From an uncultured Massilia sp. (lineage in GTDB: Bacteria; Pseudomonadota; Gammaproteobacteria; Burkholderiales; Burkholderiaceae_D), in the NCBI GenBank assembly GCA_913778765.1, contig CAJYXO010000071.1:2148-66147 (forward strand): a stretch of DNA of 64,000 nt, written 5' to 3'. The position numbers and the translations under genes are program-made. Of this stretch, positions 1-64,000 are shown one piece after another. Within the stretch, counting starts at the first letter, position 1; each line of letters starts with the position of its first letter. The notes below the pieces were generated by a model. That model searched no databases. It was not told the origin of the DNA and saw only the letters and a list, made by a program, of their open reading frames with translations.

Positions 1-777
1 GTCGACGCCGGCGGCAAGGCCTGCGGCTCGAGCAAGGAAGTCGCGCAGAACGCCGACGTCGTCATCACCATGGTGCCGGACACCCCGCACGTCGCCTCGG
101 CCCTGTTCGACGACGACGGCGTGGCCGCCGGCCTCACGCCGGGCAAGGTGGTGGTCGACATGAGCTCGATCTCGCCGGTCGAGACCAAGGCTTTCGCAGA
201 GCGCATCAAGGCGCTGGGCTGCGAATACGTCGACGCCCCGGTGTCCGGCGGCGAAGTCGGCGCCAAGGCGGCCAGCCTGACCATCATGGTGGGCGGCTCG
301 GAAGCGGCCTTCGATCGCGTCAAGCCGCTGTTCGAACTGATGGGCAAGAACATCACCCTGGTGGGCGAGAACGGCGCCGGCCAGACCTGCAAGGTGGCCA
401 ACCAGATCATCGTCGCGCTGAACATCGAGGCGGTCGGCGAAGCCCTGCTGTTCGCTTCAAAAATGGGCGCCGATCCGGCCAAGGTGCGCCAGGCGCTGAT
501 GGGCGGCTTTGCGGCCTCGCGCATTCTGGAAGTGCACGGCGAGCGCATGGTCAAGCGCAGCTTCGATCCGGGCTTCCGCATCGAACTGCACCAGAAGGAC
601 CTGAACCTGGCGCTGTCGAGTGCGCGCGCGGTCGGCGTCTCGCTGCCGAACACCGCCACCGCCCAGGAACTGTTCAACAGCTGCGCGGCCCACGGCGGCA
701 AGGCCTGGGACCACTCGGCGATGGTACGCGCGCTGGAAAAGATGGCAAACTTCGAAATCGGCCAAGGTACAGCTTAA
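1..777 (+). CDS. garR: 2-hydroxy-3-oxopropionate (tartronate semialdehyde) reductase, 5' end cut by window edge
   Basis: Frame 1 is open from base 1 (VDAGGKACGSSKEVAQNADVVITMVPDTPHV...), continuous with track ORF 70..777. Beta-hydroxyacid dehydrogenase pattern (DAPVSGG..., helical C-terminal domain). Followed 24 nt later by glycerate kinase, as in glycerate-pathway clusters. Confidence 0.8.
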   Translation, partial: VDAGGKACGSSKEVAQNADVVITMVPDTPHVASALFDDDGVAAGLTPGKVVVDMSSISPVETKAFAERIKALGCEYVDAPVSGGEVGAKAASLTIMVGGSEAAFDRVKPLFELMGKNITLVGENGAGQTCKVANQIIVALNIEAVGEALLFASKMGADPAKVRQALMGGFAASRILEVHGERMVKRSFDPGFRIELHQKDLNLALSSARAVGVSLPNTATAQELFNSCAAHGGKAWDHSAMVRALEKMANFEIGQGTA

Positions 778-800
778 ACTCGCAGCCTGATTTTTGGAGA

Positions 801-2072
801 ATGATGATGCAAGCCAGTCCACGCGCGCTGTTGGTGAAGATGTTCGAGGCGGCGGTCGAATCCGCCCAGCCCGAACATTGCGTGCCGAAGCACCTGCCCG
901 AGCCGGGCAAAGGCAGGACCATCGTGATCGGCGCCGGCAAGGCCTCGAGCGCGATGGCGCAGGCATTGGAGCGGAGCTGGACCGGCCCCATCTCGGGCCT
1001 GGTGGTGACGCGCTACGGTTATGCGGTGCCCTGCGAACGCATCGAGATCGTCGAAGCGGCCCATCCTGTGCCGGACCAGGCCGGCCTCGACGCGGCGCGC
1101 CGCATGATGGACCTGGTACAAGGCTTGACCCCGGACGATACGGTGATCTGCCTGATCTCGGGCGGCGGCTCCTCGCTGCTGCCGCTGCCGCTCGAAGGGA
1201 TCACGCTGGAAGACAAGCAGCTTGTGAATCGCGCCCTGCTCGCTTCCGGCGCCACCATCGGCGAGATGAACTGCGTGCGCCGCCACCTGTCCGCCATCAA
1301 GGGCGGCCGCCTGGCTGCCGCCTGCCATCCGGCGCGCGTGGTCACGCTGCTGATCTCGGACGTGCCGGGCGACCGTCCCAGCGACATCGCCTCCGGCCCG
1401 ACGGTGGGCGACCCGACCACCTGCCTTGACGCGCTGGCGATCGTGAAACGCTACGGCATCGAACTGCCGGCCGCGGTGCGCGAGGTGCTGGAAAGCGGGC
1501 GTGGCGAATCGGTCAAGCCGGGCGACCACCGTTTGTCACGCTGTGAAACCAGGATGATCGCGACGCCGCAGATGGCGCTGGAAGCGGCGGCCGCCGTGGC
1601 GGTCGACGCCGGCATCACGCCTTACATTCTCGGCAATGCGATCGAGGGCGAGGCGCGCGACGTCGGCAAGGCAATGGCGGGCATCGCGCTGCAGGTGGCG
1701 GAATACGGCCAGCCCTTCGCGAAACCCTGCGTGATGCTGTCCGGCGGCGAGACCACCGTGACGGTGCGCGGCCAGGGCCGCGGCGGACGGAACGTGGAGT
1801 TCCTGCTGTCGCTGGGCCTGACGCTGGAAGGGCGCGCCGGCATCCATGCGATGGCCGGGGATACCGATGGCGTCGACGGCCAGGAAGAGATCGCGGGCGC
1901 GGTGCTGGCGCCGGATACCCTGGCGCGCGCCTGGGCAATGGGGATCAAACCGGCCGATTCGCTGCAGGACAACGATGGGCACGGGTTCTTTGGGGCGCTG
2001 GGGGATTCCGTCGTTACGGGGCCGACGCTGACCAATGTGAATGACTTCAGGGCGGTGCTGATCCTGGATTGA
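801..2072 (+). CDS. Glycerate 2-kinase / hydroxypyruvate reductase-like (MOFRL family)
   Basis: 423-aa ORF. The N-terminal 'IVIGAGKASSAMAQALE' and C-terminal 'AGDTDGVDG...NVNDFRAVLI' are typical of TtuD/GckA-type glycerate kinases. GGAGA precedes a triple ATG (801/804/807), so the start is uncertain by 1-2 codons. Confidence 0.8.
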   Translation: MMMQASPRALLVKMFEAAVESAQPEHCVPKHLPEPGKGRTIVIGAGKASSAMAQALERSWTGPISGLVVTRYGYAVPCERIEIVEAAHPVPDQAGLDAARRMMDLVQGLTPDDTVICLISGGGSSLLPLPLEGITLEDKQLVNRALLASGATIGEMNCVRRHLSAIKGGRLAAACHPARVVTLLISDVPGDRPSDIASGPTVGDPTTCLDALAIVKRYGIELPAAVREVLESGRGESVKPGDHRLSRCETRMIATPQMALEAAAAVAVDAGITPYILGNAIEGEARDVGKAMAGIALQVAEYGQPFAKPCVMLSGGETTVTVRGQGRGGRNVEFLLSLGLTLEGRAGIHAMAGDTDGVDGQEEIAGAVLAPDTLARAWAMGIKPADSLQDNDGHGFFGALGDSVVTGPTLTNVNDFRAVLILD

Positions 2073-2105
2073 CTGAAGCTAGACTCGTACCGGTTGGGGG
2101 CTGGC

Positions 2106-2255
2106 TCAGCCCTCGATCATCACGCGGCCTTCCGGATCGATACGGTTACCATACGACGCCACCCAGGCGGCAAAGAAGCTGCGCCAGAATCCGCGGCCCG
2201 GCATCTGCAGGGTCGGGGCGGCCATCGAAGCGATTGCGCTGGACCGGTTGGACAT
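2106..2255 (-). CDS. Hypothetical small protein (49 aa), below the ORF-track cutoff
   Basis: Hand translation: MSNRSSAIASMAAPTLQMPGRGFWRSFFAAWVASYGNRIDPEGRVMIEG*. Strong GC3 codon bias like neighbouring genes. SD-like AAAGGTG lies 6 nt upstream of the ATG. No family recognised. Confidence 0.35.
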   Translation of the reverse strand: MSNRSSAIASMAAPTLQMPGRGFWRSFFAAWVASYGNRIDPEGRVMIEG

Positions 2256-2334
2256 GATTCACCTTTCGAAGAATGTCTGGATTGGTGACCATGTTAGAGA
2301 AACGAAGTTATGCCGTCCAATGACATGTTCTGAT

Positions 2335-2363
2335 GCCAGCCATCACAAAAGCAAATGGCTGGC
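2335..2363 (-). terminator. Stem-loop downstream of the aglA/glk-rpiR operon (possible terminator)
   Basis: Perfect 9-bp inverted repeat GCCAGCCAT (2335..2343) / ATGGCTGGC (2355..2363) with an 11-nt loop, 15 nt past the stop at 2378. No clear U-tract follows, so intrinsic-terminator status is uncertain. Confidence 0.3.
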
Positions 2364-2377
2364 CCAGCCGCTGAATC

Positions 2378-4237
2378 TCAGCTATCAAGATGGGAAATAA
2401 GGGCCTGCGTCGATGCCGATGAGGGCGAGGCCGGGCGGGCGCGGTGCACGTCCACCGACACGCCCACCGCCATGATATCGATGAGCAGCAGCTGCAGCAC
2501 CCGCGAGATCATCGCCAGGAAGCTGGTGTTGTCCTCCGCATGATCGACGGTCAGCAGCACGCTGGCGCGCCTGGCCAGCGGCGACTGGCTGCTGCTGATG
2601 GCGATCACGTCGGCGCCGGCCGCGCGCGCCTTGTCGACGGCGCCCAGCAGCTCGGGCAGGCGGCCCGAATTCGAGATCGCGATGACCACGTCGCCCGGCC
2701 CGAGCAGGTCGGCCGCGAGGCTGAACAGGTGCGAATCGCCGTACAGCGCGGTCGGGATCCGGAAGCGGAAGAATTTATGCTGGCCGTCCAGCGCCACCAC
2801 CCGCGCATTCCCCATCGCGTAGAACTCGATGCGTTTGGCCCGGCTCACCAGCTCGATTGCGCGGTCGATCGCGCGCACGTCGAGCTGGTCGCGGAATTTC
2901 AGGATCGCCGAGACCGTGTTGTCGATCACCTTCGCCGACAGGTCGTGGGTGCTGTCGCTGCCGCGCACCTGGCTGTGCCGCACCGGAATCGAGCCGGTGA
3001 GCGAGCTGGCGAACTTCAGCTTGAAGTCGGCCAGGCCCAGGAAACCCAGCGAGCGGCAGAAGCGGATCACGGTCGGCTGGCTGACGTCCGCCAGTTTCGA
3101 GATGCCGGCGATCGGCTCGTTCAGCACCAGGCGCGGCTGCTCCAGCACCAGGGTTGCGACGCGCTGCTCCGCCGGGGTCAGTTCCGGCTGCAGCTGGCGG
3201 ATGCGGTCCATCAGCGTGTTGTCGCCGCTGCGTCCGCGCAGGTGCTCGGACAGGATGTTGGCGACGCCGTCGAAGGCCACGTGCGGCGTGCTGATGACGT
3301 AGGTCGGGATGTCCGCGATGTAGCCGGAGAAGCGGCCCTTGGCCTCGAAGCGAGCGCGGAAGGGCGAGCTCTTGAACCACTCGCCCAGGCGCGGCACGAT
3401 GCCGCCGCCGATGAATATGCCGCCGAAGGCGCCCAGCGTGACGGCCAGGTTGGCGGCGGCGCCGCCCAGCATGCCGCAGAAGCATTCCAGCACTTCCACG
3501 CACAGCGGGTCCTCGTCCTCCAGCGCCGCCGCGATGATGGCGGCCGAGTCGCGCGCCGGCGCATCGACCCCATTACGCTCCGCCAGCGCGCGGTGGATGA
3601 TCTCCATGCCGGGACCGGAGATCAGCCGCTCGTTCGACACGTGGCGCCACTCGCGCCAGGCGGTCTGCAGGATCGCGAATTCGCGCTCGTCGCTGGGCGC
3701 GAAGTTCACGTGGCCGCCCTCGCTGCCGAGGGTGACGAAGCCGTCGACGGTCGGAATGCCGCCGGAGACGCCGAGCCCCGTGCCCGGTCCCAGCACGCCC
3801 AGCACCGCATGCGGCACAGGCTTGCCCGGCCCCACCTGCATCAGGTCTTCGGATTTCAGGCCCGGAATCGCCATCGCCAGCGCGGTGAAGTCGTTGACGA
3901 TCAGGAGGGTCGTGAGACCCAGCTCGCGCCGCACTTCATCGGTCGAAAAGGCCCAGGGCCGGTTGGTCATGCGGACGTAGTCGCCATCGACCGGATTGGC
4001 CAGCGCCAGCGCCGCGTGGTGCAGGCGCACGTCTTCGTGTTCGAACAGGTAGAAACGCAGCAGCGGCACGATGCCGTCGAACTCGTCGCACCGCAGCACC
4101 CGCACCGAGCGGTACGTGCCCGGCGCCGTCTGCAGGGCGAAACGCGCATGCGTCGCGCCGATGTCGGCCAGCAGGCGCGGACCGTCGGCGAAGGCGGTAC
4201 GGGCGTGCTTGGCATCGATGTCTACCTGTTCCTGCAT
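2378..4237 (-). CDS. glk: Bifunctional glucokinase / RpiR(HexR-like)-family transcriptional regulator, paralog 1
   Basis: 619 aa. The N-terminal half is Glk-family (LLADIGATHARFAL, LIVNDFTALA, GPGTGLGVSG, GSEGGHVNFAP). The C-terminal half has an RpiR HTH (LADVSQPTVIRFCRSLGF) and a SIS domain (VIAISNSGRLPELL, GADVIAISS). The start lies 3 nt after the alpha-glucosidase stop, indicating an operon. Confidence 0.85.
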   Translation of the reverse strand: MQEQVDIDAKHARTAFADGPRLLADIGATHARFALQTAPGTYRSVRVLRCDEFDGIVPLLRFYLFEHEDVRLHHAALALANPVDGDYVRMTNRPWAFSTDEVRRELGLTTLLIVNDFTALAMAIPGLKSEDLMQVGPGKPVPHAVLGVLGPGTGLGVSGGIPTVDGFVTLGSEGGHVNFAPSDEREFAILQTAWREWRHVSNERLISGPGMEIIHRALAERNGVDAPARDSAAIIAAALEDEDPLCVEVLECFCGMLGGAAANLAVTLGAFGGIFIGGGIVPRLGEWFKSSPFRARFEAKGRFSGYIADIPTYVISTPHVAFDGVANILSEHLRGRSGDNTLMDRIRQLQPELTPAEQRVATLVLEQPRLVLNEPIAGISKLADVSQPTVIRFCRSLGFLGLADFKLKFASSLTGSIPVRHSQVRGSDSTHDLSAKVIDNTVSAILKFRDQLDVRAIDRAIELVSRAKRIEFYAMGNARVVALDGQHKFFRFRIPTALYGDSHLFSLAADLLGPGDVVIAISNSGRLPELLGAVDKARAAGADVIAISSSQSPLARRASVLLTVDHAEDNTSFLAMISRVLQLLLIDIMAVGVSVDVHRARPASPSSASTQALISHLDS

Positions 4238-4240
4238 GGC

Positions 4241-5890
4241 TCAGCCCTTTTCGGCGACGCTGCCGAACCAGCCACCGTAAGGCGGCAGGACCACCGTGGT
4301 GCCGGTGACCTCGCCATCCAGGCCGTGGCCTTCGAGCTTCGTGGCGCCGGCGGCGTCAAGCCACTCGAAGGTGAGCGGCTGGTTGGTGACGTTGAACACG
4401 GCCAGCACCGACGGGTAGCCAGGCAGGTCGCGGCGCAGCGCCAGCGCCTGTTCCGGCACGTCGAAGAAGACGATCTCGCCGCGCGTGATCTGCGGCATGG
4501 TGCGGCGCCAGTGGATGATCCGGCGCTGGAAGTTCAGCATCGACTGCGGATCCTTGTCCTGCAGGTCCTCGGCCAGGGGCAGGTGCTCGGCCGGCACCGG
4601 CAGCCACGGTTTGCCGGCGGTGAAGCCGGCGTTCGGCGCCTGCGCAGTCCACGGCATCGGCGTGCGGCAACCGTCGCGGCCCTTGAACTCCGGCCAGAAG
4701 GTGATGCCGTAGGGGTCCTGCAGCAGTTCATAGGGCACGTCGGCTTCCGGCAGCGCCAGCTCGTCGCCCTGGTACAGGCAGGGCGTGCCCTTCAGCGACA
4801 GCTGCAGCGCCAGCACCAGTTTCGACAGCGCCGGCGAAGGGCTGCCACCCGCCGGACCGCCGGCCCAGCGCGTCGCCACGCGGATCGCATCGTGGTTACC
4901 GACCGACCAGGAGGCCCAGCCGTCCTTCACGCGCGCATTGAATTCCTCGACCTGCTTGCGGATGTGGGCGCTGCTGAATTCCGGCGTCAGCAGGTTGAAG
5001 CTGTAGGCCATGTGCAGCTTGTCGCCGCCTTCGGTGTACTCGGCCATCTGGGCCAGCGCATCGTCCGACGAGACTTCGCCGATCGACACCGCGCCGTATT
5101 CGTTCAGCAGCGCGCGGACCTTCTGCAGGAAGGCGATGTTCTCCGGCTGGGTCTTGTCGTGGATGTGGGCCTGCATGCCGTAGGGGTTCACGTCCGTCAC
5201 GGTGGAGGTGTCGCGCACCAGGGCCGGCGGATTGCTGCGCAGCTGGCGGTCGTGGAAGTGGAACACGCAGGCGTCCATGCGTACGCCGTCGACGCCGCGC
5301 TCGAGCCAGAAACGCAGCGCATCCAGGTGGGCCTGCTGCACTTCCGGGTTATGGAAGTTGAGCTGCGGCTGGCTGACCAGGAAGTTGTGCATGTAGTACT
5401 GCTTGCGGCGGGTGTCCCACTGCCACGCCGAGCCGCCGAACACGGACAGCCAGTTGTTCGGCGGGTTGCCGTCCGCGAGCGGCTCGGACCAGACGTACCA
5501 GTCGCTCTTCGGGTTGTCGCGGCTGGCACGGCTCTCGACGAACCACGGATGGGCATCGGCCGTGTGCGACATCACCTGGTCGATCATGATCTTCAGGCCC
5601 AGGCTGTGCGCCTTGGCGATCAGGGCGTCGAAGTCGGCCAGGTTGCCGAACAGCGGGTCGACGTCGCAGTAGTCCGCGATGTCGTAGCCGAAGTCCTTCT
5701 GCGGCGACTTGAAGAAGGGCGACAGCCAGACGATGTCCACGCCCAGGCCGGCGATGTAATCGAGCTTCGCGGTGATGCCCGGCAGGTCGCCGACGCCGTC
5801 GCCGTTGGTATCGAGGTAGCTGCGCGGATAGACCTGGTAGATGATGGCTTCTTTCCACCACGGATTCTGAGCGTCGGGAGGATTCGTCAT
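4241..5890 (-). CDS. aglA: GH13 alpha-glucosidase (oligo-1,6-glucosidase/maltase type)
   Basis: 549 aa. N-terminal WWKEAIIYQVYPRSYLDTNGDGVGDLPGI. GH13 conserved regions: KIMIDQVMSHT (I), GVDGVRMDA (II), SIGEVS (III), VGNHDAIR (IV). No signal peptide, so cytoplasmic. Confidence 0.85.
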   Translation of the reverse strand: MTNPPDAQNPWWKEAIIYQVYPRSYLDTNGDGVGDLPGITAKLDYIAGLGVDIVWLSPFFKSPQKDFGYDIADYCDVDPLFGNLADFDALIAKAHSLGLKIMIDQVMSHTADAHPWFVESRASRDNPKSDWYVWSEPLADGNPPNNWLSVFGGSAWQWDTRRKQYYMHNFLVSQPQLNFHNPEVQQAHLDALRFWLERGVDGVRMDACVFHFHDRQLRSNPPALVRDTSTVTDVNPYGMQAHIHDKTQPENIAFLQKVRALLNEYGAVSIGEVSSDDALAQMAEYTEGGDKLHMAYSFNLLTPEFSSAHIRKQVEEFNARVKDGWASWSVGNHDAIRVATRWAGGPAGGSPSPALSKLVLALQLSLKGTPCLYQGDELALPEADVPYELLQDPYGITFWPEFKGRDGCRTPMPWTAQAPNAGFTAGKPWLPVPAEHLPLAEDLQDKDPQSMLNFQRRIIHWRRTMPQITRGEIVFFDVPEQALALRRDLPGYPSVLAVFNVTNQPLTFEWLDAAGATKLEGHGLDGEVTGTTVVLPPYGGWFGSVAEKG

Positions 5891-6030
5891 GATGATGTCC
5901 GGTTAGTAAATTTTTACGCAATATACAGCATCGATAGGGTGCTGACAATCGTGCCACGAAGCATCATACAAGATAATTATCCTTGTAAATCATTGGCTTA
6001 TGATTTTCATGACTGAAGAATAATCGGCAA

Positions 6031-6048
6031 TGTAGTAGTCAAACTACA
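6031..6048. promoter_or_regulatory. Candidate HexR/RpiR-type operator in the divergent aglA / POT-pulA control region
   Basis: TGTAGTAGTCAAACTACA. This reads as TGTAGT-N6-ACTACA, or as nested AGTAGT-CAA-ACTACA (6034..6048), one mismatch from the TGTAGT-N3-ACTACA motif seen at 39705 and 30292. It lies in an AT-rich 260-bp intergenic region. Confidence 0.4.
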
Positions 6049-6152
6049 GAATCGATGTTAGGGTGACGAACTTGCCAAAGAAGTTCTTGTTGCCAAGCTA
6101 ATCCGTGGCGAATAGCATCGCGGCAGTACGCAAACGAGCACGGAGACGCCCG

Positions 6153-7742
6153 ATGACCCACAACCCACCGCCGGTCCAGACCGGCCGCATGCCCCGCCAG
6201 ATCCCCTTCATCATCGCCAACGAAGGCTGCGAGCGCTTCAGCTTCTACGGCATGCGCAACATCCTGACGCCCTTCCTGATCTCGACGCTGCTGCTGTTCC
6301 TGCCCGAGGCCGAACGCGCCGGCGAGGCCAAGCACGTGTTCCACACCTTCGTCATCGGCGTCTACTTCTTCCCGCTGCTGGGCGGCTGGCTGGCCGACCG
6401 CTTCTTCGGCAAGTACGACACCGTGCTGTGGCTCAGCCTCGTCTACTGCGCCGGCCATGCCTGCCTGGCCGCTTTCGAGGACAACCTGAACGGCTTCTAT
6501 CTCGGCCTGTTCCTGATCGCGCTGGGCTCGGGCGGCATCAAGCCGCTGGTGTCTTCTTTCGTGGGCGACCAGTTCGACCACACCAACAAGCACAAGGCCA
6601 AGCTGGTGTTCGACGCCTTCTACTGGATCATCAACTTCGGCTCCTTCTTCGCTTCGCTGCTGATGCCGATCTTCCTGCGCGACTACGGCGCGGCGGTCGC
6701 CTTCGGCATTCCCGGCATCCTGATGGGGATCGCCACCCTGGTGTTCTGGAGCGGCCGCAGGAAGTACGTGCACGTGCCGCCCAGCCCGCCGAATCCGCAT
6801 TCCTTCCTCAACGTCGCCAGGAGCGCCCTGCTGGCGAAGCGCGGCGATGAAGGCCGTCCGGGCCTCGCGGTGGCCAGCGTCGGCGCGCTCGGCGCCCTGG
6901 TCTCGCTGGCGATGACGCCGAGCTGGGGCTTTGTGATCGCCGCCTGCACCGCGCTGGTGCTGCTGCTGGCCTTCGGCGGCATCGGCGTGGCCCTGCAGCT
7001 GGAGCGGGCGCGCGGCCTGCATCCGGACGACGCGGTCGACGGCGTGCGCGGCGTGCTGCGCATCCTGATCGTGTTCGCGCTGGTGACGCCGTTCTGGTCC
7101 CTGTTCGACCAGAAGGCCTCGACCTGGATCGTGCAGGCGAATTCGATGATGCGCCCCACCCTGTCGCTGTTCGGCAGCGAATTCCGCTTCGAGCCGGCGC
7201 AGATGCAGGCCCTGAATCCGCTGCTGGTGATGCTGCTCATCCCCTTCAATAACATCGCCGTGTTCCCGCTGCTGCGCAAGCTCGGCTGGGAGCCGACCGC
7301 GCTGCGCCGCATGACGGCCGGGATCGCGTTATCGAGCCTGTCCTGGGTGGCGATCGGCACCATCCAGGTGGCGATGGACGGCGGCACGCCGGTCTCGATG
7401 GCCTGGCAGATCCTGCCCTACGCCCTGCTGACCATGGGCGAGGTGCTGGTCTCGGCCACCGGCCTCGAATTCGCCTACAGCCAGGCGCCGGCCTCGATGA
7501 AGGGCGTGATCATGGCCTTCTGGTCGCTGGCGGTGACGGTCGGCAGCCTGTGGGTGCTGATCGTGAACGCCAGCGTCAGGAACGAGGCCGTGCTGGGGCA
7601 TATCGCCAGCACCGGGCTCGGTGTGATGGCCTTCCAGATGTACTTCTTTGCCGCTTTCGCCTTTATCGCCGCCCTGGTGTTCGGCTGGTACGCCACCCGC
7701 TACCGCATGGTCGACAACTACCGCGCCGAGAAGACCGCCTGA
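6153..7742 (+). CDS. POT/PTR2-family proton-dependent transporter (nominally di/tripeptide permease)
   Basis: Carries the canonical POT ExxERFxYY motif (NEGCERFSFYGMRN) and is polytopic. Start chosen at MTHNPPP (6153); the track ORF begins at 6105. The stop is 19 nt before pullulanase. Confidence 0.8.
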   Translation: MTHNPPPVQTGRMPRQIPFIIANEGCERFSFYGMRNILTPFLISTLLLFLPEAERAGEAKHVFHTFVIGVYFFPLLGGWLADRFFGKYDTVLWLSLVYCAGHACLAAFEDNLNGFYLGLFLIALGSGGIKPLVSSFVGDQFDHTNKHKAKLVFDAFYWIINFGSFFASLLMPIFLRDYGAAVAFGIPGILMGIATLVFWSGRRKYVHVPPSPPNPHSFLNVARSALLAKRGDEGRPGLAVASVGALGALVSLAMTPSWGFVIAACTALVLLLAFGGIGVALQLERARGLHPDDAVDGVRGVLRILIVFALVTPFWSLFDQKASTWIVQANSMMRPTLSLFGSEFRFEPAQMQALNPLLVMLLIPFNNIAVFPLLRKLGWEPTALRRMTAGIALSSLSWVAIGTIQVAMDGGTPVSMAWQILPYALLTMGEVLVSATGLEFAYSQAPASMKGVIMAFWSLAVTVGSLWVLIVNASVRNEAVLGHIASTGLGVMAFQMYFFAAFAFIAALVFGWYATRYRMVDNYRAEKTA

Positions 7743-7761
7743 TTTTTACTGAAGCTATTCG

Positions 7762-10500
7762 ATGACTAGAACGACCGCTACCACCGCCGGCCTGCTGGCC
7801 CTGCTGGCCTCCGCCGGCGCCCACGCCGCCATTTCGCCCGAGGCCTGCGACAGCAGATCCTACCAGGCCGTGCTGAGCGCCTCGAACGCCCATTTCGACG
7901 CGCGCGCCGTCTGGCTCGACCGGCGCCTGATCGCCTTCCCCGGCGCCGCCGCGGATGGCGTCTTCAAGCTCTATTACTCGCCGGCCGGGACCATCGCCGC
8001 ACCGGGCGGCGGCAGGGTCACGGGCGCCATCGGCGCGCTGGCGCTGGGCGTGTTCCAGGGCAGCGTTCCTGCGGCGGTGGCGGAACGCTTCAAGTGGCTG
8101 GGCGCCGGCCCGGTGCTGCAGCTCGACGAAAACGATGTGGCGAAGATGGGCGAACTGCATCGCCAGCAGCTGGTGCTGGTGCAGGAAGATGCCCAGGGCC
8201 TCGTGCGCGCGGCCACGCGCGTGCAGGTGGCGGGCGCGCTGGACGACCTGTATGCGGCGGCGGGCGGCCTGGATAAACTCGGCGTCGACATCGCCGGCAA
8301 TGGCCCAACCAGGCGCACCGGCTTCAAGGTCTGGGCGCCGACCGCCCAGCAGGCCGCCGTCTGCATCTACAACACCCCGGGCAGCAGCGCGCGCGCCGCC
8401 TACCAGATGCGCTTCGACCCGGCCACCGGCGCCTGGAGCGCGCAGCTGCCGGGCGACCTGACCGGCAAGTACTACAAATACGCGGTCGACGTGCCGGTCG
8501 ACGGCATGGGCATCGTGCGCAACCTGGTCACCGATCCCTATTCCATCAGCCTGAGCACCGATTCGAAGCGCAGCTACATCGCGCGCCTGGACGCGCCGCG
8601 CCTGAAGCCGGCCGGCTGGGACGCCGCGCAATCGCCGCAGACCGTCAAGAACCCGACCGACATGGTGGTCTACGAGCTGCACGTGCGCGACTTCTCGATC
8701 AACGACGCCAGCGTGCCGGAGCGCCTGCGCGGCAAATACGGCGCCTTCACCCGTCCCGACTCGAACGGCATGCGCCATCTGGCGGCGCTGGCGAAGAGCG
8801 GCCTGACCGACATCCACCTGCTGCCGGTGTACGACATCGGCAGCGTGCCGGAAGTGGGCTGCGCGGTGCCGAAGCCCTCGGGCGCACCCGACAGCGAAGC
8901 CCAGCAGGCGCTGGTGAAGAAGACCGCGGAGCGCGACTGCTTCAACTGGGGCTACGACCCTTATCACTACAACGCGCCGGAAGGCAGCTACGCCACCGAT
9001 CCGGACGACGGCGCCCGCCGCGTGGTCGAGTTCCGCGAGATGGTCGGCAGCCTGCACAAGATCGGCCTGCGCGTCGGCATGGACGTGGTGTTCAACCATA
9101 CCTTCATCGCCGGGCAGAACGAGAAGTCGGTGCTGGACCGCATCGTGCCGGGCTACTACCACCGCCTGAACGCCACGGGCGGCATCGAGCGCTCGACCTG
9201 CTGCGACAACACGGCCACCGAAAACCTCATGATGGGCAAGCTCATGATCGATTCCGTGGCCCTGTGGGCGACCCAGTACAGGATCGATTCCTTCCGCTTC
9301 GACCTGATGGGCCACCAGCCGCGCGCCACGATGGAACAGTTGCAGCGCGGCGTGAACGCGGCGGCCGGCCATCCGGTGCAGCTGCTCGGCGAAGGCTGGA
9401 ACTTCGGCGAAGTCGCCAACGGCGCGCGCTTCGTGCAGGCGTCGCAGCTGTCCCTGAACGGCAGCGGCATCGGCACCTTCAACGACCGCATCCGCGACGC
9501 CGTGCGCGGCGGCTCGGCCGGCGATTCGGGCGAAGCGCTGTTCGCACGCCAGGGCTGGATCAACGGCCTGGTCTACGACCCGAACACGCACGCGGGCAAG
9601 CATGATGAGGCAGAGTTGATGCGCGCCGCCGACATGGTGCGCGCCGGCCTGGCCGGCTCGCTGCGCAGCTACCAACTGCAGACCTTCGACGACAGGACCG
9701 TGCCGCTGGAACGCATCGACTACGGCGGCCAGCCGGCCGGCTATGCGAGCGAACCGTCCGAGGTCGTGAACTACGTCGAGAACCACGACAACCAGACCCT
9801 GTACGACAACAACGTGTTCAAGCTGCCGGCATCGACCTCCAGCCAGGACCGCGCGCGCGTGCAGGTGCTGGGCATGGCCGTCGACGCCTTCGCCCAGGGC
9901 ATCGCCTACTACCACGCCGGCATCGACGTGCTGCGCTCGAAGTCCCTGGACCGCAACAGCTTCAACTCGGGCGACTGGTTCAACCGCCTCGACTGGACCT
10001 ACCGCGACAATTATTTCGGCACCGGCCTGCCGCCGGCGGAAGACAATGGCAAGGACTACGCGCTGCTGAAGCCCCTGCTGGCCAACCGCGCCTTCAAGCC
10101 GGCGCCCGCCGACATCGCCTTCAGCCGCGACGCCTTCCGCGACCTGCTGGCCATCCGCGCCAGCTCGACGCTGTTCCGCCTGCCCACTGCCGCGGAGATC
10201 CGCCGCCGCCTGCGCTTCTTCAACACCGGCTCGACCCAGAGCCCGACCGTGGTCGCGGCAAACCTGAATGGCGAAGGCTATCCGGGCGCGGCGTTCAAGA
10301 GCATCAGCTACTTCATCAACGTCGACAAGGTCGGCCACACCGTCATCGACGAGCAGGCCGCAGGCAAGGCGATGCGCCTGCATCCGGTGTTCCTGGCGCC
10401 AAGCGCGGCCGACAAGCGCGCGGGCCAGGCCAGTTTCGATACGGCGACCGGGTCGTTCAGCATTCCGCCGCGGACGGCGGTGGTGTTCGTGGAAGACTGA
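7762..10500 (+). CDS. pulA: Secreted pullulanase-type alpha-1,6-glucosidase (GH13)
   Basis: 912 aa. Signal peptide MTRTTATTAGLLALLASAGAHA. Pullulanase motif FNWGYDPYHY. GH13 regions: GMDVVFNHT (I), RIDSFRFDLMGH (II), LLGEGWNFG (III), YVENHDNQT (IV). Confidence 0.85.
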   Translation: MTRTTATTAGLLALLASAGAHAAISPEACDSRSYQAVLSASNAHFDARAVWLDRRLIAFPGAAADGVFKLYYSPAGTIAAPGGGRVTGAIGALALGVFQGSVPAAVAERFKWLGAGPVLQLDENDVAKMGELHRQQLVLVQEDAQGLVRAATRVQVAGALDDLYAAAGGLDKLGVDIAGNGPTRRTGFKVWAPTAQQAAVCIYNTPGSSARAAYQMRFDPATGAWSAQLPGDLTGKYYKYAVDVPVDGMGIVRNLVTDPYSISLSTDSKRSYIARLDAPRLKPAGWDAAQSPQTVKNPTDMVVYELHVRDFSINDASVPERLRGKYGAFTRPDSNGMRHLAALAKSGLTDIHLLPVYDIGSVPEVGCAVPKPSGAPDSEAQQALVKKTAERDCFNWGYDPYHYNAPEGSYATDPDDGARRVVEFREMVGSLHKIGLRVGMDVVFNHTFIAGQNEKSVLDRIVPGYYHRLNATGGIERSTCCDNTATENLMMGKLMIDSVALWATQYRIDSFRFDLMGHQPRATMEQLQRGVNAAAGHPVQLLGEGWNFGEVANGARFVQASQLSLNGSGIGTFNDRIRDAVRGGSAGDSGEALFARQGWINGLVYDPNTHAGKHDEAELMRAADMVRAGLAGSLRSYQLQTFDDRTVPLERIDYGGQPAGYASEPSEVVNYVENHDNQTLYDNNVFKLPASTSSQDRARVQVLGMAVDAFAQGIAYYHAGIDVLRSKSLDRNSFNSGDWFNRLDWTYRDNYFGTGLPPAEDNGKDYALLKPLLANRAFKPAPADIAFSRDAFRDLLAIRASSTLFRLPTAAEIRRRLRFFNTGSTQSPTVVAANLNGEGYPGAAFKSISYFINVDKVGHTVIDEQAAGKAMRLHPVFLAPSAADKRAGQASFDTATGSFSIPPRTAVVFVED

Positions 10501-10503
10501 GGT

Positions 10504-12294
10504 TCAGGCAGTGCGCGTGAACCCATCCGCACTCCAGTCCTCGCTGCCGACCCCATGCCGCACGGTGAACAGCCCGTCCGGATCGTAGCGCCGCTTGATC
10601 TGCAATAGCTTCGCATAGTTCGGTCCCCAGTAGGTCTCCTGCCAGCGCTGCTGGAAGAAGTCGCTCTCGGACACATAGGCGCCCGCATCCGGCGCCACCG
10701 CACGCAGCGCAGTCATGGCCTTGCGGATGGCGGTTGCGCGCCGGTGCGCCGCTGCCTCGTCGGGCCGGGCGCCGGGCATGCCGGGATACGCCGGATCGCC
10801 GCCGCCGGCGATGATCGCCAGCGCGAAGGCATCCACCACGCCCGGATGGGTCGCCGTGTCGCGCGTGGCGGCCAGGGCCTCCGGCGGCGCGCCGGCGATA
10901 CCCTTGTTGAAGTGCAGCTCGACCCACCACTGCTGCGAGGCCGCGCACAGGGCGTCCACCAGCCGCGCCTGCGAACCTTCCTCCAGCAACGCGGCCGGCA
11001 GCCAGGTCGATTCGTAGCCGTGGATGTACCAGCCGACCTGGCCGCGATCGCCCTGCCACACGGCGTGGTGGCTTGGGGCGCCCTCGCGTTCGTCCTTCGC
11101 CATGATGCCGGGCGCGGTCTTGCTCCAGAAGTCGGCGTCCCAGAAGCGGCGCGCCGGCACCGCCATGATGGTCGGCTCCTTGAAGTTGTAGTCGCCGCTG
11201 GCGCGCACCCAGTCGAGGAAAGGCTTCCACGCCGCCTGGGCCTGGGCGCGGTCGAGCCCCTGGAACACCATCGACAGGTGCAGCTGGCGGCCGTCGCGCA
11301 GGGACACCTGCTCGCCCCAGTGCGCATTGAACAGGCGCTCGCGGTAGAAGGCGATGAAGCGTGCGACCAGGGCCTTGAAGGCGGCGTCGCTGGTGGCCGT
11401 GATCTCGCCGAACACGCCGCCGAAGTACTCGGGCAGTTCGTGGGTGCGCAGGGTCATGCGCGTGACCACGCCGAAGGTACCGCCGCCGCCGCCCTTGATG
11501 GCCCAGAACAGGTCCGGGTTCGTGTGCGCGTTGGCGATGCGCACCTGGCCGTCGGCGGTGATGATTTCCGCTTCGAGCAGGCTGGCGGCGGCGGTGCCGA
11601 AGCGCTTCGAGAAGCTGCCGAAGCCGCCGCCCTGGACCAGCCCCGGCACGCCGACCGTGGTGCAGCCGCCGCCCTGCACGTAGCGGCCGGCCCTGGTCGT
11701 CACGGCGGTGTAGGCGTCGATCCACATGGCGCCGGCGCCGATGCGCACGGCCGGCACGGCCTCGAGGGCGCTTGCTCCCTGCGGCACGAAGGCGTCGATG
11801 ACGGTGACCTCGTTCATGGCGCGCGGCCACACCAGCAGCGAGTCCGGCGCGTTCGAGCCGCCCTTGTAGCTATGGCCGCCGCCTTTCACCACCAGGCGCA
11901 GGTTGTGGGTGCGGGCGAAGTCGACGGCGGCGGTGATGTCGGCCGTCTCGCGCGCCGCCACCGCATAGGCGCTGGGCTGCGACAGCCAGGCGTCCTGCCA
12001 GCCGCTGGTTTGCGTGAGCGCGGGATCGTCGCCGACGGCGTAGGGGTTCTTCAGCTGTTCGCGCAGCGTGGCGCAGGCAGCGGCATCGCCGGCGCAGCCG
12101 GCGAACGGCGACGCCAGCTTGCGCAGACGGCCGCCGGTGGCGCGCGCCAGCCTGTCCCAGTCGGCGGCGGCCGGCCAGCCGGCGGCGCCGGGACGCACGC
12201 GTGCGGGCGGCGCCTTCGCCCCCGCCAGCCCGGGCAGGCCGCCGGCCAGCAGGGCTGCGCCCAGGGAGGCCTTCAATACTTCGCGTCGTTTCAT
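10504..12294 (-). CDS. Tat-exported FAD-linked oxidase (PCMH FAD-binding + BBE-like C-terminus)
   Basis: Start chosen at MKRREVLKASLGAALLAGGLPGLAGA (twin-arginine signal); the track ORF extends to 12459. FAD-binding pattern VVKGGGHSYKGGS. C-terminal RRYDPDGLF (BBE-type). Confidence 0.75.
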   Translation of the reverse strand: MKRREVLKASLGAALLAGGLPGLAGAKAPPARVRPGAAGWPAAADWDRLARATGGRLRKLASPFAGCAGDAAACATLREQLKNPYAVGDDPALTQTSGWQDAWLSQPSAYAVAARETADITAAVDFARTHNLRLVVKGGGHSYKGGSNAPDSLLVWPRAMNEVTVIDAFVPQGASALEAVPAVRIGAGAMWIDAYTAVTTRAGRYVQGGGCTTVGVPGLVQGGGFGSFSKRFGTAAASLLEAEIITADGQVRIANAHTNPDLFWAIKGGGGGTFGVVTRMTLRTHELPEYFGGVFGEITATSDAAFKALVARFIAFYRERLFNAHWGEQVSLRDGRQLHLSMVFQGLDRAQAQAAWKPFLDWVRASGDYNFKEPTIMAVPARRFWDADFWSKTAPGIMAKDEREGAPSHHAVWQGDRGQVGWYIHGYESTWLPAALLEEGSQARLVDALCAASQQWWVELHFNKGIAGAPPEALAATRDTATHPGVVDAFALAIIAGGGDPAYPGMPGARPDEAAAHRRATAIRKAMTALRAVAPDAGAYVSESDFFQQRWQETYWGPNYAKLLQIKRRYDPDGLFTVRHGVGSEDWSADGFTRTA

Positions 12295-12531
12295 GTCGCT
12301 TTCCTCGTTATTGGTGTTGTCGCTGCAAGCGTGAACCCTTCCCCGGCGCCGGGCAAACGCTTTGTGGCGAAGCGGGATGCGGCGGGGGCAAACCGGGATT
12401 CTGGCCCAGCTGAACGGGCGTGGATACCTGCAAGAATTGACACCGCTCGGCCCGCGCACGCTTGGCGGACTCGCGCCAGGCGATGCGTGCCGAAAATGGT
12501 ACGATGCAATTTTTATAACGAATTCGTGCCC

Positions 12532-13593
12532 ATGTCCCTGGTGTCACCCACCGCGCCACCGCCTTCGTCCGCTCCGCTGTTCCAGGCAGGCCTGCATGCC
12601 CTGGCCGGCGCCGGCATCGATGCCGGCGCCGATCCCGCCGCCGCGCTGCGCCGCCTCATCGACGCCGGTCTCGACCGCCTGCCCCTGCCGGGCCACGGCG
12701 CCACCCTCGAACGCTGGCGCGCGCTGGCGGCGGTGGGCGCGCACGACCTCGGCCTCGCCAAGCTGTTCGAAGGCCACACCGACGCGCTGGCCATCCTGCG
12801 CGAAGCCGGCGCTGCGATGACCGCAGCGGACGGCGACGCGGCCGCGCTGTGGGCCACATGGTGCGCGGAACCGCCGGATGCGCGCCTGCGGCTGAACGCG
12901 CTGCCCGGCGGCGGCTTCACGCTGTCCGGCCGCAAGGCCTGGTGCTCGGGCGCGCAGGCCGCCACGCATGCGGTGGTGAGCTGCTGGGATGCGAACGGCA
13001 AGGCGATGCTGGCGGCGGTCGACCTGCGCCAGCCCGGCGTCAGCGTCACCGGCGATGGCTGGCACGCGGTCGGCATGCGCAGCTCGGCCAGCGTCGACGT
13101 ACTGTTCGACGGCGCCGCGGCGGCGCCGCTGGGCGGGCCGGGCTTCTATGTGCAGCGGGCCGGGTTCTGGCATGGCGGCGCCGGTGTGGCCGCCTGCTGG
13201 TACGGCGCCGCCACGCGGCTGGCCGATGTGCTGCGCGAGCGCATGGCCGGGCGCGACGACCCGCACCGCCTGGCGCAGCTGGGCGAGGTGGCGGTGGCCC
13301 TGCGGTCCAGCGCGGCGCTGATGCGCGAGACCGCCGCCGCGATCGACCGCCATCCCGGCGCGAATGCGATGGCGGCGGCGCTGGCGGTGCGCCTGAGCGT
13401 GGAACACAGCGCCGGCGTCACGCTGACCGCCGTGGGCCGCGCATTGGGCGCCGGACCGCTGTGCAAGGACGCCGCGGTGGCGCGCCTGTTCGCCGACCTG
13501 CCCGTGTTCATGCGCCAGAGCCACGCGGAGCGCGACCTGGAAGCGCTCGGCCGGAAGATCGGCGAGGATGGAGAAGCGCCATGGACCCTGTAG
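12532..13593 (+). CDS. Acyl-CoA dehydrogenase-like protein (short form), first gene of a four-gene cassette
   Basis: This is the C-terminal 353 aa of track ORF 10744..13593, beginning MSLVSPTAPP. The middle beta-domain and C-terminal helical pattern (GRKAWCSGA..., WHAVGMRSSASVDV, FWHGGAGVAACWYGAA) resemble ACADs. The family call is moderate. Confidence 0.6.
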   Translation: MSLVSPTAPPPSSAPLFQAGLHALAGAGIDAGADPAAALRRLIDAGLDRLPLPGHGATLERWRALAAVGAHDLGLAKLFEGHTDALAILREAGAAMTAADGDAAALWATWCAEPPDARLRLNALPGGGFTLSGRKAWCSGAQAATHAVVSCWDANGKAMLAAVDLRQPGVSVTGDGWHAVGMRSSASVDVLFDGAAAAPLGGPGFYVQRAGFWHGGAGVAACWYGAATRLADVLRERMAGRDDPHRLAQLGEVAVALRSSAALMRETAAAIDRHPGANAMAAALAVRLSVEHSAGVTLTAVGRALGAGPLCKDAAVARLFADLPVFMRQSHAERDLEALGRKIGEDGEAPWTL

Positions 13594-14366
13594 GCATGAC
13601 GGAGGAAGCGCGCCGCATCGAAGGCGCGGGCACGACGGCGGCGGCATGGCGTGCCGATGCGGCGCTGGCCGGCGTGCCGGACGCCGCGCTGGAACACCTG
13701 GTGCCGCCGGGCGCGCGGCTGGTGGTGGCGGCGCCGCATCCTGACGACGAGATCCTGGCCTGCGGCGGCCTGCTGCAGCTGCTGGCGGCGCGCGGCGACG
13801 CGCCGCTGCTGGTCGCGGTGACGGACGGCGAAGCCAGCCATCCCGGTTCGAGCATCTGGCCGCCGGCGCGCCTGCGCAGCGCGCGTCCGCGCGAGACCCT
13901 GGCCGCGCTGGCGCTGCTCGGCATGGCCGCACCGGCCATGACGCGGCTCGGGATACCGGATGGCGGCGTGCGGCAAGCCGAAGCACGGCTGCGCGAAAGC
14001 CTCGTTGCGCTGCTGCGGCCTGGCGACGTCGTGCTCACCACCTGGCGCCACGACGGTCACCCCGACCACGAAGCGACCGCGCGCGCCTGTGCGCAGGCGG
14101 CGGCGGACTGCGGCGCACGGCTGCTGGAGACGCCGGTCTGGGGCTGGCACTGGAGCCGGCCCGGCGACGGCGCCATGCCGCTGGCGCGGGCCAGCAAGCT
14201 GGCGCTGGCGCCACGGATCCTGGCCCGCAAGCGCGAAGCCCTGGCCTGCTTCGAAAGCCAGCTCGCGCCCGATCCCGGCACCGGCGCCGCGCCCATCCTG
14301 CCGGCGCATGCCATGGAGCGTCTTCTGAACCCTTTCGAACTGTATTTCCATGACCGCGCACGATGA
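13581..14366 (+). CDS. PIG-L family (LmbE-like) deacetylase
   Basis: AAPHPDDEILACGG signature plus HxDH (RHDGHPDHEA). The start is at 13581 (overlapping the upstream gene by 13 nt) or at 13596. Confidence 0.8.
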   Translation: MDPVGMTEEARRIEGAGTTAAAWRADAALAGVPDAALEHLVPPGARLVVAAPHPDDEILACGGLLQLLAARGDAPLLVAVTDGEASHPGSSIWPPARLRSARPRETLAALALLGMAAPAMTRLGIPDGGVRQAEARLRESLVALLRPGDVVLTTWRHDGHPDHEATARACAQAAADCGARLLETPVWGWHWSRPGDGAMPLARASKLALAPRILARKREALACFESQLAPDPGTGAAPILPAHAMERLLNPFELYFHDRAR

Positions 14367-14979
14367 CATCCGCCGGCGCCATTTCGAGGCGCTGTACGCC
14401 GCCAGCGAGGACCCGTGGGACGTGCGCGGCAGCTGGTACGAAAGGCGCAAGCGCGCCCTGCTGCTGGCCAGCCTGGGCAAGCCGCGTTACCGCAGCGCCT
14501 TCGAGCCGGGTTGCGGCAACGGCGAGATGAGCGCGGCCCTGGCGGCGCGCTGCGAGCGGCTGCTGGCCTGCGACGGTGCAGGCAGCGCGCTGGCGGCGGC
14601 ACGCAAGAGGCTGACCGGCGTGGCCGCCGCCGGCGCCGTCGACTTCGCCGAGCGCCACCTGCCCGGCGGCTGGCCGCGCGGCGTCCTCTTCGACCTGATC
14701 GTGATCAGCGAGTTGGGCTACTACCTCGACCCCGCCGCCCTGCGCACGCTGTTCGACCTGGCCGCCGACAGTCTCGACGCCGACGGCGAACTGGTGCTGT
14801 GCCATTACCTGCACGATTTCGACGACCGCGCCAGCACGACGGCGGCGGTGCACGCGGCGGCCGACGCCACGCCGGGGCTGGCGCGCGTGCTGCGGCATCG
14901 CGAGCGCGATTTCCTGCTCGAGGTGTGGCAGCGCTCATCTGCAGCCGCAACCGCAGGCGCATCGGGAGGCCAGCCATGA
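14350..14979 (+). CDS. NodS-like class I SAM-dependent methyltransferase
   Basis: 209 aa. N-terminal YAASEDPWDVRGSWYERRKRALLLASL and SAM motif I EPGCGNGEMS are typical of the NodS family. Overlaps the PIG-L gene by 17 nt. Confidence 0.75.
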   Translation: MTAHDDIRRRHFEALYAASEDPWDVRGSWYERRKRALLLASLGKPRYRSAFEPGCGNGEMSAALAARCERLLACDGAGSALAAARKRLTGVAAAGAVDFAERHLPGGWPRGVLFDLIVISELGYYLDPAALRTLFDLAADSLDADGELVLCHYLHDFDDRASTTAAVHAAADATPGLARVLRHRERDFLLEVWQRSSAAATAGASGGQP

Positions 14980-15698
14980 TCGGCGTCGCGATTCCCGCCC
15001 ACGACGAGGAGGATTGCCTGAGCGGCTGCCTGCGCGCCGTGCTGGCCGCCGCCTGCCACCCTGCCCTCGGCGGCGAAGCGGTGCGCGTGTGCGTGGTGCT
15101 GGACGCCTGCAGCGACGAATCGTCCGCCGTGGTGCGCCGGCACATGGCGCCCTTCCGCGCCGCCGGGGTCGCGCTCGAACTGTATGCGGTGCAGGCGCGC
15201 CGGGTCGGCGCTGCGCGCGGCGCCGGCGCGCGCCGCCTGCTGGCCGCCGGCGCGCGCTGGCTGGCCTTCACCGATGCCGACACCCGCGTGGCGCCGGACT
15301 GGCTGGCCGACCAGCTGGCGCTCGGCGCGGATGCCGTGTGCGGCACGGTCGCCGTCGACGACTGGTCGCCGCATGCGGGCAAGGCCGGCGCGCTGCAGGC
15401 CCACTTCGACGGCTTCTACCAGGACCGCGACGGCCATCGGCACATCCACGGCGCCAACCTCGGCGTCGGCGCGCGCGCCTACCTGGCCGCCGGCGGCTTC
15501 GAGCCGGTGGCCTGCCACGAAGACGTGTTCCTGGTCCGCGCCCTGGAAAGCAGCGGCGCGCGCCTGGCCTGGAGCGCGCGGCCGCGCGTGTTCACCAGCG
15601 CGCGCACCGATGCCAGGGCGCGCGACGGTTTCGGCGACACCCTGCTGCGCATGCTGGATGGCTCAGGCGACGCCGCGGCTGCCGGCAAGCGCGAGTAG
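14976..15698 (+). CDS. Family-2 glycosyltransferase (small, 240 aa)
   Basis: GVAIPAHDEEDCL... and the DxD-type FTDADT motif. The ATG overlaps the methyltransferase stop (ATGA). Confidence 0.75.
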   Translation: MIGVAIPAHDEEDCLSGCLRAVLAAACHPALGGEAVRVCVVLDACSDESSAVVRRHMAPFRAAGVALELYAVQARRVGAARGAGARRLLAAGARWLAFTDADTRVAPDWLADQLALGADAVCGTVAVDDWSPHAGKAGALQAHFDGFYQDRDGHRHIHGANLGVGARAYLAAGGFEPVACHEDVFLVRALESSGARLAWSARPRVFTSARTDARARDGFGDTLLRMLDGSGDAAAAGKRE

Positions 15699-16457
15699 CA
15701 GGCCAAGGCAATCGAGCACGGCTTCCTGGTCGGGGATACGGAAGCGCGCGGCCGAAGGCCGGCCGGACCCGACCCGCACCGTGATCCAGGACGCCGGCGC
15801 CTGCGCGAATACGGCTTCGTCGGTGTCGTCGTCGCCGATGAAGAAGGCATTGCCGCCAAAGCCGCCGGCAAGCCGGGCCAGCGCCGCGAACTTGTCGGCG
15901 GAGCCCTCCGGCAGCAGGTTGAGCACGCATTTGCCGCTGACGATGCGCGGCGCCGGCGCCAGTGTTTGCACACGCTCCGCCAGCAGGCGCTGCGCGGCGG
16001 CGTGGTCCGGCGCCAGGCGGTAGTGCAGGCACAGGGTATAGGTCTTATCTTCGAGGAAGATGCCCTCGCCCTCGCCCGACTGCGGCTGCGGTTCCGTGCT
16101 GCCCAGGCCCATGTCCTCGAGCTGGCGGCGCCAGTCTGCACAGGCGGCAGCCTGCGCCGCCAGCCTGGCTGGATCCGCTCCCGGCAAACCTTCGGCGCCG
16201 TGGTTGCCGACGACCCAGCGCGGCGTGCCGGCCAGGCGCGGTTCCACGTCGGCCACGCCGCGCCCGGTGATCACCGCCACCGGCAGGCGCGCCGTCAGTT
16301 CGGCGAAGGCCTCCGCCATCGCGGGCGCCATGAACACCTCGTCCGGCCTGGCGCGGATCGGCGCCAGCGTGCCGTCGAAATCGAAGCCGAACACCGCCGG
16401 GCCATCGAGCAGACGGCGCAGCGCATTGCGGCCTTGGTCCGACAGCAGTTCGATCAC
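15663..16457 (-). CDS. otsB: Trehalose-6-phosphate phosphatase
   Basis: HAD motif I FGFDFDGTL and IGDDDTDE. The GTG start overlaps the otsA stop (GTGA). The 3' end overlaps the convergent GT2 gene by 36 nt. Confidence 0.8.
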   Translation of the reverse strand: MIELLSDQGRNALRRLLDGPAVFGFDFDGTLAPIRARPDEVFMAPAMAEAFAELTARLPVAVITGRGVADVEPRLAGTPRWVVGNHGAEGLPGADPARLAAQAAACADWRRQLEDMGLGSTEPQPQSGEGEGIFLEDKTYTLCLHYRLAPDHAAAQRLLAERVQTLAPAPRIVSGKCVLNLLPEGSADKFAALARLAGGFGGNAFFIGDDDTDEAVFAQAPASWITVRVGSGRPSAARFRIPDQEAVLDCLGLLLALAGSRGVA

Positions 16458-17992
16458 GCCGCCGCCTCCAGCAGGGGCACGGCCCGCGGCGCCGGTGCAG
16501 CCGTGCCGCAGGCGGCCGCGGCGCGCATGCCGTCTTCCAGCAGCCGCCCGGCCCAGCCGAACACGGTGCGCCGGCGCAGCACGGCGCGCATCGCGGCCAT
16601 GCGCAGCGCCTGCTCGTGGCGCGGCATCGCCAGCGCGGCGGCGATCGTGGCGGCCAGGGCGCCGATGTCGCGCGGATCGACTGCCAATGCCTGGCGCAAT
16701 TCGGCGGCGGCGCCGGCACGGCGGCCCAGCACCAGCGCACCGCGCAGGTCGGCGCGCGCGGCCACGAATTCCTTCGCCACCAGGTTCATGCCGTCGTGCA
16801 GGCTGGTCACCAGGCAGACGTCGCAGGCGCGATAGCAGTCGGCGACGGTGGCGGCGTCGGCGCCGTCCAGGTGCAGCAGCACCGGGCGCCAGGCGGCGTC
16901 GCCGAAGCGCGCGTTGATGCGCATGGCCACGGTGCGCACCGTGTGCTCCAGCCAGCGGTAGGCCGGCCCTGCGCGGCCGGGGGCCGTCACCTGCAGCAGG
17001 CTCACGCGGCCGTGCAGGTCCGGGCGCCGTTCGAGCAGACATTCGAAGGCCTGCAGCCGTTCGGCGATGCCTTTGGTGTAGTCGAGGCGGTCGACGCCCA
17101 GCAGCAGGCGCACCCGCGGCGGCACGCCGAAGCGCCCTTCGACCAGGCGCCGCGCGGCATCGCGCGAGGCCGCGGGCGGCGCCGTGCGCTCGGCCGCCTC
17201 CGGCCAGGCGATCGAAATCGGATAGGCGCCTGCAGCGGCCCTGCCGCTGCTGGCGGACATGGCGCGCAGCGCGCCGAGATGCGCCAGGTCGGCCGCGGTC
17301 TGCACGCCCACCAGGTCGCTCGACAGCAGCCCCGCCATCAGCTCTTCGCGCCAGGGAAAACCCAGCCAGGCCTGCGGCGGCGGAAACGGGATGTGCCAGA
17401 AGGCGATGACGATCGCCTGCGGCAGGCGTTCGCGGATCATGCGCGGCACCAGCGCCAGGTGGTAGTCCTGGACCAGCACGACCGGCCGCTCGCTGCGCGC
17501 TTCGTCGGCGACGGCATCGGCGAAGCGCCGGTTCACCTCGCGGTAACGGCGCCAGTCCGCGCCGCGCAGCACCGGGGCGACGCCGGCGTCGTGGCACAGC
17601 GGCCACAAGCCCTCGTTGGCCATGCCATGGTAGTGGCCGTCCACCTCTTCATCGGACAGCCAGAGGCGGCGCAGCCGGTAGGGAGACGGCAGGTGCCGGG
17701 CCAGCACATGGCCCTGGCTGTCGCTGGTGATGCGGTCGGCCTCGCCGCTACCGTGCGCGATCCAGCAGCCGCCCTGGGCCGCCAGCACCGTCTCGAGCGC
17801 GGTCACGAGGCCGCCGGCCGGACGCCGCGCCACCGGTCCGGTGCTGGTGTGGGAATGGATCCAGGGTGCGCGGTTCGAGACGACGATCAGGTCGCCGCAG
17901 TCACCGGCGCCGCCGAGGCGGCCGAGCAGCCGCGTCAAGCCGGCGGCATCGCGCACGGCGTCTGCGCTCAAGCCTGCCGTCCGCCCGTTCAT
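16454..17992 (-). CDS. otsA: Alpha,alpha-trehalose-phosphate synthase (GT20)
   Basis: 512 aa. IVVSNRAP..., WIAHGSG, HYHGMANEGLWPLCH, VQDYHLALVP, LGVDRLDYTKGI, SLHDGMNLVAKEF are classical OtsA blocks. Confidence 0.9.
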   Translation of the reverse strand: MNGRTAGLSADAVRDAAGLTRLLGRLGGAGDCGDLIVVSNRAPWIHSHTSTGPVARRPAGGLVTALETVLAAQGGCWIAHGSGEADRITSDSQGHVLARHLPSPYRLRRLWLSDEEVDGHYHGMANEGLWPLCHDAGVAPVLRGADWRRYREVNRRFADAVADEARSERPVVLVQDYHLALVPRMIRERLPQAIVIAFWHIPFPPPQAWLGFPWREELMAGLLSSDLVGVQTAADLAHLGALRAMSASSGRAAAGAYPISIAWPEAAERTAPPAASRDAARRLVEGRFGVPPRVRLLLGVDRLDYTKGIAERLQAFECLLERRPDLHGRVSLLQVTAPGRAGPAYRWLEHTVRTVAMRINARFGDAAWRPVLLHLDGADAATVADCYRACDVCLVTSLHDGMNLVAKEFVAARADLRGALVLGRRAGAAAELRQALAVDPRDIGALAATIAAALAMPRHEQALRMAAMRAVLRRRTVFGWAGRLLEDGMRAAAACGTAAPAPRAVPLLEAAA

Positions 17993-18087
17993 GCCCGCTG
18001 CCTGTTTGCCTGGTATCGCATCCAGACAGCGTAAGGGCTGAGCGGCCCAGGCTTATGTACGCCAGCGTACGCATGCGCGTAATTGTC

Positions 18088-18186
18088 TTAGCCGATGGCC
18101 GGGTGGGCGAGGCCAGACGTGAATGCGCACAGCATGATCAGCGTGGCCATGATCGCCATGCGCTTGATGTCGTCGGGATGCATCAT
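18088..18186 (-). CDS. Hypothetical 32-aa hydrophobic peptide between glk-rpiR paralog 2 and otsA
   Basis: Hand translation: MMHPDDIKRMAIMATLIMLCAFTSGLAHPAIG*. GGAGAG lies 6 nt upstream. GC3-biased codons. Too short for the ORF track, and no homology is assessable. Confidence 0.3.
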   Translation of the reverse strand: MMHPDDIKRMAIMATLIMLCAFTSGLAHPAIG

Positions 18187-18195
18187 GTGGCTCTC

Positions 18196-18235
18196 CAATG
18201 GGGATCGATTCCCCATTGTGAGATTCCACGTGGAA
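18196..18235. promoter_or_regulatory. Hairpin plus perfect 12-bp palindrome upstream of the small ORF/otsBA
   Basis: CAATGGGG-ATCGATT-CCCCATTG (18196..18218), adjacent to TTCCACGTGGAA (18224..18235, CACGTG core). Located between the glk-rpiR-2 stop (18270) and the small-ORF SD. Confidence 0.25.
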
Positions 18236-18269
18236 ACGTTCTTGACGCCGATCCGGCTTGCGCGCGATA

Positions 18270-20135
18270 TCAGATGTCGAGGTGCGAAATCAGCAAACGC
18301 CGGCGCTCGCTGTCGCCCTCGCCGTTGTCGCCGCCGTTTTCCTGGCCCAGCGAGACGCCCACCGCCATGATGTCGATGAGGAGCAGCTGCAGGATCCGCG
18401 AAATCATCGAGAGGAAGGTGGTCGAATCCTCGCTGTGGTCGACCGCCAGGCAGATGCTGGCCTTCCGCGCCAGCGCCGATTTGCTGCTGGTGATGGCGAT
18501 GACGTCGGCGCCCGCCGCGCGCGCGGTCTCCACGGCGGACAGCAGTTCGGGCAGCTGGCCGGTGGTCGAGATCGCGATCACGACGTCGCCGGGGCCCAGC
18601 AGTTCGGCCGCGAGGCTGAACAGGTGCGAATCGCCGTAGGACGAGGTCGGGATGCGGAAGCGGAAGAACTTGTGCTGGCCGTCCAGCGCCACCACGCGCG
18701 AATTCCCCATCGCATAGAACTCGACGCGCTTGGCCTTACGGAGAATCTCGATGGCGCGGTCGATCGAGTTCACGTCGAGCTGGTCGCGGAACTTCAGGAT
18801 CGCCGACACCGTATTGTCGATGACTTTCGCCGACAGGTCGTGGGTGCTGTCGGTCATCCGCACCTGGCTGTGGCGCACCGGGATGGTGCCGGTCAGGCTG
18901 CCCGCGAACTTCAGCTTGAAGTCGGCCAGGCCGGAAAAGCCCAGCGAGCGGCAGAAGCGGATCACGGTCGGCTGGCTGACGTCGGCCAGCTTCGCGATCT
19001 CGGCGATCGGCTCGGACAGCACCTTGCGCGGGTGCTCCAGCACCAGGGTCGCGACGCGCTGCTCGGCCGGCGAGAGCTCGTGCTGCAGGTGCTGCACACG
19101 CTCCATCAGGGTGTTCGCGCCGGTGCGGCCGCGCAGGTGTTCGGACAGGATGCTGGCCACGCCGTACAGCGCCGGATTCGGCGTCATGATCACATAGGTC
19201 GGGATCTGCGCCAGGTAATCCGAGAAGCGGCCCTTGGCTTCGAAGCGGGCGCGGAACGGCGAGGTCGCGAACCACTGCGCCACGCGCGGCACGATGCCGC
19301 CGCCGATGAAGATGCCGCCGAATGCGCCGAGGGTCACCGCCAGGTTGGCCGCGGCGCCGCCCAGCATGCCGGCGAAGCATTCCAGCACTTCCAGGCACAG
19401 CGGGTCGTTCTGTTCGATCGCGGCATTGGCGATGTCGGCGGCCGTGCGCGCGGGCGCCTGCACGCCGTTGCGCTGCGCCAGCGCGCGGTAGATGATCTCC
19501 ATGCCGGGGCCGGAAATCAGGCGCTCGTTCGATACGTGCTGCCATTCGCGCCAGGCGTATTGCAGGATCGCGAACTCGCGCTCGTCGGCCGGCGCGAAGT
19601 TGACGTGGCCGCCCTCGCTGCCGAGGGTGACGAAGCCATCCAAGGTCGGGATCACGCCCGACACGCCGAGGCCCGTGCCCGGACCGAGCACGCCGGCCAC
19701 CGCATGCGGCTGCGGCTTGCCGCCGCCGATCTGCAGCAGGTCTTCCGGCTTGAAGCCCGGCAGCGCCATCGCCAGCGCCGTGAAGTCGTTCACGATCAGC
19801 AGCGTGGTCAGGCCGAGGGCGCGCCGCACTTCGTCGGTCGAGAACTGCCAGTCGCGGTTGGTCATGCGGATGAAATCGCCGCTGATCGGGTTCGCCAGCG
19901 CGAAGGCGGCGTGGCTGATGCGCAGCTCGCCCAATTGCGACAGATAGGCGTTCAGCAGCGGGACGATGCCGGGATAGTCGTCGCACAGCAGCACGGCGAC
20001 GTTGCGCAGCACGCCCGGCGCGCTCTCCAGCGCAAAGCGCGCGTGGGTCGCGCCGATGTCGGCCAGCAGGCGCGGTCCGTCGGCATAGGCGGCGCGCGGT
20101 TGCTTCTGTTCGGTGGTGTCGGGCTCGATGGTCAT
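18270..20135 (-). CDS. glk: Bifunctional glucokinase / RpiR(HexR-like)-family regulator, paralog 2
   Basis: Same architecture as 2378..4237, collinear over the full length and identical at most positions by eye, including an identical HTH segment LADVSQPTVIRFCRSLGF. Start set at MTIEPDTTEQ (20135). The track ORF's extra 34 codons translate a REP element (..GSRLRGND..). Confidence 0.85.
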   Translation of the reverse strand: MTIEPDTTEQKQPRAAYADGPRLLADIGATHARFALESAPGVLRNVAVLLCDDYPGIVPLLNAYLSQLGELRISHAAFALANPISGDFIRMTNRDWQFSTDEVRRALGLTTLLIVNDFTALAMALPGFKPEDLLQIGGGKPQPHAVAGVLGPGTGLGVSGVIPTLDGFVTLGSEGGHVNFAPADEREFAILQYAWREWQHVSNERLISGPGMEIIYRALAQRNGVQAPARTAADIANAAIEQNDPLCLEVLECFAGMLGGAAANLAVTLGAFGGIFIGGGIVPRVAQWFATSPFRARFEAKGRFSDYLAQIPTYVIMTPNPALYGVASILSEHLRGRTGANTLMERVQHLQHELSPAEQRVATLVLEHPRKVLSEPIAEIAKLADVSQPTVIRFCRSLGFSGLADFKLKFAGSLTGTIPVRHSQVRMTDSTHDLSAKVIDNTVSAILKFRDQLDVNSIDRAIEILRKAKRVEFYAMGNSRVVALDGQHKFFRFRIPTSSYGDSHLFSLAAELLGPGDVVIAISTTGQLPELLSAVETARAAGADVIAITSSKSALARKASICLAVDHSEDSTTFLSMISRILQLLLIDIMAVGVSLGQENGGDNGEGDSERRRLLISHLDI

Positions 20136-20180
20136 TGCGCTAGGATACCATTGATTGATTGACACCAAAACCATGAATCT

Positions 20181-20266
20181 GTCGTTCCCGCGCAGGCGGG
20201 AACCCAAGTTTTGCGTGAGCTGCCGATACGCTTGCAAACTTGGATCCCCGCCTTCGCGGGGATGAC
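20181..20266. repeat. Bipartite REP/MITE-like element, copy 1
   Basis: Left module GTCGTTCCCGCGCAGGCGGGAACCCAAGTT (20181..20210). Right module in inverted orientation AACTTGGATCCCCGCCTTCGCGGGGATGAC (20237..20266). Each module holds its own GC hairpin. Spacer is 26 bp. Confidence 0.8.
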
Positions 20267-20268
20267 GT

Positions 20269-21774
20269 CTACTCCGCCTGCGCCGGCTGCGGCGCCTTGG
20301 CCCCCGCCACGCTCACATGTGGCATGAACAGCAGGATCACCAGCGCCGCCAGCACGATCACGGTGCCGGCGCCGAAGATATTGGCGATGGCGTCGCGGTA
20401 GATGGCGCGCATGGCCGGGCTCAGGACCGCGCCGGTGCCGGCGCTGGCCGCGGCCGCGATGCCGTGCGCATGCAGCTGGTGCGCCAGGATCGCGCCGGAA
20501 CCGGTCACGCCGAGCAGGCCGCCGAGCGAGCGGAAGAAGGTCAGCATGGCGGTGCCGACGCCGCGCCGCGCGGTCGGCAGGGCGCTCTGCACGACGATGG
20601 TCATGTTCGGCATCACCAGGCCGAGGCCGGCGCCGAGGAAGAAGATCGGCGGCTCGATGAAGGCATAGCCCCGGCCGGTGGCCATGGCCCAGGTCAGCGC
20701 GGCGAAGGACGCCACCGCCACCGCCAGGCCCGCCACCTGCACTTCCTTGTAGCGGTTGGCGCGCGCCACGGCGCGGCCGATCAGGCTCGAGGCGACGATC
20801 ATCCCCACCATCATCGGCACGGTCAGCATGCCGGAGGTCGCCGGGCTGCTGCCCATCACCAGCTGGAAGAACAGCGGGAAGAACACGCTCGAGCCCATCA
20901 GGCCGACGAAGCTCAGCGCCATCACGATGCTGGCCAGGTTGAACACGCGGCTGCCGAACAGGTCGGGCGGCAGCACCGGCTCGGCGGCGCGGCGCAGGTG
21001 CACGAACAGCCAGCCGCCCAGCACCACGGTCAGCAGCGCGCACACCTTGATCTCGGGCGCATCCCACGGCCATTCGGTGCCGCCCAGCGCCAGGATCAGC
21101 AGCAGCGAGACGATGCTGGACGTGAGCAGGACCGAGCCGAGATAGTCGATGCGGTGCGCATGCGTGATGACAGGCTTGCGCAGCGAACGCGCGATGGCCC
21201 AGCAGGCGAAGGCGCCGACCGGCAGGTTGATGAAGAAGATCCAGTGCCAGGACAGCAGGTCGGTCATCACGCCGCCCAGCACCGGGCCGAGCACGCTGGT
21301 GACGGCGAACACGATCGCGATCGAGCCCTGGCGCTTGGCGCGGTCCTGCGGCGCCACCAGGTCGGAGATGATGATCTGGGCCAGCGGCATGAAGCCGCCG
21401 GCGCCCATGCCCTGGATCGCGCGGAACACGATCAGCTGCGTCATGCTGGCGGCCAGGCCGCACAGCACCGAACCGACCAGGAAGGTGGCGAGCGCCGTGA
21501 AGATCATCGGCCGGCGGCCGTACTGGTCGGCCATCTTGCCGTACAAAGGCATGGTGGCGGTCGAGGCCAATACGTAGGCGGTCACCACCCAGGACAGGTG
21601 GGCCATGCCGCCGAGGTCGGAGACGATCCGCGGCAGCGCGGTGGCGACGATGCTCTGGTCGAGCGCGCCGAGGCCGAGCACGGCCATCAGGGCGAAGTAG
21701 ACGGCGCGGATTTCCTTTTCGGTGACCGGCGCCGGCGCGGGCGAATGCGTGGCGGTGTGCGGAGTCTGGGTCAT
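20269..21774 (-). CDS. MFS efflux transporter, DHA2 (EmrB/QacA) family
   Basis: 501 aa, polytopic. LDQSIVATALPRI and GKMADQYGRRP motifs. Overlaps the upstream marR stop by 4 nt. Confidence 0.85.
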   Translation of the reverse strand: MTQTPHTATHSPAPAPVTEKEIRAVYFALMAVLGLGALDQSIVATALPRIVSDLGGMAHLSWVVTAYVLASTATMPLYGKMADQYGRRPMIFTALATFLVGSVLCGLAASMTQLIVFRAIQGMGAGGFMPLAQIIISDLVAPQDRAKRQGSIAIVFAVTSVLGPVLGGVMTDLLSWHWIFFINLPVGAFACWAIARSLRKPVITHAHRIDYLGSVLLTSSIVSLLLILALGGTEWPWDAPEIKVCALLTVVLGGWLFVHLRRAAEPVLPPDLFGSRVFNLASIVMALSFVGLMGSSVFFPLFFQLVMGSSPATSGMLTVPMMVGMIVASSLIGRAVARANRYKEVQVAGLAVAVASFAALTWAMATGRGYAFIEPPIFFLGAGLGLVMPNMTIVVQSALPTARRGVGTAMLTFFRSLGGLLGVTGSGAILAHQLHAHGIAAAASAGTGAVLSPAMRAIYRDAIANIFGAGTVIVLAALVILLFMPHVSVAGAKAPQPAQAE

Positions 21775-22217
21775 GGGCGGGCGATCAGCTTGAGGGGTTC
21801 GATGGCGGCCGCCAGCGCATCCATCTGCGCGGCGTCGAGGCGGTTGACGCGCCGGACCAGCCAGTCCAGGCGCTGCGCGTGCATCTCGTCGTGGAGGGCC
21901 TGGCCGGCCGCGGTGAGCCGCAGGCCGCTGCGGCGGCGGTCGTCGGGATCGGGCGCGCCGCGCTCGAGCAGGCCGGCCTCCTCCAGCGCCTTGATCTGGG
22001 CGCTCATGGTCGGCGGGCGCACGTCCTTCATGCGCGCCAGCTCGGCCACGCCGATGCCCGGCTGGTGGCCGATGGCGCCCAGCAGCATGGCCTGGGTCAG
22101 CGACAGGCCGGAAGTATGGCGTTCGGCGTCGCGGCGAATCTCGCGCATCATCAACTTGAGCGCTTCGCGCAGGTCTTCCGCGAGCTGGACGCCGCGGTCG
22201 GGTCGTGGTGTCGTCAT
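21771..22217 (-). CDS. MarR-family transcriptional regulator
   Basis: 148 aa. Winged-HTH core LSLTQAMLLGAIGHQPGIGVAELARMKDVRPPTMSAQIKALEEAGLLER..DPDDRR. Confidence 0.85.
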   Translation of the reverse strand: MTTPRPDRGVQLAEDLREALKLMMREIRRDAERHTSGLSLTQAMLLGAIGHQPGIGVAELARMKDVRPPTMSAQIKALEEAGLLERGAPDPDDRRRSGLRLTAAGQALHDEMHAQRLDWLVRRVNRLDAAQMDALAAAIEPLKLIARP

Positions 22218-22232
22218 CGATGTCGGATGATT

Positions 22233-22259
22233 ATATTAGTTAGGCTACCTAATCATATT
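22233..22259. promoter_or_regulatory. Imperfect AT-rich palindrome, candidate MarR operator
   Basis: Core TTAGG-CTA-CCTAA (22240..22252) flanked by ATAT-rich arms, 16-40 nt upstream of the marR start in the marR/yeeE divergent region. Confidence 0.25.
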
Positions 22260-22396
22260 ACGCCACAAGCCGGCCGGATTCAAGCGCTATCGTGCGCGGT
22301 CGAAGAGTAAGCGCTTACCGATGAGCAGAGCCCGCCAGCACGAAAATCGAAAACGCGCGAAAATACGCGATTCCGTTTCAAATTCAAATACTTATC

Positions 22397-23614
22397 ATGT
22401 CCGATTCCGCAACCTTGGCGTTCCCGCGCCGTGTCGACATCAACCCCAAACCCTTCGGCGTCGCCCTGCTGCTCATCGTCCTGGGCGCGCTCTACCTCGC
22501 GAGCGCCGCCGGCGCCAAGCTGGCCGCCCTGTTCGTGGTCGGCGCCCTGCTCGGCATCGCGCTGTACCACGCGGCCTTCGGCTTCACCTCCTCGTGGCGC
22601 GTGTTCATCGCCGACGGCCGCGGCGCCGGCCTGCGTGCGCAGATGCTGATGCTGGCCATCGGCGTGGCGCTGTTCTTCCCGGCGCTGGCCGCCGGCACCC
22701 TGTTCGGCAATCCGGTCAAGGGCCTGGTCTCGCCGGCCGGCACCTCGGTGATCGTCGGCGCCTTCATGTTCGGCATCGGCATGCAGCTCGGCGGCGGCTG
22801 CGCCTCCGGCACCCTGTACACGGTCGGCGGCGGCAGCACGCGCATGATCGTCACCCTGCTGGCTTTCATCGCCGGTTCGGTGATCGGCACCGCGCACATG
22901 CCCTTCTGGACCGCGCTGCCGCAACTGAAGCCGATCTCGCTCGTCACCGAACTGGGCCTGGCGCCGGCGCTGCTGCTCAACTGGCTGGTGTTCGCGCTGA
23001 TCGCCTGGATCACGGTCGTGGTCGAGAAGCGCCGCCACGGCAAGCTGGTCGCGCCGGACCTGCCGGCCGACCGCGCCCGCACCTGGCTGCACGGCCCGTG
23101 GCCGCTGGTCGCCGGCGCGCTGGCGCTGGTGCTGCTGAATTTCGCGACCCTGGCGCTGTCCGGCCGTCCGTGGGGCGTGACCTCGGCCTTCGCGCTGTGG
23201 GGCGCCAAGGCTGCCGCCGCCATCGGCATCGACACCGCCAGCTGGGCCTACTGGAGCACCAAGGCGAATGCCGCCGCGCTGGCCGCCCCGGTCACGCAGG
23301 ACGTCACTTCGATGATGGACGTCGGCATCGTGCTCGGCGCGATGCTGGCCGCCGCCCTGGCCGGCCGCTACGCCCCGGTGTGGAAGCTGCCGCTGCGCTC
23401 CCTCGTCGCGGCCGTCGTCGGCGGCCTGCTGCTGGGCTATGGCGCGCGCCTGGCCTACGGCTGCAACATCGGCGCCTACTTCAGCGGCATCATTTCCGGC
23501 AGCCTGCACGGCTGGCTGTGGCTGGTGGCGGCCTTCATCGGCAACGTGTTCGGTACGCGTTTGCGGCCGCTGTTCGGGCTCGAGGTCGAGCGCATCAGGC
23601 AGACGGGCTGCTGA
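22397..23614 (+). CDS. yeeE: YeeE/YedE-family inner-membrane protein (sulfur-compound/thiosulfate transport family)
   Basis: 405 aa, polytopic. Duplicated 'G..G.GCASG/ GCNIG' type cysteine motifs (QLGGGCASGTLY, LAYGCNIGAYF). Confidence 0.75.
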   Translation: MSDSATLAFPRRVDINPKPFGVALLLIVLGALYLASAAGAKLAALFVVGALLGIALYHAAFGFTSSWRVFIADGRGAGLRAQMLMLAIGVALFFPALAAGTLFGNPVKGLVSPAGTSVIVGAFMFGIGMQLGGGCASGTLYTVGGGSTRMIVTLLAFIAGSVIGTAHMPFWTALPQLKPISLVTELGLAPALLLNWLVFALIAWITVVVEKRRHGKLVAPDLPADRARTWLHGPWPLVAGALALVLLNFATLALSGRPWGVTSAFALWGAKAAAAIGIDTASWAYWSTKANAAALAAPVTQDVTSMMDVGIVLGAMLAAALAGRYAPVWKLPLRSLVAAVVGGLLLGYGARLAYGCNIGAYFSGIISGSLHGWLWLVAAFIGNVFGTRLRPLFGLEVERIRQTGC

Positions 23615-24248
23615 TCTTCAGGTAAAAGCGCGCGCCCTTCTCGCCGGCGGTGAAGCCGAGGCCATCCCCGGCCGGCAGGCGCAGCCAGGCGCCGGACTGG
23701 TAGCGCCGGTCGCCGTCGACGATCCGGCCTTCGAGCACCAGCAGTTCCGCGCCGGCGGCGGCGTCCACCAGGATGGGCCGCCCTGCTTCCACCCGCTGCA
23801 GGCAGACCTGCTCCTCAGGGCTCGAGAACAGCGGACAAATCATCCGGTCCTCGTGACGCTGCCAGGCCGACGCCGTGCGCGTATCGATGCGCACGACACG
23901 CCGGTCATCCGCCGCCATCTGCCGCAGCTTGACGAAGATGAGCGCACCCTCGATGCTGAAAGGCTGGTGCGAGGTCCCCGGCGGATTGCGCAGGTAGCAG
24001 CCGGCCGGGAAGTCGCCGGTCTCGTCGGAGAAGGTGCCCGACAAAACCAGGATCTCTTCGCCGCCCGGATGCGCGTGCGGCGGAAAATGCGAGTCCGGCG
24101 CATAGCGCACGATGCTGGTGGCGCGCGCCTGCTCTTCGCCGATCCGGTCCAGCATCATGCGCTCGACGCCCGCCTGCGGCGAAGCGGACCATTCGTACTG
24201 GCCGGGTTCGACGACGACACGGCGCGTAAAGTCTGCGTTGATCAGCAT
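23595..24248 (-). CDS. ChrR-like cupin protein (two cupin modules, no anti-sigma Zn domain)
   Basis: Start at MLINADFTRRV (24248); the track ORF is longer. HFPPHAHPGGEEILVLSGTF cupin motif. The 3' end overlaps convergent yeeE by 20 nt. Confidence 0.65.
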   Translation of the reverse strand: MLINADFTRRVVVEPGQYEWSASPQAGVERMMLDRIGEEQARATSIVRYAPDSHFPPHAHPGGEEILVLSGTFSDETGDFPAGCYLRNPPGTSHQPFSIEGALIFVKLRQMAADDRRVVRIDTRTASAWQRHEDRMICPLFSSPEEQVCLQRVEAGRPILVDAAAGAELLVLEGRIVDGDRRYQSGAWLRLPAGDGLGFTAGEKGARFYLKISSPSA

Positions 24249-24250
24249 GT

Positions 24251-25252
24251 CTACCTCCCTGCGAGTCCCTTCAACAGCGCCGCGTGGAAGGCTGCCGGGT
24301 CCTGTATCTGCGGCGCATGGCCCATGTTCTCGAACTCCACCAGCGTCGCGTGCGGCATCGCTTTTGCCGCCCGCTTGCCCAGCGCCGCATAATTGCCGAG
24401 CTTCGGCCGCAGCCCGGCGGGCGCGGCATCCTTGCCGATGGCCGTGTTGTCCTTCGTACCGATCAGCAGCAGCACCGGCATCTTCAGCAGCGGGAATTCG
24501 TAGACCACCGGCTGGGTGTAGATCATGTCGTACAGCAGGGCCGAGTTCCAGGCGACGATCTTCTTGCCGGGGCCATTGTTCAGGCCCGCCAGCATCCCGA
24601 CCCAGGTTTCGTACTCGGGCTTCCACTGGTTCACGTAATAGGTCGATTTTTCGTAGGCGCGGATCTTGTCGGCCGTCTGGGCCAGCTCGCGCTCATACCA
24701 TGTGTCCACGCCCAGCGAGGGCACGCCCAGCGCCTTCCAGTCTTCCAGGCCGATCGGATTCGCCAGCACCAGCTGCTCGGTCTGGTCCGGATACAGCAGG
24801 CCGTAGCGCACCGCCAGCATGCCGCCGGTCGAGTGGCCCATCACGGTCGCCTTCTTCACGCCGATCGCCTCCAGCAGCGCATGCGTGTTGGCGGCCAGTT
24901 GCTGGAAACTGTACTGGTAGTGCCCGGGCTTGCTGGACTTGCAGAAGCCGACCTGGTCGGGTGCGACCACGCGGTAGCCGGCTTTCGTCAGCGCGTCGAT
25001 ACTGCCCTCCCAGGTCGCGGCGCAGAAGTTCTTGCCGTGCAGGAGAACCACGGTGCGGCCGTTCGGCTTCGCCGGCTTCACATCCATGTAGGCCATGTGG
25101 AACTGCACGCCTTGCGAGGTGAAGCGGTACTGCTGCACCGGGTGCGGGTAGTCGAAGCCTTCGAGTTCGGGGCCGTAGGCGGGTTCGGCGGCGCGGGCGG
25201 CGCTTGCCGCAAGACTGAACAGCAGCGCGGCACAGCGGCGATAAGCAGGCAT
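24251..25252 (-). CDS. Secreted alpha/beta-fold hydrolase
   Basis: Start at MPAYRRCAALLFSLAASAARA (signal peptide) preceded by AGGAGGAAG. HGKNF oxyanion region and nucleophile elbow GHSTGG. Confidence 0.8.
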   Translation of the reverse strand: MPAYRRCAALLFSLAASAARAAEPAYGPELEGFDYPHPVQQYRFTSQGVQFHMAYMDVKPAKPNGRTVVLLHGKNFCAATWEGSIDALTKAGYRVVAPDQVGFCKSSKPGHYQYSFQQLAANTHALLEAIGVKKATVMGHSTGGMLAVRYGLLYPDQTEQLVLANPIGLEDWKALGVPSLGVDTWYERELAQTADKIRAYEKSTYYVNQWKPEYETWVGMLAGLNNGPGKKIVAWNSALLYDMIYTQPVVYEFPLLKMPVLLLIGTKDNTAIGKDAAPAGLRPKLGNYAALGKRAAKAMPHATLVEFENMGHAPQIQDPAAFHAALLKGLAGR

Positions 25253-25375
25253 CGTGCTTCCTCCTTGACTGACGATGCCTGCGAGTCTAGCCGATCTGCG
25301 GAATGACTTGAGCACCGCTTCCGCATCGACGATGCCCGGCATGCGCGGATAGCGATGGAAAGTCCGAACGGGAGA

Positions 25376-27037
25376 TCAGTCCAGCGCGATCAGCGCCACC
25401 GGCGCCGCCAGCGCGAACGTCACCTTCCCGCCCGCCACCACGGCGCTCTTGCCGGTGTACCAGTCGCGCACGGTCTGGCCGTCGGCGAACACGCCGGCCA
25501 CCGTGATCGCCACCGCGCGGTCCCGCGGCAGGTCGAGCGCGACCACCACGCGATCGCTCACGCCGTTCTTTTCATACGTGCGCTTGAAGGTGTAGGGGCT
25601 GGCCGACAGCATCTGGTGCACGCCCGCGCCCACCGCCGGATGGGCGTGGCGGAAGCGGCCCAGGCGCGCCCAGTGGTCGCGCACGTCGGCCGCGCCGAAC
25701 AGGCCGATCTTGCTGTTGTTCTTGAGCTGGTCCCAGTTCATGAAGGAGCGCAGGTTGGCGTCGCCTTCCGCGCCCTCGATCTTCAGCACGCGCGCGGTCT
25801 CGTCGCCGTAGTAGACCTGGGCCTGGCCCGGCGCCAGCAGCAGTTTATTTGCCGATTCGATCGGATGCTGGCGCAGCGCGTCGAAGGGGTGGCCGTCGTC
25901 GTGCGAGTCCAGGTAGTTCAGCACCGAATGACCCTTCAGCGGGCCGTTCAGCGCTGCCGAGTAGGACGAGAACAGCTGTTCGTAGCTCTGGCTTGCGTCG
26001 CCCGCCATGCTGAAGTTGATCATGCTGTCGAAGCCGTTGGCGTAATAATCGGCCTTGGCGCCGCCGTCGTAGGTGAACTCGCGGCCGGCTTTCACCGAAT
26101 AGCCGTAGGTCTCGGCGGTCATGAAGAACGGCAGGTCGCCGAGCTTCTTGTCCGGATGGGCCTTCTTCCAGTCCTCGTAGGCCTGGCTGGCGACCTTCTT
26201 GAGGTCCTTCCACACGCCCGGCTCGGTGTGCTTGACGGTGTCGGCGCGGAAGCCGTCGAAGCCGTACTTGCGGACCCAGTCGGCATGCCATTTCATCAGG
26301 TAGTAGCGCGGCGCGCGCGGGTAGCCGGTGCGCTTGAAGAAGTCGTTCAGTTCCGCGGTCTCTCGCTCGTAGCGCCCTTCCTTCTTCCACTTTGCCACGA
26401 TGGCCGGCGGCACCTCGACCTTCTCGTTGCTGTCGGTGCGGAAGTCGGGCAGGTTCTTCACCAGCGTGCACTCGACCGTGGTCTTCATGTCCTTGTACGT
26501 GCAGGTGGGCGAGGTGCGCACCCATTCGGCCGGCCATGCCGGGTCTTGCGCGGTGACCGGGCCGGTATGGTTCATCACCACGTCCAGCAGCACGCGCAAG
26601 CCCCGCGCGTGGGCGGCGTCGACCAGTTCGTGCATGTCCTTCTCGGTGCCGAGGTTCGCGTCGATGCTGGTGAAGTCGCGCGCCCAGTAGCCGTGGAAGC
26701 CGTAGGACTTGCCGGTGCCTTCGTCGGTCGAGCCGTGGATCTGCTCGACCGGCGGCGTGATCCAGATCGCGTCCACGCCCAGGTCGTCGAAGTACCCTTC
26801 CTTGATTTTCTGCGTGACCCCGGCCAAATCGCCGCCCATGAAGCCGCGCGCCGTTGCGGCATCGTTCTTGCGGCCGTAGGCGTGGTCGTTGGCCGGGTTG
26901 CCGTTGTTGAAGCGGTCCGTCAACAGGAAGTAGACGGTCGCGTTCTCCCAGGTGAAGGGTTTGCCTTGTGGCGCCGGCGCTGCGGAAGCGGAACCGAAAG
27001 CAAGCATCAGGGAAACGGCAAGGGCAGACAATTTCAT
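25376..27037 (-). CDS. Periplasmic GH13 alpha-amylase
   Basis: Start at MKLSALAVSLMLAFGSASA (signal peptide); the track ORF's N-terminal extension is REP-derived. GH13 regions: RVLLDVVMNHT (I), GFDGFRADTVKH (II), MTAETYG (III), LNYLDSHDD (IV). Confidence 0.85.
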   Translation of the reverse strand: MKLSALAVSLMLAFGSASAAPAPQGKPFTWENATVYFLLTDRFNNGNPANDHAYGRKNDAATARGFMGGDLAGVTQKIKEGYFDDLGVDAIWITPPVEQIHGSTDEGTGKSYGFHGYWARDFTSIDANLGTEKDMHELVDAAHARGLRVLLDVVMNHTGPVTAQDPAWPAEWVRTSPTCTYKDMKTTVECTLVKNLPDFRTDSNEKVEVPPAIVAKWKKEGRYERETAELNDFFKRTGYPRAPRYYLMKWHADWVRKYGFDGFRADTVKHTEPGVWKDLKKVASQAYEDWKKAHPDKKLGDLPFFMTAETYGYSVKAGREFTYDGGAKADYYANGFDSMINFSMAGDASQSYEQLFSSYSAALNGPLKGHSVLNYLDSHDDGHPFDALRQHPIESANKLLLAPGQAQVYYGDETARVLKIEGAEGDANLRSFMNWDQLKNNSKIGLFGAADVRDHWARLGRFRHAHPAVGAGVHQMLSASPYTFKRTYEKNGVSDRVVVALDLPRDRAVAITVAGVFADGQTVRDWYTGKSAVVAGGKVTFALAAPVALIALD

Positions 27038-27061
27038 GCGGGGTCCTTTAGGTGAGTTACG

Positions 27062-27130
27062 GCGTCCCCGCCTGCGCGGGGACGACGGAGAGGTGCGCGG
27101 GGAAGACGAAGAGGTGCGCCGGGATGACGG
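27062..27130. repeat. Degenerate REP-related element with three tandem half-modules
   Basis: GCGTCCCCGCCTGCGCGGGGACGAC hairpin followed by two ~21-bp direct copies (GGTGCGCGGGGAAGACGAAGA / GGTGCGCCGGGATGACGGATC). Fills the gap between the pgm stop and the amylase start. Confidence 0.55.
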
Positions 27131-27131
27131 A

Positions 27132-28827
<1,696 letters not shown>

Positions 28828-28845
28828 GCGAAATGGTGGCGCAGC

Positions 28846-30180
28846 TTAGTTGACCGTGACTTTCCCGGCCCTGTCGGTCACGAACAGCGTCAATACGGCC
28901 GCCAGCACCATGCAGGCGCCGCCCAGCGCCAGCGTCAGCGCGGTGTGGCCGCCGAAGAAGTGCTTGGTGAAGAAGCCGAGCAGGAGGCCGCTGACGATCT
29001 GCGGGATCACGACGAAGAAGTTGAAGAGGCCCATGTAGTAGCCCATGCGGTTCGCCGGCAGCGCGCCGGCCAGGATCGCATACGGCATGGTCAGGATGCT
29101 GGCCCAGGCGATGCCGACGCCGATCATCGGCAGCATCAGCGCCTGCTTGTCGTGGATGAAGAAGATGCTGGCCAGGCTCACGCCGCCGATGGCGAGGCAG
29201 ATCGTGTGGCAGGCCTTGCGGCTGGTGGCGCGCGCCAGGATCGGCAGCAGGAAGGCCGCCAGCGCCGAGACGCCGTTATACACCGCGAACATCACGCCGA
29301 CGTAGTTGCCGGCTTCCTGGTAGGCGGCGGATTGGGCGTCGACGGTGCCGTAGACGTTGTCGGCGATCGCGGTGCCGGTGTAGATCCACATCGCGAACAG
29401 CGCGATCCAGGTGAAGAACTGGACGAAGGCCAGTTGCACCATGGTCTTCGGCATGTGGCCGAAGCCGCCGACGATCTCGCGCAGCGCCACGCCGAAGCTG
29501 CGCGCATGCTTGCGCTGTTCCTGGAAGCGGTCCATGTCGGGCGGCGGCAGTTCGGTGGCGGTGAACACGGTCCAGCTGACGGCGGCCAGGAACACGGCGC
29601 CGCCGACGTAGAACGAGTACTTGACCGTATCCGGAATCGCGCCGCCCACCGGCACGTTGGAGACGCCGTAGTGCGCGAAGATCTGCGGCAGCAGCGAGGC
29701 GATCACCGCGCCGCAGCCGATGAAGAAGGTCTGCATCGCGAAGCCGGCGGTCTGCTGCGAGGTGTCGAGCTTGTCGCCCACGAAAGCGCGGAACGGCTCC
29801 ATCGACACGTTGATCGCGGCATCCATCATCCACAGCACGGCCACCGCCATCCAGACGGCGGCGGAATTCGGCATCAGGAACAGGGCCAGCGAGGCGAGGA
29901 TGGCGCCGAGGAAGAAGAAAGGACGGCGGCGGCCCCAGGTCGGGTGCCAGGTATTGTCGCTGAGGTAGCCGATCACCGGCTGCACCAGCAGGCCCGTGAC
30001 GGGCGCGGCGAGCCAGAACAGGGGCAGATCGTCCGGCGACGCACCGAGGGTCGAGAAGATCCGGCTGGTGTTGGCGTTCTGCAGAGCGAAGCCGAACTGG
30101 ATGCCGAAGAAGCCGAAGCTCATGTTCCACAGCTGCCAGAACGACAGGCGCGGCTTGAGCGCGTGAGTTTGCATTTCCAT
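28846..30180 (-). CDS. GPH/SLC45-type MFS sugar:cation symporter (probable maltose/maltodextrin importer by context)
   Basis: Start chosen at MEMQTHALKPRLSFWQLW (30180; alternative 30174; track ORF to 30300). WGRRRPFFFLGA (RxGRR motif of sucrose/GPH-type carriers). 12-TM-like hydropathy. Confidence 0.75.
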   Translation of the reverse strand: MEMQTHALKPRLSFWQLWNMSFGFFGIQFGFALQNANTSRIFSTLGASPDDLPLFWLAAPVTGLLVQPVIGYLSDNTWHPTWGRRRPFFFLGAILASLALFLMPNSAAVWMAVAVLWMMDAAINVSMEPFRAFVGDKLDTSQQTAGFAMQTFFIGCGAVIASLLPQIFAHYGVSNVPVGGAIPDTVKYSFYVGGAVFLAAVSWTVFTATELPPPDMDRFQEQRKHARSFGVALREIVGGFGHMPKTMVQLAFVQFFTWIALFAMWIYTGTAIADNVYGTVDAQSAAYQEAGNYVGVMFAVYNGVSALAAFLLPILARATSRKACHTICLAIGGVSLASIFFIHDKQALMLPMIGVGIAWASILTMPYAILAGALPANRMGYYMGLFNFFVVIPQIVSGLLLGFFTKHFFGGHTALTLALGGACMVLAAVLTLFVTDRAGKVTVN

Positions 30181-30291
30181 CCTAGTGTCCCCTAACGGTG
30201 CCTGGACTGGCGCCAGACTACCTCCATGTAGCAAAGTAACATGGAGATTGTTGAGTGTCAATCCAGCCAATGCCTGAGATGACGGGGAAAA

Positions 30292-30306
30292 TGTAGTCAA
30301 ACAACA
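30292..30306. promoter_or_regulatory. Candidate HexR/RpiR-type operator upstream of the MFS-pgm operon
   Basis: TGTAGT-CAA-ACAACA, one mismatch from TGTAGT-N3-ACTACA. Shares the 10-nt core GTAGTCAAAC with the site at 6031..6048. Lies 112 nt upstream of the chosen MFS start. Confidence 0.35.
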
Positions 30307-30317
30307 GACTTATCAAC

Positions 30318-30415
30318 GTCATTCCCGCGGAGGCGGGAATCCAAGTTCGTTGCGAGCCGCCGGCTCTGTTATGGCTGCTCACGCAAACTTGGGTCCTCGC
30401 CTCCGCGGGGACGAC
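30318..30415. repeat. Bipartite REP/MITE-like element, copy 3
   Basis: GTCATTCCCGCGGAGGCGGGAATCCAAGTT (30318..30347), 38-bp spacer, AACTTGGGTCCTCGCCTCCGCGGGGACGAC (30386..30415). Lies immediately 3' of deaD. Confidence 0.8.
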
Positions 30416-30423
30416 GGGTTGAC

Positions 30424-32229
<1,806 letters not shown>

Positions 32230-32345
32230 GAAAGAAATTCTCTTTAAAATTTTGAGCCAATCCTACAGTTTACTCGTTCGCGGGCTCGGGGGTCCGATTA
32301 TTTGCTGCTGCGCCGCCGGAAAACGACGCTGCTACACTGCCGTTC

Positions 32346-33242
32346 ATGTCCCGTCCCGATTTCAACCACCTGCAAGCCTTCATCCTGGTCGCCCGCGAAC
32401 GCAGCTTCACGCGCGCCGCCGCCCAGCTGGGCGTATCGCAATCGGCGCTCAGCCACACGATCCGCGGACTCGAAGAAAAACTGGGGGTGCGCCTGCTGAC
32501 GCGCACCACGCGCGGCGTCTCTCCCACCGAAGCCGGCGAAAAGCTGTATGCCTCGCTGGAGCCGCTCTTTGATGGCATCGAGGCCGGGCTGTCGGCATTG
32601 GGCGAATCGCGCGGCAGGCCGGCCGGCACGATCCGCATCACGACCCATGACCATGCGGCGACGACGATCCTGTGGCCGAAGCTGTCGAAGGTGCTGGCGG
32701 CCTACCCCGACATCAAGGTCGAAATCGGCATCCACTACGGCCTGATCGACATCGTCGCCGAGCGCTTCGATGCCGGCGTGCGCACCGGGGACCAGGTGGC
32801 AAAGGACATGATCGCGGTGCGCATTTCGCCGGACATGCGGCGCGCCGTGGTCGGCAGCCCGGCTTACCTGGCAAACCGGCCGCCGCCGGCAACGCCGCAG
32901 GACCTGGTGCGCCACAACTGCATCAACCTGCGCCTGGCGACCCACGGCGGGCTGGCGCCCTGGGAGTTCGTCAAGGACGGCAAGGCGCTGCAGGTGCAGG
33001 TGGAGGGCCAGGCCATCTTCAACACCACGCCGCAGAAACTGCAGGCGGCGCTGGACGGCGCCGGGCTGGCCACCCTGCCCGACGACATGGTGGCGGAGCA
33101 CGTCGCGGCCGGCCGCCTGGTGCGGGTGCTGGACGACTGGTGCCCCACCTACCCCGGCTACCACCTTTATTATCCGAGCCGGCGCCAGGCATCGCCGGCG
33201 TTTGCGCTGGTGGTCGAGACGCTGCGTTATCGATCCGATTGA
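32346..33242 (+). CDS. LysR-family transcriptional regulator
   Basis: 298 aa. N-terminal HTH FNHLQAFILVARERSFTRAAAQLGVSQSALSHTIRGLEEKLGVRLL. Divergent from deaD and upstream of the cupin/CMD cluster. Confidence 0.88.
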   Translation: MSRPDFNHLQAFILVARERSFTRAAAQLGVSQSALSHTIRGLEEKLGVRLLTRTTRGVSPTEAGEKLYASLEPLFDGIEAGLSALGESRGRPAGTIRITTHDHAATTILWPKLSKVLAAYPDIKVEIGIHYGLIDIVAERFDAGVRTGDQVAKDMIAVRISPDMRRAVVGSPAYLANRPPPATPQDLVRHNCINLRLATHGGLAPWEFVKDGKALQVQVEGQAIFNTTPQKLQAALDGAGLATLPDDMVAEHVAAGRLVRVLDDWCPTYPGYHLYYPSRRQASPAFALVVETLRYRSD

Positions 33243-33333
33243 TGAAATCTGCTCATATCGGCATTGAATAAACAGCTGCTACTCTCATGAGGCGATGCTG
33301 GCTATAGTGGCCTTTTCAGCCAGGAGCCGTCTC

Positions 33334-33810
33334 ATGATGCGTTCTTTCACCGCCGGCGTTTGCGCCTTGCTGTTCGCCGGCCCTTCGTTCGCGGAGACTG
33401 CGAACGCGCCCGACATGACCATCGCCCGCGCCGGCAGCCAGGCCTCCGCCAATGGCCCGGCCCGGAACTTCAGCGGCGCCGTGCGCGTCGATCCGCTGTT
33501 CGCGCCGCATGCGCCGTCCGCTGCATCGGGCGCCTACGTCACCTTCGAACCGGGCGCGCGCTCGGCCTGGCACACGCATCCGGCAGGACAGGTATTGATC
33601 GTCACCGCCGGCGTCGGCCGCGTGCAGCGCTGGGGTGGGCCGGTCCAGGAGATCCGGCCCGGCGACGTGGTCTGGACCCCGCCCGGCGTCAAGCACTGGC
33701 ACGGCGCCGCACCGACGACCGCCCTCACGCACCTTGCGATCACGGACACCGTGGGCGGCAAGAACGTCGAATGGATGGAGAAGGTCAGCGATGAACAATA
33801 CGGTAAATAA
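33334..33810 (+). CDS. Exported cupin-domain protein
   Basis: AGGAG lies 7 nt upstream of the ATG at 33334. Signal peptide [20 protein letters not shown]. Cupin core [16 protein letters not shown]...[10 protein letters not shown]. Confidence 0.7.
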
Positions 33811-34546
33811 GATCGCGTTGGTCACCCTGATTTTCTGTACTGGCGTGCAGGCCGCGCCACTCAAGAAGGAGAAACCGAAGATGACACCCGCACTCGAACA
33901 CTACACGCAGGACCTGGTGCTCGGCGACCTGTGGCAGCGCCCCGGCCTGTCGCCGCGCGACCGCAGCATCGTCACCCTGTCGGTGCTGGTCGCGAAAAAC
34001 CAGAACCACGACCTGCCCTTCTACCTGAACCGGGCGCTGGACAGCGGCCTCAAGCCGGGCGAGATCGCCGAGCTCATTACCCACCTCGCCTTCTACTCGG
34101 ACTGGGCCAACGCCACCGCCGCCGATGCCGCGGCGCGCGCCGTGTTCGCCGAACGGAAGATCGATATGGCGCAGCTGCCGCCGGCAAAACCTCCCCCGCT
34201 GCCGCTGGACGAAAAAAAGGAAGCCGCGCGCGCCAAGGGCGTCGACGAGAACTTCGGCAAGACCGCGCCGGGCGTCGTCAAGTACACCACCGATGCGTTG
34301 TTCCGCGACCTCTGGCTGCGCCCCGGCCTGGCGCCGCGCGACCGCAGCCTGGTCACCGTCAGCGCGCTGGTGGCGAACGGCCAGGTCGCGCAAGTCACCT
34401 ACCACCTCAACCGCGCCATGGACAATGGCCTGACCGAAGCACAGGCCTCCGAAGCGCTGACCCAGCTCGCCTTCTACGCCGGCTGGCCGAACGTGTTCTC
34501 GGCCATGCCGGTCTTCAAGGACGTCTTCGCACAACGAAAGGAATAG
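33791..34546 (+). CDS. Exported carboxymuconolactone decarboxylase (CMD/AhpD-like) family protein, tandem CMD domains
   Basis: Signal peptide [21 protein letters not shown]. Two repeats of the pattern DLWxRPGLxPRDRSxVTxSxLVA...E..E..THLAFYxGWxN. Overlaps the upstream cupin gene by 20 nt. Confidence 0.75.
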
Positions 34547-34548
34547 AC

Positions 34549-34965
34549 ATGCAACTCAAACGCGTGGGCTCCCAGCCCTCATCGAAGGGCCCCGAGGAAT
34601 ACTTCACGGGCACGGTGCGGATCGATCCGCTCAACAGCGCACCCGCGCCCTCGCGCGTGTCCTGCGCCAGCGTGACTTTCGAGCCGGGCGCACGCTCGGC
34701 CTGGCACACGCATCCGCTCGGCCAGACGCTGGTGGTGACGGCCGGCTGCGGCTGGACCCAGTGCGAAGGTGAAGCCATCGTCGAGATCCGCGCCGGCGAC
34801 ATGGTCTGGTGCCCGCCCGGCCACAAGCACTGGCACGGCGCGTCGCCGACCACGTCGATGACCCACATCGCCATCCAGGAAGCGCTGGACGGCGTGAACG
34901 TGGTATGGATGGAGAAGGTCAGCGACGAGCAGTACCTGGCCGGGCCGCCCGTCGCCGGCCGTTAA
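34549..34965 (+). CDS. Cytoplasmic cupin-domain protein, paralog of 33334..33810
   Basis: 138 aa, no signal peptide. [16 protein letters not shown]...[10 protein letters not shown]...[10 protein letters not shown] shared with the upstream cupin. Starts 2 nt after the CMD stop. Confidence 0.75.
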
Positions 34966-34969
34966 GACC

Positions 34970-36481
34970 TCACATCTTCTTCGCGGCGCACATCTTCGCG
35001 ATGTACTCGTCGTGCGAAGGCATCACGCCGACGCACTTGGCGATCACGCCGCGCACACTGTCGAGGTAATCGGCGATGTCTTCCTCGGACTGCGCGTCGA
35101 CCAGCGGGTGGTAGCCGTCTACGGGCATGTTCTGCCCTTCGAACACCTGGATCCAGCCGACTTCCGCGAACAGCTCGTTATCCCAACGGACCACGCGGCC
35201 GTGGGCGCGGTACAGGTCCATCTTCTGGCGCAGCGTCTCCGGAATGGCCATGTTGGCGCACTCCAGCCAGTAGGGCGAATCGGTGCGCTGGTTCAGGTGG
35301 TAGTGCAGGACGATGAAGTCGCGGATGCGCTCGTACTCGAAGCGCGACTGGCGGTTGAATTCGTCGCGGTCGGCCTGGCGCCAGCCGCGGTCCGGGAAGA
35401 AGTCGATCAGGCGCTGGATCGTCGACTGGATCAGGTGGATGCTGGTCGATTCGATCGGCTCCATGAAGCCGCTAGCCAGGCCGATCGCCACCACGTTGCG
35501 GTTCCAGGACAGCTTGCGCATGCCGGTCTGGAACTTGATCAGGCGCGGGTCCGCCAGCGCCTTGCCGTCCAGGTTGGCGAGCAGGGTGCTGGCCGCCTCG
35601 TCGTCGCTGATGAAACGGCTGCAGTACACGTGGCCGTTGCCGGTGCGGTGCTGCAGCGGGATGCGCCACTGCCAGCCCGATTTGTGCGCGGTCGCGCGCG
35701 TGTATGGCGTCATGGCCGGCGCGGATTCGCAGGGCACGGCCAGCGCACGGTCGGCCGGCAGCCAGCGGGTCCAGTCCTCGTATCCGGTCTGCAGCGCCTG
35801 TTCGATCAGCAGGCCGCGGAAGCCCGAGCAGTCGATGAACAGTTCCCCTTCGACGCGCGTGCCGTTTTCCAGCTCCACCGCGTCGATGTGGCCGTCCGGC
35901 TCGCGCTGCGTGGCGCGCAGAATCTTGCCTTCGATGCGGACCACGCCGCGCGCTTCCGCCAGTTTGCGCAGGTATTTCGCGTACAGGCCGGCGTCGAAGT
36001 GATAGGCATACGCGATGTCGCCGAGCGGCGAATTCGGTACGTCGTGGCGCGCCGGCATGAATTTGTTCGCCTTCGCCGCCATCCGCGTGATCGAGTACTC
36101 CTCGATCGGCGCGGCCTTGCCGAGCGCGCGCATCTTCTGCCAGTACTGGTGGAAGGACACCGTGGCCAGGTCCTGGCCGATGCGCCCGAAGCCGTGCATG
36201 TAGCGGTCGCCCAGCCGGCCCCAGTTGACGAATTCCACGCCCAGCTTGAAGCTGCCCATGGTCTCGCGCATGAATTCGTTCTCGTCGATGCCGAGCACGC
36301 GGTTGAAGCGCTGGATCATCGGGATGGTGGCTTCGCCGACGCCGACGATCCCGATCTCGTCCGATTCGACGAGGCGGATGTTGAAGCGGCCGTTGAGGAC
36401 GGTGGACAGTGCCGCCGCGGTCATCCAGCCGGCGGTGCCGCCGCCGACGATGACGATGTCCTTGATTGGTTCGTTCTGCAT
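34970..36481 (-). CDS. Flavin-dependent tryptophan-halogenase-family protein (TBDR-associated type)
   Basis: Start at MQNEPIKDIVIVGGGTAGW (GxGxxG). WxWxIP motif present (GWQWRIPL). About 500 aa, collinear with the Trp_halogenase family. Lies directly downstream of a TonB-dependent receptor. Confidence 0.8.
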   Translation of the reverse strand: MQNEPIKDIVIVGGGTAGWMTAAALSTVLNGRFNIRLVESDEIGIVGVGEATIPMIQRFNRVLGIDENEFMRETMGSFKLGVEFVNWGRLGDRYMHGFGRIGQDLATVSFHQYWQKMRALGKAAPIEEYSITRMAAKANKFMPARHDVPNSPLGDIAYAYHFDAGLYAKYLRKLAEARGVVRIEGKILRATQREPDGHIDAVELENGTRVEGELFIDCSGFRGLLIEQALQTGYEDWTRWLPADRALAVPCESAPAMTPYTRATAHKSGWQWRIPLQHRTGNGHVYCSRFISDDEAASTLLANLDGKALADPRLIKFQTGMRKLSWNRNVVAIGLASGFMEPIESTSIHLIQSTIQRLIDFFPDRGWRQADRDEFNRQSRFEYERIRDFIVLHYHLNQRTDSPYWLECANMAIPETLRQKMDLYRAHGRVVRWDNELFAEVGWIQVFEGQNMPVDGYHPLVDAQSEEDIADYLDSVRGVIAKCVGVMPSHDEYIAKMCAAKKM

Positions 36482-36500
36482 GTGTATTCGCCCGAAGGTC

Positions 36501-36543
36501 AAAAAAACGACCCCTGGCAGGCGGAAGCCCGGCAGGGGTCGTT
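36501..36543 (-). terminator. Rho-independent terminator after the TonB-dependent receptor gene
   Basis: On the minus strand: AACGACCCCTG-(16-nt loop)-CAGGGGTCGTT followed by TTTTT. An 11-bp perfect stem (36506..36516 / 36533..36543) with an A7 run on the plus strand at 36501..36507. Sits 24 nt past the TBDR stop. Confidence 0.7.
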
Positions 36544-36566
36544 ACTGTACCGCAGTTCAGCGCAGC

Positions 36567-39464
36567 TTAGAACTTGTAGCTGGCGCCGAAGTGGTAGGTA
36601 CGGCCGTAGTCGACGCGGTTGGTCGGGTTGTTCTCGTCGGCGGTGTACTCCAGGAACGGTGCGTTGTTCCAGTTCTGCGCCTGGACGTACAGGCTCGTGC
36701 CCTTCAGCCAGCCGCCCTGGATTTCATACGACGCCTGCAGGTCGACGATGGTTTCGCCCTTGATGAAGGTCAGCTGCGCATTGTCCTGGAAATCCGACAC
36801 CTGGCCCAGGAAGTTCGAACGCTTGCGCGCCGCGGCTGCGATCTGGAAGCCGGCCTTCTCGTAGTACAGGCGCAGGTTGGTGACCTTGCGCGACAAGCCC
36901 GGCAGCGGGACGGACACCGCGTCGCCGGTGATGTTCGCGAAGCTCTCACGCGGCAGATTGATGCTGCTGCGGGTATCCGAGTGGTTGACCATGATGCCGA
37001 AGCCGTCCAGATACTGGCCGAAGCTGCCCAGATACGGGCTCGCCATCGAGAACGGCACGTTCACTGCCAGCTCGAAGCCTTTCAGGTTGCCGCCGCTGCC
37101 ATTCTGCGGCTGGGTAAAGCGGCCGATCGTGGAGGCGCCTTCCGGCAGATTCGTGCCTGGCGTGATGAAGCCGGCGAAGTCGTAGTCACGAGCCACGCGG
37201 ACGATGTAGCTGTCGAGCTTTTTGTAGAACAGCGCGGCGCTGACATAACCCTTGTTGCCGAAGTATTTTTCGTACGACAGGTCGAGAGCCTTGGCGCGGA
37301 ACGGCTTCAAGTCCGGATTACCGGAAGTGCTGGTCAGGACCTGCTTGCCCTGGTTGTTGCCGAGCGTGACATTCGAACCGGCACGCAGGTCATCCAGGTT
37401 GGCGCGCGACACCACCTTGGCCGCGCCGAGGCGGAGGAACTGCTCCCTGCCCAGATCGAACGACAGGTTCATGCTCGGCAGGACGTCCCAGAACTTGTCG
37501 TTGCCGCTGACACGCACGCCCGGGCAGCTGGTGGGGGTATTACCCTTGCAATTGCCGCTGTCGACCTTGTAGCCGCCGCCGGTCTGGTCGGTGTGGATCG
37601 CCTGCACGCCCGCATTACCGCGGTAGGACAAGCCGAACAGCTCACCCTCCAGGTCGCCCATGACGTAGCCGGTAGCGATGCGCTCCTGGACGTCCCAGAA
37701 CCTGTTGAGGATATCGGCGTCGACCTTCGGCGCCAGTTCGTACACCGTACCGAGCGAGCCACGCGGATCCCAAGAAATCACGTTGAAGCCCGATGCGCCG
37801 GCTGGAGCGACGGCGCTGCCCGGCATGGTCGCGGAACCGGCCGGATCGCCGCCCTTGATGACCAGGCGGCCTTCCTCGCCGTTGCGCGACTTGTCGCGCG
37901 CGGTGTAGTTCAAGCCGTAGGAGGTCGCGGTAACCGGACCCCACTCGACGCTCTTCTTGGCGGTCAGGCGCAGCGCCCGGACTTCGTCTTCGACGTAAGG
38001 CTGGCCGAGGTAGCCGGCCTGCGGCGATGCGGCGCCGCCGGACCAGCCCATGGTATCGGTCAGCTTGGCGACGTTGCGGTCGGAGTAGTTCAGGCCCGGA
38101 GTGTACTTCACCTCGGTGACGTTGGCGCCGTTGAAGCCGGTGTACGTCAGGGTGTCCTGGACGCTCGGCAGCGTGCCGGCGGTGGTCTCGTAGCGCGAAC
38201 CCAGCTTGGTGGCCTTCGACCAGGTCAGGTCGGCGGAGGTGGTCCACTCGCCGATCTTCAGTTCATTGTTCCAGCCGATGCTCTTCAGGTCATCTTCCGC
38301 GCCTTCGTAGTGGTTACGGACGACGCCCTTCCAGTTGGTGAGCGTGCCGCTGGTAGCGACGCCGTTCGAGACCGTCGCGCTGCTCAGCACGTGCGGCAGC
38401 TCGTAGGCGCCGCCACCGTTATAGGCCACGCCGCCTTCGAAGCCGGTCTTTTTCAGGCCGGTTTCACCAGCCGAGTAGAACATGTCGACGGTCGACTTGA
38501 AGTTGCGGTTCGGGCGGAACTGCAGCGAGGCGAAGGCGCCGTCGCGGTTGTGCGAGTTCTGTTCGGTGTCGTAACCGAAGCCGCCCGGGGTCTTGACGGT
38601 GGTGCCGTTGTAGCTCATGTCCGCGGTGCCCCACGAATTGAACTTCGCCTGGCCGCCGCCCATTTCCTCATAGCGGGTGAAACCGATCGCCACGCCGACG
38701 GTGCGGTTGAAGAACTGGTCGATGTACGACAGCGAGTAACGCTTGCCGTCGCCTTCCGGCAGGCCGTCGCGCTGCTTCACGCCCAGGCGGCTCTTCTTGT
38801 AGGCGACTGCGACGGTGCGCTTGCCGAAGTCCAGCGGCTGCACGGTGCGCAGGTCGATGGTCGAAGCCAGACCCTGGCCGATGACGCTCGCGTCCGGGGT
38901 CTTGTAGATGACGACGCCGCCCATCAGTTCGGCCGGGAACAGGTCGAATTCAGGCGAACGGGCGTTGCCGGTCGATGCCATTTCACGGCCGTTCAGCAGG
39001 GTGCCGTTGAAGCTCGGCGACAGGCCGCGCACCGAGATGTCCGATGCCTTGCCCGAGCTGCGGCCACGCTGGGCCGAGACGCCCGGCAGGCGCGAGATCG
39101 ACTCGGCGACGCTCTGGTCCGGCAGCTTGCCGATGTCTTCGGCCGAAACGGCTTCGACGATCGACGTGGAATTTTTCTTGATCGAGATCGCTGCTTCGAT
39201 ACCGCGGCGGATACCGGTCACCTGCACCTTGGCGACGTTCGGCGTGGCCGCTTCGAGAGGGGTCGCAACCTTGGTGGTGTCTTCCTGCGGATTGGCGTCC
39301 TGGGTGGTCGCCGTCGGGACGACGGTGTTCGGCGCGTTTTCCTGCGCGTACGCAGTGTGCGTCGCCAGCGCGAGGAAAACGGCGCAGCCCGCTGCAACCG
39401 GGCTGAGCTTGAATGCGATGGTGCCCGGCACAGTGCGCGCCGCGCGCTTATTGATCAGGTTCAT
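36567..39464 (-). CDS. TonB-dependent outer-membrane receptor (probable maltodextrin/alpha-glucan receptor by context)
   Basis: Start at MNLINKRAARTV... with signal peptide ...ALATHTAYAQ. Plug-domain pattern (VEAVSAEDIGKLPDQSVAESISRLPGVS). About 965 aa of beta-barrel repeats. Terminal ...YHFGASYKF with a C-terminal Phe. Confidence 0.9.
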   Translation of the reverse strand: MNLINKRAARTVPGTIAFKLSPVAAGCAVFLALATHTAYAQENAPNTVVPTATTQDANPQEDTTKVATPLEAATPNVAKVQVTGIRRGIEAAISIKKNSTSIVEAVSAEDIGKLPDQSVAESISRLPGVSAQRGRSSGKASDISVRGLSPSFNGTLLNGREMASTGNARSPEFDLFPAELMGGVVIYKTPDASVIGQGLASTIDLRTVQPLDFGKRTVAVAYKKSRLGVKQRDGLPEGDGKRYSLSYIDQFFNRTVGVAIGFTRYEEMGGGQAKFNSWGTADMSYNGTTVKTPGGFGYDTEQNSHNRDGAFASLQFRPNRNFKSTVDMFYSAGETGLKKTGFEGGVAYNGGGAYELPHVLSSATVSNGVATSGTLTNWKGVVRNHYEGAEDDLKSIGWNNELKIGEWTTSADLTWSKATKLGSRYETTAGTLPSVQDTLTYTGFNGANVTEVKYTPGLNYSDRNVAKLTDTMGWSGGAASPQAGYLGQPYVEDEVRALRLTAKKSVEWGPVTATSYGLNYTARDKSRNGEEGRLVIKGGDPAGSATMPGSAVAPAGASGFNVISWDPRGSLGTVYELAPKVDADILNRFWDVQERIATGYVMGDLEGELFGLSYRGNAGVQAIHTDQTGGGYKVDSGNCKGNTPTSCPGVRVSGNDKFWDVLPSMNLSFDLGREQFLRLGAAKVVSRANLDDLRAGSNVTLGNNQGKQVLTSTSGNPDLKPFRAKALDLSYEKYFGNKGYVSAALFYKKLDSYIVRVARDYDFAGFITPGTNLPEGASTIGRFTQPQNGSGGNLKGFELAVNVPFSMASPYLGSFGQYLDGFGIMVNHSDTRSSINLPRESFANITGDAVSVPLPGLSRKVTNLRLYYEKAGFQIAAAARKRSNFLGQVSDFQDNAQLTFIKGETIVDLQASYEIQGGWLKGTSLYVQAQNWNNAPFLEYTADENNPTNRVDYGRTYHFGASYKF

Positions 39465-39575
39465 GTGTCCCCTCAAATCGTACAAATGTATGTTTTTTTC
39501 CCGAAAACACTAGCCGGAGAGCCATCACTACGGGAGCCAGAAGAAAAACGTTCTTAGACGTTCTGTCAAGGATTC

Positions 39576-39590
39576 TGTACTAAAACTAGA
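39576..39590. promoter_or_regulatory. Degenerate TGTAGT-N3-ACTACA-like site proximal to the TBDR gene
   Basis: TGTACT-AAA-ACTAGA, two mismatches from the motif. Lies 112 nt upstream of the TBDR start. Shares AAAACTAGA with the site at 39842. Confidence 0.3.
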
Positions 39591-39704
39591 TGCACTGTCA
39601 ACGGGACTTGTCCCGGACTACGGGAATGTCGAATTTTTACGCGCTTTTCTTAGAGTGAGAACGAATATCGTTGTATTCGGGCTACAAAGTAGCTATACAG
39701 ACAA

Positions 39705-39719
39705 TGTAGTCGTACTACA
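39705..39719. promoter_or_regulatory. Perfect 15-bp palindrome TGTAGT-CGT-ACTACA (candidate HexR/RpiR-type operator)
   Basis: Exact inverted repeat in the centre of the 514-bp AT-rich divergent region between the TBDR and GH13 genes. A reversed-polarity palindrome GCTAC-AAA-GTAGC lies at 39681..39693. Confidence 0.45.
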
Positions 39720-39751
39720 AAACGCTTACTTTGCACCAACCTGGCTTGCTT

Positions 39752-39770
39752 TTGCACCGGTATGGTGCAA
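39752..39770. promoter_or_regulatory. Second palindrome type TTGCACC-GGTAT-GGTGCAA plus an upstream direct half-site
   Basis: Perfect 7-bp arms with a 5-bp spacer. An additional TTGCACC lies at 39731..39737. Unrelated in sequence to the TGTAGT motif, so probably a different binding protein. Confidence 0.3.
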
Positions 39771-39841
39771 ATTCGCGTAGTAGATTTTCAATCCATGTCA
39801 AGCGTTGTGGCGAAAGGACTGTAAATATGCGGTGAACTCGA

Positions 39842-39856
39842 TGTAGCAAAACTAGA
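39842..39856. promoter_or_regulatory. Degenerate TGTAGT-N3-ACTACA-like site proximal to the GH13 gene
   Basis: TGTAGC-AAA-ACTAGA, two mismatches from the motif, about 120-140 nt upstream of the GH13 start. A lone TGTAGT half-site also lies at 39962..39967. Confidence 0.3.
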
Positions 39857-39978
39857 GATTCAACACAGACCGTTCTTTCATGCACGCCGCTTGCTGGTGT
39901 ATTCTCTGGGCAATAATGTAAAGCCGGCACCGTTCCCACAGTAAGGTGGCGCAAGGGCCGATGTAGTTACGCTCCTTA

Positions 39979-41868
39979 ATGGAGACCATGACCATGCCCG
40001 GGACCATCCGCCGCACCCTCGCCAGCATTCTTGTCGGTACTGCCCTCTTTGCTTCCGGCGCCATCCACGCCCAGGCCCCCGCCATCGACCACGTCGACCC
40101 GCCCTTCTGGTGGACCGGCATGCAGGACCAGCGCCTGCAGCTGATGGTGCATGGCCCGGCCATCGCCGAGCTCGAGCCCAGCCTGGACTATCCGGGCGTG
40201 CGCATCGCCCAGGTGACGCGGGTCGCCAACCGCAATTACGTGTTCGTCGACCTGGTCGTCGATCCCAAGGCCGCGCCGGGCGAGATGCGCATCGACTTCC
40301 GCGGCAAGGGCGATGCCGCCGCGCGCAGCACCACGTATACCTACCGCCTGCTGGCGCGCGAGGCGGGATCCAGCCAGCGCAAGGGTTTCGATACCCAGGA
40401 CGCGATCTACCAGATCATGCCGGACCGCTTCGCCAATGGCGACACGAAGAACGACAGCGTCGCCGGCCTGGCCGACAAGCTGGATCGCAAGCTGGGCCAC
40501 GGCCGCCACGGCGGCGACATCCAGGGCATCATCGACCACCTCGACTATATCGCCGGCATGGGCTTCACCCAGCTGTGGCCGACGCCGCTGGTCGAGAACG
40601 ACATGCCGGCAGCTTCCTACCACGGCTACGCCGCCACCGATCACTACCGGATCGACCCGCGCTACGGCAGCAACGAGGACTACGTGCGCCTGTCGAAAGA
40701 GGCGCGCAGGCATGGCATCGGCCTGATCCAGGACGTGGTGCTGTCCCACATCGGCAAGAACCACTGGTGGATGAAGGACCTGCCGACGCCGGACTGGATC
40801 AACCACCCCGGCAAGTTCGTGGGCACCCAGCACCACCGCACCGCCGTGCAGGACCCGTACGCATCGAAGGAAGACGCCAGCAACTTCACCACCGGCTGGT
40901 TCAGCCCCGGCATGCCGGACATGAACCAGACCAATCCCCTGGTCGCCAATTACCTCATCCAGAACAACATCTGGTGGATCGAGTACGCCGGCCTGTCCGG
41001 GCTGCGCATCGACACCTTCGGCTATTCCGACGGCGCCTTCCTGACCGAGTACACCAGGCGCCTGATGGCCGAGTACCCGCAGCTGAACATGGTGGGCGAG
41101 GAATGGAGCAAGCTGCCGGCCGTGGTCTCGCACTGGCAGCGCGGCAAGGCCAACTTCAATGGCTATGTCAGCTCGATGCCGAGCATGATGGACTTCCCGC
41201 TGACGGAAGCGATGCGCACGGCGCTGGCCGACAGGAAGGGCAGGAACATCTTTACCGATGTCTACGAGACCCTGTCGCAGGACTACCTGTATCCCGACCC
41301 GAGCCGCCTGGTGCTGTTCGAGGCCAACCACGACATGTCGCGCATCTTCAGCGAGGTGCACGAAGACTACGACCGCTACAAGATGGACATCGCCTTCGTG
41401 ATGACGATGCCGCGCATCCCGCACTTCTATACCGGCGACGAGCTGCTGATGACCAGCGCCACCAAGGAGCGCGACGACAACAGCTACCGCCACGACTTCC
41501 CGGGCGGCTGGGCCGGCGACAAGGTCAACGCCTTCACCGGCGCCGGCCTCACGCCGCGCCAGCGCGAGGCGCAGGACTTCGTCCGCAAGCTGGTCAACTG
41601 GCGCAAGAACAGCCCCGTCATCCATCACGGGAAGCTGATGCACTATGGGCCGGAGAACAATACCTATGTTTACTTCCGCTACGACGGGACGAAGAAGGTG
41701 ATGGTGGCCTTCAATGCCAACGACAAGGAGACCGTGCTGGATGCGGGGCGCTTCCATGAGATGCTGGATGGCGTGGCATCCGGCCGCGATGTCCTGACCG
41801 GCAAGACCTATGCGCTGAAAGATCAGATCCGGCTGCCGGCCAAGGCCACCCTGATCCTCGAGATCTGA
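39979..41868 (+). CDS. Exported GH13 enzyme with cyclomaltodextrinase/neopullulanase-like N-terminal domain
   Basis: Signal peptide ...ASILVGTALFASGAIHAQA (the true start may be the ATG at 39988 or 39994). N-terminal IDHVDPPFWWTGM. GH13 regions: LIQDVVLSHIG (I), GLRIDTFGY (II), MVGEEW (III), FEANHDMSR (IV). Confidence 0.85.
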   Translation: METMTMPGTIRRTLASILVGTALFASGAIHAQAPAIDHVDPPFWWTGMQDQRLQLMVHGPAIAELEPSLDYPGVRIAQVTRVANRNYVFVDLVVDPKAAPGEMRIDFRGKGDAAARSTTYTYRLLAREAGSSQRKGFDTQDAIYQIMPDRFANGDTKNDSVAGLADKLDRKLGHGRHGGDIQGIIDHLDYIAGMGFTQLWPTPLVENDMPAASYHGYAATDHYRIDPRYGSNEDYVRLSKEARRHGIGLIQDVVLSHIGKNHWWMKDLPTPDWINHPGKFVGTQHHRTAVQDPYASKEDASNFTTGWFSPGMPDMNQTNPLVANYLIQNNIWWIEYAGLSGLRIDTFGYSDGAFLTEYTRRLMAEYPQLNMVGEEWSKLPAVVSHWQRGKANFNGYVSSMPSMMDFPLTEAMRTALADRKGRNIFTDVYETLSQDYLYPDPSRLVLFEANHDMSRIFSEVHEDYDRYKMDIAFVMTMPRIPHFYTGDELLMTSATKERDDNSYRHDFPGGWAGDKVNAFTGAGLTPRQREAQDFVRKLVNWRKNSPVIHHGKLMHYGPENNTYVYFRYDGTKKVMVAFNANDKETVLDAGRFHEMLDGVASGRDVLTGKTYALKDQIRLPAKATLILEI

Positions 41869-41871
41869 CGC

Positions 41872-44796
41872 ATGAAACCGACCGCCATCTTCATCGCGGC
41901 CCTCGCCGCCCAAGCACTTCCCGCCATCGCCGTCGCCGCCGAAGCGCCGCCGCTGCGCTACGACATCTACGTCCGCGGCGCCTTCAACGGCTGGGGCACC
42001 GACAACCGCCTGAACTACCAGGGCAAGGGCATCTACGAAACCGACATCCTGGTCAGCCCCGGCAACCACGCCTTCAAGATCGGCAGCAAGGACTGGAACG
42101 CCGAATGGGTCGCGAATCCGTCGGCGAGCGTGGCGGTCAAGCTGGAGGCGGCCTACCCCCTCGCGCTAGAACCCGGCCCCGAGGACTACCTGTTCACGAA
42201 GCAGACCGCGACCTTCCGCTTCCGCGTCGACGTATCCGACCCTGCGAAGCCGGTGCTGAGCGTCACGCGCATCGAGACGCCGGCCACCGGCCCGGCCGTC
42301 GATCCGCACGCGGGCGCCGGCGCCAGCGCCAGCCTCATCTTCCCGACCTGGGACGGCAAGCAGGAGACGGCGCGCTTCTCGGTGCGGGATCCGCAGGCGC
42401 CGCTGCGCCGCTACGCGCAGTCGACCACGATGCAGTTGCGCGATCCTGGCCCGCAATACACCACCTATCAAGAGGACGCCGCCCTGCCCCGGGTCCGCAG
42501 CGGCAACCTGGCCTTCGACGCCCTGTTCGCGCTGGCGGCCCACGAGATGCGGCTGGACTCGGTCAAGGAAATCCGCGACGGCAACTACAACGGCAACAAC
42601 CCGATTCCCTGCGACTGCTTCGAGACCGGCGAGAAGTGGCACTACGTCTGGACCCGCGACCTGTCCTACGCCGCCGACCTGGGCCTGGCCGCGCTCGATC
42701 CCCAGCGCGTGCGCAATTCGCTGCTGTTCAAGCTGTCCGGCTGGCGCGACGGCATCCGGCCGGCGCCGCAAGTCGCGGGAACGAAGGATGGCCTGCAGAT
42801 CGCACAGGACACCGGCAGCGGCGGCAGCTGGCCGGTCAGCACCGACCGCATCACCTGGGCCTTCGCCGCCGAGGAAGTGCTGAAGGCGCTGCCGCCGGCC
42901 GAACGCCCTGCCTTCGCGGCCACCGCGCTGAAAGCCCTGTCGAACACGATCGACAACGACCGCCTGGCCGCCTTCGACAAGGCCAGCGGCCTGTACACCG
43001 GCGAGGAATCCTTCCTCGACTGGCGCGACCAGAGCTACGCGGCATGGATTCCCGACGACCTGGCGTCGATGGCGTCGTCGATGGCGCTGTCGACCAACGT
43101 CGGCCACTACAAGGCGCTGACGCTGGCGGCCATGCTGGCGCGCGAACAGGGCGATGCCGCGCGTGCAAAGCGCTACGGCGCCTGGGCGCGCGACCTGAAG
43201 CGCGCCATCAACGCCCGCCTCTGGCTCGACGACGCCGGCATGTACAGCAGCCTCACCGCCGCGCACTTCGATAACGTGCCGATGCACAAGTTCGACTGGC
43301 TGGGCCAGTCGCTGGCCATCATTACCGGCGTGGCCGATGAAACCCGTGCGCGCAGCATCCTGGCGCACTATCCGCACGGTCCGATGGGCGCGCCGGTGAT
43401 CTGGCCGCAGCAGCTCGACATGCCGGTGTACCACAACCGCGCCATGTGGCCCTTCGTGACGGCCTACGGCCTGCGCGCCGCGGTCGCGGGCCGCAACGTG
43501 GCCGTCGCCGACGCCGCCTACGATTCGCTGATGCGCGGCGCGGCCCTGAACCTGTCGAACATGGAGAACCTGGAGTGGCTGTCCGGCCAGCCGCTGCTGC
43601 TGGACGAAGCCCATCCGAAGTTGATCGGCCCGGTGATCAACTCGAAGCGCCAGCTGTGGTCCGTCGGCGCCTATCTCGGCATGGTGGTGCGCAATGTGTT
43701 CGGCGTCTCGACCACCGGCGACGGCATCGAGCTGGCGCCTTTCGTGACGGCGAAGCTGCGCGGCGGCGTGTTCGCGGCCGCGAAAGAGATCGCCCTGGCC
43801 AACCTGCGCCTGCGGGGCCACGCCATCGATATCGCGCTGCGCCTGCCCGCTGCGGACAACAAGGACCGGAACGGCGTGTACGCGGTCGAACGCATCGTCC
43901 TGAACGGCAAACCGGCCGGCAGTACGATCAAGTGGAGCGAACTGGCGGACGGCAACCGGATCGAGATCGTGCTCGGCAAGCTGGAAAGCGGCGAGCAGGC
44001 GATCCATCGCGTGAACGCCGACCCGTATGTGGAAACGCCGGCCGTGTTCGGCCCGCACGAGCCAAACATCGCCGACCTGAAACGCGACGCCGCCGGCCAT
44101 GCGCTGCTGCGCATCGAGGGCAAGGATACGGGCGGCATCACCTACAACGTCTACCGCGACGGCAAGCTAGCGGCATCGAAGCTGCCGGCCGGCGCCTGGA
44201 CCGACCGGCTTGTCTCAAGCACCGCTTGCTACGCGGTCGAAGCCGTGTTCGACGGTTCCGGCAACCGCAGCCACCACAGCGTGCCGCGCTGCCTCGATGC
44301 GGGCGTGGAGATCCCGGCGGGCGATGCGCGCGTCAGCGCCGGCGTGCCCCTGGCGGCGCCGAACCCGCGCTTCGACGAGCCGCACCTGGCCGACTGGGGC
44401 AAGCCGCAGGACCGCTTCAGCGTGCGCGACGTCAAGGTGCCGGCGGCCGGCGAGTATGCGCTGCAGGTCCGCTACCACAATGGCGCCAACCAGGTGAACC
44501 TGGGCATCAGCGGTGGCGTAAAATGGCTGGCGGTAAAGGATGCGTCGGGCGCGATCGTGGCGCAGGGCGTAGTGCAGCTGCCGCATGCGCGCATCGACAA
44601 GGCGCATACGCCGACCGTGTATTCGACCCCTTTGACAGTGCGCATGAACGGCAAAGGCGCTTACCGCATCGAGATGAGCGACTTCTATAACATGAGCTAC
44701 CTGCGGAGCAACAGCAGCTTCAGCGCGGCCGGCGGCATCGAGGGCCCGTCCAACCGCTTCGACATCTACGGCGTGCGCCTGCTGCGCGTGCATTGA
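41872..44796 (+). CDS. Exported 974-aa multidomain protein: starch-binding-like N-domain, GH15-like (alpha/alpha)6 core, CBM6/35-like C-terminus
   Basis: Signal peptide MKPTAIFIAALAAQALPAIAVA. N-terminal YVRGAFNGWGTDN...HAFKIGSKDW (carbohydrate-binding-module-like). YVWTRDLSY matches the YxWxRD block of GH15 glucoamylases. C-terminal RYHNGANQVNLGISGG... is lectin/CBM-like. The domain calls are pattern-based only. Confidence 0.55.
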   Translation: MKPTAIFIAALAAQALPAIAVAAEAPPLRYDIYVRGAFNGWGTDNRLNYQGKGIYETDILVSPGNHAFKIGSKDWNAEWVANPSASVAVKLEAAYPLALEPGPEDYLFTKQTATFRFRVDVSDPAKPVLSVTRIETPATGPAVDPHAGAGASASLIFPTWDGKQETARFSVRDPQAPLRRYAQSTTMQLRDPGPQYTTYQEDAALPRVRSGNLAFDALFALAAHEMRLDSVKEIRDGNYNGNNPIPCDCFETGEKWHYVWTRDLSYAADLGLAALDPQRVRNSLLFKLSGWRDGIRPAPQVAGTKDGLQIAQDTGSGGSWPVSTDRITWAFAAEEVLKALPPAERPAFAATALKALSNTIDNDRLAAFDKASGLYTGEESFLDWRDQSYAAWIPDDLASMASSMALSTNVGHYKALTLAAMLAREQGDAARAKRYGAWARDLKRAINARLWLDDAGMYSSLTAAHFDNVPMHKFDWLGQSLAIITGVADETRARSILAHYPHGPMGAPVIWPQQLDMPVYHNRAMWPFVTAYGLRAAVAGRNVAVADAAYDSLMRGAALNLSNMENLEWLSGQPLLLDEAHPKLIGPVINSKRQLWSVGAYLGMVVRNVFGVSTTGDGIELAPFVTAKLRGGVFAAAKEIALANLRLRGHAIDIALRLPAADNKDRNGVYAVERIVLNGKPAGSTIKWSELADGNRIEIVLGKLESGEQAIHRVNADPYVETPAVFGPHEPNIADLKRDAAGHALLRIEGKDTGGITYNVYRDGKLAASKLPAGAWTDRLVSSTACYAVEAVFDGSGNRSHHSVPRCLDAGVEIPAGDARVSAGVPLAAPNPRFDEPHLADWGKPQDRFSVRDVKVPAAGEYALQVRYHNGANQVNLGISGGVKWLAVKDASGAIVAQGVVQLPHARIDKAHTPTVYSTPLTVRMNGKGAYRIEMSDFYNMSYLRSNSSFSAAGGIEGPSNRFDIYGVRLLRVH

Positions 44797-44808
44797 CACG
44801 GGAAACGT

Positions 44809-45888
44809 ATGAAACGACTCACCACGACAGCAACAGCGATGCTGATGCTACTGGCCCAGCATGCCGGCGCCACCACGGTGCGCATCCACTACCCGGCCGG
44901 CAAGGAAGGCATCCGCGTGGTCGGCGACAAGGGTCCGATGAGCTGGTCCAAAGGCGCGGCGGCCCAGCCGGACGGCGGCCCGCTGAACGTCTGGACCTAT
45001 ACCTGGCCCGACGCGCTGGGCGAAGTGCAGATGAAGCCGACCCTGGGCGAGGACAAGTTCTCGATCGGCGGCGCCTACAGGCTGGCGCCCGGATCCACGG
45101 TCGACATCTATCCCTTCTTTGGCGCGCCCTTCGGCAAGCTGGAGATCGTGAAGGACTTCGCCTCGCCCCAGCTGAAGAACAGCCGCGCGCTGCGCATCTG
45201 GCTGCCGCCCAGCTATGCGGAGAATCCGGCGAAGCGCTATCCGGTGCTCTACATGCACGACGGCCAGAACCTGTTCGATGCGAAGACCGCGTCCTTCGGC
45301 ACCGAATGGGGCATCGACGAGACCATGAACCGCCTGATCGCGATGGGCAAGGCCGACGAGGTGATCGTGGTCGGCATCGACAACACCCCGGACCGCATCC
45401 CGGAATACACGCCCTGCTGCGACCCGAAATACGGCGGCGGCAAGCTGAATGCCTACGGCGCCTTCATCGTCGACACCGTGAAACCCTGGATCGACCGCAG
45501 CTACCGCACGCTGCCGGGCAAGGACACGACCGCGATCATGGGCTCTTCGCTGGGCGGCATCGCCTCGGTCGCGATCGCGCAGCGCTATCCGGACGTCTTT
45601 TCGAAAGCGGGCGGCGTCTCGAGTTCGTTCTGGTGGAATAACGGCGACCTGGTCAAGAAGCTGCCGCAGCGCGTGCCGGTCAAGTTCTACCTCGACGCCG
45701 GCACCCGCGACGACGGCCTCGAAGACACGACCAAAATGGTCGAGGCCATGCAGGCCAAGGGCTACCGCGAAAACGAGGACCTGCTGTTCTTAAAGGCCGA
45801 AGGCGGCAAGCATAACGAGGCGTCGTGGGCGGCGCGGGTGGAAAAGCCGCTGACGTGGTTCTTCCCGTGGGGGAGTACGAAGCAGTAA
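44809..45888 (+). CDS. Exported esterase-family (esterase D/enterochelin-esterase-like) protein with N-terminal beta-sandwich
   Basis: Signal peptide MKRLTTTATAMLMLLAQHAGA. RYPVLYMHDGQNLFD and nucleophile elbow GSSLGG. Third gene of the GH13 operon (12-nt gap). Confidence 0.7.
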   Translation: MKRLTTTATAMLMLLAQHAGATTVRIHYPAGKEGIRVVGDKGPMSWSKGAAAQPDGGPLNVWTYTWPDALGEVQMKPTLGEDKFSIGGAYRLAPGSTVDIYPFFGAPFGKLEIVKDFASPQLKNSRALRIWLPPSYAENPAKRYPVLYMHDGQNLFDAKTASFGTEWGIDETMNRLIAMGKADEVIVVGIDNTPDRIPEYTPCCDPKYGGGKLNAYGAFIVDTVKPWIDRSYRTLPGKDTTAIMGSSLGGIASVAIAQRYPDVFSKAGGVSSSFWWNNGDLVKKLPQRVPVKFYLDAGTRDDGLEDTTKMVEAMQAKGYRENEDLLFLKAEGGKHNEASWAARVEKPLTWFFPWGSTKQ

Positions 45889-45910
45889 CCAGCGCCCGTG
45901 CAGCACCACC

Positions 45911-45987
45911 GTCATTCCCGCGCAGGCGGGAATCCAAGTCTGGCCGTGTCGTTACAAAACTTGGGTTCCCGCCTGCGCGGGAACGAC
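45911..45987. repeat. Bipartite REP/MITE-like element, copy 4 (overlaps the 3' end of a GNAT gene)
   Basis: GTCATTCCCGCGCAGGCGGGAATCCAAGT (45911..45939), spacer, AAACTTGGGTTCCCGCCTGCGCGGGAACGAC (45957..45987). Confidence 0.85.
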
Positions 45988-46497
45988 GATGGGGAACTCG
46001 ATGCTGTACAAATTCGTGCCCTTGTCTTCCGGCGCCAGATGGATGAAGCGTTCGAAGCGCATGCCCAGCTTGCGCAGCAGCCCGTTCGACGCCACGTTGC
46101 CCGGCGAGGCGATCGCCAGCAGGCGCCGCAGGCCCAATGTCGGCGCGTAGGCCAGCACCGCCTGCGCGGCCTCGAAGGCATAGCCCTGGCCGCGCCAGTC
46201 CGGCAGGTAGGCATAGCCGATGTCGACGCAGTCCAGGGTATCCCGCTTGATCAGGCCGCACATGCCGATCGGCGACGCCGCCGCCTTCGATTCCACCACG
46301 TACAGCGAGTGCCCGCGCGCTTCCTGCATCGCGATCGGTCCGCTCAAAAGCGCCGTGCGCGCCTCGTCCAGCGTGCGGATGCCCTTGTCGCCGATATGTT
46401 CGATGAAGGCCGGGTCGTTGACCAGCGCATAAAAGAAGGCATGGTCGTCCGGGGTCGCGACCCGCACCCGCAGGCGCGCGGTTTCAAGGATGTTCAC
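45952..46497 (-). CDS. GNAT-family N-acetyltransferase (RimJ/RimL-like)
   Basis: 181 aa. MNILETARLRVRVATPDDHAFFYALVNDP and the acetyl-CoA site WRGQGYAFEAA. The last 11 codons (VVPAQAGTQVL) and the TAA stop are encoded by the REP element. Confidence 0.8.
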   Translation of the reverse strand: MNILETARLRVRVATPDDHAFFYALVNDPAFIEHIGDKGIRTLDEARTALLSGPIAMQEARGHSLYVVESKAAASPIGMCGLIKRDTLDCVDIGYAYLPDWRGQGYAFEAAQAVLAYAPTLGLRRLLAIASPGNVASNGLLRKLGMRFERFIHLAPEDKGTNLYSIEFPIVVPAQAGTQVL

Positions 46498-46500
46498 GAA

Positions 46501-47031
46501 TCAGTCTTCCTCAGGCAGATCCCAGCGGGCCGGGTCTTCCAGCAGCTTGTACATCACATAGGCGTCGACGTAACCCAGGCGGCGGTGCCGGTAGGCCTTG
46601 GGCAGGGTGCCGACGATCGAAAACCCGAGCCGCTTCCACAGGTTGATCGCGGGCGAGTTGGTGCTGACCACGTAATTGAACTGCATGGCCAGGTAGCGCT
46701 GGCGGCGCGCTTCCTCGATGCTGTGCTCGCCCAGCATGCGCCCGACCCCCACCCCCTGCGCATTCGGACTCACCATGTAGGATGCGTTGGCCACGTGGTC
46801 GCCGCGGCCGATGTGGTTGGGCTGCAGCTTGTACATGCCGAGGATCCGCTCGTCGCCCTTGACCGCCACGAAGGTCGTCGCACTGGGGGCGAACCAGAAT
46901 TCGTGGCTGTCCTCGCGGCTGGTCGACGCGCTGTGGGCAAAGGTTTCGCCGCTGGCGGCATGCGCCCGGAAAATGGTCCATATCGCACTGAAGTCGGCGT
47001 CGGTTGCGGGACGAATCTGGATGTCTCTCAC
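46501..47031 (-). CDS. GNAT-family N-acetyltransferase
   Basis: IQIRPATDADFSAIWTIF... and the NAQGVGVGRMLGEH acetyl-CoA motif. Start uncertain: GTG at 47031 is chosen for the typical GNAT N-terminus; the track ORF ATG is at 47115. Confidence 0.7.
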   Translation of the reverse strand: MRDIQIRPATDADFSAIWTIFRAHAASGETFAHSASTSREDSHEFWFAPSATTFVAVKGDERILGMYKLQPNHIGRGDHVANASYMVSPNAQGVGVGRMLGEHSIEEARRQRYLAMQFNYVVSTNSPAINLWKRLGFSIVGTLPKAYRHRRLGYVDAYVMYKLLEDPARWDLPEED

Positions 47032-47205
47032 TTCTTGGCCTGCTCGAAATGTAACGAAAGCGCAAGATTCTAAACCGGTATTTGTCCGAACGGCGAAGGA
47101 AAAATGTAACCGCATTTACAGAGAGAAACTGAATTACGGTAGGCAACATTTTACACAGATGTAGAACAGACGCCCTGCCTGTATAGACAGGGCCAGCATG
47201 AAATC

Positions 47206-48486
47206 CTATTCCTTGCGGGTCAGCCGGAAATCCACATTCCGCGGGCGGCCCGGCAAATGCAGCGTGGCGCGCGCCGGCGGCGCTTCGCTGACGACCTGGC
47301 CGCGGCGCAGCACCAGGCGGCGCGCGGCGCGCAGGCGGATCGCTTCGACCGGGCCGCCGGCGTCGAGCAGCACGAGGTCGGCATTGCAGCCCGGTTCGAG
47401 GCCGTAGCCCTGCAGGCCGAGGATGCGCGCCGGGGTTTCGGTGACGGCCATGAAGCACTGGCGCATCGCGGCCTGGCCCGTCATCTGGGCCACGTGCAGG
47501 CCCATGTGCGCAACCTCCAGCATGTCGCCGGAACCCAGTCCGTACCACGGGTCCATCACGCAGTCGTGACCGAAGGCGACCGGCACGCCGGCGGCCAGCA
47601 GCTCCGGCACCCGGGTCATGCCGCGCCGCTTCGGGTAGGTATCGTGGCGGCCCTGCAGGGTAATGTTGATGAGCGGGTTCGCGATCGCCGCCACGCCCGA
47701 TTCCGCAATCAGGGGCAGCAGCTTGCTGACGTAGTAGTTGTCCATCGAATGCATGGAGGTCAGATGCGAGCCCGCCACCCTGCCCTGCAGTCCCAGGCGC
47801 TGGGTTTCACAGGCCAGGGTCTCGATGTGGCGCGACAGCGGATCGTCGGTCTCGTCGCAGTGCATGTCGACCATCAGGCCCTGCTCCGCCGCGAACTCGC
47901 ACAGCAGGCGCACCGATTCCGCGCCCTGCGCCATGGTGCGCTCGAAGTGCGGGATGCCGCCCACCACGTCGACCCCCATCGCGATCGCGCGCTTCAGGTT
48001 GTCGAAGGCGGAGGGGCTGCGCAGGAGGCCGTCCTGCGGGAAGGCGACCAGCTGCAGATCGATCCAGGGCGCGACGCGGCGCTTCACTTCCAGCAGGGCC
48101 TCGACCGCCAGCAGCCGGTCGTCGCAGATGTCGACGTGGGTGCGGATCGCCAGCAGGCCGCGCGCCACCGCCCAGTCGCAGTACTGCATCGCGCGCTCGA
48201 CCAGGGCTTCCTGCGCCAGTTGCGGTTTCAGCTCGCCCCACAGGGCGATCCCTTCCAGCAGGGTGCCGGATTCGTTCACCCGCGGCAGGCCGTAGCTGAG
48301 GGTGGCGTCCATGTGGAAGTGGGCGTCGACGAAAGGCGGGCTGGCCAGGTTGCCGGCGGCGTCGATCTCGCGCGCGCCCTGCACGGCAAGCCGCGGCCCG
48401 ACGGCGGCGATGCGTTCGCCGGCGATGGCGATATCGATACCATGGCGGCCGTCGGCCAGGGCGGCGTTGCGGATGACGAGGTCCAT
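47206..48486 (-). CDS. codA: Cytosine deaminase-type amidohydrolase
   Basis: Start at MDLVIRNAAL. FVDAHFHMD metal site and SGTLLEGIALWGELK, which resembles E. coli CodA SGTLFEGIERWAERK as I recall it. HCDETDD. About 426 aa. Confidence 0.75.
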   Translation of the reverse strand: MDLVIRNAALADGRHGIDIAIAGERIAAVGPRLAVQGAREIDAAGNLASPPFVDAHFHMDATLSYGLPRVNESGTLLEGIALWGELKPQLAQEALVERAMQYCDWAVARGLLAIRTHVDICDDRLLAVEALLEVKRRVAPWIDLQLVAFPQDGLLRSPSAFDNLKRAIAMGVDVVGGIPHFERTMAQGAESVRLLCEFAAEQGLMVDMHCDETDDPLSRHIETLACETQRLGLQGRVAGSHLTSMHSMDNYYVSKLLPLIAESGVAAIANPLINITLQGRHDTYPKRRGMTRVPELLAAGVPVAFGHDCVMDPWYGLGSGDMLEVAHMGLHVAQMTGQAAMRQCFMAVTETPARILGLQGYGLEPGCNADLVLLDAGGPVEAIRLRAARRLVLRRGQVVSEAPPARATLHLPGRPRNVDFRLTRKE

Positions 48487-48661
48487 GCGCGTTCTCCCGA
48501 TGAGTTGGCTCATTGTAGCGTAATGATGCAGATTAAAAAGTTATGCTGCGACGCAAGATTTCCTTGCAAAAACAACACAAATATGGCTTCCCAACCCTGC
48601 AGAACGCCTTTACACTGGCAGCTTATTGCAGTGCGTCATAACTGAATAAAAAGGGATCCAG

Positions 48662-49459
48662 ATGACTCTATTTTCCGACCAGTTGTCCGCCGTTCGCCAG
48701 GCCCAATGGGAGGCCCAGCTCGACATGTTCCGCACACTGGGCGAACGCGCCCTCGACAGCGCCGGCCAGGTTGCCGCGCTCAACATGCGCGCCTCGCGCG
48801 CCGCGTTGGAACAATCCGCGGGCGCCGTGAAGCAGATGCTCGAGCTGCGCGACCCGCGCGGCCTGTTCGACCTCGGCTCGGCCGCCCAGGGACAATGGCA
48901 GGCCATGTTCAACTACGGCCGCGAACTGATCAGCCTTGCCGCCGGCGCCCGCGCGCTGCCGCCGGTCCCCTTGCTGGCCGCGCCGGCAGCCAGCGCCAAC
49001 GTGCCGACCAGCTACACCCAGATCATCGAGCAGGCCTCGATCGCCACCGCGGACGCCGCGACCATCACCAGCGAAATCGCCGCCGCGGCCGTCGACATCG
49101 GCGCCGCGCATGCCGAAGCCGCGATCGATGCGGGCATCGTGGCGCAGACCGAAGCGGCCCCGGAAGCCGCCCCGGAAACCGCGCAGCCGGCCACGCGATC
49201 CGCCGCGCAACCGGCTCCCCACGCGCCGGCCGACGGCCAGGCCGCCGCCTTCGAAGCCGCCATCGAGACCGCCCTCGCCGACGAAGCCCCTTCCGCCGAA
49301 CCGAATCCCGTGGCCAAGGCCCTGAACGAAGTCTCGCCGAAGCCGGCCAGCGCCGCGCATCCGCTGGCCTCCATGGTGCCGCTGGAAGCCGCGGAAGGCG
49401 AGGTCGAACTGCCGCCGGTCACGCCGCCGAAAGCCTCGCGCGGCTCGCGCAGAAAATAA
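48662..49459 (+). CDS. phaP: Phasin-family protein with long Ala/Pro/Glu-rich C-terminal tail
   Basis: The N-terminal ~100 aa (FSDQLSAVRQAQWEAQLDMFRTLGERALDSAGQVAALNMRASRAALEQS...) fits Ralstonia-type phasins. The remaining ~150 aa is low complexity. Confidence 0.7.
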   Translation: MTLFSDQLSAVRQAQWEAQLDMFRTLGERALDSAGQVAALNMRASRAALEQSAGAVKQMLELRDPRGLFDLGSAAQGQWQAMFNYGRELISLAAGARALPPVPLLAAPAASANVPTSYTQIIEQASIATADAATITSEIAAAAVDIGAAHAEAAIDAGIVAQTEAAPEAAPETAQPATRSAAQPAPHAPADGQAAAFEAAIETALADEAPSAEPNPVAKALNEVSPKPASAAHPLASMVPLEAAEGEVELPPVTPPKASRGSRRK

Positions 49460-49551
49460 GCGCAGCGGGAAGCGCACCGCCAGGTCTGCAGGAGCCCGGC
49501 AAAAATAGTACATTAGCGGTCCTGTAACAAGAACGAAGAACGGGACACGCA

Positions 49552-51309
49552 ATGGGTTTGGCTAGGCTGATCGGCGGCTTCGTACGCCGGCATTGGCGTT
49601 CGTACGCGTCGTCGGCGGTGATGCTGTTCGGCGTCGCCCTGTGTTCGGTGCTGGTGCCGCGCAAGGTCGGCGCCACCATCGACGCCCTGGCGGCGCACCG
49701 CCTGCAGGGCCACGACCTCACCATCCAGCTCCTGCAGCTGCTCGGCCTCGGCCTCGCCATCTACGTCTTGCGGGTGGCCTGGCGCCTGCGCCTGTATTCG
49801 GCGGCCTACCGCCTCGGGGTCGAGCTGCGCACCCGCTTGTATGCGCGCTTGTCGGCCCAGGGCCCGGCCTTCTACCAGCGCCAGCGCACCGGCGACCTGA
49901 TGGCGCTCGCCACCAACGACATCGACGCCATCGAGCAGGCGGCCGGCGAAGCCATGCTGGCCGGCTTCGACGGCACCCTCACCCTGGTCATGGTGCTCGG
50001 CATCATGTTCCTCGGCGTCGACTGGCGCCTGACCCTGATCGCCCTGCTGCCCTTCCCGCTGATGGCGCTGGCCTTCTGGCGCATCTCGAGCCACATCCAC
50101 ACGGCCTCCGGCGATTCGCTGAAACGCTTCTCCGCGCTGAACGACCACGTGCAGGAGACGCTCTCCGGCGTGCGCACCCTGCGCGCCCTCGGCCTGGAGC
50201 AGCGCAGCGCCCAGCAATTCTCCGAACTGGCGGCGCGCGCCGCCGATGCCAGCCTGACGGCGCAGAAATGGGAAGCCGCCTACGAACCGGCGGTGGGCCT
50301 GACCCTGACCGCCGCCACCGGCCTCACGCTTGGCCTGGGCGGCTACCTGGTATGGAATGGACAGCTCACCATCGGTTCGCTGACCAGCTTCACGATGTAC
50401 CTTGGCCAGCTGATCTGGCCGATGTTCGCGGCCGGCTGGGTGCTGTCCCTGATCGAACGCGGACGCGCCGCGCTGGCGCGTTTGCAGCCGCTGCTGGATG
50501 CGCCGCTGACGGTGGTCGACGACGGCACGGTGGAGGCGCTGCGACGCGGCCCGCTGGTGCTGCAGGATGTGAGTCTTTCTTATGGCGGGCAGGAACAGCA
50601 GGCGCTGAAGCAGGTGTCCGTGCGCCTGGAACCCGGCCAGACCCTGGGCCTGGTCGGCCCCACCGGCGCCGGCAAGTCGACCCTGCTGCGCGTGCTGCTG
50701 CGCCAGGCCGAGCCCCAGACCGGTTCCGTCACCTGGGGCGGCCACGCCCTCGACGACTACACGCTGGCCACGCTGCGCGCCGGGATCAGCTGGGTGCCGC
50801 AGGAATCCTTCCTGTTCTCAGCCTCGATCGCCGAGAACATCGCACTCGGCAATCCCGGCGCTTCGCGTATTGAAATCGAGCATGCGGCGAAGATGGCCGA
50901 CATCCACGACGACATCCTGCGCTTCCCGGACGGCTACGACACGCCGGTCGGCGAAAAAGGCATCACCCTGTCCGGCGGCCAGCGGCAACGCGTGGCGATC
51001 GCGCGCTCGCTGCTGGCGCAAAGCCCGCTGCTGCTGCTCGACGATGCGCTGTCCGCGGTCGACACCGGCACCGAGACCCGCATCCTCGAACACCTCGACG
51101 AGTTGCGCGCATCGCGGCCCGAACTCTCGGCGGTGATCGCCAGCCACCGGCTGTCCGCCGTGGTCAAGGCCGACCTCATCGTCGTGCTGAAGGAAGGCCG
51201 CATCGTCGAAGCCGGCAGCCACGAGGCCCTGCTCGAAAAGGACGGCTGGTACGCCAGCCAGTGGCGCTATCAACAACTGGAGGCCAGCCTCGATGCAGTC
51301 CAGGAATAA
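49552..51309 (+). CDS. ABC exporter, fused permease/ATPase (MdlA-like half of a heterodimer)
   Basis: 585 aa. Six-TM domain, then Walker A GPTGAGKST, signature LSGGQRQR and Walker B LLLLDDALS. Confidence 0.9.
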   Translation: MGLARLIGGFVRRHWRSYASSAVMLFGVALCSVLVPRKVGATIDALAAHRLQGHDLTIQLLQLLGLGLAIYVLRVAWRLRLYSAAYRLGVELRTRLYARLSAQGPAFYQRQRTGDLMALATNDIDAIEQAAGEAMLAGFDGTLTLVMVLGIMFLGVDWRLTLIALLPFPLMALAFWRISSHIHTASGDSLKRFSALNDHVQETLSGVRTLRALGLEQRSAQQFSELAARAADASLTAQKWEAAYEPAVGLTLTAATGLTLGLGGYLVWNGQLTIGSLTSFTMYLGQLIWPMFAAGWVLSLIERGRAALARLQPLLDAPLTVVDDGTVEALRRGPLVLQDVSLSYGGQEQQALKQVSVRLEPGQTLGLVGPTGAGKSTLLRVLLRQAEPQTGSVTWGGHALDDYTLATLRAGISWVPQESFLFSASIAENIALGNPGASRIEIEHAAKMADIHDDILRFPDGYDTPVGEKGITLSGGQRQRVAIARSLLAQSPLLLLDDALSAVDTGTETRILEHLDELRASRPELSAVIASHRLSAVVKADLIVVLKEGRIVEAGSHEALLEKDGWYASQWRYQQLEASLDAVQE

Positions 51310-53098
51310 CAAGGAAAAGACCACGCCGGCCCAGGCCAGGCAGGCGGCCGGCCTGCTGCGCCGCGCCGCGCACCCGGACCGCGCCCACCTGGTGTGGGCC
51401 ACGGGCTGGCTGATCCTGGCCGCCGGCCTCGAAGTGCTCGGCCCCCTGCTCGGCAAGAAGCTGATCGACGAGCACCTGCTGCCGCACCATCTCGACTGGA
51501 CCCGCATGGGTTGGCTGCTGGGCGGCGTGCTGCTGACCGGCTGGGCCGCGTCCTGGCTGCGCTTCCTGCAGCTGGTGCGTTTATCGGGTCTGGCGATGCG
51601 TTCCGTGCAGCGCCTGCGCGAATGGGTGTACGGCCACGTGCTGCGCCTGCCGATGGCCTTCTTCGACCGCGCCATCACCGGCCAGCTGGTGAGCCGCGTC
51701 ACCAACGACACCGAGGCCGTCAAGACCCTGTACATCCAGGTGCTGTTCGTGATCCTCGACTCGACCATCGTGCTGATCGGGACCTCGATCGCGATGGCCT
51801 GGCTGGACTGGCGCCTGATGCTGATCGTGCTGGCCCTGCTGCCGGCCGTGCTGGGCATCATCTGGCTGTACCAGCGCCTGAGCGCACCGGCCGTCACCCG
51901 CGCGCGCGCCCTGCGCAGCGACATCAACGCCCAGATGGCGGAATCGATCGGCGGCATGAGCGTGCTGCAGGCGAACAATGCCCAGCACCGCTTCGGCCAG
52001 CGCTTCGCCGCCACCAACGACCAGCATTACACGGCGCGCGTGGCCGAACTGCGCGCCAACGCCTTCCTGCTGCGGCCCGCGCTGGACTTCCTCAACGTGA
52101 TCCTGCTGGCGGTGGTGATCTTCAGCTTCGGCCGGCAAAGCATGGGCGCGGTCGAGGTCGGGGTGCTGTATGCCTTCATCAGCTATATCGCACGGGTGGT
52201 CGAGCCGCTCATCCAGATCACGATGCAGTTCAGCGGCCTGCAGCAGGCGGTGGTCGCGACCGCGCGCGTGGCCACCCTGCTGGATGAAACCAGCGCGCCC
52301 GAACACGGCCGGCGCAGCGGCAGCGGCGGCCGTCCGGCCGACATCCCCGCCAGGCTCGATCCGGACGCGCCGGCGGTACGGGTACGCGACCTGAGCTTCG
52401 GCTACGTCGACGGCGTCACCGTGCTGCACCACCTGTCGCTCGAGATCCCGCAGGGCGCCTTCTTCGGCATCGTCGGCCACACCGGCAGCGGCAAGTCGAC
52501 CCTGCTGTCGCTGCTGCTGCGCTACTACCCAGCGCTTGACGGCAGCATCGAGATCCACGGCGAGCCGCTGGCCGCGATCGGCAACGAGCGCTTCCGCAAC
52601 GAGGTCGGCCTGGTGCCCCAGGATCCCTTCCTGCTGGCGGCGTCGGCGCGCGAGAACATCGACATGGGGCGCGGCCTGCCGCAGGCGGCGATCGAAGCCG
52701 CGGCGCGCGCCGCCCACGCCCACGACTTCATCGTCCGCCTCGAACAGGGCTACGACACGCCGCTGGGCGAAGGCGGCTCGCGCCTGTCCTCCGGCCAGAA
52801 GCAGCTGATCGCGATCGCCCGCGCCCTGGCCGGCAAGCCGCGCATCCTGCTGCTGGACGAAGCCACCTCGCGCATCGACAGCCAGACCGAACAGATCGTG
52901 CAGCAGGCCGTGGTCGGACTGCGCGGCAAGGTCACGGTGATCGCGATCGCGCACCGCCTGTCGACCATCCGCGACGCCGACCGCATCATCGTGCTGAACC
53001 ATGGCCGCATCAGCGAGGCCGGCAGCCATGAGGAACTGATGCGCATCGAAGGCGGTCTCTACCAGCGTCTTTACATGCTGCAGCAGCTTGCCGTTTAG
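51293..53098 (+). CDS. ABC exporter, fused permease/ATPase (MdlB-like half)
   Basis: 601 aa. Walker A GHTGSGKST, signature LSSGQKQL, Walker B ILLLDEATS. Overlaps the upstream gene by 17 nt. Confidence 0.9.
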   Translation: MQSRNNKEKTTPAQARQAAGLLRRAAHPDRAHLVWATGWLILAAGLEVLGPLLGKKLIDEHLLPHHLDWTRMGWLLGGVLLTGWAASWLRFLQLVRLSGLAMRSVQRLREWVYGHVLRLPMAFFDRAITGQLVSRVTNDTEAVKTLYIQVLFVILDSTIVLIGTSIAMAWLDWRLMLIVLALLPAVLGIIWLYQRLSAPAVTRARALRSDINAQMAESIGGMSVLQANNAQHRFGQRFAATNDQHYTARVAELRANAFLLRPALDFLNVILLAVVIFSFGRQSMGAVEVGVLYAFISYIARVVEPLIQITMQFSGLQQAVVATARVATLLDETSAPEHGRRSGSGGRPADIPARLDPDAPAVRVRDLSFGYVDGVTVLHHLSLEIPQGAFFGIVGHTGSGKSTLLSLLLRYYPALDGSIEIHGEPLAAIGNERFRNEVGLVPQDPFLLAASARENIDMGRGLPQAAIEAAARAAHAHDFIVRLEQGYDTPLGEGGSRLSSGQKQLIAIARALAGKPRILLLDEATSRIDSQTEQIVQQAVVGLRGKVTVIAIAHRLSTIRDADRIIVLNHGRISEAGSHEELMRIEGGLYQRLYMLQQLAV

Positions 53099-53233
53099 TC
53101 AACCATAAGCTAAAGGCATGGATATGTATCTTTTTTGTATAACTTCCTGAAAAAGTGTATTTCTCGGTAGCAAGCGGCGTAAAATGTCTGGTTAAGTCCC
53201 ATCGTGGGACCATCGACACGTCCTCGAGGAATT

Positions 53234-55303
53234 ATGTTGGCAGGCCACAAACCCGCATCGCACAAGCATCGCAGCCGCGCGCTGCTGGCGGCGCTTTTGC
53301 TGGCGTCCGGCCTCGCCTTCGCCGATGCGCCCGCCCCGCTGGCCCAGCGCCTGGCCGACATCCAGGACCTCGGCCGCTTCACGCCGCTGCGCGCCCTGCC
53401 CATCCTGTCGCAGATGGAGCGCGAAAGCCGCGCCGCGCCGCTGGCCGAGAAGGCCGCCTTCCTCGACCTGGCCTGCAAGATCCACGACAGCCTCGGGCAT
53501 TACGAACTCGCCAACAAACTGTGCGACGAGTTGATCCTGCTCGGCCAGCAGCACGCCGACAACACGATCCTCGCGCGCGGCATGCTGGACAAGGGCTATG
53601 TGATGTTCCACCTGAACGAACTGGCCCAGTCGCACCAGCTGATCTGGCAGGCGGAAAAGCTGGCGGTGGGCAGCCGCGACATGGACCTGCGGGTACGCTC
53701 CACGATTTCCTCGGGCCAGTCGTATGGCGAGGACGGCAACTTCCCGATGGCCCTCAGCAAGCTGCAGGCGGCGGCCACGCTGGCGCGCCAGAGCGGCCAG
53801 CCGATGCTGATGACGATCGCCTTCAATTCGCTGGCCTATCTGTACAACCAGATGCGCGAGCACGACAAGGGCTTCGAGGCGCTGAAGGAAGCCTACCGCG
53901 CCGCCGAGAGCATCGACTCGCCCGGGCGCATGGCCACCCTCAAGAACACCGAATACGCCTTGTCGATCGATTCCGGCCAGGTGCAGCGCGGCCTGAAGGC
54001 CCTGCTGGCGGCGGTCGAACTGGAACGCAGGATCGGCGCCGGCCCGATGGTCGCGACCTCGCTGGTCAATTTGTCCGACTGCTACCTGAAGCTGAAGGAT
54101 TACCGCAACGCCCTCTCGTACGCCGAGCAGGCGCTGGCGCAGGCGCGCCTGATCAACAACGACAGCTCGATGGCGACCGCGCGCATGAACATCGGCCAGG
54201 CGCTGCTGGCGATGGGCCGCCTGGCCGAAGGCAAGAAGAACATCGAAGCGGGCATGGCCTGGTACGAGCAGCAGGGCGACAAGCCGACGCTGCAGGATGC
54301 CCTGGCCGAATACGGTGAAGCGCTGGAGCGCGCCGGCGACCTGCCCGGCGCCCTGAAGGCCTACCACCGCGAACGCGCGCTGTCGAACGAACTGTTCGAG
54401 CAGCGCCGCCAGAAGGCGATGCTGGAGCTGCAGGAAAAATACGAGTCCGACAAGCGCCAGCGCCAGATCGAACTGCTGCGCCAGGAAAACCAGGTCAAGA
54501 GCACCGAGATCGACAATCGCCGCCTGCAGCAGCGCGTCTGGTGGCTGCTGGCGCTGGTGTTCGCGCTGTCCGCGGTGATCGTCTACTTCCTGTACCGCAA
54601 AGTGCGCCAGGCCAACGCCCGGCTCGAGGAAAAGAACCTGGAGCTCAAGCAGCAGAGCGCGCGCGATCCGCTGACCGCCCTGTACAACCGCCGCCACTTC
54701 CAGGAATTCATGCGCGGCCACCAGGAGATCGCGCAGACCGGCGCGACCGAGGAAACCGTCAGCGCCATCTACCTGATGGACGTCGACCACTTCAAGCACA
54801 TCAACGACACCTACGGCCACGGCGCCGGCGACGCGGTGCTGCGCGAAATCGCCGACGCCCTGCGCGAGATCCTGCGCGAGACCGACATGATCGTGCGCTG
54901 GGGCGGCGAGGAATTCCTGGCCTTCCTGCCGGCGGTGCCGCGCAGCAGCCTGGACGACGTCGCGCGCCGCCTGCTCAGCGGCATTCCGGCGCGCAGCATC
55001 GACTACCAGGGCGTCAAGCTGTCGGTCAACGTCTCGATCGGCTTCGCGCCCTTCCCGCTGGCGCCGGGCGGCAAGCCGATATCGTGGGAGCGCGCCGTCA
55101 ACCTGGTCGACATGGCCCTCTACCTGGCCAAGGGCCACGGCCGCAACCGCGCCTACGGCGTGCAGGGCTTCGCCCGCGATACCGGCATGAGCATCGAACA
55201 GATCGAGCAGGACATCGAAGGCGCATGGCGCGCCGGCAGCATCGAACTGTCGGTCGTGCAGGGCAACTGGACGCCGCCGCAGCTGCAGGCGGTGTCGGCG
55301 TAA
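53234..55303 (+). CDS. Diguanylate cyclase: signal peptide, TPR-like periplasmic/sensor region, TM helix, coiled coil, GGDEF domain
   Basis: Start at MLAGHKPASHKHRSRALLAALLLASGLAFA. TM WWLLALVFALSAVIVYFLY. Active site GGEEF, with an RxxD I-site (RETD) five residues upstream. Confidence 0.88.
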   Translation: MLAGHKPASHKHRSRALLAALLLASGLAFADAPAPLAQRLADIQDLGRFTPLRALPILSQMERESRAAPLAEKAAFLDLACKIHDSLGHYELANKLCDELILLGQQHADNTILARGMLDKGYVMFHLNELAQSHQLIWQAEKLAVGSRDMDLRVRSTISSGQSYGEDGNFPMALSKLQAAATLARQSGQPMLMTIAFNSLAYLYNQMREHDKGFEALKEAYRAAESIDSPGRMATLKNTEYALSIDSGQVQRGLKALLAAVELERRIGAGPMVATSLVNLSDCYLKLKDYRNALSYAEQALAQARLINNDSSMATARMNIGQALLAMGRLAEGKKNIEAGMAWYEQQGDKPTLQDALAEYGEALERAGDLPGALKAYHRERALSNELFEQRRQKAMLELQEKYESDKRQRQIELLRQENQVKSTEIDNRRLQQRVWWLLALVFALSAVIVYFLYRKVRQANARLEEKNLELKQQSARDPLTALYNRRHFQEFMRGHQEIAQTGATEETVSAIYLMDVDHFKHINDTYGHGAGDAVLREIADALREILRETDMIVRWGGEEFLAFLPAVPRSSLDDVARRLLSGIPARSIDYQGVKLSVNVSIGFAPFPLAPGGKPISWERAVNLVDMALYLAKGHGRNRAYGVQGFARDTGMSIEQIEQDIEGAWRAGSIELSVVQGNWTPPQLQAVSA

Positions 55304-55326
55304 GCGCCGCCGCGCCTTAAAACAAG

Positions 55327-55411
55327 GTCATTCCCGCGAAGGCGGGAATCCAGGTTCTGCATGCCTGACGAAACTCGGACAAACTTGGGTTCCCGCCTGC
55401 GCGGGAACGAC
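55327..55411. repeat. Bipartite REP/MITE-like element, copy 5
   Basis: GTCATTCCCGCGAAGGCGGGAATCCAGGTT (55327..55356), spacer, AAACTTGGGTTCCCGCCTGCGCGGGAACGAC (55381..55411). Lies between the convergent GGDEF and lipoprotein genes. Confidence 0.85.
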
Positions 55412-55420
55412 GGAGGTGCT

Positions 55421-55717
55421 TTAACGCGCCGCCTCCTGCATCTTCTCGCCCGCCTGTTCGACCTTCTCGCCGACTTTCGCGGTTGCCCGGTCCAGGTTCT
55501 CGCGTGCTTCCGCGGTAGCCTCCTTCGCCTTCTCGCGCGCACGTTCGGCCGCCGCGTTGGCCTTGACCACCTGCTGCTGCACGGCGCTCTGGACCTTCGC
55601 GCCGGCGTCGTCGACGGCCTTGCCGGCCTGCTGGGCCGGGCCCATGCCGTCCGACGAGGGATTGCAGCCGGCCAGCAATGCGGCCAGGCATAGCGCTGTT
55701 GTCATGGCTGGTTTCAT
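55421..55717 (-). CDS. Small lipoprotein with amphipathic-helix (LEA/apolipoprotein-like) repeats; last gene of the tubulin-like operon
   Basis: 98 aa. Lipobox LLAGC after MKPAMTTALCLAA. The mature part is K/E/A-rich and helical (AERAREKAKEATAEARENLDRATAKVGEKVEQAGEKMQEAA). Confidence 0.6.
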   Translation of the reverse strand: MKPAMTTALCLAALLAGCNPSSDGMGPAQQAGKAVDDAGAKVQSAVQQQVVKANAAAERAREKAKEATAEARENLDRATAKVGEKVEQAGEKMQEAAR

Positions 55718-55741
55718 GGTGCCTCCTCCTTTCCGACTCGG

Positions 55742-56731
55742 TTAGCGATTCCTGTTGTCCGGCACGGCGCCGCCTGAGCCGGCGCCCGAGCCCGTGCTGC
55801 CGCCGCCCGACGATCCGAGCGCGCCGCGCGGCGCCGCCAGCGGATGCTCGCGGTGCGCCATCTCCTCGCGGCGCGCGGCCTCGATCCTGTCGTTCAGCGC
55901 GCGCGTGTCCTGGTCCTCGCCCCAGCGCTTCGTGAACGCCTGCAGGCGGCTGCGCGCCTTGTCGAAGCCGGATGCCGCCAGCGCCGATTCGACCGCAACG
56001 CTGGCGTCGTTCCAGGCCTTGCTGCGCTGGCGCCGCTTCGTACAGGCGGCGGCTTCGTCGTTGAGCGCCTGCTGCAGGCGCTGCAACTGCGCCGGCGTGG
56101 CGCGCGACTTGCGCAGCGCAATCAACTCGGCCTGCGCATCGCCGGCCTTGCACTCGCGCGCCAGGGCGATCGCGGCGTCGATGCGGCGCTCGATCCGCTT
56201 GCTCGACGGCTTGGCCACGAACCACAGGCCCCACAGCACGGCCAGCGCCAGGATCCACCAGCGCAGGCGGATCGGCCTGCGTCCCGGCGGACGCGCGGCC
56301 AACGGCGGGCGCGGCACTTCCTGGCGCGGCGGGACCGCCTCGGCGGCGGGCTTGCCGCCGCGGCCGAAGGCGGTGGCGCTCGGTGCGCCGGCGCCGGCCT
56401 GTGAAGCTGCCTGTGCGCCTGTTGTGCGTGCGGCAGCGGACGGCGCGGCAGCCGGGGCAACCGGCGGCGCGGCAGGCGCCACCTCGGCCGCCGGCGCATC
56501 CGACCAGCCGGACAGCGCCGCCGCCGCGCTTGCGCCCGCAGCCGCTGCCGCGGCCTTGTCTGCGGCAGCCGCCGCCGCTGCGGATAGAGCGCCGTCGGGC
56601 ATCGCCGCCGCGGGCGTGCGCGCACCGCTGCGCGCCTGCGCAGTCCCGCACCACGGACAGAAGTTCACAGGCCGCGGCGTGGGCCGGCCACAGGCGGCAT
56701 TGATGCATCGGTAAATCGTTTCGTCTGCCAC
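55742..56731 (-). CDS. Zn-ribbon / Ala-Pro-rich linker / single-TM / helical ectodomain protein
   Basis: 329 aa. N-terminal C-x4-C...C-x2-C (YRCINAACGRPTPRPVNFCPWCG). About 130 aa of A/P-rich low complexity. TM WWILALAVLWGLWFV. C-terminal helical domain. Starts 9 nt after the tubulin-like gene stop. Confidence 0.6.
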   Translation of the reverse strand: MADETIYRCINAACGRPTPRPVNFCPWCGTAQARSGARTPAAAMPDGALSAAAAAAADKAAAAAAGASAAAALSGWSDAPAAEVAPAAPPVAPAAAPSAAARTTGAQAASQAGAGAPSATAFGRGGKPAAEAVPPRQEVPRPPLAARPPGRRPIRLRWWILALAVLWGLWFVAKPSSKRIERRIDAAIALARECKAGDAQAELIALRKSRATPAQLQRLQQALNDEAAACTKRRQRSKAWNDASVAVESALAASGFDKARSRLQAFTKRWGEDQDTRALNDRIEAARREEMAHREHPLAAPRGALGSSGGGSTGSGAGSGGAVPDNRNR

Positions 56732-56740
56732 GGCGCTCCC

Positions 56741-59700
56741 TTATTCCGGATCGGGGATGCCGTCGTCCGGATCGGGAATCGCGGCATCCAGCCCGCCCGC
56801 CAGCTCCGGGAGCTCGCCGACCGTCTTCCACTTGTCCAGGCGCGGGTTCCACAGCATGTTCCAGATGCGCGTGCCGCGGTCGATCTCGCCGCGCGCCAGC
56901 TGCTGCGCCACCTCTTCCAGCGCGTACGGGCCGCGCTGGGCGCCGTTCACGAACAGCTTGAAGCGCGCCGCGCCGGTCGCGGCGGGTTGCAGGTCGGCGC
57001 CATGGCCGAAGCCATCGCCGCCCAGGCCCGCCGCCGTGCCGGCCGGCGCGCCCGACCGGCGTTCGAGGGCCTGCAGCGCGCGCGCCTCGCTGGCGAGGAA
57101 CTCGGGCCGGATGATGCGCTTGTCGACCGGGCGCTCGACCTCCCAGTGGTAGGCGTCGCTGGCGGAATCCGGCACCGTCTCGCTCCACAGGTCGAGCTGG
57201 GCCAGGGCCGCCTCGACCTGGGCCGGCGTCAGCTCGGGATGCAGCGAGGATGCGCGCCGCATCCACTGGTCGTACAGCCGGCGCGCCGTGATGGTCGGCA
57301 GCGACGGCGACGGCAGCTGGGCGCCGGTCTCGTCGACTTCCAGCTTGGGCTCGTACACGCGCAACTGGTAGTGGCGCATCAGCGCCGCCAGCAGCGCCAG
57401 CCGGTAGGGTCCCATGTTCCCGAGGCGCTGGCGCACGGCGGCGATCACCTGCTCGCGATAGTAGGGCGGCAGGCCGTTCGAGCGGATCGCGTACTCGTTG
57501 CCGATCTGGAGCCATTCGCCGGAGCCCGGCTCGACCTCGAACAGGTACTGGCCGCGCGGCTGGAAGGCCGCTTCGCGGTCGCCGGCATCCTGCTTGCGGC
57601 GGATGACGCCCAGCGCCACCGCCTCCAGGTACCATTCGTAATCGTCGGCCAGGCGGTTCAATTCGTCCATCGAGGGCGAGATCGGATGCCGGAAGCGGGT
57701 CGAATCGAAATGCAGGTGGGTCGGGATCTTCGGGTTTTCGATCTGGTAGGAGGCGCGCCAGGTCGGCAGGCCGCGCAGCACCGTCATCGGATAGCCGGAC
57801 AGCTCGATGTAGCACACCGCTCTGCCGGTCACGCCGGTGTTGACGATGGCGACCGCGTCGCCGTGCAGGAATCCGGTCGGCACGGCGGCGCGGATCTCGG
57901 CTTCCAGCCGGCGCCAGGCGGCCGGGTCGCCGACGCCGATGAAGCACTTGAACTGGTCGGCGCTGGGCGTGAACTCGGCCGAGAAGCGCGCGTTAATCCA
58001 CGGCATGGCGCTGCGGATCCACTCGCTGAACACGCGGTGGCGCTCCTGCGGCGACATCGCCCCCAGGCGTTCCAGCAGCGGATCGACCGCGTCGCCCGGT
58101 TCGAGTCCGGCGGCCTGCATGCTGGAGAGCTGGGTCTGCGCGCGGCGGAACAGCTTCAGCAGCAGGTCGGCGCGGGTGCGTTCGTCGCCGAGCTGGGGAA
58201 AGAGCTGGGCCGAGCCGCCGAATTCCAGCAGCACTTCTTCGGCCCAGCCGCTGACGTCGCTCGTGAGCCTGGGCGGCGCCGGCTGCGTATCGCCGGTGAG
58301 CTTCAGGTAGGTCGCGTGCTCGTGGCGGGCGTCGTCGCGCAGCTGGCCGATGCGCTGGTCGCAGGCCGCCAGCATTGCGCCGACGTTGCGCCGGCCTTCC
58401 TGGAATTCGCCGGCGACGCCGCTCCACTGGGCCTGGCCCTGTTCGTCGGTGCCCTGTGGATTGCCGAGCCAGGCCGACATGCTGTGCATGACGTCGATCG
58501 CCTGGCCCGCCGCCACCGACAGCAGGTGGAAGCGCAGGTAGTCGGCGATGTCGCGCTTCAGGTGGTTCATGACTTCGCGCGCCTGGGCATCCTTGCCGAA
58601 CAGGCGGCCGGCGGCCTGCGACAGGTTGTTCAGCGATTCTTCGACCTGGCGCGTGCGCAGGGCGTCGCGGATGTCGCGGTAGCGCTTGCCGTTGCGCTGG
58701 GCGTTGGCGAGGTCGCGCTGGGCCAGCCTGGCCTTGATCTGTTCCAGCAGCGACAGCACGAATTCCAGGCCGCCCTGCTTGCGGTCGTCGAGCAGCATGT
58801 ACAGGCGCCCGCGCACGTTCAGGCGCAACTCCGCCAGCAGCTCGCCGGTCTTGCGCTTGATGCGGTCTTCGCTGGTCTCGGCGGTGGCGCCGGCTTCGCG
58901 GATGGCGTCCCGTTCCAGGTTGGGCAGCAGCTCGACCACCTTTTCGCGCCACAGCTTCAGGTCGTAGGACGCCATGATGCGGTCGATCTCGAGCTGCACC
59001 TTGCTCTCGACCCGCTCCAGCAGCGAGCGCTGGTCCTTGTCCATCAGGAGCATGTCGGTCAGCGCGTATTCCTGGAACGGCGTGACGTCCACCGTGCCCT
59101 TGCGGAAGTCGGGGAATTCCGAGAACGGATGCTCCTGCAAACCCATCTGGTCGCGCATGAAGCTGTCGCGCTCCGCGTCGGTGGCGCGGCGCGCGGCCTT
59201 GCCGTCGGTGCTGGCCAAACCGAAGAAAGCCTTCACCATCAAGGCCGCCAGCTCGTAGGCGCGGATATCGTCGCGCAGGCTTTGCTGGGTGTCGAGCACC
59301 GACTGGCCGAAGGCCGAATAGACCTTCGAGTAGGACAGGCGCATGTCGCCGAAGCGCTGCTCCGGCACGCGCGGATTGTAGGGGCCGAGCTTGTGCTGCT
59401 GCTGGTTCACCGCCACCGAACGCTTGCGGTTGGCGAAATCGGCCGAAGCGAAGTCTTCGAACAAGGTGTCCGCCACCATCTGGTAGACGTCCTTCACGTC
59501 CTGGGTCGCCTTGTTGGCCAGGTTGGCGGTGTCGACGAAATAGACGTCGTCGAAGGGCGCGCCGCGCCCGGTCACGCTGTCCGGGTCCATCCACTGCACG
59601 CGCGCGTTCATGTCGCGCATGGTGGTCTCGAGTTCCATCAGGGTCGCGTAGGCATTCGCCTCGGTGCGCTCCTTGTTGGCCTTCGCATAGCCCGAAGGCA

Positions 59701-60421
59701 GGAACATGACCAGGTCGACCTGGCTGCTCGAAACCTCCTGGCTTGCGATGGCCTTGGCGAGCCAGCCCAGGTCGATGGCGCTGCCGGCCCCGGTGCCGCC
59801 GGCGTTCGAGGCGATGACGACGATGCGGAATTTACTGGTATCGACCTGCAGCCCGAGGCGCTGGTAATTCTCCTTGCGCTCGTTGCCCGCATTCGAGCTG
59901 AGGAAGTTCAGCGCGCCCTTGATGCGGCCGCGCAGCTTGGGGTATTTGTCGAACAAATACAGGCGCGCCAGCGCGCGGATCTGGCCGGCGCCCTTGGACG
60001 GATCGATGCCCAGCGAGCGCAGCTTCTTGGGCCGCAGCGGCATCCAGTTTTCGATGAGCGGGAAGCGCGCCAGGCTGTCGTCGGATTCGTGGTACTGCGG
60101 CAGGTCGAGCGGTTCCACCAGGCGTTCTTCGTCGCTCAGCTTGACCAGCTCGAACCAGGGATCGGTGCGCTGCGACTTGCCTTCGTCGATGATGGCCTGG
60201 TTGTCGAGGTCGAAGTGCAGGAAGCGCGCCACCGGGAAGTCGGCGATCGACTCCACGCGGGTCGGATGCTGGCGGTTCCACACCGCCGACAGGATGCGGC
60301 GGCGGATCCGCATCATGACTTCCATGCCGGTGCCGCCGGCGCCGATGAACAGCGTCGGGCGCAGGTCGACCTTGAGTTCCGCTTTCTTGTTCAGCGCCGA
60401 GGGATCGGGAAAATCTGCCAT
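56741..60421 (-). CDS. Giant tubulin/FtsZ-superfamily GTPase-like protein (Tubulin_2-type) with C-terminal GYF_2-like domain
   Basis: 1,226 aa. T1-like loop LFIGAGGTGMEV (nt 60326..60343). Exact tubulin signature [SAG]GGTG[SA]G as AGGTGAG in VVIASNAGGTGAGSAIDLG (nt 59783..59803). T5/T6-like FLPSGY...NAYATLMEL. C-terminal FKLFVNGAQRGPYALEEVAQQLARGEIDRGTRIWNMLWNPRLDKWKTVGELPEL fits GYF_2/DUF4339. Confidence 0.75.
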   Translation of the reverse strand: MADFPDPSALNKKAELKVDLRPTLFIGAGGTGMEVMMRIRRRILSAVWNRQHPTRVESIADFPVARFLHFDLDNQAIIDEGKSQRTDPWFELVKLSDEERLVEPLDLPQYHESDDSLARFPLIENWMPLRPKKLRSLGIDPSKGAGQIRALARLYLFDKYPKLRGRIKGALNFLSSNAGNERKENYQRLGLQVDTSKFRIVVIASNAGGTGAGSAIDLGWLAKAIASQEVSSSQVDLVMFLPSGYAKANKERTEANAYATLMELETTMRDMNARVQWMDPDSVTGRGAPFDDVYFVDTANLANKATQDVKDVYQMVADTLFEDFASADFANRKRSVAVNQQQHKLGPYNPRVPEQRFGDMRLSYSKVYSAFGQSVLDTQQSLRDDIRAYELAALMVKAFFGLASTDGKAARRATDAERDSFMRDQMGLQEHPFSEFPDFRKGTVDVTPFQEYALTDMLLMDKDQRSLLERVESKVQLEIDRIMASYDLKLWREKVVELLPNLERDAIREAGATAETSEDRIKRKTGELLAELRLNVRGRLYMLLDDRKQGGLEFVLSLLEQIKARLAQRDLANAQRNGKRYRDIRDALRTRQVEESLNNLSQAAGRLFGKDAQAREVMNHLKRDIADYLRFHLLSVAAGQAIDVMHSMSAWLGNPQGTDEQGQAQWSGVAGEFQEGRRNVGAMLAACDQRIGQLRDDARHEHATYLKLTGDTQPAPPRLTSDVSGWAEEVLLEFGGSAQLFPQLGDERTRADLLLKLFRRAQTQLSSMQAAGLEPGDAVDPLLERLGAMSPQERHRVFSEWIRSAMPWINARFSAEFTPSADQFKCFIGVGDPAAWRRLEAEIRAAVPTGFLHGDAVAIVNTGVTGRAVCYIELSGYPMTVLRGLPTWRASYQIENPKIPTHLHFDSTRFRHPISPSMDELNRLADDYEWYLEAVALGVIRRKQDAGDREAAFQPRGQYLFEVEPGSGEWLQIGNEYAIRSNGLPPYYREQVIAAVRQRLGNMGPYRLALLAALMRHYQLRVYEPKLEVDETGAQLPSPSLPTITARRLYDQWMRRASSLHPELTPAQVEAALAQLDLWSETVPDSASDAYHWEVERPVDKRIIRPEFLASEARALQALERRSGAPAGTAAGLGGDGFGHGADLQPAATGAARFKLFVNGAQRGPYALEEVAQQLARGEIDRGTRIWNMLWNPRLDKWKTVGELPELAGGLDAAIPDPDDGIPDPE

Positions 60422-60449
60422 GTCGTTATCCTTTGATTCTTGGCGGCGC

Positions 60450-60914
60450 TTACCGGCGGCCGATGAGCAAGGCCGCGATGAGGGCCACCACGCCGATCAC
60501 GACCAGCGGCCCGGTGATCGCCAGGGTCAGGTACTTGGCCGCATTGATGATCGCCAGCACCGCCGCGAAGGACAGGAAAGCCAGTCCGACGAACAGCAGC
60601 CAGCCGGCGCTGCCGGCCGAAGACGGCGCCACGCGCTTGACCACCAGGTGGTGCACGTAGGCGTTGCGCACGAAGAAGTAAATCACCAGCAGCACCAGCA
60701 GGATCGCACCGCCGATCGCCAGGTCGCGCGCCGAGGTGTCGCGCAGCGGCGCCGCGCTGGGATTGGTGGCGCCGCCCGGCGCGATCTCGACCGGTTGACT
60801 GGCGGTGTCGGGCGCGGTCTTCGGCAGCCCTTCCTGGGGGGTGGTCTGCTGGGTCTGGCCCGGCAGCTTGAAGCCGGGGTCGGTGGAATCCGGCGAGGTC
60901 TTCTTGTCTTGCAT
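60450..60914 (-). CDS. Small polytopic membrane protein (3 predicted TM helices, disordered N-terminus)
   Basis: 154 aa. A P/T/Q-rich ~60-aa N-terminus, then LAIGGAILLVLLVIYFFV, WLLFVGLAFLSFAAVLAIINAA and LAITGPLVVIGVVALIAALLIG. Stops 28 nt before the tubulin-like gene. Confidence 0.6.
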   Translation of the reverse strand: MQDKKTSPDSTDPGFKLPGQTQQTTPQEGLPKTAPDTASQPVEIAPGGATNPSAAPLRDTSARDLAIGGAILLVLLVIYFFVRNAYVHHLVVKRVAPSSAGSAGWLLFVGLAFLSFAAVLAIINAAKYLTLAITGPLVVIGVVALIAALLIGRR

Positions 60915-60937
60915 GGGCCTTCCTTTCGTTTTTTATC

Positions 60938-62431
60938 TCATCGTCCCAGCCGGACCTGGGCGCCTTCGCGCAGGTCGATCAACTGGTGGCCGAACAGCGT
61001 CGTCTTCAGGCGGGCCACCTGGTTGCCCGCCTTGTCGTAGATCGGTTGCGTGGCGCCGGAACGCGTGTGCACGGTGCGCAATTCGTCTTCCACGACCAGC
61101 TGCACGCGGCGCGGCCGGCCGTAGGCGTACGCTGCGCCGGCGCCCGCCGCCAGCAGGGCCAGCACGCCGCCCAGCAGCGCCATCAGCGGCCCCGAGCCGT
61201 AGTGCACCCTCACTTCCAGCGGCAGCACCGCCGTCGATGCCTGGATTTCGGCGGGCGGCGTAAAGATCTCGGGCAGCGGATCGCCGGGGAACAGCGCCGC
61301 CATGCGTTCGCGGAAGGCTTGCGACAGCACCAGGCGCTGATTCGCCAGGTGCAGTTCGATCCGGCCCGGCAGCACATAGGCCGAGCCGGCCGACTTGAGC
61401 GCCTCCATCGACCATTTGCCGGGCAGTTTCGCCACCGGCAGCTGCATGCTGGCGGACAGCGGCTCGGGCTTGCCCGGCGCCAGCTGCTTCACGTCGCGCC
61501 GCGCCAGTTCGATCGGCCGGTTCTCGCCGGCCAGCACCGAGCGCGCGCTGAGGGTGGCGTCGGCGATCGTGTACGGATACATCGTGTTCTCCAGCTGCCA
61601 CTGGATGCGTGTGCTGGGCGCCACCGCATCCGGCTCGACGTCGGCATGCAGGCGGCCGCCCGCATCCATCGCCAGCGCCACGCCGGCCGCGCCTTCGACG
61701 CGGCGCGGCACCAGGCGCACGGTGTCGCGGTCCAGCGGCTTCAGGCGCGCCGGCGGCTCGGTGATCACGCGCTGCACGCGGCCGGCAGCCAGCAAGGCAT
61801 CCAGCGCGCGCGCGCCCTCCTTCCCGACCGCGAACACATACACCATCAGGCCGTTCGCGCTGTAGTGCGCGCCCTGCACCTTCATGCGCAGCGGGAAAGC
61901 GAGCGCCTTGTCGATCGCGGCGCCGCGGTGGATCAGCGCGTAGAACTCGCGGTTGCGGGCGCTGGTGGCCTGGTCGTTGTTCGGGCTGTTGCGGTTGTTC
62001 GTCACCAGCCACACCAGGCCCGGCTTGCCGCCGAGGACCCGGTTCAGGGCGGCGTCGACGGCTTCGCCGAGGTCGGTATCGGCCAGCGCCTGGCCGCCGG
62101 GCTTCCTGGCCAGCTGCAAATCCTGCAGGGCCGCCTGGACGTGGGCGTGGACCGTCTTCGCATCGACCTGTTCGGACAGCAGGCCTTTCGGCGACGGCGC
62201 CCCGGGCAGCGACTGGTTGAAGGCGGCCAGCACCAGCGCGTCGCCGGGCTGCACCACGTTGCTGACCAGTTCCGTCACCAGCGGCTTGAAGCTCGAGGCC
62301 GGGTCGCTGTAGAAGGGCTCCATCCAGCCCGAGTTCTGGACCAGCACGACATGCGGGATGGCGAAGGCGGGCGCGGCGGCGCCCAGCAGGCTTGCCGCGA
62401 GGACCAGCATCGAAGCGAGCGCGCGCCTCAC
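60938..62431 (-). CDS. Exported vWA-like protein with degenerate MIDAS, C-terminal TM anchor and short cytoplasmic tail
   Basis: The GTG start at 62431 overlaps the upstream stop (GTGA). Signal peptide VRRALASMLVLAASLLGAAAPAFA. vWA-like strand/helix pattern VVLVQNSGWM (DxSxS replaced by QxSxW), ALVLAAFN, ADTDLGEAVDAAL, LVWLVTNNRN. TM LMALLGGVLALLAAGAGAAYAY, then a ~60-aa tail. The track ORF (to 62578) is longer. Confidence 0.5.
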   Translation of the reverse strand: MRRALASMLVLAASLLGAAAPAFAIPHVVLVQNSGWMEPFYSDPASSFKPLVTELVSNVVQPGDALVLAAFNQSLPGAPSPKGLLSEQVDAKTVHAHVQAALQDLQLARKPGGQALADTDLGEAVDAALNRVLGGKPGLVWLVTNNRNSPNNDQATSARNREFYALIHRGAAIDKALAFPLRMKVQGAHYSANGLMVYVFAVGKEGARALDALLAAGRVQRVITEPPARLKPLDRDTVRLVPRRVEGAAGVALAMDAGGRLHADVEPDAVAPSTRIQWQLENTMYPYTIADATLSARSVLAGENRPIELARRDVKQLAPGKPEPLSASMQLPVAKLPGKWSMEALKSAGSAYVLPGRIELHLANQRLVLSQAFRERMAALFPGDPLPEIFTPPAEIQASTAVLPLEVRVHYGSGPLMALLGGVLALLAAGAGAAYAYGRPRRVQLVVEDELRTVHTRSGATQPIYDKAGNQVARLKTTLFGHQLIDLREGAQVRLGR

Positions 62432-63924
62432 GACAGCGCTTCCAGATTCCAGCCGCGGATCCGGTTCCAGTCGGGGTGGTGCAGCCACAGGCGGTTGGCG
62501 TACACGAAGGGCAGGCACGCGAGCGGACGCGAAAGGCGTGCGATCTCGTCGAGGATGACGTTGCGCCGGCCTATCCATTCGACCGTGGTGCGGGCGATCA
62601 CGCGGTCGGCCAGCGCTTCTTCGGCGCGGCCGGTGTATTTATGGAAGCGCAGCACCAGCCCGCTGGGCTGGGCGCGGTTGTTGTTGAAGCTGCGCAGCAG
62701 CGGCAGCACCAGCGAATCGTCTTCGTTCGGATCCTCGACGTGCGCCCCCAGCCAGGGATCGTCGACCACCGGATGGCCGCGCCGGAACAGCAAGTTGGCG
62801 AAGCCCAGGCGCGCGCCGTCGATCGGCTCGCGCTGCGGATGCTCGACGCCGAGTTCGAGGAAGCAGTAGGACTGGCCGTCATGCCCGATCAGCCACATGC
62901 GGCCGTCGCGGCTCAGGGTCGGTCCGCCGAACTGCAGGCGCGGCAGCCAGGTGTCGGGCCAGGGCAGGAAGCGCGGCGCCTCGCCCGGACGCCACAGCAG
63001 CTGGCCCTCGTCGTGCAGCCAGGCCAGCTGGCCGTCGTAGCCGATCGGGCGGCTCCAGCCGGACAGCGGCAGCGCGCCGCACTCGTATTGCGGTCCCGGC
63101 GCCAGTTCGGCATCCAGCGTGGCCAGCACCAGCACGCCGGCATGCCCGCGCACCGGGCAGGCCAGTTGGCGCCGCATGCTGCCGGGCGCCGCCACCATCG
63201 GCGCGGCCAGCACGGAATCGAGCCGGAAGCTCTCGCTGATCGGGTTGATCCACAGGCGGTACAGGCCCTGGGCGGTCGGCACCAGGGCGACTTCGCCGCG
63301 CCGCGGTTCCAGCGACGGCAGCCAGCCATAGTCGGAAGCGCCGAAGCGCAGATCGGCCGTTCCCTCTTCCGGCACCAGCACGTGCCACAGCTCGCCCAGC
63401 GGATCCCAGTACTGCAGCACGCCGCGTCCCGGCGCCAGGGCCAGCAGGCGCTGTTCCTGGAAACCGTAGCCGGCGGCGATGAACACGCACTCGGCGTTCG
63501 GCGGCGTCGGCATCGACGTGTCGAAGCGGCCGACCACAGGCGCGGCCGGACGCTCTTCGAGACTGTCGCCGAGCGGCAGCGAGGTGACCGGCAGGCCGTG
63601 CGGCACGTGGCGCGGCAGCGCCTGGTCCGCATACGGCCCCCACCACTCGGGGCGGCGCTGCTGGCGCCCGGCCAGCCGTTCGAGCGGGCTGCCGCAGGCG
63701 GGGCAGAAGGAAAAGCCTTCGGGATAGATGGGCGAGTGTTCGCAACCTTCGGTATCGCAGGCCGGCAGCGAAGCGCCGAGCAGGTGCGCGAAGTCGGCCA
63801 TGCGTCCGCGCGCATGACGGCTCCAGTCGATCCGGCCCAGCCCTTCGCTGGCCGCCAGTTCGAACTGCCCGCTGCCCTCGTCTTCCAGCCAGACGCTGGC
63901 TGGAGTTTCCCATCGGTATGGCAT
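62428..63924 (-). CDS. Zn-ribbon protein with repeat-rich (beta-propeller-like) body; first gene of the tubulin-like operon
   Basis: 498 aa. C-x4-C...C-x2-C (ACDTEGCEHSPIYPEGFSFCPACG). Then recurring G-x-L/W-W strands (GVLQYWDPLGELWHV, GLYRLWINP, GQLAWLHDEGQLLWRP, DGRMWLIGHDGQSY, NRLWLHHPDW). No family recognised. Confidence 0.5.
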   Translation of the reverse strand: MPYRWETPASVWLEDEGSGQFELAASEGLGRIDWSRHARGRMADFAHLLGASLPACDTEGCEHSPIYPEGFSFCPACGSPLERLAGRQQRRPEWWGPYADQALPRHVPHGLPVTSLPLGDSLEERPAAPVVGRFDTSMPTPPNAECVFIAAGYGFQEQRLLALAPGRGVLQYWDPLGELWHVLVPEEGTADLRFGASDYGWLPSLEPRRGEVALVPTAQGLYRLWINPISESFRLDSVLAAPMVAAPGSMRRQLACPVRGHAGVLVLATLDAELAPGPQYECGALPLSGWSRPIGYDGQLAWLHDEGQLLWRPGEAPRFLPWPDTWLPRLQFGGPTLSRDGRMWLIGHDGQSYCFLELGVEHPQREPIDGARLGFANLLFRRGHPVVDDPWLGAHVEDPNEDDSLVLPLLRSFNNNRAQPSGLVLRFHKYTGRAEEALADRVIARTTVEWIGRRNVILDEIARLSRPLACLPFVYANRLWLHHPDWNRIRGWNLEALS

Positions 63925-64000
63925 TTTCCCCCGCTGTCGATCCTGATTCCATCGTCAAAACGCCACGGCCCGCGCCAATCATGGGGCCGTTGTGCTTTTG

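Follow-up and report, generated by a model that had tools for sequence, protein, structure and literature searches.

A six-gene chromosomal operon of Massilia around a giant tubulin/FtsZ-superfamily protein: a candidate trans-envelope system

The FtsZl1 ('FtsZ-like 1') family, together with predicted operons that contain vWA proteins, was defined computationally in 2010 by Makarova and Koonin (PMC2875224), who could not identify T6-H7 in its members and considered that filament formation is perhaps absent. Pfam Tubulin_2 (PF13809) has been equated with the FtsZ-like family of these authors (PMC9871819). Both the family and its neighbourhood of vWA and membrane proteins have thus been known since 2010, and our literature search found no experiment on any member of FtsZl1/Tubulin_2. 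A second point of reference is GltJ of the Myxococcus gliding machinery, built of zinc-ribbon, linker, GYF, transmembrane (TM) and periplasmic parts (PMC11135422; PDB 7z3c), whose GYF domain binds a proline-rich sequence of AglZ with micromolar affinity (PMC11135422).

Here we describe a chromosomal operon of six genes, G1 to G6 in transcription order, in a Massilia (Oxalobacteraceae); the window is the whole 64-kb stretch of DNA analysed. Whether the locus belongs to one of the families of Makarova and Koonin had been left as a question by the initial annotation, and the Pfam Tubulin_2 match of G4 assigns it to FtsZl1. As described for FtsZl1, G4 is large, its FtsZ-like GTP-binding domain at the N-terminus preceding a long helical and a C-terminal region. 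A vWA-like protein that is exported or in the membrane, and further membrane proteins, are encoded in the same operon, and there is no FtsZ match in the window. Within the FtsZl1/Tubulin_2 systems, the cassette forms a subtype of its own that is widely conserved.

Organization and conservation of the cassette

The six minus-strand ORFs all carry a coding signature in the ORF analysis of the window, with a third-position GC of 0.83-0.92 in each of them, and the recomputed junctions are -4, 23, 28, 9 and 24 nt. The GTG start of G2 overlaps the G1 stop as GTGA, and purine-rich Shine-Dalgarno-like stretches precede G3 to G6. The internal gaps contain no terminator-like sites. A terminator-like hairpin with a T-rich tail (55330-55349, minus strand), placed 72 nt past the G6 stop between convergent genes, likely marks the operon end; it is also one copy of the REP-like palindrome TTCCCGC-N4-GCGGGAA. 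Judged from spacing only, the six genes would be co-transcribed. The co-directional, tightly packed six-gene unit of the initial annotation, centred on a Tubulin_2 protein, is therefore confirmed in its ORFs and junctions.

About 40-55 genomes contain G1-G2-G3-G4 with order and sizes unchanged (tblastn gives about 40 such loci, and HMMs add alphaproteobacterial and Chlorobium ones), the hosts being Beta-, Gamma-, Alpha- and Deltaproteobacteria, Nitrospirota and Chlorobium. Gene by gene, tblastn places G1 orthologues upstream of G2 in about 40 loci, to which the HMM adds the alphaproteobacterial and Chlorobium ones, G2 orthologues were found in 58 loci, and G3 orthologues lie between G2 and G4 in 54. 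After G4, a Zn-ribbon/TM gene is present in at least 19 loci and a lipoprotein gene in 28. Since the flanking genes differ from genus to genus, the cassette itself is the conserved unit, and with dozens of distant genomes sharing this gene order, the arrangement is not due to chance. The neighbourhood conservation that had been named as a check was thus found, and it extends across phyla. The annotation of Massilia sp. WF1 contains all six genes at equal sizes and in the same chromosomal context; most of the flanking genes are 83-94% identical between that genome and the window, and the phasin gene 64%.

The neighbours of the cassette in the window are ordinary genes of metabolism and transport; integrases and other defence genes are absent among them. 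No phage relatives of the cassette were found, relatives occur in only 6 of 72,556 plasmid records, and the locus has no centromere-like repeats. These results uphold the earlier observations that the locus does not adjoin ftsZ and lacks partition parts and phage genes. It is not a division, plasmid-segregation or phage-positioning system, and a resident chromosomal function of the cassette is supported.

The giant tubulin-like protein G4

G4 (56741-60421, minus strand; 1,226 aa) belongs to the FtsZl1/Tubulin_2 branch of the tubulin/FtsZ superfamily and has no predicted TM segments. From N- to C-terminus it contains a GTPase-like domain, a long, mostly helical middle, a conserved C-terminal region, a Gly/Ala linker, a GYF_2 domain and an acidic, Pro-containing peptide. 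The Pfam Tubulin_2 domain covers residues 24-377 (59291-60352, minus strand) with E=1.5e-48 and 166 bits against a cut-off of 27 bits, in agreement with the superfamily assignment made in the initial annotation; the profile-HMM check proposed there likewise recovered the GYF_2 tail. Within the domain, GAGGTG (T1-like, residues 27-32), FDLD (T2-like, 70-73), KGAGQIR (T3-like, 143-149), the T4 signature NAGGTGAG (206-213), N300 (T6-like) and, at the T7 position, DFANRKR (328-334) can be located, and these loop-motif residues, including the glycine loops T1, T3 and T4, are invariant in 38 sequences from two Tubulin_2 subfamilies.

Alignment of the G4 family to a 9-sequence FtsZ profile with hhalign aligned every loop in matching order across 229 columns; the pairwise P was 0.0084, yet the reported probability only 4.8%. 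In this alignment the DFAxxKR of G4 falls opposite the FtsZ T7 motif NxDFAD, so that one of the two T7 acidic residues of FtsZ is kept in the family (D/E328), with the invariant K333 and R334 nearby. A HMMER profile search of PDB sequences with the G4 family gave no significant FtsZ or tubulin match. The structure prediction of G4 reached a pLDDT of 46.8, and hence its fold, the activation domain and the T7 assignment rest on sequence only. At that level it is strongly supported that the N-terminal domain is a member of the tubulin/FtsZ superfamily with its nucleotide-binding loops kept. G4 has 1,583 relatives at E<=1e-3, the full-length ones at 25-47% identity, and is 81-100% identical across Massilia and Telluria species.

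The GYF_2 adaptor domain occupies residues 1158-1207 (56801-56950, minus strand; Pfam E=5.1e-9, 36 bits). The GYF profile of the subfamily finds the GYF domain structure of GltJ/AgmX from Myxococcus (7z3c) with E=1.7e-12; a search with the single G4 sequence gave only E=0.25. GYF_2 is present in all members of the subfamily of G4 except one (L039), in which a zinc ribbon takes the place of the GYF tail, and in none of the other Tubulin_2 subfamilies, where some proteins also end in zinc ribbons. These fusions are evidence that zinc-ribbon modules belong to the Tubulin_2 complex. The protein ends with AIPDPDDGIPDPE (residues 1214-1226; 56744-56782, minus strand), a peptide of two acidic (I/L)PDx(D/E) repeats. 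Orthologues from Acetobacteraceae end in the same kind of acidic repeat, and most others in PPPLxPPPL-type tails. By analogy with the FtsZ C-terminal peptide, this peptide may dock a partner.

The envelope proteins and G1

G2 (60938-62431, minus strand; 497 aa) is exported and C-terminally anchored. Its signal peptide is followed by an alpha/beta domain and a beta-sandwich region, from which a TM helix leads to a small beta domain in the cytoplasm; hydropathy gives TM segments at residues 7-25 and 416-434, and the AlphaFold2 model (mean pLDDT 88) shows a signal helix, two periplasmic domains, the TM helix and the cytoplasmic domain, so that export and anchoring, as first described, hold by both methods. 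The description of the alpha/beta domain (residues 27-215; 61787-62353, minus strand) as a vWA-like domain without MIDAS stands in part. Family-invariant motifs (LVQNSGWMEPF, ADTD and W-x2-TNN-x-NSP) occupy the MIDAS positions of vWA domains, and in alignment A6 the QNSGW and TNN of G2 face the DxSGS and TDN of distant homologues from other Tubulin_2 loci. The best PDB matches of the bridging profile were the I-domains of integrin alpha-X (E=0.015) and alpha-M (E=0.22) and the VWA domain of CaV alpha2delta; all vWA profile matches of G2 are sub-threshold, Pfam VWA does not match it, and Foldseek with the whole model was not decisive for vWA. The domain is probably a vWA domain without its metal site, with QNSGW for DxSxS and TNN for TDN. 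Past the TM helix, residues 441-497 (60941-61111, minus strand) form six short strands in the AlphaFold2 model (pLDDT about 85) and can also be aligned in the distant homologues from other Tubulin_2 loci. Through this domain G2 may contact its cytoplasmic partners G4 or G1.

G3 (60450-60914, minus strand; 154 aa) has a Pro/Thr/Gln-rich N-terminal tail of about 60 residues and, by hydropathy, the three TM helices first ascribed to it (64-82, 105-123 and 133-151). Its conservation is limited to the TM part, and it matched no Pfam, NCBIfam or PADLOC family.

G5 (55742-56731, minus strand; 329 aa) is bitopic, with a zinc ribbon (C9/C14...C25/C28), an Ala/Pro-rich cytoplasmic linker of about 120 residues, a TM segment (about 154-172) and a helical periplasmic domain. 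The layout given in the initial annotation stands for the single TM segment, found by hydropathy, and its zinc ribbon matches Pfam at sub-threshold level. G5 matches an HMM of the ~419-aa Zn-ribbon/TM proteins whose genes come immediately after G4 orthologues (E=2.9e-14, the compositional bias being high), and the ectodomain of one orthologue gave weak TPR-like matches. It evolves fast (62% identity to Massilia sp. WF1, versus 86-91% for G1 to G4). Proline makes up about 17-44% of most linkers of G5-type proteins and almost none of a few; the PPG motif first proposed as GYF ligand in G5 is not conserved.

G6 (55421-55717, minus strand; 98 aa) is, as annotated, a lipoprotein, its lipobox LLAGC being read directly. 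Its body is helical and Ala/Lys/Glu-rich, with sub-threshold similarity to Lpp/OprI alanine-zipper lipoproteins (E=6e-5). In the 28 loci of other genera that end in a lipoprotein gene, the position of G6 is taken by a non-homologous glycine-zipper lipoprotein of about 248 aa.

G1 (62428-63924, minus strand; 498 aa) is cytoplasmic, of an unnamed family and without predicted TM segments. An N-terminal zinc-ribbon-like knuckle (C56/C61...C73/C76) precedes a Trp-rich, probably beta-rich body, and the family profile matched nothing in Pfam or PDB; the propeller-like fold first ascribed to G1 stays putative. Of the zinc ribbon first assigned to G1, a weak, sub-threshold Pfam match remains; the cysteines are missing in most orthologues and the tryptophan ladder is invariant. 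Taken together, TM predictions, the lipobox and the AlphaFold model of G2 distribute the products over the cytoplasm, the inner membrane and the periplasm, as had been anticipated.

Proposed mechanism and comparison with known systems

Our best reading, put forward tentatively and at somewhat less than even odds, is a tubulin-like assembly that depends on GTP and is tethered by GYF and zinc-ribbon adaptors to a complex across the envelope. In the model, G4 would bind GTP and self-associate head-to-tail like tubulin and FtsZ. Its GYF domain would dock on the proline-rich cytoplasmic linker of G5 and so hold G4 at the inner membrane, the Pro-rich tail of G4 itself being an equally good candidate ligand. 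Additional contacts may come from the zinc-ribbon modules of G5 and G1 and from the cytoplasmic domain of G2. The nucleotide-dependent cytoplasmic assembly would thereby be coupled to a periplasmic module reaching toward the outer membrane, made of the vWA-like and beta-sandwich domains of G2, the G5 ectodomain and the G6 lipoprotein, and the whole complex would act locally on the envelope, by organising, sensing or remodelling it. The cytomotive or membrane-remodelling role suggested at first is kept as a hypothesis.

It is rather unlikely, while deserving attention, that the cassette is an anti-phage or abortive-infection system of the kind proposed in 2020 by Kaur, Burroughs, Iyer and Aravind, where the exported vWA-like protein would sense the invader at the envelope, GTP-dependent tubulin-like oligomerisation would set the threshold, and a membrane component, for example G3, would carry out growth arrest or death. 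The predicted conflict systems pair tubulin-domain proteins with vWA proteins, GTPases and HSP70 (PMC7159879), and other Tubulin_2 loci that were fetched contain a zinc-ribbon-HSP70 fusion, GrpE and a trypsin-like protease, besides the exported distant homologues of G2, but the cassette holds no recognisable effector, P-loop GTPase or HSP70, and PADLOC models gave no match to the six proteins except a chance-level one for G6. On an Azospirillum chromid, a G2-G3-G4-like module lies between two caspase-family genes; the neighbours described above are metabolic and transport genes. The cassette is patchy across genera and its genomic context variable, whereas in Massilia its chromosomal context is conserved and its rate of evolution does not exceed that of most neighbours, the identity of G4 across many Massilia species being unlike that of typical fast-turnover defence islands. 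Its absence from phages and near absence from plasmids also argue against defence.

Another, unlikely reading dispenses with filaments: G4 would be a GTP-driven switch or a chaperone-like remodeller of G2, comparable to MoxR AAA+ ATPase-vWA pairs, with control over how a complex in the periplasm or envelope is assembled or folded into shape. A G2 orthologue is called 'oxygen tolerance protein BatD' in one source, and DUF4381 matches a distant homologue weakly; both families occur in MoxR/Bat operons. MIDAS, the usual functional site in MoxR-vWA systems, is however degenerate in G2, whose cytoplasmic part of only about 55 residues leaves little to remodel from the cytoplasm. Kaur et al. treat GTPase/tubulin-vWA and MoxR-vWA systems as analogous (PMC7159879). 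Makarova and Koonin did not find filament-forming elements in FtsZl1 (PMC2875224) and the T7 position of G4 has an invariant Lys-Arg instead of the usual acidic pair, but the loop-order alignment, including H7 and the DFA-containing T7-like loop, suggests that elements of the longitudinal interface are kept.

That the ORFs are unrelated neighbours or partly spurious, as high-GC DNA yields many long spurious ORFs and tblastn does not detect the low-complexity G5 and G6 in other genera, is extremely improbable and effectively refuted by the synteny of G1 to G4 across phyla, together with the genome's coding signature in all six genes, the HMM match of G5 to its positional family, the terminal lipoprotein genes elsewhere and the equal sizes in WF1.

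Compared with the FtsZl1 description (PMC2875224), the cassette differs in its accessory proteins. G1, G2, G3, G5 and the lipoprotein are all outside the published list (vWA of COG2304, OmpA-like, GTPase, B1-B9), while the Ser/Thr kinases, P-loop GTPase and OmpA genes noted there are missing from the proteobacterial cassette. MIDAS is intact in most FtsZl1-associated vWA proteins and degenerate in G2, and the C-terminal GYF_2 of G4 is unmentioned for FtsZl1. Like the systems of Kaur et al. (PMC7159879), it combines a Tubulin_2-type protein with extracellular vWA proteins and zinc-ribbon modules, but it lacks a GAP1/DO-type GTPase, HSP70 and any effector or effector-associated domain; moreover, the tubulin-containing conflict systems are restricted to Firmicutes and Actinobacteria. 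In Massilia the cassette behaves as a stable chromosomal set.

G4 shares with FtsZ the order of the nucleotide-binding loop motifs and, by analogy, a C-terminus made of a flexible linker and then a short conserved peptide. It is 3-4 times larger, has no FtsZ_C match and no dcw context, and carries an altered T7 (DFAxxKR), the similarity being seen at the profile level only. As in TubZ/TubR/tubC and PhuZ, a divergent member of the tubulin superfamily would work outside cell division; unlike them, it has no adjacent DNA-binding adaptor, its partners being membrane and periplasmic proteins. With GltJ (AgmX) the cassette shares a GYF domain homologous at the profile level, the layout of G5 (zinc ribbon, Pro-rich linker, TM segment and helical periplasmic domain) and, in the proposed model, the linking of a cytoplasmic GTPase platform to a trans-envelope complex, although without Agl/Glt motor genes. 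The gliding machinery unites zinc ribbon and GYF in a single membrane protein and has the small Ras-like MglA as its GTPase, whereas in the cassette the GYF is carried by the tubulin-like GTPase itself and the zinc ribbons by G5 and G1.

Organization and conservation of the six-gene cassette

The tubulin/FtsZ-like protein is encoded by the fourth of six minus-strand genes, named G1 to G6 in transcription order: G1 (62428-63924, 498 aa), G2 (60938-62431, 497 aa), G3 (60450-60914, 154 aa), G4 (56741-60421, 1226 aa), G5 (55742-56731, 329 aa) and G6 (55421-55717, 98 aa). The coordinates are exactly those of the initial annotation, and so are the recomputed gaps of -4, 23, 28, 9 and 24 nt. The GTG start of G2 and the stop of G1 share the sequence GTGA, where a typical signal peptide, MRRALASMLVLAASLLGAAAPAFA, begins, and purine-rich Shine-Dalgarno-like stretches are visible upstream of G3 to G6. 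The DNA is about 68% GC and many spurious ORFs overlap the real genes; all six cassette genes carry the coding signature of the genome, with a third-position GC of 0.83-0.92. None of the internal intergenic gaps holds a terminator-like site, and 72 nt past G6, before a convergent TPR-GGDEF gene, comes a terminator-like hairpin with a T-rich tail. This neighbour gene (53204-55303, plus strand) codes for a protein of 699 aa that combines a signal/TM segment and TPR repeats with a GGDEF diguanylate cyclase domain; it also adjoins the cassette in Massilia sp. WF1 (83% identity), not in other genera. The hairpin is itself one copy of a REP-like palindrome, TTCCCGC-N4-GCGGGAA, of which the window contains six copies where chance would give 0.04 (55331-55348, 55390-55407, 45915-45932, 45966-45983, 20185-20202 and 30322-30339). 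Two pairs of copies are intergenic, and the spurious ORFs over the palindromes encode 'SRLRGND' peptides, typical of such repeats.

At the other end, 76 nt separate G1 from the end of the window. The chromosome of the closely related Massilia sp. WF1 carries the same six genes (500, 501, 150, 1258, 302 and 98 aa), preceded after a 137-nt gap by a DUF3828 gene with divergent genes beyond. Since DUF3828 does not recur in other genera, the complete cassette very probably lies inside the window. Its neighbours are ordinary chromosomal genes, coding for the TPR-GGDEF protein, two ABC exporters, a phasin, an amidohydrolase, a GNAT acetyltransferase, an esterase, glycosidases and a TonB receptor; genes of phages, integrases or defence systems were not seen among them in the window. 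With a GC content of 0.65-0.75 the cassette does not clearly stand out in the window. Within Massilia its inheritance is vertical, and it changes about as fast as its neighbours do: between the window and Massilia sp. WF1, G1 to G4 are 86-91% identical and G5 62%, while most flanking genes are 83-94% identical and the phasin gene 64%.

Synteny in other genomes had been set beforehand as a test of the cassette. The locus survey relied on an alignment of G4 with 40 diverse relatives and on contigs from one genome per species; of the first 600 pattern-matched stretches, 477 coded for a relative, and 80 loci were retained. By tblastn and HMMs the order G1-G2-G3-G4 is constant across phyla and the sizes nearly so, at about 495, 493, 145 and 1,230 aa. 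Genomes with this order include those of Janthinobacterium, Duganella, other Massilia, Acidovorax, Rhodoferax, Variovorax, Paraburkholderia, Azoarcus and Azohydromonas, of Pseudomonas, Stenotrophomonas, Thiodictyon, Endozoicomonas and Methylumidiphilus, of Acetobacteraceae, Methylobacterium, Rhizobium-related bacteria and Caulobacteraceae, and of Chlorobium, as well as deltaproteobacterial and Nitrospirota MAGs. Clustering of the flanks added two further conserved families only, a G5-type protein and a lipoprotein, the rest varying by genus; hence the six-gene cassette is the conserved unit.

In Massilia aurea, M. niabensis and Massilia sp. MP_M2 (loci L016, L029 and L059) G4 is only 41-45% identical to that of the window, and their cassettes, placed in another genomic context, include the long glycine-zipper lipoprotein. 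Within 'Massilia' there are either two cassette lineages or some genomes with both. The only full-length plasmid-borne relative lies on plasmid p2 of Azospirillum sp. TSA2s (L091; NZ_CP039644.1, 1-15516), with G2- and G3-like genes upstream and flanks that contain two caspase-family and three OmpA-family genes, DUF4384 proteins and one PEGA-domain protein.

The tubulin-like protein and its C-terminal adaptor

Residues 24-377 of G4 match Pfam Tubulin_2 (PF13809) with E=1.5e-48 and 166.3 bits, against a cut-off of 27 bits, over profile positions 1-336 of 356. No other FtsZ or Tubulin family of Pfam was matched, FtsZ_C included, and NCBIfam and PADLOC gave no match to G4. According to Santana-Molina et al. 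(PMC9871819), Tubulin_2 corresponds to the 'FtsZ-like' proteins that Makarova and Koonin described in 2010 (PMC2875224). The initial annotation had asked whether the locus fits one of the 2010 families; on these two grounds that family is FtsZ-like 1 (FtsZl1), to which G4 almost certainly belongs. The predicted operons of FtsZl1 contain vWA proteins, often kinases, a GTPase and OmpA proteins, and a role in membrane remodelling was inferred for it without experiments (PMC2875224). An exhaustive HMMER search of 1.84 billion representatives returned 1,583 relatives of G4 at E<=1e-3 and 135 at E<=1e-30; many, of about 1,200 aa, align with G4 over its full length at 25-47% identity, and proteins of many Massilia and Telluria species are 81-100% identical to it, which places the source of the window in Massilia (Oxalobacteraceae, Burkholderiales).

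The nucleotide-binding loops of the domain are conserved: the glycine-rich T1 loop reads GAGGTG (27-32) and the T4 signature loop NAGGTGAG (206-213), and G29, G30, G32, G208, G209, T210, G211 and G213 are invariant in 38 sequences. In these 38 N-terminal domains, drawn from two Tubulin_2 subfamilies, GxGGTG, DxD, GAGQxR, S-x2-GGTGxG, P242, AN-x2-A-x3-E, N300 and F-x3-KR-x4-N are likewise invariant. Aligned by hhalign with a profile of nine FtsZ sequences, the G4 family matched T1, T2, T3, T4, T5, H5, T6, H7 and T7 in the same order (T2 being NTD in FtsZ) over 229 columns, with a pairwise P of 0.0084 and yet a reported probability of only 4.8%. The profile was built from plasmid-collection matches to E. 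coli FtsZ (the query being confirmed as 100% identical) and was needed to align all loops in order, since the single E. coli FtsZ sequence aligned with the T4 loop alone. At the T7 position G4 reads DFANRKR (pattern DFAxxKR), opposite the NxDFAD of FtsZ. The loop alignment is consistent with the published HHpred result, and it gives a hint, not a proof, of equivalents of T6-H7-T7, which could not be established for FtsZl1 in 2010 (PMC2875224).

Other evidence tying G4 to tubulin and FtsZ is limited. No significant tubulin/FtsZ match was found in the PDB with G4 by phmmer or with HMMER profiles of its N-terminal domain and full length. The AlphaFold2 model of residues 1-1130, computed with 80 homologues, reached a mean pLDDT of 46.8, because these homologues were all near-identical (84-96%), and Foldseek gave no match at E<=0.001, so that neither counts as evidence; at this low confidence the model shows helices of some length around residues 460-700 and, towards the C-terminus, mixed alpha/beta structure. 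The full-length family profile produced weak, non-significant matches (E about 0.6) to the Apaf-1 CARD and to S100 at residues 375-440 approximately (window ~59100-59300), a helical segment just after the GTPase domain. They are probably helical-bundle noise, and the CARD match is noted because Death-like domains feature in the conflict-system literature.

The C-terminus of G4 was originally described as a GYF_2-like tail, a description borne out by the match of residues 1158-1207 to Pfam GYF_2 (E=5.1e-9) and of the G4-subfamily profile to 7z3c, the solved GYF domain of Myxococcus GltJ/AgmX (E=1.7e-12); the window sequence alone reached only E=0.25 against 7z3c. GYF_2 and a short tail end every member of the G4 subfamily except that of locus L039, while other Tubulin_2 subfamilies are without GYF and some end in zinc ribbons. 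The tails that follow GYF are of two mutually exclusive types, PPPLxPPPL in most lineages and a doubled acidic (I/L)PDx(D/E) in Acetobacteraceae and in G4 of the Massilia type found in the window (56744-56782). In the L039 orthologue (L039:3661-7311, a Syntrophorhabdaceae MAG) a zinc ribbon, CAGC...CPQCG, takes the place of the GYF_2 tail, a swap suggesting that one and the same complex can take either a GYF or a zinc-ribbon module as its adaptor.

The partner proteins

G2, encoded two genes upstream of G4, gave a confident AlphaFold model from a diverse alignment of 97 sequences (mean pLDDT 88). The model comprises a signal helix, an alpha/beta domain at 27-215 with alternating beta and alpha elements (pLDDT above 90), a beta-sandwich region at 228-410, a TM helix at 414-438 and a cytoplasmic beta domain of about 55 residues. 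The initial annotation took G2 for a MIDAS-less vWA-like protein. The absence of the metal site (MIDAS) holds: DxSxS...T...D does not occur, and the family-invariant QNSGW and TNN stand where distant homologues have DxSGS and TDN. A significant vWA match was not obtained from Pfam scans of G2 and 35 orthologues, from the profile of the G2 alignment (A2) against the PDB or from hhalign against a genuine VWA protein, and Foldseek with the whole model returned weak matches that were mostly due to its beta-sandwich and TM parts, integrin beta3 ranking 29th. The G2 HMM finds distant homologues beside Tubulin_2 genes of other phyla, with E of about 1e-10 to 1e-11 at three loci and 0.007 at a fourth. 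When these MIDAS-bearing proteins were aligned with the G2 family, its invariant QNSGWM and W-I-F-TNN fell opposite their canonical DxSGSM and W-L-I-TDN. The best PDB matches of this bridging profile are the I-domains of integrin alpha-X (E=0.015) and alpha-M (0.22) and the VWA domain of CaV alpha2delta, the integrin I-domain matches all being sub-threshold (E=0.015-0.6). Some sources name orthologues of G2 'VWA domain-containing' or 'BatD'. A MIDAS-less vWA-like protein is thus the best reading of G2, below formal significance.

The family of G1, cytoplasmic and unnamed, is marked by a ladder of invariant tryptophans. G1 had been described as a zinc ribbon joined to a propeller-like domain; the zinc-ribbon cysteines are present in the window, while most orthologues are without them and read FPPEFxFxPxxG there, and the propeller found no support, neither profile searches of Pfam and the PDB nor a comparison of the sequence with itself for repeats yielding anything significant. 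G3 has three TM helices behind a non-conserved Pro/Thr/Gln-rich tail, and positive-inside charges favour an N-out, C-in topology. In G5 a zinc ribbon is followed by an Ala/Pro-rich linker, a TM helix and an ectodomain that is helical. The HMM of the ~419-aa proteins encoded after G4 orthologues matches G5 with E=2.9e-14, at high compositional bias, and one of these proteins has weak TPR-like matches. The linkers of G5-type proteins mostly contain about 17-44% proline, a few being near zero. The sequence RPPGRRP before the G5 TM helix was considered as a specific GYF ligand and rejected: PPG is absent from nearly all G5-type proteins, even that of Massilia sp. WF1. The more general idea that GYF would bind the proline-rich linker without a specific motif was retained. 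G6 is a lipoprotein with an Lpp-like helical body; against PADLOC it gave only ZorA at chance level (E=0.023). In other genera a non-homologous glycine-zipper lipoprotein of about 248 aa occupies its position, and as no HMM match extended beyond the lipobox G6 is treated as its positional analogue, homology having been discarded.

Proposed mechanism and comparison with known systems

By predicted topology G1 and G4 are cytoplasmic, G2, G3 and G5 are inner-membrane proteins with large periplasmic parts, and G6 is a lipoprotein; the nucleotide-binding loops of G4 are conserved and the cassette is fixed. Taking this into account, we propose that G4 would bind GTP and self-associate like its superfamily relatives, its GYF domain docking on the proline-rich cytoplasmic linker of G5 and so tethering it to the membrane. 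Further contacts would come from the zinc-ribbon modules of G5 and G1 and from G2 through its cytoplasmic domain; in other lineages zinc ribbons are fused to Tubulin_2 proteins, an argument for these modules acting within one complex. Envelope organization, sensing or remodelling could be the output. A GTP-binding, self-associating G4 tethered to a trans-envelope complex by GYF/zinc-ribbon adaptors is a plausible, if tentative, mechanism. A bolder form of it is unlikely: a G4 polymer held on the inner membrane by these adaptors would be coupled, mechanically or allosterically, through the degenerate vWA protein and the lipoprotein to the periplasm and outer membrane, constituting a third functional class of bacterial tubulin homologue after FtsZ (division) and TubZ/PhuZ (DNA positioning), wired much like the gliding 'focal adhesion' adaptor GltJ. 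As a variant of this form, polymerization could be the threshold step of an envelope-triggered immune response.

Related Tubulin_2 loci with zinc-ribbon-HSP70, GrpE and trypsin genes, and the caspase genes beside the G2-G3-G4-like module on the Azospirillum chromid, speak for a conflict or defence system in the sense of Kaur et al. 2020, but the cassette has no recognizable effector, forms a stable chromosomal gene set in Massilia and matched no defence model, so that such a function is improbable. Quite doubtful is a G4 acting as a non-polymerizing GTPase switch or chaperone on the vWA-like G2, analogous to MoxR-vWA pairs; its altered T7 motif would agree with this role, as would the doubts of Makarova and Koonin about filament formation by FtsZl1, whereas the H7/T7-like elements kept in G4 and the very small cytoplasmic part of G2 count against it. 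That the six genes adjoin by chance is effectively excluded, the synteny of the cassette refuting it.

Few branches of the tubulin/FtsZ superfamily are as divergent as FtsZl1/Tubulin_2, and the literature searched contained no experimental study of it since the 2010 description. Computation had already revealed this protein family and its link with vWA and membrane proteins; defined here is a compact six-gene version of fixed composition, whose carriers include many culturable Proteobacteria (Massilia, Janthinobacterium, Duganella, Pseudomonas, Stenotrophomonas, Paraburkholderia, Acidovorax and Rhodoferax). The proposed contacts, namely GYF with the proline-rich linker, the zinc-ribbon modules, the cytoplasmic tail of the vWA-like protein and the T7-like DFAxxKR loop, together with a defined cassette, make the role of FtsZl1 and the question of its polymerization directly testable. 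The cassette overturns nothing and offers a compact, genetically tractable entry to a deep branch of the superfamily; if the system proved to be a membrane-tethered polymer, cytomotive or threshold-setting, with a link to the periplasm, bacterial cytoskeletal proteins would gain a new functional class.

Canonical FtsZ has FtsZ_C, the T7 motif NxDxxD and a dcw context, whereas the G4 locus has none of these: no ftsZ match was found in the 64-kb window, and GGDEF, ABC transporter and phasin genes lie near by instead of dcw, in keeping with the earlier exclusion of division. TubZ/PhuZ systems comprise a DNA-binding adaptor, centromere repeats and a plasmid or phage location. The cassette has neither centromere-like or intergenic tandem repeats nor such an adaptor, its context is chromosomal in the window and in Massilia sp. 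WF1, and relatives occur in none of 50,697 phage records and in 6 of 72,556 plasmid records, all large replicons, so that plasmid segregation and phage positioning were also rightly set aside. A plasmid-encoded protein of another kind was seen in Marinomonas algicola (NZ_CP061942.1, 104797-105618; plasmid of 149 kb): this 'hypothetical protein' (H29), 34% identical to residues 24-298 of E. coli FtsZ, may belong to the proteobacterial FtsZl2 family listed for Marinomonas in the 2010 paper.

The conflict systems of Kaur et al. 2020 combine a GAP1/DO-type GTPase, HSP70 and a variable effector, whereas G1 to G6 matched no GTPase, HSP70 or effector families, nor any anti-phage model of PADLOC-DB v2 apart from the chance-level ZorA. 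Only other Tubulin_2 subfamilies showed parts of these types. In Tubulin_2 loci of Latescibacterota and Pyrinomonadaceae (L072:13404-16433, L081:4466-6058 and L072:8873-9907) the flanking genes encode a fusion of zinc ribbon and HSP70, a GrpE-domain protein and a trypsin-like protease joined to TM segments, with four tandem zinc-ribbon proteins downstream in L081; these flanks match the tubulin/HSP70 systems of Kaur et al. 2020. Of G1, the MIDAS-degenerate G2, the three-TM G3, the GYF-tailed G4, the zinc-ribbon/TM G5 and the lipoprotein, none has a counterpart among the accessory families listed in 2010 or in the Firmicute and Actinobacterial tubulin systems described in 2020. The precedent for the proposed tethering is GltJ, whose GYF domain is homologous to that of G4 and binds a proline-rich sequence of AglZ with micromolar affinity, and whose zinc ribbon is a protein-interaction switch linking a GTPase platform to a trans-envelope machine (PMC11135422).

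Follow-up and report, generated by a model that had tools for sequence, protein, structure and literature searches.

The 1,226-residue protein encoded by gene D of the 64,000-nucleotide stretch of DNA analyzed here (the window) is a genuine bacterial relative of tubulin and FtsZ, though a very divergent one. It is a member of the FtsZ-like-1 branch (FtsZl1, Pfam Tubulin_2) of the tubulin/FtsZ superfamily, and its clade consists of ∼1,200-residue proteins that carry a terminal GYF_2 adaptor domain. We propose, with moderate confidence, that this FtsZl1 member serves as a cytoplasmic scaffold, regulated by GTP, in a complex that spans the envelope and that it is tethered by its GYF_2 domain to a proline-rich sequence.

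Family membership and signature motifs of gene D

The family assignment is based on a Pfam scan, in which gene D matched PF13809 (Tubulin_2) with an E value of 1.5e-48 and a score of 166 bits (cut-off 27). According to Santana-Molina et al. 2023 (PMC9871819), Tubulin_2 corresponds to the FtsZ-like proteins of Makarova and Koonin 2010 (PMC2875224), who described FtsZl1 proteins with the same architecture as gene D and predicted that they function in membrane-associated multi-subunit complexes. Gene D is thus not a new kind of tubulin, its family having been described in 2010, and the implication in the preliminary description that its size and architecture had no precedent does not stand. What goes beyond the 2010 paper is the existence of GYF_2-tailed homologues of ∼1,200 residues and a fixed gene module around gene D. 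A search of the accessible literature found no experimental data for any Tubulin_2/FtsZl1 family member.

An exact tubulin signature had been reported from the letters of the DNA, and this was borne out. Translated in all six frames, the window has no match to PROSITE PS00227, [SAG]GGTG[SA]G, other than the motif AGGTGAG (residues 207-213); ∼0.027 matches are expected by chance from residue composition. The upstream glycine loop, LFIGAGGTGMEV (residues 24-35), is likewise where T1 was thought to be, with GGTG directly after the first strand. Both motifs are conserved. Among 46 representatives (identity only 21-46%, plus one at 74%), 41 retain the T4 motif and 45 the T1 motif GG[TS]G; the corresponding counts among closer homologues are 140 and 142 of 142. 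Gene D orthologues are >80% identical across Massilia/Telluria, full-length homologues outside these genera are 30-46% identical, and GYF_2-tailed homologues of ∼1,200 residues are present in Proteobacteria, Nitrospirota, and Chlorobium. NCBI lists the orthologues as "tubulin-like domain-containing protein" and JGI as "Tubulin like/GYF domain 2".

Table 1. Features of gene D and its operon (positions in the window; AF2, AlphaFold2)
Feature	Position	Strand	Basis or remark
Gene A, 498-aa cytoplasmic protein, unknown fold	62428..63924	-	
Gene B, 497-aa exported protein	60938..62431	-	GTG start, 4-nt overlap with gene A stop codon
Gene C, 154-aa membrane protein	60450..60914	-	2-3 hydrophobic helices, proline-containing N-terminal region
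Gene D, 1,226-aa FtsZl1/Tubulin_2-family protein with GYF_2 tail	56741..60421	-	Stop codon 56741..56743
D: tubulin/FtsZ-like GTPase domain, aa 24-377	59291..60352	-	Pfam Tubulin_2, AF2, Foldseek
D: T1 loop GAGGTGM, aa 27-33	60323..60343	-	Directly after strand S1, at start of helix H1
D: T3-like loop KGAGQIR, aa 143-149	59975..59995	-	Precedes a helix in AF2 model
D: T4 tubulin signature AGGTGAG, aa 207-213	59783..59803	-	Between strand S4 and helix H4
D: T5-like loop LPSGY, aa 241-245	59687..59701	-	After strand S5; LPxG[FY] conserved
D: S6 and T6-like motif VYFVDTAN, aa 293-300	59522..59545	-	Strand S6 plus following loop, AF2
D: basic motif RKRSVAVNQQQHK, family-specific, aa 332-344	59390..59428	-	End of helix at H7 place
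D: helical stalk, aa 466-800	58022..59026	-	AF2; includes helices of 54 and 43 residues
D: conserved C-terminal alpha/beta domain, aa 801-1122	57056..58021	-	AF2; motifs such as GRAVCYIELSGYPM
D: disordered linker, aa 1123-1152	56966..57055	-	All coil; pLDDT <50 at aa 1123-1149
D: GYF_2 (DUF4339) adaptor domain, aa 1153-1207	56801..56965	-	Pfam; family profile against 7z3c
D: acidic, proline-containing C-terminal tail (...AIPDPDDGIPDPE)	56744..56800	-	
Gene E, 329 aa	55742..56731	-	Zinc ribbon aa 9-31, membrane helix ∼aa 154-176, helical C-terminal part
Gene F, 98-aa putative lipoprotein	55421..55717	-	LAGC lipobox; last operon gene
Terminator-like hairpin, T-rich tail	55330..55349	-	∼70 nt 3′ of gene F stop codon

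Fold and nucleotide loops of the N-terminal domain

The GTPase-like part was expected to cover about the first third of the protein, in agreement with the extent of the Tubulin_2 match. In the AlphaFold2 model of gene D (pLDDT 82.9, pTM 0.70), this domain has the order S1-H1-S2...S4-H4-S5-H5-S6-H-H-S7. The best 50 Foldseek matches in the PDB were all alpha, beta, or gamma tubulins at a probability of 1.00 (E values of 6e-5 to 7e-4; 326-599 aligned columns, mostly ∼380-400), with TM-scores per target of only 0.31-0.41 and identities of ∼9-14%. The viral library gave matches to phage FtsZ/tubulin structures at probabilities of 0.94-1.00, with one low-probability match ranked among them. The high-probability matches were tubulin/FtsZ-superfamily structures only, and the model resembles tubulin and FtsZ rather than a generic P-loop NTPase. 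Sequence-only PDB searches did not reach FtsZ or tubulin, and hhalign aligned the T4-T5 block alone, weakly, the T4 block giving an E value of 0.033 against E. coli FtsZ and 0.002 against human beta-tubulin. In these alignments, the T5-like loop was paired with KPFNFEG of FtsZ and VPSP of tubulin.

Conservation of the T1, T3-like, T4, T5-like, and T6-like motifs extends to homologues of 21-46% identity. Residues G29, G30, and G32 of T1 are invariant in the 46 diverse representatives, and GA[GA]Q[IVL]R is kept at the T3-like position in 41 of these and in 139 of the 142 closer homologues. The GAG core of KGAGQIR appears to resemble the T3 loops of FtsZ and tubulin. Similarly, VYFVDTAN, in which D297 and N300 are near-invariant among homologues, may correspond to xxDNEA of tubulin and IPND of FtsZ. 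GTP binding is probable for the N-terminal domain (residues ∼20-345), because its nucleotide-contacting loops, T1 to T6, are kept. A T7 loop with a catalytic acid did not emerge from the homologue alignment; the loop after the H7-equivalent helix is variable, and no conserved acidic residue was found in it. For this reason, canonical head-to-tail, polymerization-activated GTP hydrolysis by gene D is unsupported. The T6-H7 region of FtsZl1 was not identifiable in 2010 either (PMC2875224). A Pfam scan of gene D gave no match to FtsZ_C or Tubulin_C.

Stalk, C-terminal domain, and GYF_2 adaptor

The ∼700 residues after the GTPase domain had been described as helical. This holds for residues 466-800, which are 77% helix in the model, but not for residues 801-1122, which form a mixed alpha/beta domain (46% helix, 16% strand). 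The stalk has no match in Pfam, and the alpha/beta domain has no Pfam or PDB sequence match. The disordered linker that follows is variable in sequence even inside Massilia. The resemblance of the last ∼55 residues to GYF_2 (DUF4339) was confirmed by a match to Pfam PF14237 at residues 1158-1207 (E value of 5e-9, 36.2 bits, cut-off 25.8), and the family profile matched the experimental structure of the GltJ/AgmX GYF domain from Myxococcus (PDB 7z3c) with an E value of 4.6e-12. Of 61 full-length homologues in the fetched loci, 57 have the domain. Most of the residues in the tail (I1215, P1216, P1218, D1220, P1223, D1224, and P1225) are invariant in 28 Massilia/Telluria orthologues, and PPPxxxxPPPL occupies the tail position in other clades.

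Gene context of gene D

Gene D is located in an operon, A-F, with intergenic gaps of -4 to 28 nt in the window. The locus is chromosomal, in a Massilia (Oxalobacteraceae), and the genes around the operon are ordinary chromosomal carbohydrate-metabolism genes; a neighboring TPR-GGDEF gene is shared with the Massilia sp. WF1 locus. The B-C-D module is kept in ∼50 loci from Beta-, Gamma-, Delta-, and Alphaproteobacteria, Nitrospirota, and Chlorobium, most of which also contain gene A. Gene D has no membrane segment and should therefore be cytoplasmic.

Gene A, which has no match in Pfam or PDB, is upstream of B-C-D in most beta-, gamma-, and deltaproteobacterial loci. It contains a zinc-ribbon-like CPACG motif here that is absent from most of its orthologues. 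Gene B, which adjoins gene D in nearly all full-length loci, is predicted to consist of a signal peptide, an alpha/beta domain, two beta-sandwich (Ig-like) domains, a membrane helix, and a small cytoplasmic beta domain (AlphaFold2 model, pLDDT 90). Its motifs include LVQNSGWM, ADTD, and TNNKNSP. The alpha/beta domain is possibly vWA-like, as suggested by one weak Foldseek match to the vWA structure 4fx5 (E value of 6e-4) and a Pfam vWA match at an E value of ∼0.09 in one of 19 family members. In most loci, gene C separates B from D. The Ala/Pro-rich linker of gene E ends in PPRQEVPRPPLAARPPGRRP, and an E-like gene with a zinc ribbon, a proline-rich linker, and a membrane helix directly follows gene D in many loci, other genera included. 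The proline content of this linker is 6-44% across loci, and gene E was undetectable in some of the gene D homologue loci. Gene F is also found in Massilia sp. WF1; other genera have a different lipoprotein, of 230-255 residues, in its place.

Comparison with known systems

The FtsZl1 proteins of the 2010 paper (PMC2875224) have, like gene D, an N-terminal GTPase domain with T1, a GGTG[ST]G T4 motif, and family-specific T1-T4 inserts, a T6-H7/T7 region that is difficult to recognize, and a long middle part, helical or coiled-coil, followed by a separate C-terminal domain, for a total of ∼1,000-1,200 residues. Their operons also include membrane and vWA-type proteins. The clade of gene D differs in its terminal GYF_2 domain, which PMC2875224 does not mention, and in a constant set of partners of its own, A-B-C-(D)-E; among the proteins listed in 2010, the proteobacterial Pnap_3261 and Lcho_4358 (∼1,000 residues) have OmpA neighbors instead, and further members have GTPase or kinase neighbors. 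In addition, the C-terminal domain is mixed alpha/beta in gene D and "mostly alpha-helical" in FtsZl1. FtsZl2 (e.g., PFL_1302 of Pseudomonas fluorescens), a second divergent FtsZ-like family from the same paper, is restricted to Proteobacteria and, unlike gene D, has ∼726 residues and all loops including T7, without a coiled coil or conserved gene neighbors.

Gene D shares with tubulin and FtsZ the Rossmann-like GTPase fold and the strand-loop-helix motifs T1, T3, T4, T5, and T6, and with eukaryotic tubulin, its best structural match in the PDB, the exact PROSITE signature. In contrast, it is ∼3 times longer, contains a ∼110-residue helical insert between S2 and S4, and is without the conserved T7 catalytic loop, NxDxx[DE], and the C-terminal domains of both proteins (Pfam).

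The GYF domain of gene D is homologous to that of GltJ (AgmX), which together with AglZ belongs to the gliding focal-adhesion machinery of Myxococcus (PMC11135422; 7z3c). There, ITC and NMR established that the GltJ GYF domain binds a proline-rich sequence (PMC11135422). Both GltJ-AglZ and D/E combine a zinc ribbon and a single membrane helix with a flexible linker, a proline-rich sequence, and a long cytoplasmic protein with coiled coils, parts that in Myxococcus serve a GTPase-regulated envelope-spanning complex. However, the parts are reversed, as cytoplasmic gene D has the GYF domain and membrane gene E has the zinc ribbon and proline-rich linker. The GTPase also differs, being tubulin-like and fused in gene D and the Ras-like MglA in Myxococcus, and no Glt or Agl motor genes are near the gene D locus.

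FtsZ has a C-terminal linker and a conserved C-terminal peptide that binds FtsA/ZipA. By analogy, the disordered linker and small conserved module of gene D could tether it to membrane partners, although the module is a folded 55-residue GYF_2 domain with a proline-containing tail rather than a short amphipathic peptide, and the partners differ.

Proposed function and alternatives

Gene D is most likely co-transcribed with five partners, A, B, C, E, and F. In the proposed scaffold mechanism, its GYF_2 domain would bind a proline-rich stretch in the cytoplasm, for which the gene E linker is the likeliest candidate, in the manner of the GltJ GYF domain and the AglZ proline-rich sequence in Myxococcus. 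GTP-dependent self-association or a conformational change of gene D could then organize or remodel the inner membrane and the gene B periplasmic module. Other candidate ligands of the GYF domain are gene D's own tail and the gene C N terminus.

In an alternative that we consider possible, if rather doubtful, gene D is a non-polymerizing GTP-dependent switch or regulator that signals to membrane partners through conformational changes of its tubulin-type nucleotide pocket and never forms protofilaments. The lack of a conserved T7 acid, the lack of an FtsZ_C/Tubulin_C domain by Pfam, and the large family-specific T1-T4 inserts (residues 78-189) are consistent with a switch, as is a bulky stalk and C-terminal domain that could obstruct longitudinal contacts, and "do not form filaments" is one of the three possibilities given for FtsZl1 by Makarova and Koonin (PMC2875224). 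On the other hand, all superfamily members characterized by 2010 form filaments (PMC2875224), the conserved basic motif RKRSxAVNQxQHK at the H7/T7 place could make a non-canonical contact, and long helical hairpins are a typical feature of scaffolds that self-assemble.

It is unlikely that the A-F module is an anti-phage or conflict system, in which the NTPase, with its zinc-ribbon and vWA-type partners, would detect an invader and respond by damaging the membrane. The conflict systems surveyed in PMC7159879 are reported to center on such combinations, several A-F partners are membrane proteins, and the module is patchy across phyla. However, none of the five proteins scanned (A-E) matched a PADLOC model or a PHROG, and domain scans of the operon proteins found no nuclease, protease, TIR, pore-forming, or other effector domain. 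The genus-wide identity of gene D and the TPR-GGDEF neighbor shared with WF1 indicate vertical inheritance rather than a defense island, and the surroundings are housekeeping genes of carbohydrate metabolism.

It is very improbable that gene D is a tubulin for DNA segregation or cell division like TubZ, PhuZ, or FtsZ, even though it belongs to the same superfamily and the viral Foldseek matches are phage FtsZ/tubulin proteins. Gene D is chromosomal, neither a TubR-like DNA-binding partner nor centromere repeats were evident among the called genes, and there were no PHROG matches. The conserved partners are all membrane or exported proteins, gene D is three times the size of FtsZ/TubZ and lacks their C-terminal domain by Pfam, and a division role for FtsZl1 was argued against in 2010 because conventional FtsZ co-occurs with the family (PMC2875224).

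Finally, glycine-rich motifs are frequent in translations of high-GC DNA, and FtsZ/tubulin escaped the sequence-only PDB searches, but a chance motif in an unrelated Rossmann-like or P-loop NTPase is practically refuted by the low expectation for the window, the Tubulin_2 match, the tubulin- and FtsZ-only high-probability Foldseek matches (PDB and viral), and the conservation of the signature in 41 of 46 distant homologues alongside the T1, T3-like, T5-like, and T6-like motifs.

D belongs to the FtsZl1/Tubulin_2 family

The 1,226-aa reading frame of D and the position of its AGGTGAG, in which the preliminary description had seen a tubulin signature, were verified, and the glycine loop noticed upstream (LFIGAGGTGMEV) lies at aa 24-35. 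Translating the window in all six frames gives a single match to the PROSITE tubulin signature [SAG]GGTG[SA]G, the one in D, against ∼0.027 expected from residue composition. The reading of the signature as a chance motif is refuted, and the assignment of D to the tubulin superfamily is borne out by a Pfam match to Tubulin_2, by the modelled fold, and by the conservation of the loops. The match to PF13809 (Tubulin_2) covers aa 24-377 and profile positions 1-336 of 356, with an E-value of 1.5e-48 and 166.3 bits against a cut-off of 27. The proposed GYF_2 tail is likewise present, as PF14237 matches aa 1158-1207 (E 5e-9, 36.2 bits, cut-off 25.8). No Pfam family matches the 776-aa stretch that makes up the middle and C-terminal parts of D. 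The exact sequence of D has neither a record nor a name in the contig index or in its own cluster. The closest orthologues, from Massilia/Telluria, are 81-94% identical and carry the NCBI name 'tubulin-like doman-containing protein'; the window accordingly represents part of a Massilia chromosome. Since such proteins are already annotated as tubulin-like, D as such is no discovery.

Santana-Molina et al. 2023 (PMC9871819) equate Tubulin_2 proteins with those that Makarova & Koonin 2010 called 'FtsZ-like', and D belongs to the FtsZ-like 1 (FtsZl1) family of the latter authors. [quoted passage not shown] The architecture, which the preliminary description had thought unlike anything known, is thus the hallmark of a published family. 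The proteobacterial members listed in 2010 (Pnap_3261 and Lcho_4358) are ∼1,000 aa long with OmpA neighbors, and the same paper (PMC2875224) does not mention a GYF domain, whereas the clade of D is GYF-tailed. Our literature search found no functional study of the Tubulin_2/FtsZl1 family.

Two other placements were considered. FtsZl2 proteins are ∼700 aa long, retain every loop (T7 among them), and lack both a coiled coil and conserved neighbors (PMC2875224). With its 1,226 aa, helical stalk, missing T7 acid, and conserved operon, D is ruled out as a member of that group. A role as a segregation or division tubulin is also unlikely. TubZ and PhuZ are located on plasmids or phages with a TubR-like adaptor and a centromere; D is not so placed, and its chromosomal housekeeping context, lack of PHROG matches, and membrane-protein partners speak against a TubZ/PhuZ identity.

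Predicted structure of D

An AF2 model of D spanning aa 20-1219 was built on 142 homologues (pLDDT 82.9, pTM 0.70); its segments are listed in the table. A Foldseek search of the model against the PDB returned 88 matches at E-values up to 1e-3. A non-tubulin Rossmann-like fold, for which the preliminary description had allowed, is not what the model shows: the top 50 matches are all alpha, beta, or gamma tubulins (probability 1.00, E 6e-5 to 7e-4). These alignments span 326-599 columns (mostly ∼380-400), with a modest TM-score per target of 0.31-0.41. Too much should not be made of the eukaryotic tubulins that dominate this list, since tubulin chains are very numerous in the PDB. Among viral structures, phage FtsZ/tubulin proteins gave long, high-probability matches (1.00) with a TM-score per target of up to 0.43, and a phage GYF_2 protein matched the tail of D.

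A phmmer search of the PDB with the N-terminal 440 aa of D returned nothing relevant, and an hmmsearch with a 46-sequence family profile matched the GYF tail only and did not reach FtsZ or tubulin, so that sequence alone cannot link D to either. When the D family profile was compared by hhalign with E. coli FtsZ (E 0.033) and human beta-tubulin (E 0.002), whose identities were verified against the PDB, only T4-H4-S5-T5 aligned, and weakly. D has no match to Pfam FtsZ_C or Tubulin_C. In the model, aa 368-452 form a strand-helix-helix-strand-strand unit, which could be a reduced intermediate domain of the FtsZ_C/Tubulin_C type. The T6-H7 region and the FtsZ C-terminal domain were also not identifiable in the FtsZl1 family (PMC2875224).

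Operon genes, predicted segments of D and B (AF2 models), and conserved motifs of D
Feature	Window position (nt)	Strand	Protein position (aa)	Description
A	62428..63924	(-)		cytoplasmic, no fold match
B	60938..62431	(-)		GTG start, 4-nt overlap with stop of A
C	60450..60914	(-)		small membrane protein
D	56741..60421	(-)		tubulin-like, GYF_2 tail
E	55742..56731	(-)		zinc ribbon, proline-rich linker, membrane helix
F	55421..55717	(-)		putative lipoprotein
Hairpin	55349..55330	(-)		terminator-like
D, S1			23-28	followed by T1 and H1
D, S2			65-70	
D, helical insert			78-189	GAGQIR loop inside
D, S4			198-205	followed by T4 and H4
D, S5			233-241	followed by H5
D, S6			292-297	
D, two helices			309-344	
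D, S7			368-377	
D, helical stalk			466-800	77% helix; helices of 54 and 43 residues
D, mixed alpha/beta domain			801-1122	
D, disordered linker			1123-1152	followed by GYF domain, then tail
D motif, T1				PT(L/V)F(I/V)GxGGTG; G29, G30, G32 invariant
D motif, T3-like			143-149	KGAGQ(I/V)R
D motif, T4	59783..59803	(-)	207-213	AGGTG(S/A)G (PS00227)
D motif, T5-like				LPxG(F/Y), after S5
D motif, H5			∼255-265	ANxYAALxELE
D motif, S6/T6-like				VY(L/F)xDxxN; D297, N300
D motif, family-specific			332-344	RKRSxAVNQxQHK
B, signal helix				
B, alpha/beta domain			∼26-214	
B, two beta-sandwich domains			227-409	
B, membrane helix			413-437	
B, small beta domain			439-494	cytoplasmic

Conservation of the nucleotide loops

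We searched 1.84 billion cluster representatives exhaustively and obtained 1,557 relatives of D at E-values up to 1e-3, of which 136 were found at E-values up to 1e-30. Many are ∼1,200 aa long and align end to end with D at 30-46% identity. Motif conservation was scored in 46 diverse representatives, with the 142 homologues as a second set. The T4 motif proved to be conserved, matching in 41 of the 46 and in 140 of the 142, and in the model of D it is preceded by a strand and followed by a helix, as S4 and H4. Similarly, the T1 sequence GAGGTG (aa 27-32) follows the first strand and is modelled at the N-terminus of H1. D keeps nucleotide loops T1 to T6 within a fold that is predicted to be tubulin-like.

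The T7 loop and its catalytic acid, which the preliminary description had singled out for checking, gave the opposite result. Across the 46 representatives, the QHK and YSxxGQ motifs enclose a variable loop without a conserved acid, and D359 occurs in only 14. As no conserved acid follows RKRSxAVNQxQHK, the canonical T7 catalytic residue is not identifiable in the D family, in agreement with the 2010 analysis of FtsZl1 (PMC2875224).

D is encoded in a conserved operon

The six genes A-F are separated by intergenic gaps of -4 to 28 nt. Massilia sp. WF1 has the same six-gene set, encoding proteins of 500, 501, and 150 aa, a Tubulin_2/GYF_2 protein, and proteins of 302 and 98 aa. By tblastn, the B-C-D adjacency is kept in ∼50 loci with a full-length D homologue, which come from Beta-, Gamma-, Delta-, and Alphaproteobacteria, Nitrospirota, and Chlorobium, and A lies upstream of B-C-D in most non-alpha loci. 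E is too divergent for tblastn; a gene of the same layout is found directly 3' of D in many loci, and in many loci a lipoprotein gene follows. The operon in which D sits is widely conserved and encodes membrane and exported proteins, and the GYF-tailed clade with its partner set is an undescribed subgroup of a known family. The genes around the operon are ordinary chromosomal carbohydrate-metabolism genes, and D has been inherited vertically within Massilia.

A reading of A-F as a defence system is unlikely. None of A, B, C, D, and E matched the PADLOC-DB 2.0 defence-system models at E-values up to 0.01, an effector domain was not found, and D belongs to the core genes of the genus. Searches of NCBIfam and PHROGs likewise returned nothing for A-E.

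The locus scan used one genome per species and returned 80 loci, with patterns that are unable to match a D of the window type. In Massilia aurea (L016), M. niabensis (L029), and Massilia sp. MP_M2 (L059), D lies at 10001..13640 of the locus and is 41-45% identical to D of the window. This version is of the Janthinobacterium/Duganella-like type, with the same A-B-C-D order, and may be either a replacement or a second paralogue. Loci L064-L082 (Ignavibacteria, Latescibacterota, Acidobacteria, Desulfonema) match over ∼10001..11200, corresponding to D aa ∼10-400 only, and B and C neighbors are absent; these relatives, shorter in the first three groups, are other Tubulin_2 branches with different partners.

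Converging on the operon end is a gene at 53204..55303 (+) for a diguanylate cyclase of TPR-GGDEF type, 699 aa long, that contains a membrane helix, and the same neighbor is present in Massilia sp. WF1. A regulatory link between c-di-GMP and the tubulin-like operon is conceivable.

Partner proteins

B was modelled by AF2 (pLDDT 90, pTM 0.79). Its conserved motifs are LVQNSGWMEPF, ADTD, and W(I)xTNNKNSP, and the QNSGWM/ADTD/TNN pattern tentatively resembles that of a vWA domain whose metal site is degenerate. The vWA structure 4fx5 (E 6e-4) has the top query TM-score of the Foldseek list for the B model, one UniRef entry is named as vWA, and Pfam VWA and VWA_2 each match 1 of 19 members at marginal E-values of 0.085 and 0.099. 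We call B vWA-like only tentatively because the Foldseek matches are weak and mixed, comprising Kir channels, GH3 enzymes, and this one vWA structure. FtsZl1 genes occur in operons with genes for vWA, GTPase, OmpA, kinase, and lineage-specific membrane proteins (PMC2875224); compared with these, the membrane partners are clear here, whereas the vWA assignment of B is tentative. The cytoplasmic all-beta domain of B (aa ∼438-497, 60938..61120 (-)) is confidently modelled and well conserved (R441, G448, R451, K456, F458, G468, and G472, among others) and might serve D or A as a docking site.

C has two to three hydrophobic helices; no membrane segment is predicted in D. A, for which 16 orthologues gave no Pfam match and no PDB profile match was found, might at a guess be a beta-propeller, judging by its invariant W/G/P pattern. 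A zinc-ribbon-like CPACG motif in A (63700..63730 (-), aa ∼67-81) is not conserved, the orthologue consensus being xPxTG, and may be a recent gain in Massilia or non-functional. Across the loci, proteins of the E layout begin with a CxxC...CP(Y/F)CG zinc ribbon and continue with a linker of 60-170 aa containing 6-44% proline (in the window it includes PPRQEVPRPPLAARPPGRRP), a patch of basic residues, a single membrane helix, and a C-terminal domain.

The GYF tail and its candidate ligands

At an E-value of 4.6e-12, the D family profile matches 7z3c, the GltJ/AgmX GYF domain solved by NMR, and in the AF2 model of D, the GYF region (aa 1153-1188) consists of strands and a helix. D thus carries a GYF_2 adaptor on a disordered linker. 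A GYF domain is present in 57 of 61 D homologues; with so little variation, its co-variation with the E-like gene is uninformative. In most homologues, PPP stretches flank the domain. In the Massilia clade these are absent, and the tail of D (aa 1208-1226, 56744..56800 (-)) reads IPDPDDGIPDPE / AIPDPDDGIPDPE, with residues that are mostly invariant in 28 Massilia/Telluria orthologues.

Attia et al. 2024 (PMC11135422) showed that the bacterial GYF domain of GltJ binds AglZ, a coiled-coil protein, through the proline-rich sequence of the latter, and reported an adjacent zinc ribbon in ∼44% of bacterial GYF proteins. Compared with the GltJ-AglZ pair of Myxococcus, the same elements are split differently here, such that D has the coiled coil and the GYF domain and E has the zinc ribbon, the proline-rich linker, and the membrane helix. 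Candidate proline-rich ligands for the GYF_2 domain lie in the E linker, at the N-terminus of C, and in the tail of D itself.

Discussion

We propose that D binds GTP and would assemble, or change conformation, at the inner membrane on its cytoplasmic side. Binding of its GYF domain to the proline-rich sequence of E could provide the tether, or alternatively binding to the N-terminus of C, to the tail of D, or to the cytoplasmic domain of B, and D so tethered may organize an envelope-spanning complex. A more ambitious reading, on which we would place rather long odds, is that A-F encode an undescribed GTP-driven envelope-spanning machine built around D. In such a machine, D would assemble through a non-canonical interface, a suggestion that stems from the missing T7 acid and the conserved RKRS...NQxQHK helix found instead. 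GYF_2 would clip D to E at the inner membrane, an arrangement that mirrors how GltJ and AglZ are linked in the focal adhesions of Myxococcus, and D, through B, would move or organize a periplasmic module of alpha/beta and Ig-like domains. It is plausible that D acts, rather, as a non-polymerising GTP switch. If the machine does exist, it would represent a new class of bacterial cytoskeleton-coupled envelope apparatus, occurring in many Proteobacteria including Pseudomonas, Stenotrophomonas, Paraburkholderia, and Janthinobacterium.

No branch of the tubulin/FtsZ superfamily is more divergent than FtsZl1/Tubulin_2, to whose description we add structural support for its fold, a clade of GYF-tailed proteins with a fixed envelope module of five to six genes, and the tethering hypothesis. 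With its strong conservation, fixed five- to six-gene module, and specific hypothesis of a GYF_2-to-E-linker tether, this clade is a well-defined system in which GTP binding, polymerization without a canonical T7, and a membrane role of FtsZl1 can be addressed, and it occurs in the cultivable genera Massilia, Janthinobacterium, Pseudomonas, Paraburkholderia, and Stenotrophomonas.

Other features of the window

Rfam and tRNA scans of the window found nothing. Two paralogous genes 14 kb apart, at 2378..4237 (-) and 18270..20237 (-), encode proteins of 619 and 655 aa in which a glucokinase is fused to an RpiR-type HTH_6 + SIS regulator; their cluster includes a pullulanase, an alpha-amylase, a trehalose-6-phosphate synthase (GT20), and a TonB-dependent receptor. 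At ∼12000..18000, the window has a GC content of 74%, against ∼66% elsewhere, and long overlapping ORFs on both strands. Pfam identifies a PIG-L deacetylase domain, a NodS-like methyltransferase, and a family-2 glycosyltransferase in this block, which may be a glycosylation cluster of different origin.
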